In this document: piece by piece, positions 1-64,000 of the stretch
Layout: every line of letters starts with the position of its first letter
Position numbering within the stretch: the first letter of the stretch is position 1
NCBI RefSeq assembly: GCF_963921235.1
Contig: NC_086110.1
Location: forward strand, 744,001 to 808,000
Length of the DNA: 64,000 nucleotides
Direction of reading: 5' to 3'
DNA from: Mobula hypostoma
Taxonomy: Eukaryota
Translations under genes and position numbers: made by a program
Notes under the pieces: model-generated
What the model was told of the DNA's origin: nothing
Databases searched by the model: none
What the model saw: the letters and a program-made list of their open reading frames with translations, nothing else

Positions 1-950
1 CGAGAATAATAAAATGCTATGACAGGTTGGCCATGATTAGACTGTACTCCTGCCTCAGCAAGGATCTGCACCCATTACAATTTTCCTATCGCCACAACAG
101 CTCAACGGCAGACGCAAGTTCAATGGCTATCCACACCGCTTTCGACCACCTGGCCAGCACAAACACCTACGTCGGGATGCTGTTCGTCGATTAAAGCTGA
201 GTATTGAATGCAAACATTCCCACAATCCTGATTGAGAAGTTGCAGAACCAGGGCCTCTGTACCCCTGCAATTGGATCCTCGGCTTCCTAACTGGAAGAAC
301 ACAATCTGTGAGGATTGGTGATAATCAATCCTCCTCGCTGGCGATCAACACTTACGCACCTCAGCGGTGTGAGCTTAGTCCACTGCTCTGCTCTCTATAT
401 ACATATGACAATGTGGCTTGGAATAGTTCAGATCCCAGGTATAAATTTGCTGACGATACAACTGTTGTTGGTAGAATCTCGGGTAGTGACGAGAGGGCGT
501 ACATGAGTGCGATATGCCAACTAGTGGAGTAGTGCCGCTACAACAATCTGGCACTCAACGTCAAACAGCTGCTTGTGGAAATCAGGAAGGGCAAGACGAA
601 GGAACACATACAAATCCTCATAGAGGAATCAGAAGTGGAGAGATTGAACAGTTTCAAGTTCTTGGGTGTTAAGATCTCTGAGGAGCTAACCTGGTCCCAA
701 CATATTGATGTAGTTATCAAGAAAGCAAGAGAGCGTCTATACTATATTAGGAGTATGAGGAGATTTGGCAAATCAATAAATACACTCAAAATCTTCCATA
801 GTGTACTTTGGAGAACATTCTGACAGGCTGCATCTCTGTCTGGTATGGGGGTGGGGGGCGCTACTACACAGGACCAAAACAAGTTGCAGAGGGTTGTAAA
901 TCTGCCAGCTCCATCTTGGGTATTAGCCTAAAAAAATAACCAGGACATTC
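1..950 (+). mobile_element. Degraded Rex1/Babar non-LTR retrotransposon, RT region
   Basis: Fragments [41 protein letters not shown] and FKFLGVKISEELTWSQH, broken by stops and frameshifts. Confidence 0.85.
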
Positions 951-959
951 TAAGGTACC

Positions 960-1467
960 GGCCAAACTTAAGAAATCTCGTTTGGGTGGATGCTGCGTGA
1001 TGTGTCCCTTGTCACAAATCAGTACCCCAAAATAACAAGCAGTACACCAAATTCGATTAAATGATTAAGCTTTATAACTCTTACTTTGACTATGTGATCA
1101 ATAGAGAAACAAAATATAAAAGAAAATGGGGCGAATCTTATTAAACAGTCTGTATAGAACTGTTGGAGCTCACTCAGTAGTCTTCCTTCCACCATTCGAT
1201 CTCCTCCGAGTGTAACCGACCTTCGGACCACCAGTTGCAGTCCACTGTGTCTGGCGGCCTATCGAATCTCAGCATTCGCGTCTTCTCTCTTCATCCTTCT
1301 CTCACCCTCTAACATACACCCACTAAACCAACAGCTTCCAGAATTAACAGACAGGCAACAGAATCCTGATTGGCTAACGTGCATAACTATCTCCAGCCAT
1401 AACCCAAACATTTCTGCTACAGAGAAACCGTTACATCAGCAGTGAACATTACAGAGAAGCCATTACA
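960..1467 (-). mobile_element. LTR copy of the same family as the interrupted LTR at 2448-6200, in opposite orientation
   Basis: On minus it reads TGTAATGG from 1467. It shares tctgtagcag..tgtttgggttatg..gagata with 2518-2553, and 980-1080 is an imperfect reverse complement of 6050-6150. Confidence 0.55.
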
Positions 1468-1553
1468 TTAGCATTGGCAGTGAAACATGACAAAGAAGCC
1501 ATTACGGACGTTTTAAAATATATTCATTATATGTGTACTGCAATTCATTTACC

Positions 1554-1738
1554 NNNNNNNNNNNNNNNNNNNNNNNNNNNNNNNNNNNNNNNNNNNNNNN
1601 NNNNNNNNNNNNNNNNNNNNNNNNNNNNNNNNNNNNNNNNNNNNNNNNNNNNNNNNNNNNNNNNNNNNNNNNNNNNNNNNNNNNNNNNNNNNNNNNNNNN
1701 NNNNNNNNNNNNNNNNNNNNNNNNNNNNNNNNNNNNNN
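1554..1738. other. Assembly gap (185 N)
   Basis: Run of N in the sequence. Confidence 1.
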
Positions 1739-1818
1739 TTGCATTGAACTGCTGCTGTAAGTTAACAAATTTCACGTCACCTGCCGGAGTTAATAAACCT
1801 GATTCTGATTCTGATTCT
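1739..1818 (+). mobile_element. 3' tail of a Rex1/Babar-type element ending in (GATTCT)n
   Basis: aataaacctgattctgattctgattct. The same tail occurs at about 24420-24437 and 45338-45355, at the ends of Rex-like copies. Confidence 0.6.
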
Positions 1819-2029
1819 ACTGTTGTCCATTGTTCAGGAAAGGCTACGGTAACACTTGGCAAAACATATTTTGCTTCCTTAATACCTTCGTATGCACCTT
1901 ATGGACTTTACGCTACTGATTATGAAAATCACCATGTTTTTTTCTTTTTTTATCACGTGTTATTCTTTGGAAGTTGCCAATTCATTGTTCAAGACAACGA
2001 AAGTGTTACCTACTATGTAAGGAGGCACA

Positions 2030-2737
2030 TTTGGTGAAATCTTGGGCGGGGGGTGGGGTGATTTTGTGGGATTGGTCTTTCTGTAGACAGCCTGGGGACT
2101 GGGATTCAACTGTACCATGCAAGGGAAGAAGCGAGCTCAGCCGAGGGACAGAGCTGCAGGAGGGTACGGGGAGAGTCCTCACCAGGTAGAACAGAAGTAC
2201 CCCAGGTAGTGTTGGAACCTGAAGGGGTAGATCAGCGGGTAGAGAGGTCTCAAAGAATCAGGCGACCACCGAATAGTCTGGTCCATGTAGCACCGAGGGA
2301 ACAAAATGTGGCACTTAACACCTTGGGGAGCTATGTCACTGCCTTTTACACCTGGGTTGGACGTTGTGATTTGCATGAAGGGTTGGCAATTTATCTTAAT
2401 GTCATGAGGACATTACTAAATTTGGTGGGGTGGGGGGGGGGGGGAAGCGTACCACCATAGGAAACGTTTAGCTTCTAGTGTAATGGTCTTTAGCAGCACT
2501 GCCAAAGTATTGGTCTTTCTGTAGCAGCGGTGTTTGGGTTATGTTTAGAGATAACGGAGGCTTTGGAGTGTGAGACGTTCAATTTTGGGAGGGTTGTTCT
2601 GCCTGTGTGCCTGACACCGAAATGACCTGGGTCTGTTTTCGGTGGAAGACGAAGAGAGGAGACACGAGAAAGGAGAGGTCGTAGACACCTGAAAGGAATG
2701 GAGATGAAGCGGTGCCGGCAATCAACGAAGCCCGGGG
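2030..2737 (+). mobile_element. Gypsy element 3' end: integrase C-terminal tail, polypurine tract and first part of the 3' LTR
   Basis: ERSQRIRRPPNSL resembles the integrase-tail motif. G-rich PPT at 2432-2447. The LTR from about 2448 is interrupted at 2737 and resumes at 5920. Confidence 0.55.
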
Positions 2738-5700
2738 TGTCATGGTCCGGATGGGGGTCCCTTTAAAATTACCTTGTTTATGTTACGATCCGGCCGTTAA
2801 TTCCCTGTTCTCCCGTGTCCCTTGACTTTGGCTATTAGAGGCAATACACACTCGGCTGAACTGGTAGTTTATAGTCCCGGCTTTCAGCCGTTCGGCGCGG
2901 GAGCGTCTGCAAAGTCATACAAGGTACGGTGTGCAGCTGTCATCTGGCCGGAGCAAACCTGGTCTCTGCCGAAGCGAGTGCCAGTAATTCGCCTCTCCTC
3001 ACCGGAGCAAACTTGTCCAGTTACCTCGCCAATGCGAGCCTGAAAAGTTTCCTCACCCTGATGGGTCCGTCAGTTATCCCGCCGGAGGGATTCAACAATC
3101 GCTGTTTACTGTTCCCGGGCCAAGTCGAGAACTCGCCACTACCCGGTGGCTCCAAATCAAGTCCTGTTTCCGGTGGCAGTCAAGCTCCAATTCAAGTCCT
3201 CTTTCGGGCGGCATTCAAGCACCAAGTCAAGTCCTACTGGCGGCATTCAATCCACCAAGTCAAGTCCTGGTCCAGGCGGCATTCAAGCACCAAGTCAAGT
3301 CCTGGCCATTGCGGCATTCAAGCACCATGTCAAGTCCTGTCCATGGCGGCATTCAAGCACCAAGTCAAGTCCTGGCACTGGCGGCATTCAAACACCAAGC
3401 CAAGTCCTGTCCATGGCGGCATTGAAGCACCAAGTCAAGTCTTGGCCCTGACGGCATTCAAGCACCAAGTCAAGTCCTGGTCCTGGTGGCTTCCCAGTTC
3501 TGAGTCAAGTCCTGTCCCTGGCGGTCTGTGATTCCTGTCCTACCCACTTGTCTGAATCCCTCCTCTGGTCCGCTCGCCTCTCGCCGTCGTCTGCAGCCCC
3601 GACCTGCACTTCGGTCTAATTCCATCATCGGAGCTAGATAGGTACTGTCTGGTGTTCATTCGTGTTGTCCTTTACCTGCCTTGTCCTCGCCTCCGTGGGG
3701 TAAGACAGGCCGTCGTACCGTTGCTCCGCGGGGGGACATGACGTGTCTTGTCTGGTCTTCGCCTCCGGGAGAGCAAGTCTGGCCGTCTTGCCGTTGCCCC
3801 GCGGAGGTTCACGAGTCCCTGCCCTATGTCCTGTACCCAAGGAGGTGTCCCGGCTCTCTGTTCTGTGTGCGAGTCCCAGCCCTATATCCTGTACCCAAGG
3901 AGGGGTCCCGGCTCTCTGCTCTGTGTGTGAGTCCCGGACCTATGTCCTTTACCGAAGCGGGGGTCCCGACTCTGTGCTCTGTGTTTGTGTCCATGGTTCC
4001 ATGTACCTGCTCCCCGAGATCAAGGCTCTGTGTTCCCATGTTCCTCCCCTCCCTAACCCATGTCATGTCCTTGCCTGGTTATGGGGTCCGAGCCCGAGGC
4101 AAGAGCCAGGTACAGGGTCCTTGCCCAGTCTCTGGCTCGGAGTCCATACCCTAGCCTCTTCATGTCTCCTCTAGTTCTGGGAGCCGATTCCAAGTCAAGC
4201 CCAGACCCTTAGTCCCAGCCCAGTAGTAATCCTGATTCCCTGTCCAGTCGCTAATCCTGCTCCTGCCTTGCTCTCCTGGGATCGAACAATAAACTAAATT
4301 TAAGTACCCTCACAAGATGTGTCTTGCATTTGCGTCCACCCTTGCTCCCAAAGCCCCTGCCAAAGTGATAGAACGCTCCAGCCAAGCATGGACCCAGCAG
4401 ACACAAACTGTTTTCCAAACACTTGTCAGCCTGAAAGTCAAGGTGTTGTTGTTCTGTTTTGCCCACCGGCCAAAATCTCCCCCCCCCCCCCGCGCCTCCC
4501 GGGTCATGGATAATGCAGGCAAATCTGTTGGTCGCCTGGAAGTTCCCATTGGGAGGAGGTTACTGTCATGGTCAGGATCGGGGTCCCTTTAAAATTACCT
4601 TGTTTACGTTAAGATCTGGACCTTTGATTCCTTGTTTTCCCGTGTCCCTCGACTTTGGTGATTAGAGGCAATTAACACTCGGCTGAACCGGTATATTATA
4701 GTCTCCGGCATTCAGTCGTTCGCCGCGGGACCGTCTGCAAACTCATCCAAGGTACGGTGTGCCAATGTCATCTGGCCAGAGCAAGCCTACTCTCAGCCGA
4801 AGCGAGTGCCGGTAATTCGCCTCTCCTCACCGGAGCAACCCTGTCCCGTTACCTCGCCAAAGCAAGCCTGCAAAGTTTCCTCACCGAGGTGGGTCCTTCA
4901 TTTAACCCGCTGGAGGGAATCAAGAACCGCTGTCTACTGACCCGGGCCGAGTCGAGAGCTCGCCACTACCCGGTGGCTCCAAGTCAAGTCCTGGCTCCGG
5001 CAGCATTCAAGATCCAAGTCAAGTCCTGGCTCTGGCGGCATTCAAGCACCAAGTCAAGTCCTCTTCCTGGAGGCATTCAAGCACTAAGTGAAGTCCTGTC
5101 CCTGGCGGGTTCCCAGTTCTGCGTCAAGCCCTAGCCCTGGCGATCTGTGATTCCTGTCCTACCCCCTTGTCTGAATCCCTCGTCTGCCCCTCTTGCCTCT
5201 AGCCCTAGTCTGCAGTTCCCTCCTGCACTTCGGCCTAGTTCCATCACCGGAGCTAGATAGGTACAGTCTGGTGTTCATTCGTGCTGGTCTTGTCTTGTCT
5301 TGTCCTCCCCTCCGTGGGGTAAGTCAGGCCGTCTTGCCGTTGCTCAGCGTGGGTCATGTTCCGCCTTGTCCTCGCCTCCGCGGGGTAATTCAGGCCGTTT
5401 TGTCGTTGCCCCGAGTAGGGTGTTGAGTCCCGGCCCTATGTCCTGTACCAAAGGAGGAGTCCCGGCTCTCTGTTCTGTGTGTGAGTCCCGGCTCTCTGTC
5501 CTGTACCGAAGCGGGGGTCCCGACTCTGTGTTCTGTGTATGTGTCCATGCTTTCATGTACCTGCTCCCCGAGACCAAGGCTCTGTGTTCCCATATTCCTC
5601 TCCTCCCTAGCCCATGTCATGGCCTTGCCTGGTCCGAGACCGAGGCAAGACCCAGGTACAGGGACCCTGCCCACTCTCTGACTCGGAGTCCATGCCCTAG

Positions 5701-5919
5701 CCACTTCATGTCTCCTCTAGTCCTGAGAACCGATTACGAGTCCAAGCCCAGACCCTTGGTCCCAGCCTAGTAGTAGTCCTCAGTCCTTGTCCAGTTCGTT
5801 ATTTCCTGCTCCTGCCTTGCTCTCCTGGTATCAAATAATAAACTAAATCTAAGTAACCTCACAAGATGTGTTTTGCATTTGGGTCCACCCTTGCTCCCAA
5901 AGCCCCCGCCAATGTGACA
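2738..5919 (+). mobile_element. Non-autonomous (internally deleted) LTR retroelement: LTR1 2738-4370, internal 4371-4563, LTR2 4564-5919
   Basis: Both LTRs start TGTCATGG and end GTGA(T/C)A, with homologous sequence throughout. The internal part carries a gag-like start ATGGACCCAGCAGAC (MDPAD) and a PPT gggaggagg before LTR2. Flanks are CGGGG and CTGGG, a near 5-bp TSD. Confidence 0.8.
3172..3520 (+). repeat. Minisatellite of ~35-bp units (GGCGGCATTCAAGCACCAAGTCAAGTCCTG...) inside LTR1
   Basis: About 9-10 adjacent units. Only about 3-4 units occur at the matching site in LTR2 (~4975-5100). Confidence 0.9.
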
Positions 5920-6200
5920 CTGGGAAATTGGTGGAGAACCAGCGGAAGGAATACTGTGAGCTCCAACTTGTATACAATAGATTATTTCATTAAAATTGGC
6001 CTTTTTTTCTTTTTGTTTTACTTAACTAACAGTTAAGTAAACTAAACAATTATAAAGCTAAATGGTTTAATTCCATTTGGTAAACTGTCAGTTATTTCGT
6101 GGTACTGATTTCTAACAGGCTGACACATCACGCAACATCCAAACAAACAGGTGGATTTGCACCTCAATCTCTCACGTTTGGTGGGACTAGAGATTGTCTT
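5920..6200 (+). mobile_element. Remainder of the Gypsy LTR interrupted at 2737
   Basis: Reverse-complement similarity to the 980-1080 part of the minus-strand LTR copy. End position approximate. Confidence 0.45.
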
Positions 6201-6354
6201 CCATAGAATTACGCACTTGGCAGAAGCTGAGGATTACACTTAAAGGTCGGAATTCACGAATTTGTCCATAATTATGCAGACGGCAAGAAGATAGGTGGAG
6301 AAGCAGGTCGTTTTGAGGAAGTAGGTATGCTACAGAAGATTAATGTCATACGTG

Positions 6355-6720
6355 GGCGCTGTCAACGGACCCAAAAGCAAGACACGGATATTGAACTACT
6401 ATCAACAGTACTAGGTTAATCAAGGAAGCAAGAGAAGTGGGGAAGAAAGGATGCTGGACATGACACAGGCCCTGGGCGAGACAAAGATCTAGGGCCTGGG
6501 CTGACGAGGGTAGTGGAACCAGGACATGGAACTAGGAACTAGGAGCCTGGGCTTGAACTCCGAGCCAGAGGCTGGATAAGGACCCAAAACATAGGTCTTG
6601 ACTCGGGTTTGGACCTCGGATCTAACAGGAGACATGACGAGGCTTGCGTTCTTCGGGGCTAGGGTACTTCGAGGCTTGGGTATGGACTCTGAGCCAGAGA
6701 CTGGGGTAAGTCCCAAAACA
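6355..6720 (-). mobile_element. LTR 3' fragment related to the 26748-28233 and 2738-5919 LTR families
   Basis: Reverse complement contains gtcc..tccagcctctggctcggagttcaagcccaggctcctagttc, as in the other LTRs. Confidence 0.65.
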
Positions 6721-7019
6721 TGTCGGATTGAATGTAAGAAAACAATTTCCTCTGCATTCACAAGAGTTGCAATGCAATTTCATTAAGCACCTCAACGAAA
6801 AACTTGTCCTGTTGAAGGAAAGATTCATGTCCAGTCTTGTTTGTACATTTGTTATTCTTGACATGGCCTCTCTGAATCGGCAAAAAAAAATCAATTTCGG
6901 GTAAACCAATAGTTGAGCGGTGCATCGGCAATTTGTCGCCACCGCACTTCTTCATCTTCCTGATTTCCGGCAAGTCAATTCTCTTCCAAAACCGATCAGT
7001 CTGATATAAACACAACGGG

Positions 7020-7640
7020 CTGTGCAGATGCTGGAAATCCAAATCATCACACAAAAAGTTATGGGGGAACGCAGTAGGCCAGGCATAGGCAAATTAATAA
7101 TGGATGTTTCAGGCCTAGACCTTACGTCAAGACTGGAAAGGAGGGTGATGAAGCGAGGCTAAGAAGGTTCGAGTGAGCAAAGAGACTGGCTAGAAGATGA
7201 AACTACCTGGGTGGTGAAGGAAGCATACAACAGGTGAATCAATTCGTTTGTTCTGGAGAAAATGCCAAGAAGGAGGTTACAGCGTGGGACTGATAGACAA
7301 GGGAAATACGAATGGAGAGATTATTGGGGTAATCGGAGATCGGTGGGTGTGGGTCAGGTAAGGAGGAGTCTTGTGGTAAGGTTCAGTAGAAGATCCAGGC
7401 GGTTGCAGAGAGTAATGTGTTGGATGCAAAGCCTACTGGGGTAGTAGAGGCGTGAAAAGGAAGTCTATCTTGTTAAGATGGCGAGATGGTGGGGTGAGGG
7501 CGAATGTTCGAGAAATGCAGGACCCAAGAAGGGCAGGGTCAGTTCGCTCAAGGACTATCTCCCAGTTGCACTGAAACTTATCGTCCCGCAGTGCTATGAG
7601 AGTTTGGCTGTGGCCTGAACCAATTCCTTCCTTAGCATTG
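7020..7640 (-). mobile_element. Degraded Penelope-like element, 3' part and terminal repeat
   Basis: 7020-7135 is reverse-complementary to the terminus at 9270-9393 (tccagcatctgca.., ..cctgaaac). Confidence 0.65.
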
Positions 7641-7689
7641 AGCTTGACCGGCTGAAATTTGCCAATTGCCACAATATGTCTGCAGTTAA

Positions 7690-8100
7690 TCTATTATCAT
7701 TGGTTTGGCCTTGGATCATCTGAACACTAACAATACCCACGTTAGCTTGCTGTTTATTGATTACTCATCAGAATACAACAACATCATATTCTCAGTACTT
7801 GTCAACAATTCCAACGCCTGGACCTCTGTACGTCCTTCTGCAAGTGGACTCTTCACTTACTCATCAGATTACCGCATTCAGTGGGGATCGAAAATAGTTA
7901 TCACTGACGATTAATGCTGGTATATATCAAATGTTCGTGTACAGCCCACTGTAGAATTGTCTCGTTCTGCATTTATGACCGTGAGATTAAACACAGCAAT
8001 TTTTAAATGGTGAAGGGGAGGCGTACAGGAGTGACATAGATCAGTTTCTTCAGTGATGTAGCAGCAACAAACTTCCACTTAATATCACTGAGACAAAGGA
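7690..8100 (+). mobile_element. Rex1/Babar RT fragment
   Basis: LDHLNTNNTHVSLLFIDYSSEYNNII matches the same RT segment as 1-950. Confidence 0.65.
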
Positions 8101-9393
8101 TTCCTCTTCCCATCCTGTCACTTGTAAAAATGCCATCAACTTCATTGGATTACCCCGTCTCCACCGCACCTGCTGTCAGAATGAGGCGTTTTATTCCAAG
8201 ACGAAGGTGATGTCTTCCTTTATTAAAGCAAGGATATTCCCTTCCTCCACCATGAACTCTGCCATCAAACGCATCTTCCTATTTCACGCACATCTGCTGT
8301 CACCCTATCCTCCCGCCACCCCAGTAGAGATAGGGTTTCTCTTGTCCGGACCTACCATCCATCCAGCCTCCGTGTCCAACATATAATTCTCCGTAACGTC
8401 CGCCATCTCCAACGGGATCCCACCGCCAAGCACATATTTCCCTACCCCTCCCCACTTTCTACTTTCCGCAGGGATCGCTCCCTACGCGACTCCCTTGCCA
8501 TTTCTACCCCGCTATACCCCATCCCTTCCTACCGATCTCCCTCTTGCCACTTATCCTTGTAAGCGGAACAATTGCGACCATTACCCTTCCTCCCTCACCA
8601 CCATTCAGGGCCCCAGACAGTCCTTCCTGGTGAGGCGACAGTTCACTTGTCAGTCTGCCGGTGTGATATACTGTGCCCGGTGCTCCCGGTGTGGCCCTCT
8701 ATATATTTGTGAGACCCGACGCAAATTGAGAGATCGCTTCACTAGACATCTTTGCTCTAGCCGCCAGAGGAAGCAGGATTTCCCAGTGGCCCTCTCATGT
8801 TAATTCCACGTCCCATTCCAATTATGATATGTGAATCCGTACCCTCCTCTATGTCGAGATGAAACCACACTGAGGCTGGAGGAAGAACCTTATATTCGGT
8901 CTGGGTTGCCTCCAAACTGATGGCATGAACATTGATTTTTCTAACTTCCGTTAATGCCCCTCCTCCACTTCTAACCCCATTCCTATTTAGTAATGAATTT
9001 GTTTGTTTGTTTGTTTATTTATTTCTTTCTCTTTCCCTCTCATAATAATTCCTTTCCTGTTCTCCATCTTCCTCTGGTGCTCCCTTCCCCTTTCTTTCTT
9101 TCAAGGACTTCCGCCCATGATATTCTCCCTTCTCCAGCCTTGTATCCCTTTAGCCAATCAACTTCCTTGCTCTTGGTTTCATCCCTCACCTTTCTGTGTT
9201 CTATTATGATTTGGGGTCTCCCCTTCCCCCTCCCACTTTCTAATTTTTTACTATCTCTTTTTTCCGTTAGTCCTGATGCGACCCGAAACGTCAGCTGTAC
9301 TTCTTCCTATAGATATTGCCTGGCCTGATGGGTTCCACGAGCATTTTGTGTGTGTTGCTTGAATTTCCAGCATCTGCAGATGTTTTCGTGTTT
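8100..9393 (+). mobile_element. Penelope-like element with a GIY-YIG endonuclease remnant and terminal repeat
   Basis: ORF 8495..8803 contains FTCQSAGVIYCARCSRCGPLYICETRRKLRDRFTRH, the Penelope GIY-YIG/CCHH pattern. The terminus ends ..ccagcatctgcagatgttttcgtgttt. Confidence 0.85.
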
Positions 9394-10574
9394 GTGTTAT
9401 TGAGCAATCTAGCAGAGCACTGGGCCATTGGTGCAATAGCCGAAATTTGAAATCACTGTTTATAACAGTGATTGTAATTGATGTTTTTGTTTCTTATTGT
9501 CACATATTCCGAGGTACGGGAAGATACTTGCCTGCCTGTTCTTTATAGAGATTAATTCAATTAATTTATATTACAATTGTGGAAGAATTTAAGACTCTTT
9601 GCATATGTCGGTATTAATCTATTCGATTGCGAATGCTCTTAGAATTTATCAAAAAGTCCTTGTACGTCTTAGAATCTAGACCTTGCTAAAGTCTAAACAA
9701 GAATGCTATGGCACCACATTTACGTCTCTCTCCTGTTTGTTGAACATCTAGTCCTAAATTCAAAGTCAAGCAATATTACTGTTAAGTGTTTTTAATCACG
9801 TACGCTGTGCCTATATAATAAAGCGGGTCTGCAAGATCAACACTGCTCCGAAGCACAGCTCTTAGCTGGAAGAAGGCTGTACATGATATCATGCAATAAA
9901 GTCCTCTAGTCTGAAACAACTCTCTGAGTCGGCCTGATCTATTTTGTCTGCTGAACCTGAGATTTTTTTTTCCCGTAACAATGATAGTTAAATATACTTG
10001 AATATAGCAAATGTAAGCTCATTAATGGTAAAGACAAAACTGTCCGATTTTCAGAAAAGAAAACCTGTCTATACGTATCTCCACCCGAGAAAGCTTTTAA
10101 GTTCTTCTACAGTTCAGAAGCATTTATGGTTAAACAATTAATACATTCTCCATGATGTGAACCACTCGTGAACAAATTACAATGAATATTCAAACAGTTT
10201 GGAAATAGCCTTCAATTTACTTTGCATCCTTTTCTATGAAATAAATGATATTTCTGCAACGGTGATGCCAGTTGTTTTTATTATTAACAGGTGGTCGCCA
10301 CAAAGTGGTGGGATAACACTATGCATACTGTTACGAATTTTAACGGTTTAGAAATAAACCAGCAGCAACAGATTTGACACTGAGATTCCACACCTAAATT
10401 AACTTCAAAATGATAAGAGGGATGAATTGTGGCGTTTCTGAGCGACAATAGACATGAAATCAGCATTTTTTAAATCCCCCAATGGACAATTAAAGCCAAA
10501 TCAGTAGTTTCTGCAAAATGGAAAATATAATTTCCTAGCACATACCAAATGTTGGACGAACTCAACAATCGATG

Positions 10575-13480
10575 CATAAGACCATAAGACATAGCAACAG
10601 AATTAGGATTTGGCAGAATTTGGCCCGTCGAGGCTGCTCCAACATATCAACATGGCTGATCCACTTTTCCTCTCAGCCCCAATTACCTGCCTCTTCCTGT
10701 TTCCATTCATCACTTGACCAACCAAAGGCTATCAACCTCTGCCTTAAATTTAGGTAAACATTTGGCCTTCAGCACCGCTAGTGTCACCGAATTCCATAGG
10801 TTCACTGCTCTTTGGGTGAAGAAATTCCTGCTCATATCTGTTCTATAAAGACCCTGTGACCTCTGGTCTTCGGCTCTCCTACCATCTGAAACATGCTGTC
10901 TATATCCATTCGATCAAGGCCTTTCAACAATCGCTCTGTTTCAACAAATTGTAGTGAATACAGGCCCAGAGCCATCAACTGCTGTTCATACGACAAGCCG
11001 TTCAATTCTGCAATCATTGCGGTGAACTTCCTTTGAACCCTTCCAGTGCTCGCACATTCTTTCTATCATAACGGGCCCAATCATTTTCGCAGTGCTCCAA
11101 CAGAGGCCCCGCCGGTACTATACAAAGCCGCAAAATTACATTCTTGTTTTTTTTTTTTTATTAACCCTCTTCTTGGGATGAATCCCAACCTTGAAAATGC
11201 CTTCCTCACCTCAGAGTCAACCTGCAAAGTACACATTTAGAGAATTCTGCACAGGGACTCGCAAGTTGCTCTCCCTCTGTTTTTTTTAATCTACTCTCTA
11301 TTTAGAAAACAGTCATTCTTTTCTTTCTTCTAACCCAAGTGCATGACTGTACATTTTCCCGATACTGTATACCATCTTCCCCTTTTTTGCCCATTCTCCG
11401 AATATGTTTACGTTCTTTTGTAACCCCTCCACTTTCTTAAAACAACCTGCCCTTATGCGTATCTTCATATTGTCCGCAAAATTGAAACAAAGCCATCAAT
11501 TCTGTCACCAAAATCTATGACAGATAACGTACAAAAGTTGCCCCAGCGGAGACCGCTGTGAAACACTAGTAGTCAACTGTAGTTAACCAGAAATGTCTCT
11601 CCTTATTCCCACTCTTTTTCTCCTGCCAATTAACCACTACTTTATCCATGCTGGTATATTTCCTCTATTAACATTGGCTCTTAACTTGTTCAGCAGCCTC
11701 CTGTGCTCTGTTTGTCAAAGCCATTCTAAAAATCAAGTACACAGCATCGACCGAGTCTTCTTTCTCTATACAACGTGTTATTTCTTCAAAAGAATCCTAA
11801 CAGATTTGTCAGAGAAGTGTTTCCCTAGAGGAAACCATGCTAACTACCGCCTACTTGATCATACAGTGACTCAATTTTACAACTTATGCAACTGAAGAAT
11901 CTTATAATATCCTCTTTAATATTATTAGCTTGCTTACCTCGCAGTAGCTTCCTACTGCTTTTAAAACGTTTCCCAATCTTCGTAATTACCCAGTGATTAT
12001 TACTTTATTGTATATCCTCCATTTGGATTTTATAACTTTGACTTCTCTTGTTCGTCGCAGATCTGTCATTTCACCTTCAGAATGATTCTTCCATTTGGGA
12101 ATGTATATATCCTGTACAGTGCAATTTGCTTCCAGAAATTCCACCTTTACTGCTCAGCCGTTATTCCTGCCAGTTTTCTTTTCCAATGATTTTGACCAAC
12201 TGCTCACTCATGCCCCAGTCATTGCCTTGCAATGCATTTGATTTTAGCTTAACTTTCAGCGTGAATTCTGGTATACTCTGACAGCTGTCCAAGAGGAGTA
12301 CTTTTAAATTAGGCTCTCTAATCATTCTAATTAACTGCACAACACCCTGCCCAGAGGAGCTAATTCTCTAGCTAGTTGCTCTAAAATGACACCTCGTAGG
12401 TTTTCTAGAAATATCCTTTCCTGGATTCCAGCACTACCTTATTTTCCCGATTTACCTGCATATTGAAATCCTCCATGTCTCTTGCAACATTTAAATTTTG
12501 GCATTTTCTGTCTCCCGTTGTGACTTGTAGACCACATCCTTACTACTTCCGAACAACTCTAGCAAACCTACCTGCAAGGATCATGGAACCCCTCGGTTTC
12601 ATTTCTAACCTGTCCCTTTACCCCAGAAGAGACTCCAGTGACCAGAAGTCTGAACCCATATTCCCTGTACCAGTTGCTCAGCCACAGTTTTCACCTGCCA
12701 AATCGTCATATTTTTATTCTCGCTTGCACCTGACACAAGCAACAATTCAGAGATCACTATCTGGAAGGTCCTGTTTTCGGCGTTCTACCCAATTTCCTAA
12801 AATCGTTGTTCCAGACCTCCTGACTTTGTCACCTATCTCATTGGAACCAATATGGACCAAGACATCTGGCTCCGCACAGTCGTCCATGAGAATACCATGG
12901 GCCCAATCTGATATATCCGTCATCCTGGCGCTGGAGAGGCAACTAGCAGTCCTGGCGTCTCTATCACACCTACAGAATTTCCTCTCTGCCTCTCTGTCTG
13001 TGAAATCTCCTATCAGTCCTGTTCACCTCTCTGTTCTTCCGAGCTAGAACAGCAGAGTTAGTGCCAGAGACCCGGTCACCGTGGCTCACCCCTCGTAGTC
13101 TGTTGCCTTTAACAGTATCTGAGTATGTATGCTTATTATTGAGGGAAACGGCCGCAGGCTTACTATGCACTGGCTGTTCATTTCTCTTCATTCTCTTAAT
13201 AGTTATCTAAATACCTGTCTCCTGCGACCAAGGGTGACTTCCTCCATGTAGCTCCTATCTATCAGTTCCTCATCCTTCAGTGTGAGTCGCACGTCACAGA
13301 GCTGCAGTTCCAGTTCCTTAATACGTTTTCTCAGCAACTCCGTGCACCTGCTCCCGCTGTGTTCATCCGGGAGACTATGGGCATTCAAGACTTCGTACAT
13401 CGCACACACACTACAAAACACTGCCGCTGGAACCCTTCTCACTGCGCTACAATGTCCTAACAGGCGAGGAATGAAGAAAT
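10575..13480 (-). mobile_element. Old CR1 LINE with ORF1, EN, RT and 3' remnants
   Basis: ORF1-like CSVCAMYEV..RIKELELQL at ~13200-13440, and CR1 C-terminal LMALGLYSLQF at ~10830-11020. Confidence 0.75.
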
Positions 13481-13489
13481 AAAAAGGAA

Positions 13490-13860
13490 GAAAATATGAT
13501 GAAGGGCATTGATCGTGAACAGCCAAATATATTTTCCCAGAGCTGAAATGGTTAACATGATGAGGCATAGTTTTAAGCTGCTTGGAAATAGGTACCGTGG
13601 GGATGCCAAGGGTATTTTTTTTTTTCACACAGAGAGTGGTGGATGCGTGGAATGCTCTGTCGGCCGCCGTGATCGACGCGAATACAATAGGGCAATTTAA
13701 CAGCATTTTAAATAGGTGCATGAAGTTTAGAAAGATAGATGGCTAAGCGCCAGGCAGGTTCTAGAGTAGGTAATATGGTCGGCACAACATTGTGGGCCAA
13801 AAGACGTGCAATATGCTGTAAAATTCTATATTCTCCGTTTCTAAACGCACCAGATACTTT
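13490..13860 (+). mobile_element. CR1 3' fragment
   Basis: MMKGIDREQPNIFSQ-like C-terminus followed by a CR1 3' UTR ending gtaaaattctatattct. Confidence 0.6.
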
Positions 13861-14947
13861 CGCTTGCCCAAGACTGATGAAGCAAAGCCTCTTTATACAC
13901 TGGCGCACTGAAAATAATGTCTACTCCGCTTGCACTTGCCTCATTTCTATTCGCTCTTGCTCATGATATTCTTACAGTCCGAATTCTGTAAATAAATGTG
14001 CATGCAATATCAGAATTCTGATATTATTTAATGAACTAACAGCGTTATGGGATAAGACATTACTGCAAGACGTTTGGCATTTCAAAATCTGCATGCTAAA
14101 TTGCACAAATCATGACTATTAACAGAAAGTAGATCATCTATGGGAACATTTAAAAATGCTGGCGAAATTGACAGGTGGAGGGTGTGAAATGTGGTCAAAT
14201 TCGGAAAGAAATTACAGAGTCTCCCGCAAATCTAGATCTTTTATATTATTTTCTACAGCATATGCACACAGCGAGTGAACAAAACATTGTCGACCAGTTA
14301 TTTTATTTACTTTGCCTCGAGAAACAGAAGAATAATTGGAACATTTGCTGATGACATGGGCGTAACGGTGGCCAATAGAGTAAGCTAGACGAGCCGAATG
14401 ACTCGGTTCTGTGCAGCAAAGTGTTCACAGTGTAACGTAAGGAGCGTAGAAAATGGGATATAACGACCCAGTAGATATAATTTACATAAACTTCTGTAAT
14501 ACTTTTACAAGATTTCAAATTGTACTCAGTTCCGTTAGGGAGAATAAAGCACGAAGAAAAACCGTGTTAGCAAGTTGGATCTTAAATTGTTTTCTCGATC
14601 GGAGAACAAACTTTGATACTGGATGTTTTTTTTCGGGATGTTTGCTTTTGACAAGTTGGGATTGCAACATTGATACCTAATTATATAATTGTTGGAGATG
14701 TAGATAGCGAATAAGTGTTTCCATTGATATTGCAGACCATAAATGGAAATTCAACGATAAATTTCTGACGTCTACATTTTGAGTTTATTCCTGTTGTATG
14801 AAAAATAGAGTAAATGAAAGGACCTTTGGAAGTCTGATCTTGTGTTGCAAATCCATACCTCGCTAGAACATGTTGAAACTCTCGGACAGGGTAGTGAAGA
14901 AGGCACTTGGTGGGTTTGGCTCATAGGACATGGTAGTGAGATAAGAC

Positions 14948-16555
14948 AATAAGACCATAAGATATAGGAGCAGAAGTGGGCCATGAGGCTCATCCAGTCT
15001 GCTTCGCCATTAAATCATAGACTGATGCATTCCTTCCAGTCATCCGCATTCCCCTGTTTTCACCCCATACCCGTTGATGGTTTGGCTAATGAAAACCCTA
15101 TCTATCTTTGCCTTAAATATGCCCAATGACTTGGCCTCCATAGCCGATTGTGGCGAAAAATTCCATATTTGCCACCTTCTGACTAAAGTAATTTCTCTGC
15201 AGCTCAGTTCTAAAAGCATGTCCTTCAATCTTGTCCTAGAGTCCTCTACCATAGGAAATAAGCTTGCCATATCTAATCTTTTCAGGCCTTTTAAGATTTG
15301 TAATGTTTCTATGAGATGCCCCCTCAGTTTCCCGAACTCCAGGGAATACAGCCCAAGAGCTGCCAGACGTTCCTCATACGGTAACCCTTTCATTCCTGGG
15401 ATCAATTTCGAAAATATTCTCTGAATACTTTCCAATGTCAGCATATTTTTTCTCAAATAAGGAGCCCAAAAACTGCACACAATACTCCAAGTGCGGTCTC
15501 ACGAGAGCCTTATAGAGCCTCAACATCACATCCCTGCTCTTATATTCAATACCTCGACATATCAATGTCAACGTTGCATTTGCCTTTTCACAACCGACTC
15601 GACCTGGAGGTTAACCTTTAGGATATCTTGAAGAATGACTCCCAGGTCGCTTTGCATCTCTGTATTTCGAATTCTTTCTCCGTCTTAATAATATTTTGCT
15701 CGTTTATTTATTTCACCAAGATGCATGACCATACAGTATCTAACATTGTATTTCATTTGCCACTTCTTTGCCTATTCCCCGAAACTATCAAAATGGAGAG
15801 AGTACAGAAAGATGTCAGCAAAATAGAGATGGTACAGAAAAGATTTACTAGAATTTTACCTGGGTTTCATCACCTAAGTTACAGAGAAAGGTTGAACAAG
15901 TTCGGTCTTTATTCTTTGGAACGTAGAAAGTTGGGGGGTGGAGACTTGATAGAGGTGTTTAAAATTATAAATGGGATAGATAGAGTTAACGTGGATAGGC
16001 TTTTTCCATTGTGAGTGGGGGAGTTTCAAACAAGAGGACATAATTGGAGAGTTACGGGGCAAAAGTTTAGGGGTAAAATGAGGGAGAGTTCTTTACTCAG
16101 AGCGTGGTAGCTGTGTTCAACGAGCTTCCAGCTGAAGTGGTTGAGGTAGGTTTGAAGTTGTCGTTTAAAGTTAAATTGGATAGCTATATGGACAGGAAAG
16201 GAATTAAGGGTTATGGGCTGAGTGCAGGTCGGCGGGAATAGGTGACAGTAAGAGTTCTGCACGGACTAGAGGGGTCGAGATAGATATCTAAGTCTCTCTG
16301 CAGCTCTCTGTTTCTTCAACACTACCCTCCCCTCCACCTATTTTTGTTTCGTCGGCAAATTTAGCAACAAATCCATTAATACCGTTTTCTAAATCATTGG
16401 CATACATCTTAAAAAGCTGCTGTCCCAATACCGACCAGTGTGTAACTCCACTGGTAACTAGCTGCCAGCCAGAATAGGATCTCTTTATTCCAACTCTGTG
16501 TTTTCTGCCGACCAGTCAATCCCCCCGCCCCCCGCTTTTAAGTTCCCTGTAATTC
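14948..16555 (-). mobile_element. CR1 3' part (host of the L1 insertion), with a plus-strand CR1 3' fragment nested at ~15790-16275
   Basis: RPHLEYCVQF and LAALGLYSLEF on minus, and RLNKFGLYSLERRKL on plus. The RT sequence continues at 22372, beyond the L1. Confidence 0.8.
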
Positions 16556-17108
16556 TTTTTTTTTTAATTTTATTTTTATTTGGATAAGGAGTTCACAATT
16601 ATCATGTACTTTTTTCACACATATAACCTTTTCCATTTTTTTATATGTATAAAACTACAATTATTTATACATTCTTAAGGACACATTGAAATGATATAAA
16701 AGCAAAATAAACATTTAAATAGACAATTATGTACTGTGGTAAATCTAACCTATTAGGCTAAGTAATGAAATTAGTTGTTAAGAAAAATGGTAATAATAGT
16801 TTCCATACAACCCTTCTGGACCATTTCCACTGGTCCAAAATGCTGCATATAAGCCTATATACCAACCACTGTAGGTGTTTATATCCCAATTTGTTCGTGC
16901 TTGTTCCTGCCCGCAGACATAATTATCCAATCCCTATGTACTTATTTACTTAATTTTTTCATTTTTTTTATCCCTTTCCCAAATCTTTCCCTTTACTTGT
17001 GATAATTCTCTATTTTCCAAAAAAATACAACAAACATTTAGACTAGGGGTGCTTACGTTAGCAATATTACTGTGTTGAAGAGAAGAGCAATATAAGACAT
17101 TAGGAGAG

Positions 17109-20100
17109 TCATCTAAAGTCTGCTCGCATTGGGGTTATATATTCAATCCATTTATTCCAGATTTGATAAAATGTTTCTTTTTGAGTTCTCAGGGAGTAGG
17201 TCAACTTTTCCATTTTAAATATTTCCAAGATAATTTCGTACCAATCTTCTAATGTAGGTGGTATTGGATTTAGCCATTTTCTAGTGATTGATTTCTTACT
17301 CGCCGCTAAGAGCGCCTGCAGCAACTTTATATCTTCCTTCTGTTCAAGGAACAATACATGCCCCAAATAGAGCGTCTCAAAGTTCAGAGGTATCTGGGAC
17401 CTAAGTACCTTAACTAATGTTCTATGAATACCTTCCCAAAATAGACTTAATTTAGGGCAATCCCAGAAAATATGAAAATGATTTGCCTCCTTGGAGCCGC
17501 ACCTTCTCCAACACATCACATTTGTATCTTTATATTTTTCCTGATATGGGGTCTTCAAGTATCTTATAATGTTTTTCCAACAATGTTCTCTCCAAGTCAA
17601 AGAATTAGTCGAGGACCATTGAAAGCTGCAGATTTTCCCCCAAGCCTCCTCTGAAAGTACCAACCCCGCTTCTTTCTCCCACTTCTCTTTAATATACAGT
17701 GTATTTACATTTTTAGCATGGGAGAGTGCATTATATAGACGAGAAACTGATTTACTAGGTATTAAACTGCAAGCCGAATTCAGAATCTTGAAAAATTCTA
17801 ATTCTACTGTTGATAGGTCTGTATATCTACAACTCTGGTTAACATAGTTTCGTATTTGAAGGTACCTAAAAAAGTCATTATGTTCTAGGCCATGTTTGTC
17901 CTGCAGGATTTGGAAACTTTGTAATACTCTTTTATCTATATATGAGAGGTAGGTTGTAAGACCTTTCTTTATCCATAGCTCAAATCTTTTATCTCCTCTC
18001 TTGGGAAGGAATTCGGTATCATATGCACACCATCTAAAGAGTTTTAGCATGTTATTAATTCCACATGAATTAACCACCTTCTGTCATACTTTTAATGTAA
18101 GATTTATCCAAGCATTATTATTTTTTTCCAACTGGGCCATCAATCCTTTGTCAGCTATTGAGGCCTGAAGAGGAAAACTGTCAACCAATCCAAATTCTAT
18201 TTCCTTCCATCTAGCCTTATATTCCCTATTACACCAATATAACAGAGGGGTTATCTGTGAGGCATAAAAATAATTTCTCAGGCAAGGAAGAACCATACCT
18301 CCTCTTTCCTTCCCTAACTGTAAGGTGTTATATCGAATTCTAGGTTTCCTTCCTTGCCAAATGAAGCGGGAAATCCATTTGTCCCATTCCCTGAATTGAT
18401 TATCATCTACCTCCACTGGTAAGGTACGGAAAAGATATAATAACCGAGGTAGAATATTCATTTTTATAGCATGTATCCTTGAATTTAAACTTAAAAAGGG
18501 GATAAGATTCCATCTATGCATATCTGCTTTTATCTCTGAGATTAATGGCCCATAATTTACCTGTGACAGTGTTGAAAGATCCTTCGGCAGGGTTATTCCT
18601 AAATATTTTAATGATTTAGCTTCCCACTTAAGATCGTATGTATCCTGTAACTTTTTGGATGGTGTATAATTTAGGGACATAACCTGCGTTTTCTTTACAT
18701 TTATTTTATAACCTGATATTTTCCCAAAGTCATCCAACAGTGTAAACAATCCTATAAATGATTTCTCTGGTTCACTCAGATAGACCAAAACATCATCTGC
18801 GAATAACGCCACTTTCTGTTCAATCCCTGCCACCTTGATAACTTTTACGATTTCGCTCTGTCTTATCAGTTGGGCAAGTGGTTCAATATATAGCGCATAA
18901 AAGGAGAGGAGAAATTGGGCATCCCTGTCTAGTGCCTCTCTCTAAAATGAAGGAGTCAGAGAGATCCCCATTTATCTTAATTCGGGCTGTTGGGCTGTCA
19001 TACAGAGTCTGAACTACTTTAATAAACCTTTCTTGAAAGCCGAATCTTCCTAACACTCTGTATAGGAATGCCCAACTAACCGAATCAAAAGCTTTCTCAG
19101 CGTCCAATCCTACTACCATTGTCTCTGTCTCGTTCTTATTAACCTGTTCTAATATGTGCAGAGTTCTCCTTATGTTGTCCTGTGTTTGTCTTTGTTGAAT
19201 AAATCCAGTCTGGTCTAAATGGATTAGGCCAGGTAAAAGCTTTTCCAATCTGCGCGCTAATATAGATGTCAATAGTTTGTAATCTAAATTAAGAACACTA
19301 ATTGGCCGATAATTGCCACATTCTAGTTTATCTTTACCCTCTTTAGGAATAACTGAAATAATCGCTTCTCTCCAGGAAGGTGGAGTTTCTCCTCTCTGCA
19401 AGATCCAATTAAAGGTGTTAAGTAGTAATGGGGCTAACTGTGTCTTCAGGGACTTGTACCACTCTGAGGTAAACCCATCAGAACCCGGGGACTTTCCAGC
19501 CTTTAACCTAGAGATGGTCACGTTCAGTTCTTTGACAGTTACTGGTTCTAATAAACTTTCATTTTGTAAATCTGTAAGTTTAGGTAGATCGAAAAAAATC
19601 AATGCACTGTCTATATAGGGCTCACTGGGGGCCCGGGGTTGGGAGTACAGCTCTCGATAATACGTTTCAAAACTCTCTTGAATTTTCCCTATTGTACTCT
19701 TCACAAGCTTTGTCTTTGGATTCTTTATTTTATGAATTGTATTGTCTGCTTGTTGTTTTCGTAATTTATATGCTAATAATCTAGCTGATTTACCTCCTAC
19801 TTCATAATTCTTTTGTCTCAGGTAAAGAAAATTTTTTTGAGTTTCCAACGTATAAATATCATCAATTTCACTTTGCAATTTCCTAATTTCCTGTTTTGGA
19901 TTTGAATTACTTTTGTTGCTATCCACAACTTGAAGTTGTTTTAATTTTCCTTGAAGGTCTGCTAATTTTTGTGCATTGATTTTTTTCATGTGAGTAGTAA
20001 TGGAAATAATTTTCCCTCTCAGTACAGCTTTCAATGTATCCCATAAAATCACTGGTGATGTTTCTCCCGTGTCATTAAGGTCTAGATATTCTTTGATTTC

Positions 20101-20900
20101 TCCCCTTAATCTCTCCATTACTTTTGGGTTATTAAGTATATGTGAGTTTAGCCTCCATAGTGTTTTCCTCATTTTCCTTTCCAGGATTAGAGACATAGAG
20201 ACTGGGCTATGATCCGACAGATCAATTGTTGCAATATTACAGTTTTTTTTATCCTGAGTCTATCTGTATTAAAGATAAAGAAATAGTCTATCGTTGAATA
20301 GGCTGAATGAGGGAAAGAGTAATATGTATAATCTTTACTAGTAGAGTGTAATTCCCTCCAGACATCTATAATTCCCAACTCCTGCATCAATGAATTCACT
20401 TTCCGAGTCAGAGGTTTATTCTAAGTAACTTTTCTTGAAGAATCTAATATAGGATTTATTCTAATATTAAAATCCCCTCCACAAATTACTACCCCTCGAG
20501 AACTGACCATTAGGTCAAAAATGTGTCTATAAAATGACCATTCACTACCTGGAGGAGCATAAACATTCAGCAATGTTATTTCTGTACCTTCTATTCTTCC
20601 TGTGATTTTTACAAACCGTCCTTCTTTGTCTCTAGTCTCTGAAATATGTTCATAATTAAGAGTACTTGATATTAAAGTAGCTACCCCTCTTTTGTGACTC
20701 AATTTATATGATGAATAAAATACATGCTTAAAGCCCATTCTTTTTAATTTTCCATGTTCAGATTGGCTCATATGTGTTTCCTGGAGGAAATCTATTTGTG
20801 CCCTCTCTTTTTTCAATTTAGACGTAATCTTCTTTCTTTTAATTGGATTCAAAACCCCATTAACATTATAGGAAATTATTTTTACCAATTCAGTTTGCAT
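17109..20900 (-). pseudogene. L1 ORF2 (APE endonuclease, RT, CCHC), disrupted by four lesions
   Basis: EN motifs SYNVNG, FLQETH, GGDFN and SDH. RT motifs LDAEKAFD, GTRQGCPISP and LFADD. C-terminal CWRRCG..HIFWDC. Nonsense codons at 20421-20423 and 18084-18086, frameshifts at the A8 run 20243-20250 and near 18900. Reconstructed length 1263 aa. Confidence 0.92.
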
Positions 20901-21262
20901 TTTTCTCTAGTAGAAAAAAAGCACTCTCCTTTTCTAACCAAACAGTAAGCAATCCCTTCTCAACAGTAAACCAAGACATATAACCACACCCTAGACATTT
21001 CTGAATGTATAACATTTGAAAATTTTCCCCGACTTCCCACAGTGAGGCCTGAGCACCGACCCGCCTCAGTTCAGAGGGATAACCTCTATCTTCACCCTGT
21101 GTTAGAGGGCCCTCAGCAGTTTGAATAATCATAGAGAATTTTCTCCTATTTATGTCTCGACCATATTGCTATCATTCAAGTTATTCCGCCTAGATTATTT
21201 TCAGTTACCAGTTTTCATTTTACTTTTAAGTCCGATTTACTCTTTTCAGTCATTTCTCTTAA

Positions 21263-22231
21263 TTAATCTGTATTCTCTGTACATTCGCGTCTGAATATTT
21301 GCAGCTTTTCCTTGTAGTTTGACACTCTGCTTCGTGTGGAGCGTCCTCGCCCCACTAACTGCCACGACTTCTGCCGAATCCTCTCCAGTAGCGACTCCGG
21401 TTGGGTGATAACTTTAACAGGTAGTCCCCGGTCCGCCAGGTCCGACGTTGCCTCCTCCACCGTAGCGTAAGTTTTTGTCCCTACGTCGTAAAAGACTCTC
21501 AGCCGAGCTGGATACAGGGTCTGGAATCTGATGTTGTTTTCCTTCCGGACTCTCCGTGTTTCCATATATTCCTTCCGTCCGGCAAGAATCCCCGGTGCGT
21601 AGTCGTGGTCTAAACTGATTTTACATTTGTTCCACATGAAACCTTTCTTTTGCCATGCTCTTTTAAGCACCTCTTCCTTCGTTCTGTAACTGAGAAATCT
21701 GGGCTGGGCGCCTGCCGGAGGCTGTGGTGCCAACGCGCGGTGAGCACTTTCTATCTGTAGGTCTTTTGCGGCCGGTATATCAAGGTTCTCTCTAAGCAGC
21801 TTCTCCACGAAGGGAATCATCAATCCGGGTTTACCTTCGGTTCCTTCGGGAACTCCGTAGATCCTCACATTTTCCCTTCTCGAGCGGCCTTCTTGATCTA
21901 TTAGTTTCCACTGGAGTTGGTCTTGTAGCTTCAGCATTTCTGCTATCACCTCCTCTGCGTTTTGTAGCTTCTCTTCAATTCCAACAATCCTCGCTTCGGC
22001 TTCATCTATCCGCGAGTTAGTTTTTACTATTTCTCCTTTAATATCTTCCAGCTGTTTGCTGTTATCTTGTCGGAACTCGCGAATCTCTGCGAGAATCAAA
22101 GACAAAGTCACCGATTCCCCCTCATTATCTCTGTCCTGGCTTGCCGTGGGAGAGCTAGGCCCTTCGCCTTGCTGCATCTCTTTATGTTTATCAGCCTTCA
22201 GAGCGGACTTTTGTTTCTTGTTCTTAGACAT
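21263..22231 (-). CDS. L1 ORF1p (coiled coil and RRM/CTD), open, 322 aa from ATG 22231
   Basis: EGRSRRENVRIYGVPEG, DLQIESAHRAL and FQTLYPARLRV are L1 ORF1 motifs. Confidence 0.9.
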   Translation of the reverse strand: MSKNKKQKSALKADKHKEMQQGEGPSSPTASQDRDNEGESVTLSLILAEIREFRQDNSKQLEDIKGEIVKTNSRIDEAEARIVGIEEKLQNAEEVIAEMLKLQDQLQWKLIDQEGRSRRENVRIYGVPEGTEGKPGLMIPFVEKLLRENLDIPAAKDLQIESAHRALAPQPPAGAQPRFLSYRTKEEVLKRAWQKKGFMWNKCKISLDHDYAPGILAGRKEYMETRRVRKENNIRFQTLYPARLRVFYDVGTKTYATVEEATSDLADRGLPVKVITQPESLLERIRQKSWQLVGRGRSTRSRVSNYKEKLQIFRRECTENTD

Positions 22232-22371
22232 CAACCTTGCCCCTTTTATTAATATACTTATGCAATATTAAGTATTTGTCTAAATTCGATTTTGGGGCAG
22301 TTTACCTTCTTTTTTGTCGAGAGACCTTTTCCTTACGCCGCCATTCCCTTGATGATCCGGAAGTCCTCCTC

Positions 22372-23760
22372 AAGTTCCCTGTAATTCCATGAGATCTCAT
22401 CTTGCTAAACAGCCTCATGTGTGGCACCATGTCAAAGGCCTTCTGAATATCCAAGTACACCATGCCTACTGCATCTCCTTTGTCTACCCTGCTTGTATTT
22501 ACTCAAATGAGTGCATTTGGTTTGTTAGGCAGAATTTTCCTTTCAGGAAACCAAGCTGGCTCTGGCATATCTTCTCATGTGCCTCCAAGTACTGTGTAAT
22601 CTCATCCCTACCAATCGGTTCCAATAACTTTCCAACCACTGATGCCAGACTAACAGGTCTGTAGTTTTCTTTCTGCTACCTCCCACCCTTCTTAAATAGC
22701 TGAGTAACATTTGCAATTTTCCAGTCATTCTGTACAATGCCAGAATCTATCAATTCTTCAAAGATCATTGTTAGTGCCTCTGCAAACGCTTCAGCTACTT
22801 CTTTCAGAACCCGAGGGTGCACTCTATCAGGGTCAGGAGATTTATTCACCCACAGACCATTAAGCTTCCTGAGCACCTTCTCACTCGTAATTTTCTCTCC
22901 ACAAACGTAACTTCTCTGACACTCTCGAATGTGCGATATACGGCAGACGTCTTCCACTGTGAAGACTGATGCAAAATACGCATTGTAGTCTTCTGCCATC
23001 TCTGCATCTCGCATTACAATATATCCAGCATCATTTTCTACTGGTCCTATATCTAACTCGACTCTCTTTTATCCTTTATATACTGTACCTAAAAACGCTT
23101 TTCGTATCTTCATTGATATTAGTCGTCAGCTTCCGCTCATAATTCATCTTTTCCTTCTTAATGACCTTATTAGTTTACTTGTGCAAGTTCTTAAAAGCTC
23201 CCCAATCCTCTATATTCCCACTAGCGCTGGGTTCGTTTTATGCCTTCTCTTTTGCTTTTACTTTGGCTCTGACTTCACTTGCCAGCCACGGTAGTGTCCT
23301 CCTTCCCTTGAAAATTTATTGTTTGGAATGTATATGTTTTGCATTTCCCTCATTTTCCTCAGATACTCCAACCATTGCTGCTCTTCTGCCGTTCCTGCAA
23401 TTGTCCCTTTCCAGTCTAGTTCGGCCAGATCCACTCTGATGCCATTGTAATTTCCTTTATTCCACTGCAATACTGACACATTGGACTTTATTCTTCCCTT
23501 CGGTTTTCAATGTGAACTCCATCATATTGTGATCACTTGCCCCTCAGGGTTCCTTAACCATAAGCTCTCTTATCAGCTCCGTTGCATTGCACAGCACCCA
23601 ATTCTGCGCAGCCGATCACCTAGTGGCCTCACCGGCAAGCTGTTCTAAAAAGCCAGTACTGACCTGGTTTCCCAAACCACTTTCATTTTAAAATCCCCAA
23701 CGATTATCAGGACATTGCCTTTCAGACACGTTTTTTCCACCTCCTGCTGGAGTTTGTAAT
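22372..23760 (-). mobile_element. Upstream part of the CR1 interrupted by the L1
   Basis: VLQWNKGNYNGIR, PDRVHPRVLKEVA and NDWKIANVTQLFKKG. Sequence is collinear with 16280-16555. Confidence 0.85.
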
Positions 23761-23809
23761 CCTCATCCCGACCATAAGACATAGGAGCAGAATTGGACCA
23801 CAAATCGCC

Positions 23810-24437
23810 CAAGACATGAAATGGACACCCGACGCGGACACTCTTGTCAAAAAGGCTCAGTAAAGGTTGTATTTCCTACGTCAACTCCGGAAGTACAGCC
23901 TGCTTCAGGAGCTACTGATGCAATTCTATTCAGGAATAATCCAGTCTGTTCTCTGTTCGTCCATCACTGTCTGGTTTGTATCAGCTAACTCACAGGACAC
24001 GAATAGACTCTAAATACCCGTCAGGGCTGCGGAAAGAATTGTTGGTGTGAAGCTGCCTCGATCCAGGACTTATAAGCATCTAGAGTCAGGAAGCGAGCAA
24101 GCAGCATCATTGTAGACCAAGCACACCCTGGACATCACCTGTCCCAACTCCTTCCTTCTGTAGGCGCCTTAGATCACTGTATGCCAGGACAAATAGGTAC
24201 AAGAACAGTTTATTTCCCTATGCCATCAGTCTAATGAACACTTGAACTTTGGTCCATTATAAACCATGTCCACTGTACATACACAGGTATACCTTATTGT
24301 ATATAGTTCACGATTATTTGCACTATAGTTTTGTTTGCTTTTTGATGCTGTACAGCGAGAGCTCGGGGAAACCGGCATCAAACTCCCTGTATGTGTCCAC
24401 ATACTTGGCGATAATAAAGGATTCTGATTCTGATTCT
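23810..24437 (+). mobile_element. Rex1/Babar 3' fragment with (GATTCT)n tail
   Basis: DTLVKKAQ..RLYFLRQLRKY..SSITVWF C-terminal RT-thumb region and the microsatellite tail. Confidence 0.75.
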
Positions 24438-24489
24438 AAAGCCCATCGAGTCTGTTCTCCCATTACAGCATAGCTGATCGCGGATCACA

Positions 24490-25745
24490 CTCAACTGAGG
24501 ATGTAACTAGTAGAGTGGATAGGGGAGAACCAGTGGATGTGGTATATTTGGATTTTCAAAAGGCTTTTGACAAGGTCCCACACAGGAGATTAGTGTGGAA
24601 ACTTAAAGCACACGGTATTGGGGGTAAGGTATTGGTGTGGGTGGAGAATTGGTTAGCAGACAGGAAGCAAAGAGTGGGAATAAACGGGACCTTTTCAGAA
24701 TGGCAGGCGGTGACTAGTGGGGTACCGCAAGGCTCAGTGCTGGGACCCCAGCTGTTTACAATATATATTAATGACTTGGATGAGGGAATTAAATGCAGCA
24801 TCTCCAAGTTTGCGGATGACACGAAGCTGGGTGGCAGTGTTAGCAGTGAGGAGGATGCTAAGAGGATGCAGGGTGACTTGGATAGGTTGGGTGAGTGGGC
24901 AAACTCATGGCAGATGCAATTTAATGTGGATAAATGTGAAGTTATCCACTTTGGTGGCAAAAATAGGAAAATAGATTATTATCTGAATGGTGGCCGATTA
25001 GGAAAAGGGGAGGTGCAACGAGACCTGGGTGTCATTATACACCAGTCATTGAAAGTGGGCATGCAGGTACAGCAGGCGGTGAAAAAGGCGAATGGTATGC
25101 TGGCATTTATAGCGAGAGGATTCGAGTACAGGAGCAGGGAGGTACTACTGCAGTTGTACAAGGCCTTGGTGAGACCACATCTGGAGTATTGTGTGCACTT
25201 TTGGTCCCCTAATCTGAGGAAAGACATCTTTGCCATAGAGGGAGTACAAAGAAGGTTCACCAGATTGATTCCTGGGATGGCAGGACTTTCATATGAAGAA
25301 AGACTGGATGAACTGGGCTTGTACTCGTTGGAATTTAGAAGATTGAGGTGGGATCTGATTGAAACGTATAAGATCCTAAAGGGATTGGACAGGCTAGATG
25401 CAGGAAGATTGTTCCCGATGTTGGGGAAGTCCTGAACGAGGGGTCACAGTTTGAGGATAGAGGGGAAGCCTTTTAGACCGAGATTAGGAAAAACTTCTTC
25501 ACACAGAGAGTGGTGAATCTGTGGAATTCTCTGCCACAGGAAACTGTTGAGGCCAGTTCATTGGCTATGTTAGAGAGAGTTAGATATGGCCCTTATGGCT
25601 ACGGAGATCAGGGGGTATGGAGGGAATGCTGGGGCGGGGTTCTGAGTTGGATGATCAGCCATGATCATAATAAATGGCGGTGCAGGCTCGAGGGCCGAAT
25701 GGCCTACTCCTGCACCTATTTTCTATGTTTCTATGTTTCTATGTC
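24490..25745 (+). mobile_element. Young 5'-truncated CR1 with an open 306-aa RT C-terminal ORF (24515..25435)
   Basis: YLDFQKAFDKVPH, SGVPQGSVLGP, KFADDTKL and RPHLEYCV. The tail is (TTCTATGT)n at ~25720-25745. Confidence 0.92.
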
Positions 25746-25749
25746 CATT

Positions 25750-26560
25750 GCTACCCTGACTGATCAGCAAACGATAAACTTCCGCCTTAAATGTTTGCAG
25801 GAGCTTGACCTTTACCCCAGTCTGTGGCACAGCATTCCACAGATTTTTTCTGGGAAAAAAAATAAAATTCTCCTTACCTCTGTTCTAAAGGGTCGTACCT
25901 CACCTTCGAGTCTATGCCCTTTAGTTCCGGGTAACCCCACCATAGGGAACAGCCTTTTGACATTACCATACATTCGGTAGGTTGACATGAGATCACCTAT
26001 CTACCCACCCCCCCACCCCAAACACACACACAAACACACATTCTTCTAAATTCCACTGAGTACAGGCCCAAAGCTGCCAAACGCTCCTGATATGTCAACC
26101 CCTTTATTCTCGTGAACTTCCCTAAACTATCTCCAATTACGGCACTTGCTTTTGGAGATATTGGGAGCAAAACTATTGATAATTTTCCAAATGCGATCTG
26201 ACTAGTCTCATAAAAGCTCAGTATTATCTCCTTGTTGTTTTATTCTACCCTCTTGAAAAAAGATGGCAACATTACATTTGTCTTCTGTACTAAAGACTCA
26301 CCTGGGATTCTTGAACGAGTATTCCGAAATCTCCTTGCACCTCTGATGTTTCAACCGTCTCCCTATTTAGATTATTGTCCGCAGTATTGTTCCTTTTACC
26401 AAAATGCGTTATCATACATTTCCCAAATACTGTACTGCTTTGCCCATTCTCACAATTTGTCTCAGTCCTGCTGCAATCGCATTTCTTCCTCAACACTACC
26501 TATCTCTCCGGCTGACTTTGTGTCAAGGTTATTTTGCGGCTGGGCAAAATATATACTAAT
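25750..26560 (-). mobile_element. Degraded CR1 3' and RT fragments
   Basis: GKCMITHFGKRNN..EVQGDFGILVQES on minus. A short (CA)n stretch lies at ~26022-26040. Confidence 0.6.
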
Positions 26561-26747
26561 GTATTCTAAAGATTTACGTTCTCCGCATGACGTGGAAGGG
26601 TGGTGAGATAGCAGAAGAGAATCATAGATGTTGTCTGAAATCTTAAAATGTAGTTGTAAGGAGCAATTGGATAGGTTGGGAATGCGATGTTGAGGATGAC
26701 CTTGTGGAAGTTTATTTATGTATAAGAGGCACATGTAAGGCAGATAG

Positions 26748-28233
26748 TGTTATGGTCCAGTCCGTGAACTCCGCATTCCGGTTCACTGTCCGGTCCATCG
26801 TCCGTTATTCCATGTTTTCTGGTTTTCCCTTTTTTCTGTTGGGTTCTCTAATTGAGGCAGCTGATTCACATTTTGTGCTGGCTACATAAATAGCTCCTTT
26901 GTTCAGCTTCAGTTGCTGGATTGTTCCCGTCAAAACGCCCTATCTGAATCCCTTCTCTGCCCCTTCCTCCTGAAGCCTTGCCCGACAACCAATGTCTGAA
27001 GCCTTGCCTGCAACCTGTGTCTATAGCCTTGCCTTGCCTCGCCTGAAGCCTTGTCTGCCGTGAAGCCTTACCTCGCCTGCAACCTCGCCAGCACCACTGT
27101 CAAGTTCAACAGTCGGAGCAAGACCAGAGCCTTTATGTGTCTGGATAAGAAACTATCTGTCATTGTTTGGAACTGCTCCTCTGTGTCCACGCCTTCGATA
27201 GGTACTTTCGGCCGTTTGCCGCTGGCTAGTATTGAGAACTGTCTCTGTGTCCACGCCTTCGCTAGGTAGGTCCGGCCATTTGCCGCTATCTGGTGTTATA
27301 AACTGCCTCTCTGTGCTCTGTTACTAGTCCCGGCTCTACGTCCTGCTTCCTACGAAGGGTCCTGACTCTGTGTAAAGCCCAGGCCCCAAGTCCTGTTCCC
27401 AAGGAGGGGTCACGGCTCTGTGTTCCATGTCTCTGCGTTCCTGTCATCTCAAGTCCAAGGCTCGGTGTCCCTGCCCTCCCTCGAACAAGGTTCTGCGTTC
27501 CTGTCTCCGAAGCCCAAGGCTCTATGTTTTGCCTTTATGACTCCCTTCAACCAGGGCTCTGCGTTCCTGTCTCCCTCGACCAAGTCAAGGCTTCGTGTTC
27601 TCGTCCTGCCCATGTGCCTCGTCCTGTCCGTTTGTGTTGTCCAGTGCTGGATTTCCCTCGTCCTGTATTGGCTTGTCTTGCCTAGGAGTCTCTCGTTCTG
27701 TCCTGTAGCCGCGCCTAGTTCTGTCTCCCAAGACCACATCAGTTCTTCGCCTAGTTTCGGATTCCGAGCCGGAGTTAAGACCCAGGTTCTGTGTCCTTGT
27801 CCAGGCTCTGGCTCGGAGTTCAAACCCAATCTGGTCATGTCCTCGCCTCGAGGAACACAAGACTCGTCCTGTCCTCGCCTCGAGGAACCCAACCCACGAA
27901 GAACCCAGTCCTCGAGGATCCCAAGCCATGTCCAGTCCTGTAGGCACGTCATGTCTTCGCCTAGTTCCGGCGTCCGAGCCCGAGACAGGACCCAGGTTCT
28001 GGGTCCTTGTCCAGTCTCTGGCTCGGAGTACAAGCCCAGGCTCCTAGTTCTCAGTTCCTAGTCCTGGTCCTGCTTGCCTAGCCAAAGTTTGTGTTCTTGT
28101 CTCAGCTCCTAGTCTGCCTCCAGTTACGTCCCTTGCTGGGTTAACAGGTCTAGTCTCTAGTCCTGTCCTGCTCGTAGTACTTCAGTGTTTGTGTATGGCA
28201 TTTGGTTCTGCCTTCAACGCTCCGGTTGTGACA
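26748..28233 (+). mobile_element. Solo LTR (1486 nt) inserted in a CR1 3' remnant
   Basis: Termini TGTTATGG..GTTGTGACA. Flanks are GATAG (26743-26747) and GACAG (28234-28238). Internal repeats are shared with the 2738-5919 LTRs. Confidence 0.8.
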
Positions 28234-28319
28234 GACAGACAGTGTAACTTGGGAACAACTGTTCAAAATTAGAGGGCGGAATTTAAAACAAGAGTGCGTA
28301 TGTGAGTCATAGGGTGTAG

Positions 28320-28325
28320 TTTATT
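28320..28325 (-). terminator. Candidate polyadenylation signal AATAAA for the receptor gene
   Basis: Plus-strand TTTATT about 310 nt past the stop codon. It lies in a degraded CR1 remnant and is unverified. Confidence 0.3.
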
Positions 28326-28632
28326 TGGAATGAGCTGCCCGGAAGGTAATGGAGGCAGCTACAACCAACAGTTAAAATGTATTTGAACTGGTGATTATAT
28401 TGTAAAGTGTCGTGTGATGCGCGCCCAATGCTGCTAATAGGGATTTCGTTTCTATACACCTGCTGTGCTGAACACGATTTCCTATTCAGTGGTCCATTAA
28501 TCGTAGTTTTTTTTTTTTTTGTTTTGTTGGAATTGGTGATTTCTCATTAAAATCCTTTGCTTACTCCACAGTTATTACGAAACAGTAACAACTCCTCGAC
28601 ACCACGATGGCCAGTAACGAGTAATACAATTA

Positions 28633-28800
28633 TCAATAACTATAAGTTGCTCTTTTCGTTTCCATATTTCTAGCCTCTTCCTTTATCTTTATTCCTGCAT
28701 ACTCGGTCTCATGAGTCTTTTGCACTCTTCTTGCGTTTTTCTGAGAAGCGGCGAGATCCACACATGCATACATAAGTGTATCTTCAGTTCCTTGGATGAT
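28633..28800 (-). CDS. Exon 6: terminal cytoplasmic exon with ITIM (LMYACV) and ITSM (TEYAGI)
   Basis: Acceptor ttgcttccatag|ATC. Translation IIQGTEDTLMYACVDLAASQKNARRVQKTHETEYAGIKIKEEARNMETKRATYSY*. Stop TGA at 28635-28633. Confidence 0.88.
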   Translation of the reverse strand: MIQGTEDTLMYACVDLAASQKNARRVQKTHETEYAGIKIKEEARNMETKRATYSY

Positions 28801-31800
28801 CTATGGAAGCAATCATTAGAGATAAGGAGCTTCTGATCCACTATATTTGAAAACTAATTTAGTCCAAAAGACCAAAAGACAAAGGAGCAGAAGTCGGCCA
28901 TACGGCCCATCGAGTCTGCTCCTCCATTTTATCATGAGCTGATCCATTCTCCCATTGATTCCTATTCCCCCGCCTTCTCACCATAACCTGTGATGCCCTG
29001 GCTACTCAGATATCTATCAATCTCTGCCTTAAATACACCCAATACCTTGGCCTCCACTGTTGCCCACGGCAACAAATTCCATAGATTCACCACCCTCTGA
29101 CTAAAAAAATCCTCGCATCTCTGTTCTGAATGGGCGCCCTTCAATCCGTAAGTCATGCCCTCTCGTACTAGACTCCCTCACCATGGGAAACATCTTTGCC
29201 ACATCCACTCTGGCCATGCCGTTCAACATTCGAAATGCTTCAATGAGCTCTCCCCTCATCCCTCTAAACTCCAAGGAATACAGTCCAAGAGCGGACAAAC
29301 ATTCCTCATATGTTAACCCTCTCATGCCTGGAATCTGGAATTATTCTACTGAATCTTCTCTGTACCCTCTCCAACGTCAGCACATCCTTTCTTAAATAGG
29401 GAGACCAGAACTGCCAACAGTGCTCCAAGTGAGGTCTCGTCACCGCCTTATAGAGCCTCGCATCACATCCCTGCTCCTATACTCTATTCCTCTGGAAATG
29501 AATGCCAACATTGCATTCGCCTTCTTCACCACTGACTCAACTTGGAGGTTACCCTTAAGGGTATCCTGTACGAGGATTCCTAAGTCCCGTTGCATCTCAG
29601 AATGTTCAATTCTTTCCCCACTTAATTAATATTCTGCCCGTTTTTTTTCTGCCAAAGTGCATAACCATACACTTTCCAACACTATATTTCATTGAGCACG
29701 TCTTTGCCCATTCTTCCAATCTATCCAAGTCTTACTGCAGACTCTCCGTTTCCTCGGCAGTTCCGGCCCCTCCACCTATCTTCGTATCGTCAGCAAACTT
29801 AGCCAGAAAACCGTTTATTCCATAATCCAAATCGTTGATGTACAATGTAAAAAGAAACGGCCCGAACTCCGACCACTCTGGAAAACCAGTGGTAACCGGC
29901 AGCCAACCAGAATACGATCCCTTTATTTCCACTCTGTTTCCTGCCAATCAGCCAACGCTCTATCCAACGTATGTAAATTTCCCGTAATTCCGTGGGCGCT
30001 TTTCTTGTTAAGTAGCCTCATGCGTGGCACCTTGTCAAAGGCCTTCTGAAAATCCAAATATACAACATCCACTGCATCTCCCTTGTCTAGCCTACTCGTA
30101 ATTTCCTCAAAAAAAAATTGTAATAGGTTTGTCAGGCAGACTTTTCCTTTAAGGAATCCTTGCTGAGTTCTGCCTATCTTGTCATATGCCTCCAGGTACT
30201 CTGTAACCTCATCCTTGACAACCGACTCCAACAACTTCCCAATCACAGATGTCAAGCGAACAGATCTATAATTTCTATTTTGCTTCCTTACCCGCCTCTT
30301 GAATAGCGGAGTGACATTTGCAGTCTTCCAGTCCTCTGGAACCATGCCAGAATCGATTGACTATTGATAGATCATCGCTAATATCTCAGCAATGTCCACA
30401 GCTACTTCCTTAAGAACACGAGAGTGCATTCCATCTTGTCTGGAAAATTTATACAGCTTTAGGCTATTCATCTTCATGAGTACTTTCTCCGTCGTAATTG
30501 TGACTGCGCACACTTCTCTTCCCTGCGACGCTTGAGTGTCCAGTATAGTGCTGATGTCTTCCTCAGTGAAGACTGTTGCAAAATACTCGTTCAGTTCCTC
30601 CGCCACCTCCTTAACTCCGATTACAATTTCTCCAGCATCATTTTCCATCGGTCCTATATCTACTCTCACCCATCTTTTGCTCTTTATATACTTAAAAAAG
30701 CCTTTAGTATCCTCTTTTGACATTATTTGCTAACTTCCTTTCTTGGTTAATCTTTTCCCTCTTAATGACCTTCTTAGTTTCCTTTTGTAAGGTTTTAGAA
30801 ACTTCCCAATCTTGTTTTCCCACGAATTTTTGCTTCCTTGTATGCCCTCTCCTTTGCTTTAACTTTGGCTTTGACTTCTCTTGTCAACCACGGCTGCATC
30901 CTTTTTCCATTCGAAATTTTATTCTTTTTTGGAATATACCCGTCTTGCACCTCCCTCACTTCTCGCATAAACTCCAGCCACCGCTGCTCTGCCGTCTTTC
31001 CCGCCAGTCTCCCTTTCCAGTCAACTTTGGCCATTTCCTCTCTCATGCCACTGTAATTTCCTTTACACCACTGAAATACCGACACATCAGATTTCGGCTT
31101 CACTTTTTCAAATTTCACAGTGACTTCAATCATGTTAAGATCACTGAATCCTATGGGTTCCTTCATCGCAATCTCTCTAATCACCTCCAGTTCATTACAC
31201 AATACCCAATCCAGTACAGCCGACCCCCTTGTGGGCTCAACAACAAGCTGTTCTAAAAAGCCATCTCGCAGACATTCTACAAATTCTCTCTTGAGATCCA
31301 ATGGCGACCTAATTTTCTGAATCCATTCGCATCTTAAAATCCTCCACAATTATCATAACACCGCCCTTCTGACAAGCCTTGTCTATTTCCTGTTGTAATT
31401 TGTAGTCCACATCCCTGTAGCTGTTTGGAGGCCTATAAATAACTACCATCAGGCTCTTTTTACCCCTGCGATTTCGTAGCTCAACGCATAAAGATTCTTC
31501 ACCTTCCGATCCTATATCACCTGTTTCTAATTATTTAATGTCATTTTTACAAAAAAAAAAGCCACGCCTCCCCCTCTGCCTACCTTCCTATCCTTCCAAT
31601 ACACCCTGTATCCTTGGACGTTCAGCTGCCAGAGACATACATCCTTTAGCCACGTCTCATTGATGGCCACAGTATCATACTTGCCAATCTGTAGCTGTAC
31701 GACAAGATCATCCACCTTATTCCTTATGCTGCGTGTATTTAAGTATAACAGCTTAAGACCAGTATTTGGTACTTTTTGCTTTGATTTCACTGCAACTTTA

Positions 31801-34800
31801 TTGCATTGTAACTCATCCCAATGGTTACAAATTTGCCCCATCACATGCCTGTCTTTCCTGATATATTCACTGCTCGTTATCTTAGATTTATTTCTGTTTT
31901 CCGCTTCCTCTGCTCTGTCATTCCGTTTCCCATCCCCCTGCGAAATTAGTTTAAACCTATCTCTGCCTTAATTACACCAATGAATTGGCCTACACAGCGA
32001 TATGTGGCATCAAATTCCACAAATTCACAACGTTTTGCTTAAAAAAAAAACATCTCTGGATCTCTGCTTTGAAAGGGCGCCCCTCTTTCCTGAGGCTCTG
32101 CTATTTTGTCTGAGATTCTCCGACCATGGAAAACATCCTTTCCAAATCTACCCTGTCTAGGCCTTTCAACATTCGAAAGGTTTCAATGGGATCCCCCTCA
32201 GCCTTTTGAATTCCAGCAAGTGCAGATCCGGACCCTTCAAACTTTCCTTGTGTGATACAGCTTTCATTCCTGGAATCGTCATTGTGAAACTCCTCTCAAT
32301 AAATAAATCGCTGAAGATGCTGCACTGCATAAGTCAGAGATACAGAACAAAAATGAGCACTGCTATTCTAGAACATGAGGTGTTACATGCAAAGTGACAG
32401 TCATTCTGTTGCTCTAATTATGTGTTCCTGATAATGGGTGTATGTGCAACATATGCTGCGGATATTCTACGAGTCTGTGGTGTCCAGTGCTATCATTTGT
32501 TGCTGTTTTGCGCTGGGTCAGCTGGCTGCGGGAAGCAGACACCAACAGAATCAAGAAACTCATTCGTAAGGCCAGTGATGTTGTGGGGATGGAACTGGAC
32601 TCTCTCACGGTGGTGTCTGAAAACAGGATGCTGTCTAAGTTGCATACCATCTTGGTCAATATCTCCTATCCACTACATAATGACCTGGATGGGCACAGAA
32701 GTACATTCAGCCAGTGACTCATTCCACCGAGATGCAGCACTGAGCGTGATAGGAAGTCATTCCTACCTGTGGCCATCAAAATTTACAACTCCCCACTTGG
32801 AGGGTCAGACACCCTGAGCCAATAGGCTGGTCCTGGACTTATTTCTTAATTTACTGGCATAAATTGCATATTACTATTTAACTATTTATGGTTCCATTAC
32901 TATTTATTATTTATGGTGCAACTGTAACGAAAACCAATTTCTCCCGGGATCAATAAAGTATGACTATGACTATATATAAACCCCTATATATGTCATAATA
33001 TTAATCTTACCTGATTTTCCAGGTAGCGACTTAAGTTCTCATCACTTTCGGCTACAACTAGAGGAAATAAAAAGTGACCAATTTCATCCTCAGCTTGTGA
33101 ACAGTTGCACCGAATGTTATTGAATATTCCAAAAGTAAACAGATCGGTTCGAAATAGGCCAGTGATCTGATACAATTCTTGTCATTTTATCAAACCACCC
33201 AATGATGATATTACTGGTGATAAAAATGGACCTAGTGTATGCGTAGAAATGTTCAAACTCTGTGGCTTGCATATGTTCTCCTGCGGCAACAAACGTTCTA
33301 AATTTGTAACACTAATTGCAGAATTAACAACATTGTTTTTAGTTGTTGCAAAATTTAGTAACATCGAGTAAAAATGCGTTTTAAATCTTGTTCTGCACAC
33401 AACACTCAGTTGTCGGATAGACTCTCAAGCACATCTACTTAAACCTATTTCTTAACATGAATGTTTTACCCTTCTCACTGCCATTTCAACTCCAATATGC
33501 TAGTGAAACTAAATATGGACCAAGGCAATGTAAAGACTTACCTTCAGTCTTGTCTACTCTGAAACGTCTGATAAGTAACAACAGCGCGAGGATAATGACT
33601 CCGCATGCTGCAAATGCACCCGTGAGGATTAAGATGAACTTGTCTCTGCTTTCTGAGGTGTGCAATAGAAGTCAAATATTAGCATTTTACGGAGATTAAA
33701 CAATTGAATCACGTGTACCGCGGACGTAAAGAATCCGATCCGTACTTTCTCTCGCATCTTGACCACATTGGCTTCGTAGTAAATCGCAAATTGAAATAAA
33801 ACGTGGATTATACGTAGGACATTACTAAGTAATTATATCAATATTTAATTCAGCTTATTTTCATCAGTAATTCTGTACTCTTGAATAAGTTGATAAGGCA
33901 TGGATTGAAGCGAGGGCTGGCAAATATACGCAAGCGACCTCAGGTCAAAGAATATGATGATGCAAAATCGAATTTCTAGGTACAGTTGTGAATTGTGCCG
34001 GCAAAATTTAGCAGATACGAACTCTGATATAATAGACAGGCAGGCCAATATAAGGTCTAGCAGCTTGGTGTGCAGAATTAGGGATATCAGTATGTTTTAA
34101 ACCAGAGGAAGGGAAAACCAGCTTACATTTATTTATAGTATCATGTCAGGGCATGTTGCGAAGATGATAGTAAGGCTTATGGAATTTGTCGGCACAAATG
34201 TGGAATCTGAAATAAGTGAACTCACGCTGCATTTGTATTGAACTATGGTCTCTTATATTGTGATATTGTGTTCAATTATAGTAAGATTGTGACGCGTTAG
34301 AGAGGATGCAGGAAAGTCTATTTCTGTTAGAGATGCAGTCGAAACTGCATGCATTCTTCACTTTGCTCAGTCGTGGAGAAGATAACTGAAGACCCACGCA
34401 CACCGATTATGAAACATTCTGTTTCCTTACGCGAATATTTTTGTACTACTGATTTATATATGTAACTTATAGTAGGTCGATGACTGCATTGTACTGCTGT
34501 CAAACAACAACAAATTTCAGGTCATGTAATTCAGTGATCAGAAAATTCAGTGAATCTGATCGTGCAAAGTGGAGATCACATAAAATTACATAAAATGCAA
34601 GTCAGCATTGCCGATAACAGGGATTTAGAAAGACAGGATCTGCAAAAGTCAAGGAGTTATGCCATTTATTTTTGCATATTATTTCTTGAAGCAGGAAACA
34701 GCAGCAGTATAATATGATCTCTAACTCTTCCTTATATAGCCAATGCCTTACATTTTGCTTTCCCCCTTTGAATATGCTCGCTTCGTCACTGTTTGTGAGG

Positions 34801-37800
34801 AATTGATAAATACCAGACATAAAACATGTGGTTAAGCATATAAGCCTCTTACCCAATATGATTCTGTATGACTCGGAAGCTGGCTCCTTCATAGATTCAT
34901 GAAACACCTGGCAAGTATAAACATACCCGCTTTCTGTTACATTGAGGGAGCTTGAAACGAGATATAATCCCTCCTCGTTCTGCATTCGTGTGGTATGCAT
35001 TCCTGAAGTGATTTTGAATTCATTTTTGTACCATATGAGCTTATAGTCCTTCGGGAAAAAAGCAGCAGTTGTGCACGTCAGAGCCGCGGAAGGAGCGTTC
35101 ACTTCGGTGATTTTCAACGGAGCTGGCGGAACTGCAAATGATTAAAAAAAAAAGACGAGAGCTAAAATCTCTAAGCGCGCATTTATCAGAGAAAATAATC
35201 GCCGACAGAGAAGTATTCTTCACAACCTGGAACGTTAATCTGAATTTAACTTGAAAACATTAATCCCAAATCAAGCATGTTAAACATTTCTGCATGACGT
35301 TTTATGCGGCGATATAAATATTCGTTAGTAGTTTTTTTTGCATTGAATAGAACACTTTCAACTCAGGTGAACGTATCACGGAGAAATTAGATAAAACCTT
35401 TCCGTGTTACTATTTAACTACGTGACCACTATTTATTTCTCCTTATTCCACATGCAAAAAGCTGCAATAAGATTAGTTTGTTTTTTTGTAAATTTGTCTA
35501 ATCTTAAATCAACATTTTATACATGATTGGATTTACATTGTGAGAACGTTCTGCACGTTCTCTAATGTGTTGTGCTGTAAAGCATTTCGATTAGGTCCTC
35601 GTAATTCTTCTCATATTCTATATGCCGTAATGGTTATACGCCGAAACAACAGAATCCCACTACATATTACACAAACACATGACCTTTTTTTTTGCAAATA
35701 CTGAATTCAGTTTGAATCCCATTATATCTTCCATCGACTCTTCATACCGATTGAAAATATATACACGTTTAGTCACGTCAATTACCTTACAGCGTGTTGC
35801 ATATAAAAATAATTTGATGGTACAGAAGACCTATTTTAGCTAACGTATGCAATTAAATTTATCGTTAGTTTTATTCTAATTGTGTTGTTATCAAATGTTT
35901 ACTTGTATTGTATCGGATCCTGCGTAATAATTATTTCATTCTCCTTTATACTTGTGTACAGGAAGTTACATGAAGCAATCTTGAATCCTGAATTTTGGAC
36001 CTTTACTGCAGATACCAGTTCCACATTTCGGATTGGTATTGGTTCCACAGAACGAATCGGGTGGGCGAGATTGAGTCAAAACACAACGGGAAGAGTTGAT
36101 AACAAAACGCAGTTTAACTATTTTTGGAGAAACTTAAGGGAAGGAGGTTTTAAACGCAAGGTGGTCTACACTATCTAGTATGATTAACGGCCGAAATTTT
36201 ACAATGCAGAATGACGTGCGAGATTTTGATTACTGACACAGTGATGCAAAATGATGCAGTGAGTAATTTATAATACCATCGATTGTGTTCCTATCAAAAA
36301 CAATTTAAGGAAAGAACGTTCAATTAAGAATGTAATTCATCAGCAATAGAAAAACCCAAGAAGCTTTTGTGAGAACAAATCTCCTTGTACAGAGTGTAAA
36401 TCCTACACTAGGTTTAGTGAGAAAAAGAGATCGTTTTATAAGCAGAAATAAAAAAGCCACTTTTAAATCAGGAATAAGTGTTGTGTCAACTGTTCTGTAA
36501 CTCGCTTAATAAAATGTTACTATTTAGAGAGGATGGAATAATGATATCTACCTGAGTGGACTGGAAGTGGAAATCAGTATATATGGAGAGGATATGGAAC
36601 TTGTGCGTGATGCAATTGTTAGTTGAAATTAGAGCGGCACAACAGCATTCTGTATAATCGACAGGCATTGAAATGTCAACTGATCAAATTCCTATAAGGA
36701 CAATAATTAAATCTCTCAGAATTCATCACACATACAATTGGTTATCCAACAATGCTCTAATCGATGTCGCAATAAGACTGCTAATTCCAACATGTTTACC
36801 CGGAACAAACCTGTTTGCAATACGAAAAATAACGTATAGCGATGTGCTCTATTTTCTACATTAAACAAGAACAATGCTTAAACAATAATTGGGAGTTCCA
36901 TAGAGAGGGTTGACATAAACAGAGCCCTAGTACCGTACGTGCCTAATCCCTCAAAGTACTGACACAGTTGAGAAATGTGGCGAATAAGGCAGTTTGATAT
37001 TCCTGCCTGCGTTGGTCAGGAATTGGGACGTCAGGCTGAAATTGCACAAGTCGTTGGTGAGAACATACTTGAGGTATTGTCCATGGTCCTCTTAACCTAG
37101 CCACAGCATAGATGTCATTAATCTGGTATGAGTGCGTGCAGCATTGGCTCTGCAGGATTTCATTTACTTTGGAGAATCTACGACTCTTTGTCAGCAGAGA
37201 AGGAGGTCGAACAGTGATCTGATAGATGTTTATAAAGTTATAAGGACCAAGATAATGTGGGTAGTCAAAGTCTTCTTTCCACATTCTCGGTGTTTGCAAC
37301 TGGAGGGATGGGTTTAAAATGAATGGGCATAGGTTTAAATTGAACCTAAAAGGTATCTTTTTCTGCACACTTGGCAGTTGGTACATAAAATGACATGCAC
37401 GAGGAAGCTGAGGAAGCGGGATAAAATGATAATGCCAAAAAATATAAACATTCAGACATGCCCATGAATAGAAAAAAAATGTGTTCAGGGATATTGGGGT
37501 TTGTTCGGCATGTCAGATTTAGGTTGAGAACTGTCCGTCTAGGTTATATAAATCTATGACTCGTGTGAAAAAAAAATCAAACTAATGTTGTGCATTTTAA
37601 TAACCCTACAATGTCAGCGGGTAATTGGTTCCTGCAGTTCTCTCCTGTCTGTCAACATGCAAGAAAAACTACAATTTGTTTTCTAACACAGTGAAAGATC
37701 ATGGCCGATCTGCATTTTCACTTTCAAGTTGGAAGGTGAAATGTACCATGACTTTGTCGCCGGGGAGATATCAGTTTGTTAAATCGGCTTGGAGAGTAAA

Positions 37801-40800
37801 GTGATCATGGTTGGCAACGGGAAATGAAACAAAACAGATGTATGAAAAAGAGCCAACAAAACGTAAGTATTATTTCATGCCCAACCCTCCTCCTTTCCAT
37901 GACAGGGTTTCTCTAGATCTAGTTACGAAAAAGAAAAATACCCGATTTAAGAAGAAGCACAGGCGTTCCTGTAGCTTGGTCAGATTCAGCAACAACAGGA
38001 AAGAAGTGATTGTAATTGGACATTGTCCTCAGCTCGTTACGACGCGAATCGTTTCAAAGTAAACATACAGTTGTCAGTTGCCTATAACAAGAATAAATTC
38101 CTACGTCAATAAAGTTAATGATCCAAACACAGCGTAGTGAGATTGTTCCGGTGTAGGTAATTTAGCGACATTTAATGTCATTCCTTTAATAATGCCATGG
38201 AATAGAAACATAGAAAATAGTTGCAGGAGTAGGCCGTTCGGCCCTTACAGCCTGCACCGCCATTCAGTATGATCATGGCTGATCATCCAACTCAGAACCC
38301 TGTACCTGCCTTTTCTCCATACCCCCTGATCCCTTTAGCCACAAGGGCCATATCTAACTCCCTACTAAATATAGCCAATGAACTGGCCTCAAATGTTTCC
38401 TGTCGCAGAGAAGTCCACAGATTCACCACTCTCTGTGTAAAGAAGTTTTTCCTCATCTCGGTCCTAAAAGGCTTTCCCTTTATCCTTAACTGTGACCCGC
38501 CGTTCTGGACTTTCCCAACATCGGAAACAATCTTCCTGAATCTAGCCTTACAATCACTTTATGATTTTGTACGTTTCAATAAGATCCCTCCTCAATCTTC
38601 TAAATTCCAGCGAGTATAAGCCTATTCGATCCAGTCTTTCATCATATGAAAGTCCTGCCGTACCAGGAATCAATCTGGTGAACGTTCTTAGTACTCCCTC
38701 TATGGCAAGAATGTCTTTCCTCAGATTAGGGGACCAAAACTGCACACAGTACATAGAACATAGAATATAGAATAGTACAGCACAGTACAGGCCCTTCGGC
38801 CCACAATGTTGTGCCGACCCTCAAACCCTGCCTCCCATATAAGCCCCCACTTTAGATCCCCACATATATCTGTCTAGTAGTCTCCCAAACTTCACCAGTG
38901 TATCTGCCTCCACCACTGACTCAGGCAGTGCATTCCACGAACCACCCACTCTCTGAGTAAAAAACCTTCCTCTAATATCCCCCTTGAACTTCCCACCCCT
39001 TACCTTAAAGCCATGTCCCCTTGTATTGAGCAGCGGTGTCCTAGGGAAGAGGCGCTGGCTATCCACTCTATCTATTCCTCTTATTATCTTGTACACCTCT
39101 ATCATGTCTCCTCTCATCCTCCTTCTCTCCAAAGAGTAAAGGCCTAGCTCCTTAATCTCTGATCATAATGCATACTTTCTAAACCAGGCAGCATCCTGGT
39201 AAATCTCCTCTGTACCCTTTCCAATGCCTCCACATCCTTCCTATAGTGAGGTCACCAGAACTGGACACAATACTCCAAGTGTGGCCTAACCAGAGTTTTA
39301 TAGAGCTGCATCATTACATCGCGGCTCTTAAACTCTATCCCTCGACTTATGAAAGCTAACACCCAATAAGCTTTCTTAACTACCCTATCTACCTGTAAGG
39401 CAACTTTCAGGGATCTGTGGAAATGTACCCCGAGATCCCTCTGCTCCTCCACACTACCAAGTATCCTGCCATTTACTTTGTACTCTGCCTTGGAGTTTGT
39501 CCTTCCAAAGTGTACCACCTCACACTTCGCCGGGTTGAACTCCATCTGCCACTTCTCAGCCCACTCCTGCATCCTATCAATGTCTCTCTGCAATCTTTGA
39601 CAATCCTCGACACTATCTACAACACCACCAACCTTTGTGTCGTCTGTAATCTTGCCAACCCACCCTTCTACCCCCACATCCAGGTCGTTAATAAAAATCA
39701 CGAAAAGTAGAGGTGCCAGAACAGATCCTTGGAGGACACCACTAGTCACAACCCTCCAATCTGAATGTACTCCCTCCACCACCATCCTCTGCCTTCTGCA
39801 GGCAAGCCAATTCTGAATCCACCTGATCGAACTTCCCTGAATCCCATGCCTTCTGACTTTCTGAATAAGCCTACAGTGTGGAACCTTGTCAAATGCCTTA
39901 CTAAAATCCATATAGATCACATCCACTGCACTACCCGCATCTATATGCCTGGTCACCTCCTCAAAGAACTCTATCATTCTTGTTAGACACGATCTGCCCT
40001 TCACAAAGCCATGCTGACTGTCCCTGATCAGACCATGATTCACTAAATGCCTATAGATCCTATCTCTAAGAATCTTTTCCAACAGCTTTCCCACCACAGA
40101 CGTAAGGCTCACTGGTCTATAATTACCCGGACTATCCCTACTACCTTTTTTGAACAAGGGAACAACATTCGCCTCCCTCCAATCCTCCGGTACCATTACC
40201 GTGGACAACGAGGACATAAAGATCCTACCCAGAGGTTCAGCAATCTCTTCTCTCGCCTCGTGGAGCAGCCTGGGGAATATTCCGTCAGGCCCCGGGGACT
40301 TATCCGTCCTAATATATTTTAACAACTCTAACACCTCCTCTCCCTTAATATCAACATGCTCCAGTACATCAACCTCACTCATATTGTCCTCACCATCATC
40401 AAGTTCCCTCTCATCGATGAATAGCGAAGAGAAGTATTCATTGAGGACCTCGCTCACTTCCACAGCCTCCAGGCACATCTTCCCACCTTTATCTCTAATC
40501 GCTCCTACCTTAACTCCTGTCATCCTTTTTTTTCTTCACGTAATTGAAGAATGCCTTGGGGTTTTCCTTTACCCTACTCGCCAAGGCCTTCTCATGCCCC
40601 CTTCTTGCTCTTCTCAGCCCTTTCTTAAGCTTCTTTCGTGCTTCCCTATATTCCTCAATAGACCCAGCTGATCCTTGCTTCCTAAACCTCATGTATGCTG
40701 CCTTCTTCCTCCTGACTAGATTTTCCACCTCACGTCACCCATGGTTCTTTCACCCTACTATTCTTTATCTTCCTCACCGGGACAAATTTATCCCTTGCAT

Positions 40801-43800
40801 CTCGCAAGAGATCTCTAAACATCGACCACATGTCCATAGTATATTTCCCTGCAAAAACATCATCCCAATTCACACCCGCAAGTTCTAGCCTTATAGCCTC
40901 ATAATTTGCCTTTCCCCAATTAAAAATGTTCCCTTCATCTTTGATTCTATCCTTTTCCATGATAATTATAAAGGCCAGGAATCGGTGATCACTGTCCCCC
41001 AGATGCTCACGCACTGAGAGATCTGTGACCTGACCCGGTTTATTACCTAGTACTCGATCTAGTATGGCATTTCCCCTGGTCGGCCTGTCCACATACTGTG
41101 ACAGAAATCCATCCTGGACACACTTAACAAATTCTGCGCCATCTAAACCCTTGGAGATAATCAGGTGCCAATCAATATTAGGGAAGTTAAAGTCACCCAT
41201 GATAACAACCCTGTTATTTTTGCACCTTTCCAACATCTGCCTCACAATCTGCTCACCTGTATCTCTGCTGCTACCAGGGGGCCTTTAGAATACCCCCAGT
41301 AGATTAACTGCGCCCTTCCTGTTCCTGACTTCCACCTATATTGACTCAAAAGAGGATCCTGCTACATTACCCACCCTTTCTGTAGTTGTAATAGTATCCC
41401 TGACAAGTAATGCCACCCCTCCTCCCCTTTTTCCGCCCTCTCTATCCCTTTTAAAGCACTGAAATCCAGGAATATTGAGAATCCATTCCTGTCCTGGTGC
41501 CAGCCAAGTCTCTGTAATGGCCACTACATCATAATTCCATGTATGTATCGAAACTCTCAGTTCATCACCTGTGTTCCTGATGCTTCAGGTGTTGTCTTAC
41601 CGAGCCCTTGACAACTGCAGTGATACCTCGCTGCTGCTGTACTTGAATCCTGTTGCAATGAATGTCAGCATACCATTCGCCTTTTTCAACGCCTGCTGTA
41701 CCTGCATGCCCACTTTCAATGACTGGTGTATAATGACACCCGGATCTCGTTGCACCTCCCCTTTCCTAATCGGCCACCATTCAGATAATAATCTGTTTTT
41801 CTGTTTTTGCCACCAAAGTAGATAACCTCACATTTATCCACATTAACTTACATCTGTAAATTTAAGGTGTTGTAATATCAGGTATTGTAATTTATAATGT
41901 TTGGATTTCATTATTTCCTTAATAAACTGTTTCTTCCATCATTCATTTGATGCTTTCTGACAGTATGCGATTTTCCTCACCGGACGGGGTTCAGATGTAA
42001 CATTCACATACAAGAACAGAACTCAGTGACTACCAAAACCTTTCAACCCCTCACTAGTGACGAAATACTCGACCCCTCTATTTGGTTGTGTCAGAGTAAA
42101 TTACTACTTATTTAACACAATACGTTCTACCCCTATGGTTTAATTCTCTAAACCTGCTGTAGTTCTGTGCAGCCTGAGCATAACACACCGTCACCCAAGT
42201 GCTTGCTTTGTTTGAAACAAAGGGTTGCGGGAAACTTTGGTAGAGGCCTGAAAGATTGTGTTTTGACGAAATCTCAAAATATTCCGTGATATTTCGTCAT
42301 AACTACAACCCAAGCCTATGTAGAGCAAAGGCTTCCAATTCAAGAAAAAAAATGGTGTCCACCCACTGTAAACCGCAAGACCATCCTTCCGGGGAAATAA
42401 TTCAGCGATCCTACCCGGATGTCTGGTAAACATCCTGAATCTGCATACCTAGATGTTCTGTGGAAGATATTCATCAAAGGCTTGTATAGCTCCAGAAGTT
42501 GCGGTAAACGTATATTTCCGGAATAAATAGCATTGCAGCAGGTAAAGGAATAAACAAAAAATGTTTGATGGACGCAGAGGATCGGGAACGCGTGATTGTG
42601 GAGGTCAGCGTGTTGGACCATGCTGCAATCAGAGGCAACCAGGGGAATGAAAAATAATAAGTAACAGGAGGAATATAATAAGCAGAAATTGCAGTAAGAG
42701 TGAAACAATAAAGCTAAAATCTTTAATTCTCTTGTGATCTGGACAGAATTTATAAAGCAAATCTGCCAAAGATATTATACCCTTTGCCATTATTTCAAAT
42801 GAATCTGGTGAAATATTTATTTTAAAATGTTACAGATCATTATTTGTGTAATGTTCTGGACGCTACATGCTTTTGATTTGTCTCTAAGGCTGCAGCAAGT
42901 TATGACAAAATGATGAAAACTCCCTGCCGTTCAGAACGGAATATAAAGAAGGATTTTTTTTTTTTCAGAGGAACATCGTTAACCTGCGGGAAAGACTGGA
43001 AAATAATATTGGAACAAAAAAGAAAAATACCGTCCTTTTTGGGGGTACATATTGCTGTAGCAATTTTCCAACTAGCTTGATGCAGTAATGCAGACGCAAG
43101 GTGAAAAGAGGGCACATAACTAAATAAAGGTTGCTTCCAGTACTGTCATGACAATGATGACCAGAAATTGCGGGTTTCACTGCTGAGCAAAATAAATTAT
43201 AAATTTCCCAGTAACAGCTTCGAAATGTATAACAAGGACATACCATCCCAAGGAGGGTTACAACCGTTAAATGTTCAGGAATTCTGAATTTAACAGATAT
43301 TTCTATTTTTTACATACTTTGGACCAATCTTCTGTTAGACGTTGCATTGATTCTGTGTACAATGCTCAATTGTGTGATTTAAAGTGTTCTGTCTTCCATC
43401 GTGAGCAAACATACTGCCATTTATTTTACCGATACCTGCCTCCAAGACAAACTTATATTACATGCTGTACCGCATTCACAACTGAAACTCGCAAAATGTC
43501 ATGAAATCTTTCATATATTTATAATTATTAATATCATTGTTTTATTTTTACATGTTCTACTGTTTAACTGAGTACTTAAGAATATAAGAAATAGGAGCAG
43601 AAGAAGGCCATCTGGCCCCTCGAGCCTGCTCCGTCATTCAATAAGATCACTGCTGCTCTGGTCATGGACTCATCTCCATATCAACCTGCCTTTTCTCCGT
43701 AATCGTTAATTTCCCTCCTATGCAAAACTTTTATCCAACCTTCTCTTAAATCTATTAACTGAGGGAGCCTCCACTGCTTCACTGGGCAGAGAATTGCACA

Positions 43801-46611
43801 AGTTTAGCATTCTAAACTAAGTAATAAACCGTATTTTTAAATAAAACAGAGAGCAAACTAGAACACGGTCAATACCACTAAAACCGTCTAGTGGTTCCTA
43901 ATAGTTATTGACGGAGGAATTCATACAGTGCACGCTGCTGTGTTTTTTTTACAGAATCAGAATGTACGACAGCAGATATAGTAGCTCACAGGACTAGAAC
44001 CACAATCAGCGGCTTTTCAGACGGCCTTAGATCACCAGGACAATACCAATACGCGCTAACTGTGCTGCTTGCAGTTCGTTGACTCCAGCCTTTATCACCA
44101 TCATTCTTTCAGTCTGATTGATAAGCTATGGGTCTCTGTACCTCCCTCAGCAATTGGATTTTCGACTTGCTAACCTGAAGAAAACAATTTGTATCAATAA
44201 CTCCTCCTCACTGAGGACCAACACTGTCGCATCTCTGGAATGTGCCCTTAGCCCACTTATCTACTCTCTCTATATCCATGGCTATGCGGCTGAGTAATAG
44301 CTAAACTGTCAGCAATAAATTTGTTAATGATACAACAATTGTTGGCAGAATCTCAGATGGAAAGGGCAGGGCGTACAGCAGAGAGTGATATTAGCCAGCT
44401 GAGTGGAGTTGCAGCAACGACCTTTCACTCAACGCAGTCAGATGAGAAAGTTGACCGAGGACTTCAGAAACAGTAGGAGGATGGATCATAAAGCAATCCT
44501 CAGATTTGGAGAGAGTGGGCAATGTCAAGTTCCTGGGTGTCAATATCTCTGGGGAACTAACCTGGTCCTAACATATCGACGTTGCTATAATGTGGGCAAG
44601 TTAGTAGCTATATTTTTTTTGGAAGTTTGAGGAGATCTGGTTTGTCACCTAAGACCCTCGTAAACGTCTAGAGATGTACCAGAAGAGCATTTTGACAGGT
44701 TGCATCACCGTCTGGCATGCTGGAGAGCGACTACTGTACTAGATCGAAAGAAGCTACGGCAAGTTATAAATGAGTCTGTTCTATCATGGGTGCTAGCATC
44801 CATAGTATCCAAGACATCTTCAAGGAGCAGTGTCTCTGGAGGACTGCCTTCATCATTAAGGACTTCCATTACCCAAGACATGTCCTCTTCTCATTATAAC
44901 CCTAAGGAAGGAGGTATGAAAGCGTGAAGACACACACTCAGCGATTCAAAGAAATCCTTCTTCCTCTCTGCTATCCGATCTCTCATGGATAATGAACCTA
45001 TAAACACTACCTCACTGACATCAGCACTGGACTCCAAGGGCGGATTGTTCTGAGTTCAAACCCAGCCGAGTCCCAGCCTGGACAGCACCAGTGTCTGCAG
45101 AGAACAAATGCCCAGCCATCTACTTCCATATCTGCCATGAATACCCTGTATACGCTATGGTCTACGATGTCACGAAGAGTCGAACTCGACTTAAGGACTT
45201 AACAACTGAACAACAACGTTAAATGATTTTGCTGATTTTCTCTTTTTCCTATATTATTATGTTTCATTTGCTTTATATTGTACTGCTGCCGGTACGTTAA
45301 TAAATTTCACGACGTATGCCGACGATGACTTTAGTCCTGATTCTGATTCTGATTAGAAGTTAATTCTGTTTAGAAGTTCTCCAATCGCTAAATACACATA
45401 ACAAATATTTATTCTTTTTTTTTCCATTTGCAAAGTGACAGACAGACTCGAGTTTACAAATAAACTAATCTCGGGCTTTTCTAATGATCGCAGAGTATGC
45501 AACCGAGACATCGGTTGCAATTGATATTTGTACCCGGCTGGAAACCCGAGAAGCGGTTATTTGTTATATATGCTAACAAAACATTAGAACATTTTCCAGA
45601 ATCGTTTTGATATTCTGCAGGTAATCGCTGAATTCTTAACTTACGAGGGACACGACATCATCTGTAACTCACAGTCTACAATCGGATGAAATAATTTCAG
45701 TTAACACATATAACATTCTATTTCAGTAATTGCCTAGCTACGGACTTAAAATCCTTCATTAGATATACATCCCAGGAATTAAATTTCCAGATAAAAAAGG
45801 AGCATCATTTTTTTTTAATTAGAAAACCATGTTCTTTCGGAGATTACACTGTTCCACCAACAGTAAACGGTGGTTATGCAAACCCGAAAGGAAGAATACT
45901 ATTGTGGATAGTGTAGCAGTCCCTTGTTCTACTTTATCAATATATAACGCGCTCCGTTAAATGTAGTCGTTGCATTTGTCTAAGACACGCCGAGTGAGAC
46001 TTACCGTGTACAATAACGTTCGTGCCATTGCCTTGGGAAAATTTTCTTGTCCAGTCTCTCACACTGCAATAATAGATTCCAGAGTCACCGAAGCTCACCC
46101 CGAGGATATGGAATTCGGCAGAACCTTGCTCTGAAGTTATAATACTCATCCTTCTGTCTGCAGTGGCATCTATAAATTGTTTTTGTCCCCCTTTCCTCCA
46201 ATAAACATCCACCAGTGAGTTCTGAGCGAAGATTGGGTAGGTGCAGTAAATTGACACATTTTCACCCTTTGTCTTCGTCACCTGCTCAGGAATCTGGTTC
46301 ACTGTGAACGAGGCCCTGTCAGCAACTGTCAGAATGAAAAATATTCGTTATCAGAGCATAGTGAACGGCTTTATTGACCAGAAAAAAAAACATTAACTGT
46401 CACTGTAAACGAAAACAGGTCAATTTCCTTGTGATTGAAGTAAAATAATTGTAAATATCTAAACTGCGATTTACTAATTGAGCAAACCATACCTCATGAA
46501 GATATCCCCTGCACCCGCTCCGTTAATCAGCATTAACGAGAGAAGCGTATACATACCAGTGTAAGTAATCTGCAGGACTAAGAGATACTGCAGCAGATCA
46601 AATATTTGCAT
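28633..46611 (-). CDS. Six-exon gene for a 326-aa Ig-superfamily inhibitory receptor (leader, VJ, C1, TM, ITIM/ITSM tail); SIRP-like or VJ-C1-like
   Basis: Manual splicing gives exons of 55+321+279+111+47+168 = 981 nt. All introns are GT..AG, phases are 1,1,1,1,0, and there is no internal stop. Domain motifs are read directly from the translation. Orthology is not established. Confidence 0.9.
28868..31960 (-). mobile_element. CR1 ORF2 (EN and RT) with 3' end, in intron 5 of the receptor gene
   Basis: LKLLYLNTRSIRNK, GSAVLDWVLCNE, YLDFQKAFDKVP, KFADDTK and LGLYSLEF, with several frameshifts. Confidence 0.9.
32420..32975 (+). mobile_element. Rex1/Babar 3' fragment with (TATGAC)n tail
   Basis: NRIKKLIRKASDVVG..RKSFLPVAIKIYNS, ending aataaagtatgactatgact. 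Confidence 0.75.
33011..33057 (-). CDS. Exon 5: short cytoplasmic exon VVAESDENLSRYLENQ
   Basis: Acceptor tttttatttcctctag|TT and donor CAG|GTAAGA. Phase 1-0 links exon 4 to exon 6 in frame. Confidence 0.8.
33542..33652 (-). CDS. Exon 4: transmembrane exon ESRDKFILILTGAFAACGVIILALLLLIRRFRVDKTE
   Basis: Acceptor cacctcag|AA. A 23-aa hydrophobic stretch is followed by a basic RRFR stop-transfer. Donor G|GTAAGT. Phase 1-1. Confidence 0.92.
34853..35131 (-). CDS. Exon 3: C1-set Ig domain
   Basis: Acceptor polyT-catttgcag|TT. Motifs LTC, AAFFPKDYKLIWYKN, NEEGLYLVSSSL and YTCQVFHES are C1-set hallmarks. Donor G|GTAAGA. Overlaps ORF 34602..35117. Confidence 0.95.
36930..37450 (+). mobile_element. 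Degraded CR1 3' fragment
   Basis: RRRSNSDLIDVYKVIR, the CR1 C-terminal motif. Confidence 0.55.
37700..37835. promoter_or_regulatory. Candidate intronic enhancer with an IRF element and an ETS-IRF composite site
   Basis: TTTCACTTTC (GAAAGTGAAA on minus) at 37716-37725 and GGAAATGAAA (GGAANNGAAA) at 37820-37829, in non-repeat intron sequence. Confidence 0.3.
38205..41860 (-). mobile_element. Nested CR1s in intron 2: an outer copy (38205-38755 and ~41580-41860) interrupted by an inner copy (~38756-41570) with EN and a 423-aa open RT segment
   Basis: ORF 39252..40523 has the YMDFSKAFDKVPH, GVLQGSVL and DDTK motifs. EN motifs AITETWL and MGDFNFP are present. The outer copy's RT is collinear across the insertion. 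Confidence 0.88.
44000..45355 (+). mobile_element. Degraded Rex1/Babar RT and 3' end, interrupted by a SINE at ~45020-45218
   Basis: ALSPLIYSLY and KFVNDTTIVGRI, ending ctgattctgattctgatt. Confidence 0.7.
45020..45218 (+). mobile_element. tRNA-derived SINE with an RTE-like 3' tail
   Basis: B-box-like GAGTTCAAACC at ~45052-45062. The 3' end gtcacgaagagtcgaactcgactt..aactgaacaacaac resembles RTE/BovB termini. Confidence 0.55.
46005..46325 (-). CDS. Exon 2: V-set Ig domain with a J-like G strand in the same exon
   Basis: Acceptor ttcattctgacag|TT. Motifs IYC (B strand), VYW (C strand), GDSGIYYC (F strand) and FSQGNGTNVIV. Donor G|GTAAGT. Overlaps ORF 45937..46302. Confidence 0.95.
46557..46611 (-). 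CDS. Exon 1: signal peptide MQIFDLLQYLLVLQITYT
   Basis: ATG at 46611, 18 mostly hydrophobic codons plus 1 nt, donor G|GTATGT, then a 231-nt phase-1 intron. This is the typical IgSF leader arrangement. Confidence 0.8.
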
Positions 46612-46699
46612 TTTGAACAGAAGCAATAAAATCGAACCGTGGTAACTGTTTGGCAGCGGCTCAGTCAAATAACACAATGAAAGGAAGCTTTAAGGGTGC

Positions 46700-47075
46700 C
46701 TGATGGAAGTGCTGTTGCAACTGATGACTTTGTTTCAAATTACGTCACAACGGCGAACAAAAAAAAACGTTTAAAGTTGCACGCTGGCTGGACGTATCTG
46801 CTATTACAATCAAGTCAGAATTTCCACTGGCTTTCTCAGTTGTTATGAAACACATTGAGAAATGGAATCGAATGCGAGAGTAACTCGGCGGAAAGATACA
46901 CCGCTGTGGTTTCAGTGTCTTTATGAAAAACCAAAAACCCATGCAGTCACAGCATTAGAGTGAAAAGGAACAATTGAACCTATTATCTCTGCCTTCGTAG
47001 GAGTTCGCAGAAGCTTTAAATAAATAGTGTCGCATAAAGGATGAGTGCAAATGATAGAGGAAAAGGAAACTCTAT
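46700..47075 (-). promoter_or_regulatory. Putative proximal promoter of the receptor gene
   Basis: Unique sequence just upstream of the ATG, with ETS GGAAGT at 46705-46710, CRE-like TTACGTCA at 46741-46748, RUNX TGTGGTT at 46905-46911 and ISRE-like GAAAAGGAAACT at 47060-47071. Motif matches only. Confidence 0.4.
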
Positions 47076-47419
47076 CAAAAACTAAGAGGAGATAATGAGC
47101 CGAAAACTGATGAATCCAGACAGCTAATTATCAAAATCCGGGCTTCCAAACGGATGTGGGGTGTAGGGGAGAGAAAGAGATATTTTGTTTTTGTAGCGGA
47201 GCTCAATGCACTATAATCTTGCTAAATGAAGATACTCCAAGATGCTTATATCAGATACAGCACAATGACTAAATTAACTTTAAAACTCGCAACCGGTACG
47301 CTTAATATAATCACAAATGGCGCGCGATGTAGTCATGTTTATTGTTAAGCAGTAGTCCGATTGCACAGGCACACGTCTGTTACTACAGACTGTCGATATT
47401 ATGATTCCAGTAGTTGTCC

Positions 47420-47850
47420 AAGTAAATGCAGGTCGATGTTATGGATGTGCTAACGAGGTGGAGGCGACATTTAAAAAGTGAGGAGGACGGTGCGGAAGTT
47501 TCTAGCAGGCTTGCGATATTGGGAACGTTCGCTTTTTTACTGCAGAGTGATGAAAGTTGTGAAGGGACAGAGGGACCTTGCGTTATACGTCCATATGCAC
47601 CTCAGTGTTGCAGTGAATGTTGGTAGGGTTGTTAGGAAGACGTATAGTGCGTTGCATTGTTCATTTAATTAGTCAGGGGATAGAGTTTAAGAGCTGCTAG
47701 ATAATATTACAGCTCTTTATAATTCAGGTTAAATTACACTTCAAGTGTTGTGTTCTCTTCTGATCATTTCATAATCTGAAGTACATGGAAACTCTCCAGT
47801 GGTTACAGGGGATATTGACCAGAATGTTACCTGAATTGAAGTACTGGTTC
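47420..47850 (+). mobile_element. Degraded CR1 RT C-terminal fragment
   Basis: GQRDLALYVHMHLSVAVNVGRVVRKTY, the CR1 thumb region. Confidence 0.55.
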
Positions 47851-48899
47851 AGAGGCTAGCCACACTGATTGGCTCAGTTTTGATTTGCAAATTAAAGTTT
47901 GAAACTTCTTGAAAATTTTTCGGCGACTCCTTGTCATTTGTGAAACCACGACAGGGGCTAGTAGAAAGAAGACGTGAGAATGGAAAATGGATGGAGTGGA
48001 AAGTACCAGAGAGACATTTTGGAATGACCAATGAATGAAATGTTTGGAATCAACTGACCTTGCCTGCTGTCTCAGGGCTGGGTGTGTTTGCTCCGCACCA
48101 CAGCCACCCCCTGTTCACCTTCACGGTACCCGCCCCATACCGCTCCCGCTGTGCTCCACTCTCGTTATTCCCAGCACCCATGTCTCCCGCCAGGTTTATA
48201 AATCGCTCCGCTCACCACTCCAGGTTGACAAATAGAGCGCTGTGGAAAAGTCTTATACACATGGATATAGCTCGGATGACTGAGATATCAACAACACTGT
48301 GCTGCCAAGTTGGTCATTCAGTCGATTAAGAAACTGTTAGGTAGGTGTACGAGTGTCCGGAAATGGAGGGATATGGCCATTATGTAGGCTGAAGGGATTG
48401 ATTCAGTTAATATTTTAAATACTATGTTAATTAATTCAGTAGACCAATCTGCTGTATTTCTTTACGTCCCATGTTCTACAGTGAAGGGAATACAAGAACC
48501 TCTGAAATGACGATAGAAGTAGCATCGTTGTAAATATGATAGCTGATGATGCATACAAGTTTGGTGATGAAATTTGTTTACACCCCTGCTTTGCCTCAAT
48601 ATGTGTTGCCTCGTACCTGAGAGATCTCAGACTCTGTGAACTATAAGATTTAAAAACAAGCGTCCAGATTCATCGCAAGGAACGCAACACACAGAAGGCA
48701 GTTTTAGCCTCCATATGGTATATCGTGAAACACCATCCACCCACCATGCCATTAATATATGACATCTGTATCCAGTAATAACTGTCACCCTCTTGCTTGT
48801 CGATTCATTACAGTTTACTTCTCAGCAGATGCGAAGAGACATTCTCTGAATGAATATGAGGATGGAAATACAATTAGCTAATGCATTATCTGTCTACTT

Positions 48900-49745
48900 C
48901 CTTTGAAAATACATCGAACTTATGAAGAGTTTGTTAAAGCCTAAGTCACTTTACTTAAAACTAAAGGGACAATCCTTTTGCTGGGGTAGGCCAGCGGGTC
49001 TTTATCATTTGTGGTCGGAAAAGAATGCTCCGAATTTTGTGTCGAGAAAATGCACCACTATCAGGAGTCACAAATCCAGAAACCGAATCTCGACTCAAAT
49101 ATCGACCATCCCTAACATCCCCCCAGATAATGCTGGATTCCCTGAGCCCATTCACTTTATCCATTGTATACTCCGGATTTCAGTGGATGCAGTTTGTCGG
49201 TGTTCTTTTTTTTTCTCCAAATAAAGTTACTACCCTGGTCAAATTGAGTTTCTTGGGCAGACATACCAGTGTGCAAACCTACTGACTGACTTCACCACAG
49301 TCTTGGCCTCGATATTTTCAGGAAACATGGTTCCAGGGAACCTAGACACAGCACACATAATTGTTAACAGATGCTGATAACCAGCTGCAGTCTTTGGCAA
49401 TGAGCCTACACAATCCACTATCACCCTAATAAAAAGGCTCACGAAAAGCAGGTATCAGTTTTACTCGTGCTACCTGAATAACCTGATGAGATTTCCTCTC
49501 AACTTGACAGGTATGACAAGTCCTGTAAAATTCCACAACGTCCTTTCTTAAACTGGGCAGCAAAAATCCTTCATAATCATGTTCACTGTCTTTCTCACTC
49601 CATGATGTTCACCTAAAGGAATACTGTAAGCCATGCTTAAAATTTCAGCCCTGTAAACTTTCGGAACCACCACTTGACTTGCAGGGTGGTTTCCTCATCA
49701 ACAGCCCATTATTAAGATAATATCCTACTTCCTCTCTCTGAGCAT
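48900..49745 (-). mobile_element. Gypsy integrase remnant (H2C2 zinc finger and rve core)
   Basis: VVPKVYRAEILSMAYSIPLGEHHGVRKT and IVDCVGSLPKTAAGYQHLLTIMCAVSRFP. Confidence 0.75.
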
Positions 49746-49749
49746 CCTC

Positions 49750-51150
49750 TCCTGTCTGAGCTATCTCCTTTGAAGCCACCACTTCAGAACCATGCTTCCA
49801 TTCCTCTATAAATTCCTTCCTCCATAGTTCAGACCAATGAAACCAGAAGAATCAGAAACTGAGCCTCTCCTGGAAGCCTATCAGCATCTTGGTAAATCTC
49901 CTGTGCAGCCTCCCTAAACTGCCCATACCCTTCTCATAATAAGCGAAACACAAATGAACTCCATATTCCAGGGTTTAATTGGTTCAAACATTTCCAATGT
50001 CCAGATAGTGTTTTGATAGAATACTGAAATTACATTGCGGCTCCTGAAAACAATCCCCTATCAATGAAAACCAATACACCATACGCCTTCTAAACAGCCC
50101 TCTCAACTTGCACCGTAAATTTTGGAGACCTATGGGCAGGAAACCAAGATCCATCGGTTCACACTACGAAGAATCCTATTATTAACACTGCAATTTGCCT
50201 TCAAATTTGAACATGCAAGATGAATAACCTTTCATTTTACCAGGTTGATTTCTATTTACAATTTCCCAGACCAGTTATGTACCCTGTTAAATCCCCATTG
50301 TAACTGAGAACAACATTCTACACTTTCCTCAAAGTTCCTGGTTTCCATAAACTTCCAAAGATACCCTTCCACTTCCTCATTCAAATAAATTATGAAAATG
50401 ATAAAGACCGGAGCTCCCAATACAGATCAGTGCTGAAAACCACTGGTCACCAATGTCCAAGGAAATTAAATGTGGTCCATCTACCACGACCCTCGTTGTT
50501 TTTTTTTTTCCGGGCATGCCAATTCAGTATGCACACAGCCAATTGTTCCAGGGTCCTATAACTCCTGACTTTCTGAATGACCCTACCATGGTAAACCTTA
50601 TCAAACTCCTTGCTAGGATCCGTATAAGTCACATAGGCTAGTAAACAATATGGGTTGTCATGATCTCAAAGAATTTAATTATGCTCGTGATGAGCCACTC
50701 CGTCCTCCTAAGGACATGCCTACTCTCCGTAATGAAGCTGTGCTTCAGCAAATACTTATAAATTCTGCTTCTGAGAATCTTGTACAATAACAGAGATTCA
50801 ATTCGTTTGAGTGGAAATTTGTATTTTGCTGAAAAGTAGAAGAATGCACTTTTAAGTGAATATCTTTGGCTGCATTTCCAGTTGATCAGCACATGGCTTT
50901 ATATTTGCACCTTTCACCGACGACGTTATTTGAATTCTCACCCGAGTATCTATTGGGAGCGAACTGCCTCCGAGAGTCAAAGGCATTCGATAGATTGAAC
51001 TCGTTGAGAAATTTCAAGGCTGATAATACATCTCCATCCTGATTTCTGATTAAACATGTTAATGCTACTCGAAGTATAATACTTCAGCCTTCTCACGCCA
51101 CAGATTCCTAGACCTGATTATTTATCTACCTCACCGTACTCCTCGTTAAT
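49750..51150 (-). mobile_element. Highly degraded CR1 RT/3' region
   Basis: TYTDPSKEFDKVYHGRVIQKV and IRSRIYKYLLKHSFITESRH. Confidence 0.6.
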
Positions 51151-52548
51151 CAGGAGCTTCATATATATACGGAAAACAAACTATTCCCTGTATGAGTACG
51201 TGTACAGTAACAAGATGCATCATTTAAAAAAAAATATATATAGTATGTTTCTACATATAATGAAACTGTGGAATATTTGTTTAGTGGAAATCATAAACAA
51301 TTAGTGACAATATATTACAATCTTGCCACAATCACTCGAAAATCAGTATTTAAGAAAATATGCAATATTTTTCATTAAAATAAAAACACCTGAAGAGGTT
51401 AAGCATGGGGTTGTGCAGCATGCAACGGGTACAGCGTAGAAAATGTAGCATTGCACTCAAATCTGTTCCTGCAATTGCCACTAATTAAAATATTAAGATT
51501 GGGGATGAATGTAAGAAATGATATAGAATACGTTTTGTTGTTTCTCTGATAAAATGTACATGTGCATAACTCAGATATAAGTAAAGTGCCAAAGTGAATA
51601 ATTATTATTCTGCTGCCTTTGTTGCCCTTTACATGACTTGTAAATTGGAATGCAATATGTGTACTTGAGAGGTAGAGAAAAAGTATATTAAATTCATTGG
51701 AATAACGCATGTTAAGTTGTGGTATTTACAACATTTGGTTAAAGAGGCAATCATGCTAATACTTCATGGTGGAGCTAAGAGCTGTGTTGAGCTTTCAGGT
51801 TATTCTGGTAAAACATTATTCCATAGGAAATGTTAACATTTCATTTATTTTTTTTTTCTATCTCTTTCTGCACATCGTCTTCATTTGGTCTTTCCGATCC
51901 ATATTTCTGCAGCGTTTGCTTTTAGAAACAAATGGTACCCTAAATCTGAAACCACCTTCCAGTCTGTTTGACACCGTTAATAACTTGTTTAGTTTCATAA
52001 TTTATTAACTAACTGGAAGCTATCGTTCCATAGCATGTTTAAGTGACTGCAGAGTACATGGTAGGTAAAGGAATATGTCATATATGACACCAGAAAGTGA
52101 AAGCTTGAAGTTTCCTCAGTGTGATACTTCGAATATGGTAATTGATCACATGAGGAAAAAAGCTTGCATAGAATTATTCTATTTAAATTTCACATATCAT
52201 CGAGAGTAACTGTATCTATCTAAGTAATTTCAAAGGAAGCAATGGATCTTTTCTTAAGTTTGACACAGGTAATCAAAGTTAATTGAAGATGCAAGTGCAC
52301 GAAGTTAAAATCCGGATTATTAAACTGTGTTTGTGGTACAACGATAACATTATTCTTACATCAGAACGGTATAGCACAAGGACATGTCCTTCTGACCACA
52401 GTGCTGTGCTAACCTAGCTAAAACGTAAATATATATATAAAAAAATGAATCCCTCCGAACTAAGCAATGTCCATACAGAACAATATTTTGTTTCCTGCAC
52501 ATCAGCTAAAATGCATTTTAATTAGGATGACGAATGACAAAGGTATAT

Positions 52549-52830
52549 GGCTGGATGGTAACGTAGTGGTTAGCAAAACCATCTACAGTAAGGGTGACCT
52601 TGCTCTATTCCCGCCTCTGCATGTAAGGAGCTTGTACATGCTTCCCGTGACCGTGTGCATTTCCTCCGGGTGCTCCGGTTTCGTCCCACAGTCCATAAGA
52701 TCTAGCAGTTTGTAGGTTAATTGTTCATTGTAAATTGTCCCGTGATTAGGGTAGGATTAGATCGGGGGATTGCTGGAAAGGCCTATTCTGTACGGTAAAT
52801 AAATTCATTCATAAATAAACAAACAAATGA
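52549..52830 (+). mobile_element. V-SINE (HE1-like tRNA SINE of sharks and rays)
   Basis: A-box-like ggtaacgtagtggttagc and the V-domain core tttcctccgggtgctccggtttcgtcccacagtcca, with an A-rich tail. Confidence 0.75.
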
Positions 52831-52956
52831 ATATGTTACATATTGCTTTAATATTCCAAAATATTCAAAAAAATTGTCGCTGAGGAAGCACAAGAGAATT
52901 CAAATGCTCGATCTATGAAACAACAAAAAAGAAAATTCTGGAGGAATTTAGCATCA

Positions 52957-53262
52957 TTAAGACGTCTCAGGTACCTATCATAGCTTCTCTACTAAGATTC
53001 AGAAATTCCATAGAACAATCAGTTTGCTGGGGAAGCTTAGCAGTTTGAGTAGCATCTATAGTACAAACTAATTTGTTGACGTTCCAGGTAAGAACTCTGC
53101 GTCGTTACAGAGCGTGGAGCCAATTAGAGTTCTGACCTGAAAAGTCAACCAGTTCTTTTCTCCTATGGATGCCACTTAAACTGCGTCTCCAGCAGATTTA
53201 TTGCTGTACAGAATTACTGAATCTCAATCGTGAATCTATGATAGGTACCTGAGACGTCTTAA
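52957..53262. mobile_element. 306-bp foldback (MITE-like) element with TTAA ends and perfect 27-nt inverted termini
   Basis: TTAAGACGTCTCAGGTACCTATCATAG (52957-52983) is the exact reverse complement of 53236-53262. The inner arms are imperfect inverted copies of a Penelope-type terminus. Confidence 0.75.
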
Positions 53263-54054
53263 AAAGGGCAAGTTGCTTTAACAGTTACTGCTCATTCAAA
53301 GTGCTTAATATTTGCCGTCTCAGTGATTAGTCACTTACAGCTTGTCTTAAATGTTTCTGTGTTAATTGTCTAACGAGCTACTGAGTGAGACAATACAGTA
53401 ATTTGTCCACTAAACCCTTGTTGATAATCTGAACCAATGTCGTCTGTTTTTGGTAGAAGTTCTTTCTTATCCATCGCTCCAATTTAAACTTGGAGTCCAA
53501 TACATAATCGTATCATTTGATTTTGTCACTATCTCTCGCTGGCAGTAGCAAACAGCAATAGCTCCCTGTGTAAAATGTTAGTGCTGAGATCCTCAAGATA
53601 TTTCTGTTTTCATATATCTTCTTGATAGAGACAGAGAGATGGGGGGGGGGGGCGGGGGAGAGGTGACAGTAATGGCCTAAGTGTTTCTAACGATAGTGTG
53701 GAGTTTGAAGGAAACGTTGAGGTAATTAACGAGCTCAGTATGGATGTATGAAGTCAGCAATATAGCAATACCCATATAGTTGACAATGTAGCGCAGAATG
53801 CATCTATAGAACTGCTCTGGTGTTATTTAAGAAATTACACAATACTATTCATATGAAAGAGGTTTATATGCCTCCTGATTGAACGACAGAGAACTAATAT
53901 CAGTGTTTGACTATAAATTGGAATACCCTTTGGAAGTTTACCCTGTCATGATAGATTTCTGATTGCCATGGTCCTAAAAATAACAAATTAATGAATCTTT
54001 TCTGAACTATTGTTGAACTTACGAATGAAATTCCAGTGGTACTTTGTCAAATAT

Positions 54055-55700
54055 AGAAAACATAACATTGAACAGCACATCACAGCAACAGGCTCTTTGG
54101 CCCTCAAGGCTGTGCTGACTCAGTTAAAACATAAATAAAACTGCCCAAAACCTAATATCTCCAACCTATAAAATGTCCCTCTCCGCCATCTTCTTCATAT
54201 TCTTGTGCCTATCTGAACATCACTTCAAAGTCTCCAGGAAGCACAATTCAGCGGTCGCTGAGTAAAATAAAAGTACCGTTCACATCCCCTTGAACCTATT
54301 CTCTCTCATCTTCAATGCATGCCCTTTGGTTTTAGACATTTTACCCTGAGAAGATAGATACTCCCAGAGTACTCCATCTATGCCTCTCATGATCTTATAA
54401 ACCCTCATCTGACCTCACCCTAGACTCCGCGGCTCCAAATTAAACAACCAAAGTTTGTCCCGCCTCTCATGAAAGCAGATATCCTCTAAACCAGTAGCTT
54501 CTGCACCCTCTCCAAAGTCAGAACATCCTTCCAATAGTGGGCTAACCAGAATTTTATGCACTTCCTAAGACGTGACCTAATCAGAGTTCAGTAGCGTGTC
54601 AACATAAGCTCTTTACTTTAGAAATCAATGCCTCAACTAATAACAGTAAGCATTCCATAAGCCTTCTGAACCTCCCTACGGATTTATGCAGCCACGTTCA
54701 TAGAAATGAACTTGGACCCCAAGATCTCTCTGGTCAGCAACACTGTTAAGGGTCTTGCCTGTAACAGTATGCTATCTTCTTGCATTTGCCCTGCCAAGTT
54801 GTAACACCATCTGCCATATCTCTGTCTAAATCTGCAACTGATCAGTATCTTGCCGTATTTTTTGCCAGTCTTCTACAGGATACAAAACTACACCAATCTT
54901 GGCATCAACCGCAAACGTATCAACCCACCTACATTTGTAACCACAAACAGCCGTGGTCCCATCACGGATCCTTGCGGAACTCCACTAAGTGCAGTTCTAC
55001 AGCTCGAATCAGTCCCTTGAATCACTGTCCTCTGTCTTCTATTTGCAAGCCAATTCTGGATCCAACCAGCCAATTCACCATAGACCGCATGCATTTTAAT
55101 GCCCTGGTTAGCTTCACATGAGGGTCTTTGTCAAACGCTTACTAAGATTCATGTAGACAACATCCAATGCCCTAGGTTCATCAAACTTTTGTCACCTTGT
55201 CAGAAAACACAATCAAATTGAAAGGATACAACTTGCACCAACCAGAGCACCCTGGCTCTCCCTAATTAGACCATGGGTTTCCAAATGCTCATATATCCTA
55301 TCACTTATAATTTTCTCCAGCAATTTGCACACGACTATTGTTATACACAAGTCTGTAGTTCACAGAGGTTTCCCTTGTGCACCACTTACATGACGTATAA
55401 AGTTAGCCACTAGCCAGATGCTCGAAACCTCTCCTATGCCTAGAGAGGACACAATGATACGGGGCGGACTGAAGGCTTCTTGTCTCTTGCATTCTTCAAA
55501 TGCCAGGAGTAAATCCCATCTGTCAGGGGTATTGTCCACCTTAGCACTGATTTGGAGACTTAACGCTTCTTCCTCCATGACCTTTAAACGCCCTAATATA
55601 TTCATGCACTCAGTACTGATCCCCTGATCCGCTATCTCTTTTCCCTTGGTAAACGCTGAAGCAAAGTATGCAGTAAAAACTTCAAAGCTCCTACGTCTCA
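54055..55700 (-). mobile_element. Degraded CR1 RT and 3' end
   Basis: AGWIQNWLANRRQRTVI..SGVPQGSVMGP on minus. Confidence 0.65.
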
Positions 55701-55734
55701 GTAGTCCGAATTAATATCAACAAATGTATATAAT

Positions 55735-55960
55735 ATACATCCTTGAGCAAGGCACTTAACCAGCGATTGCTCTGCGATGTCACCGGTTGCAAGCTATATG
55801 GGTCCTAATGCCCTTCCCTTGGACAACATCCGTGGCGTGGAGAGGGGAGACTTGCAGCATTGTCAACTGCCTGTCTTCCATATAACCTTGCCAGGCCTGG
55901 GCCCCGGAAATTTTCCAAGGCGCAAATCCATGGTCTCATCAGATTATCCTATGCCTATAT
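55735..55960 (+). mobile_element. 5'-truncated SINE remnant
   Basis: ccttgagcaaggcacttaacc is the post-B-box segment typical of fish tRNA SINEs. Confidence 0.4.
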
Positions 55961-56369
55961 ATAATATACAACCTGAAATTCTTGCTCCTCATAAACATCC
56001 ACGAAAACAGAGTACCCCAACGAATGAATGACAATAAAAACAACATAACCACAAAGCTTCCTTCTCCCTCATCTCACGCACAAGCAGTAACAATGCATCA
56101 TCCCTCCCGTTTCCCATCCCCCACTTACTTTATTCGAAATGCATCAGCACCAACCACCGACCACCCACAGTCGCAAATCCCCTTCAGAAGACCATGATCT
56201 TCAGTTATGAAAAAAAAGACAACTAACCGTTTACCCGACCAATGTTACATGCCACGAGCTCTCTTAATACCTAATAAACTGACAGAGATGTCACTCATGT
56301 AACAGGCTCTCTCTTTTTCTCTCTGCTTCTCCCTGATAAAGAGGGGAAGAGAAGAGACCAGTACTGTTA

Positions 56370-58075
56370 ATAAGCTGTAGCGTGTGTTGGTCTTCATCAA
56401 AGTGGGCCGTGAGGAAATATTGCTACATAAGACTTTGGTTAGATCCCCACGTGGAGTATGTGTTCATTTCTGGTCACCTCACTACAAGAATGATGTGGAT
56501 GCTATAGACAGAGTGCACAGGAGATTCACTGGGATGTTGCCTGGACTGCCGAGCATGACTTACGAGATAGGTTAAGTCACCTTGACCTTTTCCCTGAGAA
56601 ATAGAGGATGAGAGGATACCTGTTAGAGGTGTATAAGATGATAAGAGGCATTGATGCTGTGAACAACGAGAGGTATTTTTTCCTAGGGTTGAGGGGGCAA
56701 TTTTAAGGTTCATGGAAATAGTTACAATGGGGATATGAGAGGTTTTTTTTTTTGGTCACTGAGAGTGGTGGGTGCGTAGAATGCACAGCCTGTGAAGTTG
56801 GTAGAGGCGGATACAAAAGGGTCTTTTAAGAGACTGTTAGGTAGGTACGTGGAGCTTAGAAAAATCTAGGGCTATGAGTTAGGGTAATATTAGGCAGTTT
56901 CTAGAGTGGGTTACATGTTCTATGTTCTGGCTCTATGTGGTCTATGAACGTTGATGAAGACAAGGCAGGTAATGGTATTCATATGGACTTAAGTAAGGCA
57001 TTTGACAAGGTCCTGCATGGGAGATTGGGCAAGGCGTTAAGTCGCTCGGCATTCAATGTGCAGTGGTAAATTGCAGTAGATGTTGGCTGTGCGGGCGAAG
57101 CCAGGAAGTGGTAGTAGATGGCTTCCTCTTTGACTGGAAGCCTGTGACTAGTGGTGTCTGTGGGTATCTGTGCTGGGTCCATTGCTGCTTGTTATTTATA
57201 TCAATGATCTGGATATTAATGTGGCTTACTGGATCAACAAATTTGCGACTGATGCCAAGAGTGGGGGTGTTTTAGACATTGAGAGAGACTATTATGGTTT
57301 GTCGCGGGATCTGGGTCAGCTGGAAAGGAGGACTCAAAAATGGTAGATGGAATTTAATGCAGAAAATTGCCAGGTGTTGTGCTTCAGTGGGGTCAACTAC
57401 GATTCGTTTACATAGTGAATGGTAGGACACTGTGGTGTGTAGTATAACTATTCAGGTTCATAATTCATTGAAACCGACGCCACAGGTAGATAGGGTCGGA
57501 AATAAAGCATTTAGTACAGCGACAATCATAAAACAAAATATTGAGTACAGGAGATTTTCAAGTTGAATTGGACATTCACCAGCCCTAATTTGTGCAGTTT
57601 TAGTCAGCTACGTACAGGAAAGATGGAAGTTTCGTTGAAAGAGTATAATGATTTTTTATAAGTTTGTTGACGGGTCTGGAGGACCTGAGTTTATGGAATG
57701 CTTGACTAAGTTCGAACTTAATTCCTGGATGGTAGAAGATTGAGAGAGATATACAAGATTAGAAAGGGTGTAGATAGGGCAAATGCAAGCAGGGTTTTTT
57801 TTCACTAGGGAAGGGTGTGACGAAAACGAGCAGTCATAGGTTAAGGCTGAAAGGCGGAAAGTTTAAGAGGAATATCAGGGGGAAATTCTTCTCAAAAGTG
57901 TCCTAAGAATGTTGTCAAGCTTCCATTTTGAAAGATTAAGGGAGGTTTGAATCGATACATGGATGGTAGAGGCTCCAGTGGTCCCAATGGGAGTTTGCAA
58001 TTCAGATGGTTCAATGCGGACTGTATGGGCCGAAGGGCCTGATTCTGTGCTGTACTTGTCTGTGAATCTATGACC
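56370..58075 (+). mobile_element. Two tandem degraded CR1 3' halves
   Basis: LHKTLVRSPRGVCVHFWSPH at ~56430, a YMDLSKAFDKV-like segment at ~56980, and CR1 3' tails at ~56930 and ~58070. Confidence 0.7.
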
Positions 58076-58559
58076 TTAAACAAATTCCCCGTGTTTTTCA
58101 TTGAATGGTCCTACCTCTCCCAACTTATTCTCTTTTTTTCTTGATGTATATATAGAATTCTTTGGGATTCATCTTAATCCTACTTGTCAAGGGCTTATCA
58201 TGACCCCTCTCAAGTTTCCTATTTCTATTCTCAAGTTATTTCTGGATTTTTTATAATCCTCATATGCCACGTTTGATCTTAGCTTCCAAAGCTTCATATA
58301 CTTCTCATTTTCCTTCTTGTCTAAATTCATCACCTCTCTTTACATCCAAGGTACTGTTTCCTTTCCATCCCTGTCCTTCCCTCTGAATGTGCTTTGCAAA
58401 AAGTTTTTGCATTCTTCCAATTTTAGCAGCAATATAAGCAATAGCCAGCAAACGGCGTGTAGACAAAACATCCCATAATAAATTCATAGGCATCCCAACT
58501 GTGCCTATGATACACATAAGATCCTATCTCAACATTTTTGTGCTAGTGCGGGACTGAAA

Positions 58560-61500
58560 CAATTTTATTTGAATAAAGAGGGAAATTTCTGGTTGGCTGC
58601 ATGTGGTCCGCAGGGATCGGTGTTGGTGGTTTGAGGAAGCAGGGAATCTGAAGAGGAAGATATTCAGATTAGAATGGACAAATGATGGACATATGGAATT
58701 TCGGCTAGGGCAGTATAAGCTCATACATTTGGTCGAAATGAAAATGTGAACAGAGAGATAATTCAAAAATCGGAGGAATAATGTGGCTGAGGCTTTATAA
58801 GGTATTCGTTAAACCACACTTAGTGAGCAATTGAGTGAGTATAGTGAGCAAATTTGGACACCTGATCCAAAAAAAAGCTGTCCTGACACTGGAGAGGATC
58901 CAGAGCATGTTGAGGAGAATTGAAGAATTTACAGTATGAGAAACATTTATTGGTTTCCTGTACACTCTGGAGTTCAGAGTGATGGCGGGGGGGGGGGCGG
59001 ATTGAGTGGAAGTGTCTTGGGCCAGAGGGTACAGCAGCAGAACACAAGGTCGACCTTCTACACCAGAGATGAGGAAGAATATTTTGGCGGCCTGTAATTA
59101 ATCTGTAGAATGCATCGCCACTCACTGCTGAGTATCTTTAGAGCAGAGATACATGGAATCTTGATTATTCAGTTGTTGGGCAATGCAACTGGTGAGCTAA
59201 CTGACCTTTCTGTCGGTTCGCAGATAGGGAACAGTGACCACAACTCCTTAACTCTCAGGATAGCTATAGATAAGGATGGATAGGTGTTTATAAGAGTATT
59301 TTTGCTGGAGTAAGGCAAATTACAAGTGTTTTAGGAAAGAACTAAGACGAGATTATTGGCTATGCCTTTTATTTCTGACAAGTCCACATCAGTCATCTGG
59401 ATGGTGTTTAAAGATCAGTTGCGCAGAATACTGGAAAGCTATGTACCTGTTACAATGAAAAACAAGGATGGAAAGATATTCGAACTTTGGATATCCAGAG
59501 AGCTGATGAAGTTAGTCAAGAAGAAGCATGATAATTCCGTACAGCTTCGGAAGTTAAGCTCTACTGGAGCACATGAGGTGTATAAAGCAGCCAGAAAAGA
59601 GCCAAAATAAAAAAAAAAAGAATTAAGAAAGCCAGAAAAGGCCATGAAAAGTTATTAGCAGGTAATATTAAGGATCAAGAATAAATATAGGAAAATTCGC
59701 TTAGATGCAGAGAATGTAATTGAGGTACCTAATGAGTACATTGTTTCAGTGTTTCCCGACAAGAAGGACATGAAGAACCATGTGATTAATTTTGTGTGAA
59801 TCAGTATTTTAGGGCATGCAGAGGTTGAAGAAGAGGAAGTGTAGGTCTCCTTAGTGCACTCATGTGGATGTCATCAAGTCCCGATAGGATTTAGCCAAGA
59901 TCATGGAAGGAGGCAATAGACGAGATTGCTCAGGCCTTGACTAGAAATCTCGTGTCCTTTCTGGGAAAGACAAGGTTCCGGACGAGTAGCGGTTGGCTAA
60001 TGTTGTATTTCTATTTGAGAAGGAAAGAAGGGAAAATCCTGGGAAGTATAGACTGGGGAGTCAGGCGTCAGTTGTTGGGAAATTCCTGGACATCATTCAT
60101 AGAGATAGGATATTGTTAGGGGCAAATGTTAAGGATGAGGTGATGGAGTACTTGGTGACACAGGACAAGATAGTACAAAGTCAACTTGGTTTCCTGCAGG
60201 GAAAATCCTGCCTGAACAATCTATTCGAATTCCTTCAGGTTATTACCAGTTGGATAGATAAAGGGCATGCAGTGGATGTTATATATATGGACTGCTTAAG
60301 AGCCCATGGTATTACAAGAAAGTTACTAACATGGTTAGAGCTTTGGCTGCTTGCTAGGAGGCCGCGAGTGGGAATCAAATGATCCTTTTCTGGTTGGCTG
60401 CCAGTGACTAGCTGTGTTCCACAGGGGTCGCTGTTGGGACCACTTCTTTTTGTGCCGTATATAAATGATTTAGATGATGGAACAGACTGTTTTGTTTCCA
60501 AATTTTAGATTATGTGAACACACAGACCTCTTTTATTGTCACTTACAAATACATACATGCATTAAGAAATGATACAATGTTTCTCAGGAGTGATATCACA
60601 GAAAATAGGACAAACCAAAGACTAACACTGAAGGAACCACATGATTATAGCATATAGTTACAGCAGGAAAAGCAATACCATAATTTAATGAAGAACAAAC
60701 CATGGGCACGGTAAAAAAAAAAGTCTCAAAAGTCCCCGAGTCGACCGACTCCCGAGTCTCCGATGGCAGGCGGCAAAATAGTAAAACTTCCTGCCATAAA
60801 CCTCCAGGCACCGTCAACTTGCCGATGCCTTGGAAGCAGCCGACCACAGCCAGAACACAGTCCGTCCGTCCGAACACATCGAGCCTCCGAGCAGTCCCTC
60901 CGACAGAGCCTCCCGAGCGCCCTCGACCTAACCCCGGCCGCTGAAACAAGCAAAGCCGAGTATTCGGGGCATTCTGATCCCGAGATTCCGATTACCAGAC
61001 AGCAGCAGCGGCAGCGAAGCGGGCACTTCAGAAGTTTTCCAGATGTTCCTCCGTACTCTTACCGCCGTCTCCATCAAATCAGATTTGTGCCGGGTCCCCT
61101 ACATGATAGACAACAGATATTCATCACTGGAGAGTCTGCGCGCGCTGCCGTCGCGCCGCCATCTTCTCCTCAATGTAGATGATACAGAGTTTGGTGGAGT
61201 GGCAGGTAGTGTTGAGGAAACAGGCAGGATGCAGAAGGACAGTCAGATTAGGAGAATGGGCAAGAATGTGGCAAATGAAATACAATGCCGGAAAATGCAT
61301 GGTCATGCAATTTTGTATTAGCACGCATTGTTTTCGAATCGGGGAGATAATCCAGGAATCTGACTTGCAGAGGGATTTGGCAGTCCTAATGCAGAAAACA
61401 CTGAATTTTACCTTGCAGTCTGAGTCGGAATCGAGGAAGGCAAATGTCGTGTTATCAATCATTTCAAGAGATCTACCTCTGCCCCTTTGCCATCCTATTC
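58560..61500 (+). mobile_element. Degraded CR1 pieces; the RT is interrupted at ~60495-61171 by a CpG-rich element
   Basis: [23 protein letters not shown], then KF..DDT split by the insertion and resuming LGEWARMWQMKYN. Confidence 0.7.
60495..61171 (-). mobile_element. ~670-nt CpG-rich non-coding retroelement, copy 1
   Basis: The 5' end GAGGAGAAGATGGCGGCGCGACG and the 3' end catttcttaatgcatg..aataaaagaggtctgtgtgttcacataatct are both shared with copy 2. Confidence 0.65.
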
Positions 61501-61547
61501 CCAAATGGACATTGAACCCTTCGACAGAACCTCGCTCTTTGGAGGAG

Positions 61548-62190
61548 GGAGGAGAAGATGGCGGGGCGACGCAGCGCACGCGGCCATTCCGAATGTTATA
61601 GTATATGTAACTAGGGGCCGTGCACAATCCGCATTTGATGGAGACAGCCGTGAGAAGCGCAGAGAAGCATCCGGAGTAACTTCTGAAATGCCTGCTTCGC
61701 TGCCTCTGCTACTGTGTGATCGAGAATATCCGGAGACGAAGCCCCAAATACTAGGCTTTGCGTATCACCTGTTGCCGGGGCCGGGATCGAAGCTCTCGGC
61801 ACAGATGGTGCTCGGTGCTCGGCGTCGAATAGGTGGTCGGAGGTTCGGAGTTTTTCGGACGGACTCGGAGGCGGACTGTGGACGGATGCTTACAGGATGC
61901 TGCAGAGGCAATTTGGCGGCTTTGGAGGTTTACCGTCTGCTTGAGAAGATTGGACTTTCGAGAGACTTTACTGTGCCATGGTCTGTTCTTAGCAAATTAC
62001 GGTATTTTTTTGCACTGTTGTAACTATATGCTATAATTTTGTGTTTTCTGTGAGTTTTTTTAAATCGGTTTGTCATGTGTTTTTCGTGATATCATTCTGG
62101 AAAAAACATTTTATCATTTCTTAATGCATGCATTACTAAATTACAATGAAAGGGGTCTACGTGTCCTCATAATCATAATCATAATGAACA
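61548..62190 (+). mobile_element. ~640-nt CpG-rich non-coding retroelement, copy 2
   Basis: 5' GGAGAAGATGGCGGGGCGACG and 3' catttcttaatgcatg..gtgtcctc(ATAATC)n. Confidence 0.65.
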
Positions 62191-62329
62191 TAATCATATA
62201 TATTTCCGTACTTTGCACGATTTTTAATCTTTTCAATATACGTATACAGTAATGTATGTATTATTAATATAATTTTTCCTATATTATGTATTGCATTGAA
62301 CTGCTGCTGCTAAGTTTTAGCAATATTTT

Positions 62330-63355
62330 TATTGGATTTTACATGCATTTCACGTATACAAATAAACAATAATAATAATTAACTAAACATTGAGAAATGT
62401 CATGGTTTTTTGTTCACAATCATCAAAGAAATAGAATTATAACATTGCACATGCTTCAGATAGATTACAAAGTAAAAACAAAAGAAAAAAAAACGAAGAA
62501 ACACTCAACAACACACAGCTATTTTAAAATGACTGTGCACCTTGATGTCCAAAAAAACACCAATAAAGGTTTCCACATATTTTCAAATTCTCCTGCCCTT
62601 CCTCTAGTTATGTAAGCCAGTCTCTCCAATTCAATACAAGATGTCATCTCCTTCACCCATACATGCACCGAATGTATATCCATTTTTCTCCAAGATAAAG
62701 CTATCATCCTCCTGGCCTGCAGGAGTCCAAAGTCAATTGAAATTGATTGTTTTTTTTTCACTAACTGTAAAGTTCTTTGGATATATACATTGTACACAGA
62801 TTTTACTTGGTGAGTCACCTTTACTCCAACGATCTCAGATGTAGTCTAAGCAACTGTTTTCCAGTATTTTTCTTAAAATTTGGACAGTCCCATACACAGG
62901 AAAACAGAGTATCCTTTTCTTATAACATTTAACACTGTTCTCCGGGAAGTCAGGGGACCAACGTTTCAGTTTGCCCGGGGTAATATTGTATTCATTAATC
63001 ATTTGTATTGCAATAGCTTCACTCTCGTGTTTATTGATTAGTTTTGAGCTTTTAAGCATGTCATTTCCCATTCAGTTTCTTGTATGTCCTCTTGAACCTC
63101 CAGGCTCCATGCCCCAAGCCTGTCAATGGCGGAATCCTTACCATATGACATCAAAGCCGTATAGAATAAAGAAATCTGACTCCTCTATTTTAGGTTTAGA
63201 ACTGTGCGATTTTCAAGATGTGATAGTTAGTGGTGGTTCGGATATTAAATGCTTATATTTTGATAGTATGAAATATTTCAGTTGCAAATATTTTTAAAGT
63301 GTTTTCAGGAATATGGAATGTCTGATACAATTCATCAAATGTAATCAGATTGCAT
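62330..63355 (-). mobile_element. 5'-truncated, degraded L1 ORF2 C-terminus and 3' UTR
   Basis: ARRMIALSWRK..WVKEMTSCIELERLAYITRGRAGEFENMWKP, a different subfamily from the 16556-22371 copy. Confidence 0.7.
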
Positions 63356-63845
63356 AGAACATAGAATTGTACAGCACAGTACAGGCCCTTCGGTCCACAA
63401 TGTTGTGCTTACTCTCAAGCCCTGCCTCCCATATAAGCCCCCACCTTAGATTCCTCCATATACCTGTCCATTTGTCTCTTAAACTTCACTCGTGTATCTG
63501 CCTCCACCACTGACTCAGGCAGTGCATTCCACGCACCAACCACTCTCTGTGTAAAAAACCTTCCTCTAATATCCCCCTTGAACTTCCCACCCCTTACCTT
63601 AAAGCCATGTACTCTTGTATTGATCAGTGGTGCCCTGGGGAAGAGGCGCTGGCTATCCACTCTATCCATTCCTCTTATTATCTTGTACACCTCTATCATG
63701 TCTCCTCTCATCCTCCTTCTCTCCAAAGTGTAAAGCCCTAGCTCCCTTAATCTCTGATCATAATGCATACTTTCTAAACCAGGCAGCATCCTGGTAAATC
63801 TCCTCTGTACCCTTTCCAATGCTTTCACATCTTTCCTATAGTGAG
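63356..63845 (-). mobile_element. CR1 3' end of the same subfamily as 38756-39250
   Basis: ERRRMRGDMIEVYKIIRG..RGRFFTQRVVGAWNALPESVVEAD is nearly identical in the two copies. Confidence 0.9.
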
Positions 63846-64000
63846 GATACCATTCATATAAAGGCCCACTATTTTCTGCACACCTTTGCTTGCCCAGATT
63901 CTGAAACCACCATCTGCTCTTCCTGCCCTGAAGTACGTATTGCCATATATTGGGGAGAAGCGAGTAATGGGATGAGTATCTTTAATATGTTGATGTGCTT

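Follow-up and report, generated by a model that had tools for sequence, protein, structure and literature searches.

Does an 18-kb stretch of the lesser devil ray (Mobula hypostoma) genome encode an intact inhibitory receptor with an antigen-receptor-like ectodomain, and, if so, to which family does that receptor belong? The first-pass annotation of this locus had joined six exons, scattered through retroelement debris, into a stop-free 326-aa type I protein. We found that these exons, which lie on the minus strand at 28633–46611 of the window (the whole 64-kb stretch of DNA analysed), splice into 981 nt encoding 326 aa without a stop, and that the product equals the RefSeq/UniRef protein P0158 (‘tyrosine-protein phosphatase non-receptor type substrate 1-like [Mobula hypostoma]’) without a single difference; the gene as called in GCA_963921235.1 has the same span (17,979 bases, the length of 28633–46611). 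All introns are GT...AG, the ten splice sites are intact, and each of the first four exons (leader, V, C1, TM) has a phase-1 end. The gene is laid out as follows:

46557..46611, minus strand: exon 1, leader MQIFDLLQYLLVLQITYT, with the ATG at 46611 and an end in phase 1 (splice check)
46005..46325, minus strand: exon 2, V-set domain and J-like strand FSQGNGTNVIVH in the same exon, phase 1 to 1 (Pfam V-set)
34853..35131, minus strand: exon 3, C1-set domain, phase 1 to 1 (Pfam C1-set)
33542..33652, minus strand: exon 4, short stalk, uncharged TM helix FILILTGAFAACGVIILALLLLI, and basic stop-transfer stretch, phase 1 to 1
33011..33057, minus strand: exon 5, 47-nt cytoplasmic exon VVAESDENLSRYLENQ, phase 1 to 0 (homology; in the RefSeq model of P0158)
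28801..33010, minus strand: intron 5, filled here with retroelement sequence, the site of a 36-aa exon in the closest relatives
28633..28800, minus strand: exon 6, ITIM LMYACV (Y282), ITSM TEYAGI (Y305), C-terminal TYSY, and the stop codon (translation, motif positions)

Exon 5 was set by homology: it matches AENDENLSRYLENQ of Mobula birostris proteins at 13/14 residues (tblastn), and an AG/GT scan between the TM exon and the last exon, which returned 1,516 candidates, was uninformative. Exon 6 is 85–87% identical to the last exon of relatives. Reverse-transcriptase and endonuclease ORFs lie inside the introns, in keeping with the early description of the 18 kb as retroelement-filled, and the flanks of the gene within the window hold only retroelements and minisatellites. 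A tblastn search of the whole 64-kb window detected no V or C1 exon besides those of P0158 itself, and the extra Ig exons that would have changed the model were thus not found.

We then asked what the ectodomain resembles. Exon 2 matches the Pfam V-set profile (9.6e-10, profile positions 3–109) and passes the criteria for a V-set domain with a germline-joined J: a Cys-Trp-Cys core (C46, W61, and the second cysteine in DSGIYYC105, which fits DxGxYxC) and a GxGT motif (G117-N-G-T120), all within exon 46005–46325; an N-glycosylation sequon, NGT, sits inside the J-like GxGT motif. Exon 3 scores as C1-set (7.1e-14) versus C2-set_2 (2.8e-6). C1-set domains are marked by a 13-residue gap that separates the B-strand Cys from the C-strand Trp, by (F/Y)(F/Y/H)P in the BC loop, and by xVxH past the F-strand Cys (PMC2785349), and P0158 has each of them (C145–W159 gap of 13 residues; FFP at 150–152; C199-Q-V-F-H203, in YTCQVFH). 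Both Ig-domain cysteine pairs are intact, and the VJ-C1 ectodomain originally proposed, with V and J-like strand in one exon, stands. The AlphaFold model of P0158 has pLDDT mostly >90 over residues 30–220 and a helix at residues 221–255, encoded by the TM exon. In superpositions, the V domain fits V of IgNAR, TCR V-delta, CD79b, and NKp30 at ~2 Å, and the C1 domain fits MHC class II and Ig constant domains at 1.3–2.1 Å (MHC class II alone, 1.3–1.6 Å rmsd). The best PDB matches of V include TCR V-alpha, TCR V-delta, IgNAR V, and VL; the top 50 Foldseek matches of P0158 in PDB all come from antibodies, and most bear a light-chain label; and the best two-domain structural matches, which include B7-H3, B7-H6, PD-L2, and butyrophilins, reach Z 15–16. 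These sequence and model comparisons suggest an ectodomain that resembles antigen-receptor V and Ig/MHC C1 more than it resembles SIRP.

Transcription of the P0158 copy is documented for portions of V and C1 and for the C1–TM joint. That joint (33652/34853) was recovered in run X1 (contig record 6, 143 nt) with zero mismatch; X1 record 1 (46005–46141) also matches with zero mismatch, including at sites where the paralog P0156 differs, and exact-match contigs of X1 and X2 span 34953–35078 of the C1 exon. We assigned these exact contigs to P0158 because variant contigs in the same runs bear P0156 residues. The leader–V joint (46325/46557; GT..AG, minus strand) was found in contigs of runs X2 and X4 that differ from the window at 1–4 sites and were accordingly assigned to relatives, in one of which (X2 record 7) the 5′ UTR extends upstream to at least 46700. 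The RNA depth of the V exon has its edges exactly at 46005 and 46325/6. Of the five junctions at which RNA had been proposed as a check on the model, the C1–TM joint is thus exact and the leader–V joint is seen in relatives only, and no V–C1, TM–exon 5, or exon 5–last exon junction of P0158's own was present in the RNA contigs examined. Exon 5 has zero RNA depth in three of four runs and is absent from those contigs, and only 5–7% of the sampled words of exon 6 occur in the RNA runs; because RNA for these two exons is scant, it is the RefSeq model and conservation that support the tail of the P0158 transcript.

P0158 is one of many. The early inference of a cartilaginous-fish host was correct (a devil ray), and P0158-like architecture recurs across sharks, rays, skates, and a chimaera (in Mobula birostris, Hemitrygon, Heptranchias, Heterodontus, Scyliorhinus, Carcharodon, Mustelus, skates, and Callorhinchus). 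In the tree P0158 falls in an elasmobranch clade (support 100/100). Several relatives also have annotated products from which C1 is missing. The suggestion that the gene might belong to a receptor family was borne out: the 80.6-Mb chromosome record that holds P0158 has at least three paralogs of it. One of these, LOC134356409 (P0001/P0002), is 73% identical to P0158 in V and 84% in C1. Its membrane span, LCRILLGLLV, contains an Arg and is followed by a tail of just a few residues. A CR(I/F)LLGL membrane span is common to P0001/P0002 and to P0169 of Heptranchias, and the tree neighbour of each is an inhibitory form, a sign that the pairing is conserved. The combination of similar ectodomain, Arg-bearing span, and almost no tail points to a paired inhibitory/activating set, in which LOC134356409 would be the activating-type partner of P0158. 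The nearest relatives of the P0158 V exon differ from those of its C1 exon, which suggests that exons have been exchanged between paralogs and that P0158 may be a mosaic of V and C1 from different paralog types.

The inhibitory tail described at first pass is present, with an ITIM (LMYACV, at 280) and an ITSM (TEYAGI, at 303) 23 residues apart, but a feature of the closest relatives had been overlooked. Most relatives carry four tyrosine motifs arranged as two ITIM-plus-YxxI/T modules, of which P0158 retains the distal one only (ITIM and ITSM). The closest relatives possess an additional 36-aa tail exon with a membrane-proximal ITIM, SPSYADL (ASE.QD.GSPSYADL.F.RDNK...), which is present in P0156, P0155, P0004, and Hemitrygon P0157 and is an alignment gap in P0158. 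A search for a remnant between 28,000 and 34,000 (tblastn, four exon versions, word size 2, E up to 1000) gave chance-level matches only. Since the two borders of this exon are phase 0, the reading frame is kept without it. P0158 is a shortened-tail variant without this ITIM-bearing exon.

An ITIM and ITSM pair suffices for signalling in PD-1-type receptors, and spacing of the PD-1 type engages both SH2 domains of SHP-2. PD-1 has the same order, with an ITIM followed ~23–25 residues on by a TxYxxI ITSM, which TEYAGI matches in P0158; only these motifs are related, however, as PD-1 is a lone V domain with neither a C1 nor a J-like GxGT. We reasoned that the V domain of P0158 could engage a ligand, that Src-family kinases would then phosphorylate Y282 and Y305, and that the doubly phosphorylated tail would recruit the tandem SH2 domains of SHP-1/SHP-2-type phosphatases and dampen the cell, by analogy with SIRP-alpha and PD-1. 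We consider it probable that the locus encodes an intact cartilaginous-fish V-C1 inhibitory receptor that would recruit SHP phosphatases, is paired with an activating form, and has a shortened tail.

An alternative is that P0158 is the ray SIRP-alpha, that is, a true ortholog of the mammalian SIRPs with a CD47-like ligand and one C1 domain fewer. The NCBI label is shared by P0158 and many relatives, SIRP-alpha of human, cow, and rat took ranks 3, 4, and 11 in a Swiss-Prot fold search with P0158, and both systems have an N-terminal V with a J-like strand followed by a C1-set domain, type I orientation, an ITIM tail, and a multigene cluster. The tail motifs of the P0158 family are also, we presume, like those of human SIRP-alpha. 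The four-tyrosine tail and the activating partner with a basic membrane residue parallel SIRP-alpha/SIRP-beta, which likewise includes a paired activating partner with such a residue (PMC12975943), and in both cases the partner chain is short-tailed and has a near-identical ectodomain. Against this, SIRP has two C1 domains, whereas P0158 and its relatives have one; in Amblyraja P0058, the sole relative laid out as V-C1-C1, the two C1 domains are almost the same in sequence, which makes the extra one either newly duplicated or an artefact of the gene model. The basic residue of the activating partner is Lys in SIRP and Arg in the ray. The fold search did not separate SIRP-alpha from PD-L1, CD276, tapasin-related protein, TCR-beta, and Ig lambda (1e-17 to 1e-14), the V and C1 of P0158 being no nearer to SIRP than to TCR, Ig, B7, or tapasin-type domains (17–23% identity), and no SIRP chain occurred among the 60 top-ranking PDB hits of either profile (V or C1) or among the top 50 non-redundant structural matches. 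NCBI naming is inconsistent, as the family members that lack the SIRP label are auto-named after five different proteins (about half a dozen unrelated labels). A word-based family search with a 15-sequence profile returned cartilaginous-fish proteins only and no tetrapod SIRP, a method-limited result that is not evidence of absence. Taken together, we regard orthology to SIRP as unlikely.

P0158 might instead be a recent duplicate in decay, a copy with part of its tail gone that is turning into a pseudogene and does little or nothing by itself, and the missing ITIM exon, together with a contig depth in X1 of 10 versus 31 for the paralog, could mean that the gene is on its way out. The 3′ end is barely represented in RNA, the tree places no M. 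birostris ortholog beside P0158, whereas P0156 pairs with P0155, and the introns are swollen by retroelements (18 kb versus 5.5 kb in the chimaera relative). However, the frame, the splice sites, both cysteine pairs, and the distal ITIM/ITSM all remain intact, loss of the 36-aa exon preserves the frame, the remaining motif pair is of the kind that serves PD-1-type receptors, and exact-match spliced RNA exists, so that we hold decay to be distinctly improbable. The 10.9-kb V–C1 intron, which the P0158 contigs examined do not bridge, raises the further idea that the six-exon model fuses two transcription units (leader–V and C1–TM–tail) and that the 326-aa protein is never made. This we think scarcely credible: the window offers no alternative V or C1 exon for either half, relatives in nine species have V, C1, and TM in the same order in genes far more compact than P0158, and the RefSeq model has the same V–C1 join. 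In RNA, the letters of the paralogs' V-to-C1 junction are present at the same donor; the loose ends found at 46005 match C1 or TM exons of paralogs whose V exon has the same final 30 nt, and the window contains no copy of these letters except at the C1 acceptor, with 2 mismatches.

An intact, shortened-tail V-C1 inhibitory receptor is thus the reading we prefer, and it shares parts with several other known systems. Like TCR and Ig light chains, P0158 has V-J-C1 order and phase-1 exon borders; unlike them, it has neither a recombination signal nor a separate J segment, lacks a membrane-proximal interchain cysteine, and has its own signalling tail. A rearranging receptor segment was rejected, as V and J-like strand form one exon that runs into a GT donor with no recombination signal; identical borders of the unsplit VJ exon are present in RNA. 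The elasmobranch UrIg and UrIg2 also have an unsplit VJ exon followed by C1, and the family's C1 profile has UrIg2 as one of its best hits in PDB. The solved UrIg2 construct is V-C1-C2-C3 in disulfide-linked dimers, and the text of that paper contains neither the word SIRP nor ITIM (PMC12227049). P0158, in contrast, has a single C1, a membrane span, and an inhibitory tail, on which grounds a UrIg-type protein was rejected. B7 and butyrophilin V-C ectodomains, although among the best two-domain structural matches, have V and a CD80-like C domain in an extended arrangement, no J-like motif, and no ITIM tail, whereas the second domain of P0158 scores far better as C1-set and P0158 has both the J-like motif and the ITIM/ITSM tail. 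PRARP, reportedly a set of non-rearranging VJ genes of the chicken (Fu et al. 2019), is of the same non-rearranging VJ type as P0158, as is NKp30, which lacks the C1 domain found in P0158. PRARP and NKp30 are discussed as non-rearranging VJ-type receptors that may be relics of an antigen-receptor precursor (PMC10751288).

P0158 is a real and intact gene; it is not a new discovery. Its novelty is lowered because NCBI already predicts the exact protein, under a SIRP-alpha-like name, and because it is one of many family copies. What survives of the earlier claim of an uncharacterised receptor or family concerns the family: we found no paper on it, and text searches combining SIRP or SHPS-1 with sharks gave nothing relevant. 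A broader reading, which we offer tentatively and rate as doubtful, is that the family is an overlooked non-rearranging VJ-C1 lineage apart from tetrapod SIRPs, one that keeps a pre-RAG V-C1-membrane layout in inhibitory/activating pairs and is a sister or forerunner of the SIRPs and of TCR/Ig. If this were true, the partner would use its Arg span (CRILLGLL) to associate with an ITAM adaptor. Genes with an unsplit VJ exon and a C1 exon are the raw material in models of antibody and TCR origin, and discussion of VJ-C1 origins centres on UrIg, UrIg2, NKp30, PRARP, and SIRP. Cartilaginous fishes hold a large, linked VJ-C1 family with apparent SIRP-style signalling, probable activating/inhibitory pairing, and conflicting database names, and a unified description of it, with a phylogeny and map position, would serve comparative immunologists. 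Within this family, P0158 contributes details on a small scale, the loss of a tail exon and a putative V/C1 mosaic, which would be exchange of the type expected of fast-evolving paired receptors.

We found that the receptor is encoded by six exons on the minus strand, which splice, with GT..AG borders at every intron, into a 981-nt coding sequence specifying a stop-free protein of 326 aa. The leader, V, C1 and TM exons all end in phase 1, as is usual in Ig-superfamily genes.

46611, minus strand: ATG of exon 1, leader (55 nt)
231 nt: intron 1, between the leader exon and the V exon
46005-46325, minus strand: exon 2, V-set domain and J-like strand (321 nt; Pfam)
10.9 kb: V-to-C1 intron
34853-35131, minus strand: exon 3, C1-set domain (279 nt; Pfam)
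33542-33652, minus strand: exon 4, TM (111 nt)
33011-33057, minus strand: exon 5 (47 nt)
28633-28800, minus strand: exon 6, last coding exon, ITIM and ITSM
17109-22234, minus strand: long LINE-type retroelement, large ORFs of 323, 159, 437, 249 and 322 aa
3152-5546: two interleaved minisatellite arrays (35-bp and 58-bp units) in a GC-rich block (54.5% GC)

With a close relative as the query, a profile-free search returned P0158, a 326-aa RefSeq prediction named 'tyrosine-protein phosphatase non-receptor type substrate 1-like [Mobula hypostoma]', and the spliced model is identical to it at all residues; its gene in GCA_963921235.1 measures 17,979 bases, exactly the span of 28633-46611. The six-exon, stop-free reading of the first-pass annotation was therefore correct in every detail, and the NCBI pipeline had already predicted the identical gene model in this host, the lesser devil ray. 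Elsewhere in the window, the LINE-type element is fragmented through frame changes, its 437-aa ORF scoring as reverse transcriptase (RVT_1), while the minisatellites yield long spurious ORFs on both strands and a second, similar GC-rich stretch occupies 27400-28060.

The V exon scores as V-set (Pfam, 9.6e-10), with a Cys-Trp-Cys core and DSGIYYC, and the J-like G strand, FSQGNGTNVIVH, is encoded within it; because domain and strand share one exon, the gene cannot be a rearranging segment, and that candidate was rejected. The third exon scores as C1-set (Pfam, 7.1e-14): Cys145 and Trp159 are separated by 13 residues, the BC loop has FFP, and Cys199 is followed by QVFH. These columns are invariant in the family alignment, and Hatherley et al. 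applied the same features as C1-set criteria to SIRP-alpha d2/d3 (PMC2785349). We modelled the protein with AlphaFold from an alignment of 15 family sequences; pLDDT was mostly >90 over both domains, beyond which the chain forms a long helix in the membrane and then a disordered tail. When this predicted model was searched against non-redundant structures, the C1 domain lay 1.3-1.6 A from the membrane-proximal domains of MHC class II and CD1; for the V domain, IgNAR V, TCR V-delta (31% identity), CD79b and NKp30 came out at ~2 A. The two domains together are predicted to be arranged similarly to those of B7-H3, B7-H6, PD-L2 and butyrophilins (Z 15-16), and the top 50 Foldseek matches in the whole PDB were antibody chains, mostly labelled light chains. 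Separately, an N-glycosylation sequon, NGT (N118-G-T120, window 46020-46028), falls inside the J-like GxGT motif; its Asn is nearly invariant across the close clade, and a glycan there would occupy the VH/VL-type packing face.

The last exon encodes an ITIM, LMYACV (Y282), and an ITSM, TEYAGI (Y305), spaced 23 residues apart, and the tail ends in TYSY. In most relatives the tail has two modules, xxYAxL ... TVYAQT followed by LTYAxLD ... TEYAxI, and the nearest relatives (P0156 of M. hypostoma, P0155 and P0004 of M. birostris, P0157 of Hemitrygon) carry an extra 36-aa exon with SPSYADL between exons 5 and 6. Even under very permissive settings, tblastn detected no trace of this exon in the 4.2-kb intron 5; the frame is preserved without it because both its borders are phase 0, and in its absence the gene therefore encodes a two-tyrosine form of a tail that otherwise has three or four. 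The V domain with a J-like strand, the C1-set domain and the ITIM/ITSM tail that had been read from the sequence thus all hold.

Four public RNA runs (X1-X4, of which X3 and X4 come from a second, M. birostris-like organism) were compared with two stretches of the window. Depth over the V exon starts and stops exactly at 46005 and 46325/6, and a 137-nt X1 contig matches 46005-46141 with zero mismatches. Variant contigs in the same runs encode residues of P0156 (K38E, G65E, D75E, F90L, G98R, R108S), and those of the second organism encode P0155-like residues, so that the exact contigs derive from the gene at 28633-46611. Within the C1 exon lie two exact contigs of 126 nt, and an exact 143-nt contig spans the C1-to-TM joint; the leader-to-V joint occurs in two runs, in contigs assigned to relatives because they differ from the window at 1-4 sites. 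The gene's own V-to-C1 joint was not seen in the four runs. The letters joined to 46005 differ from its C1 start at two of 16 positions and, on our own reading, would fit the start of C1 in paralogs, or that of their TM exon if C1 is skipped. Other paralogs appear to have the last 30 nt of V in common with the gene; among the loose ends at 46005 in X1 and X2, some seem to run from V into the C1 exon of a paralog and others, probably, straight from V into a TM exon. Annotation lists V-TM isoforms that skip C1 in four species (P0003, P0159, P0009, P0007), counting that of LOC134356411; such skipping keeps the frame because the borders are phase 1. Exon 5 has zero depth in three of the four runs, and only 5-7% of sampled words from the last exon occur in RNA runs. 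Of the five junctions proposed earlier for an RNA check, C1-to-TM was thus found exactly and leader-to-V in relatives' contigs, the other three being unseen; transcription and two junctions are shown, and the remainder of the transcript rests on the RefSeq model and conservation. We conclude that this is a real and intact gene, that its transcription is in part demonstrated, and that the first reading interpreted it correctly.

Two further features emerged from these runs. Cryptic GT donors in the V exon at 46063 and 46099 (minus; AGT/GTGAGA just past the second Cys, and GGG/GTGAGC) are joined to the C1 acceptor in X3/X4 contigs; both leave phase 0, which would shift the C1 frame, and the joins look like unproductive splice variants. 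In each of the four runs the intron-5 repeat at 32400-33000 reaches summed contig depths of tens of thousands, presumably as an abundant transposable-element transcript, and the adjoining retroelement pieces at 29200-32200 are likewise heavily covered.

When 1.84 billion representative proteins were searched exhaustively by HMMER with the V exon, 203 matched (E <= 0.001), and the named matches that also carry a C1 domain are all from cartilaginous fishes except one frog protein: rays and skates (Mobula, Hemitrygon, Hypanus, Leucoraja, Amblyraja), sharks (Heptranchias, Heterodontus, Scyliorhinus, Carcharodon, Cetorhinus, Mustelus, Chiloscyllium, Hemiscyllium) and the chimaera Callorhinchus. The suspected cartilaginous-fish receptor family is thereby supported, and the gene does not stand alone but represents a known type. 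The automatic names of family members disagree (among them SIRP-alpha-like, SIRP-beta-1-like, tapasin-related-like, CD276 homolog, NCR3 ligand 1-like, Ig lambda-like, MHC class I or class II-like). Where lengths are given, the records carrying a species' named members are equally long, which suggests one chromosome record per species; in Callorhinchus the genes are tandem neighbours in a compact 5.5-kb format. A maximum-likelihood tree of the V-C1 region places the gene within a 100/100 shark and ray clade, inside a 100/100 ray clade. Two predicted members are unusual: P0058 (Amblyraja radiata, 493 aa) is the one V-C1-C1 protein encountered in the family, and its two C1 copies are nearly the same, so that an exon was duplicated very recently or the assembly or gene model is at fault; and P0016 (Scyliorhinus canicula, 450 aa), with two consecutive TM-plus-tail units, looks like a gene-model fusion of two tandem genes.

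The family also includes activating-type chains. LOC134356409 of M. hypostoma (P0001/P0002, 251-252 aa; V 73% and C1 84% identical to the gene) ends in an Arg-bearing membrane span, LCRILLGLLV, and a tail of few residues, and Heptranchias P0169 has the same form (FCRFLLGLMV). The common span, N(L/F)CR(I/F)LLGL(L/M)V, contains an Arg-x-Leu-Leu that presumably resembles the TCR-alpha membrane segment. Each activating-type chain adjoins an inhibitory chain in the tree, P0169 pairing with the Heptranchias chain P0160 and P0002 with M. birostris P0004, a pattern of paired receptors that would be kept alike through exchange. The gene itself is a mosaic, its V and C1 having different nearest relatives: leader and V are nearest P0156/P0155 (92-93%), whereas C1 is nearest P0004 (89%) and P0002 (84%), against 80-81% for P0156/P0155.

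Functionally we class the gene, as a putative assignment, with inhibitory receptors of the SIRP/PD-1 type; that it belongs to the SIRP family itself we consider unlikely. The automatic name, V(J)-C1 order, ITIM tail and partner with a basic residue all recall SIRPs, and SIRP-alpha ranks third in a Swiss-Prot fold search; however, the receptor has one C1 domain and not two, and that search does not separate SIRP-alpha from PD-L1, CD276, tapasin-related protein, TCR-beta and Ig lambda (17-23% identity). No SIRP chain occurs among the best 60 PDB sequence matches (V, C1 and family profiles) or in the top 50 structural matches. Papers on UrIg2 (PMC12227049) and on the cartilaginous-fish MHC (PMC10751288) treat UrIg, NKp30 and PRARP as non-rearranging relics, and neither text contains SIRP or ITIM. 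A literature search for SIRP/SHPS-1 with shark, incomplete in coverage, gave nothing relevant, and the family cannot be claimed as undescribed. The more interesting question is the place of this family relative to the SIRPs and the antigen receptors.
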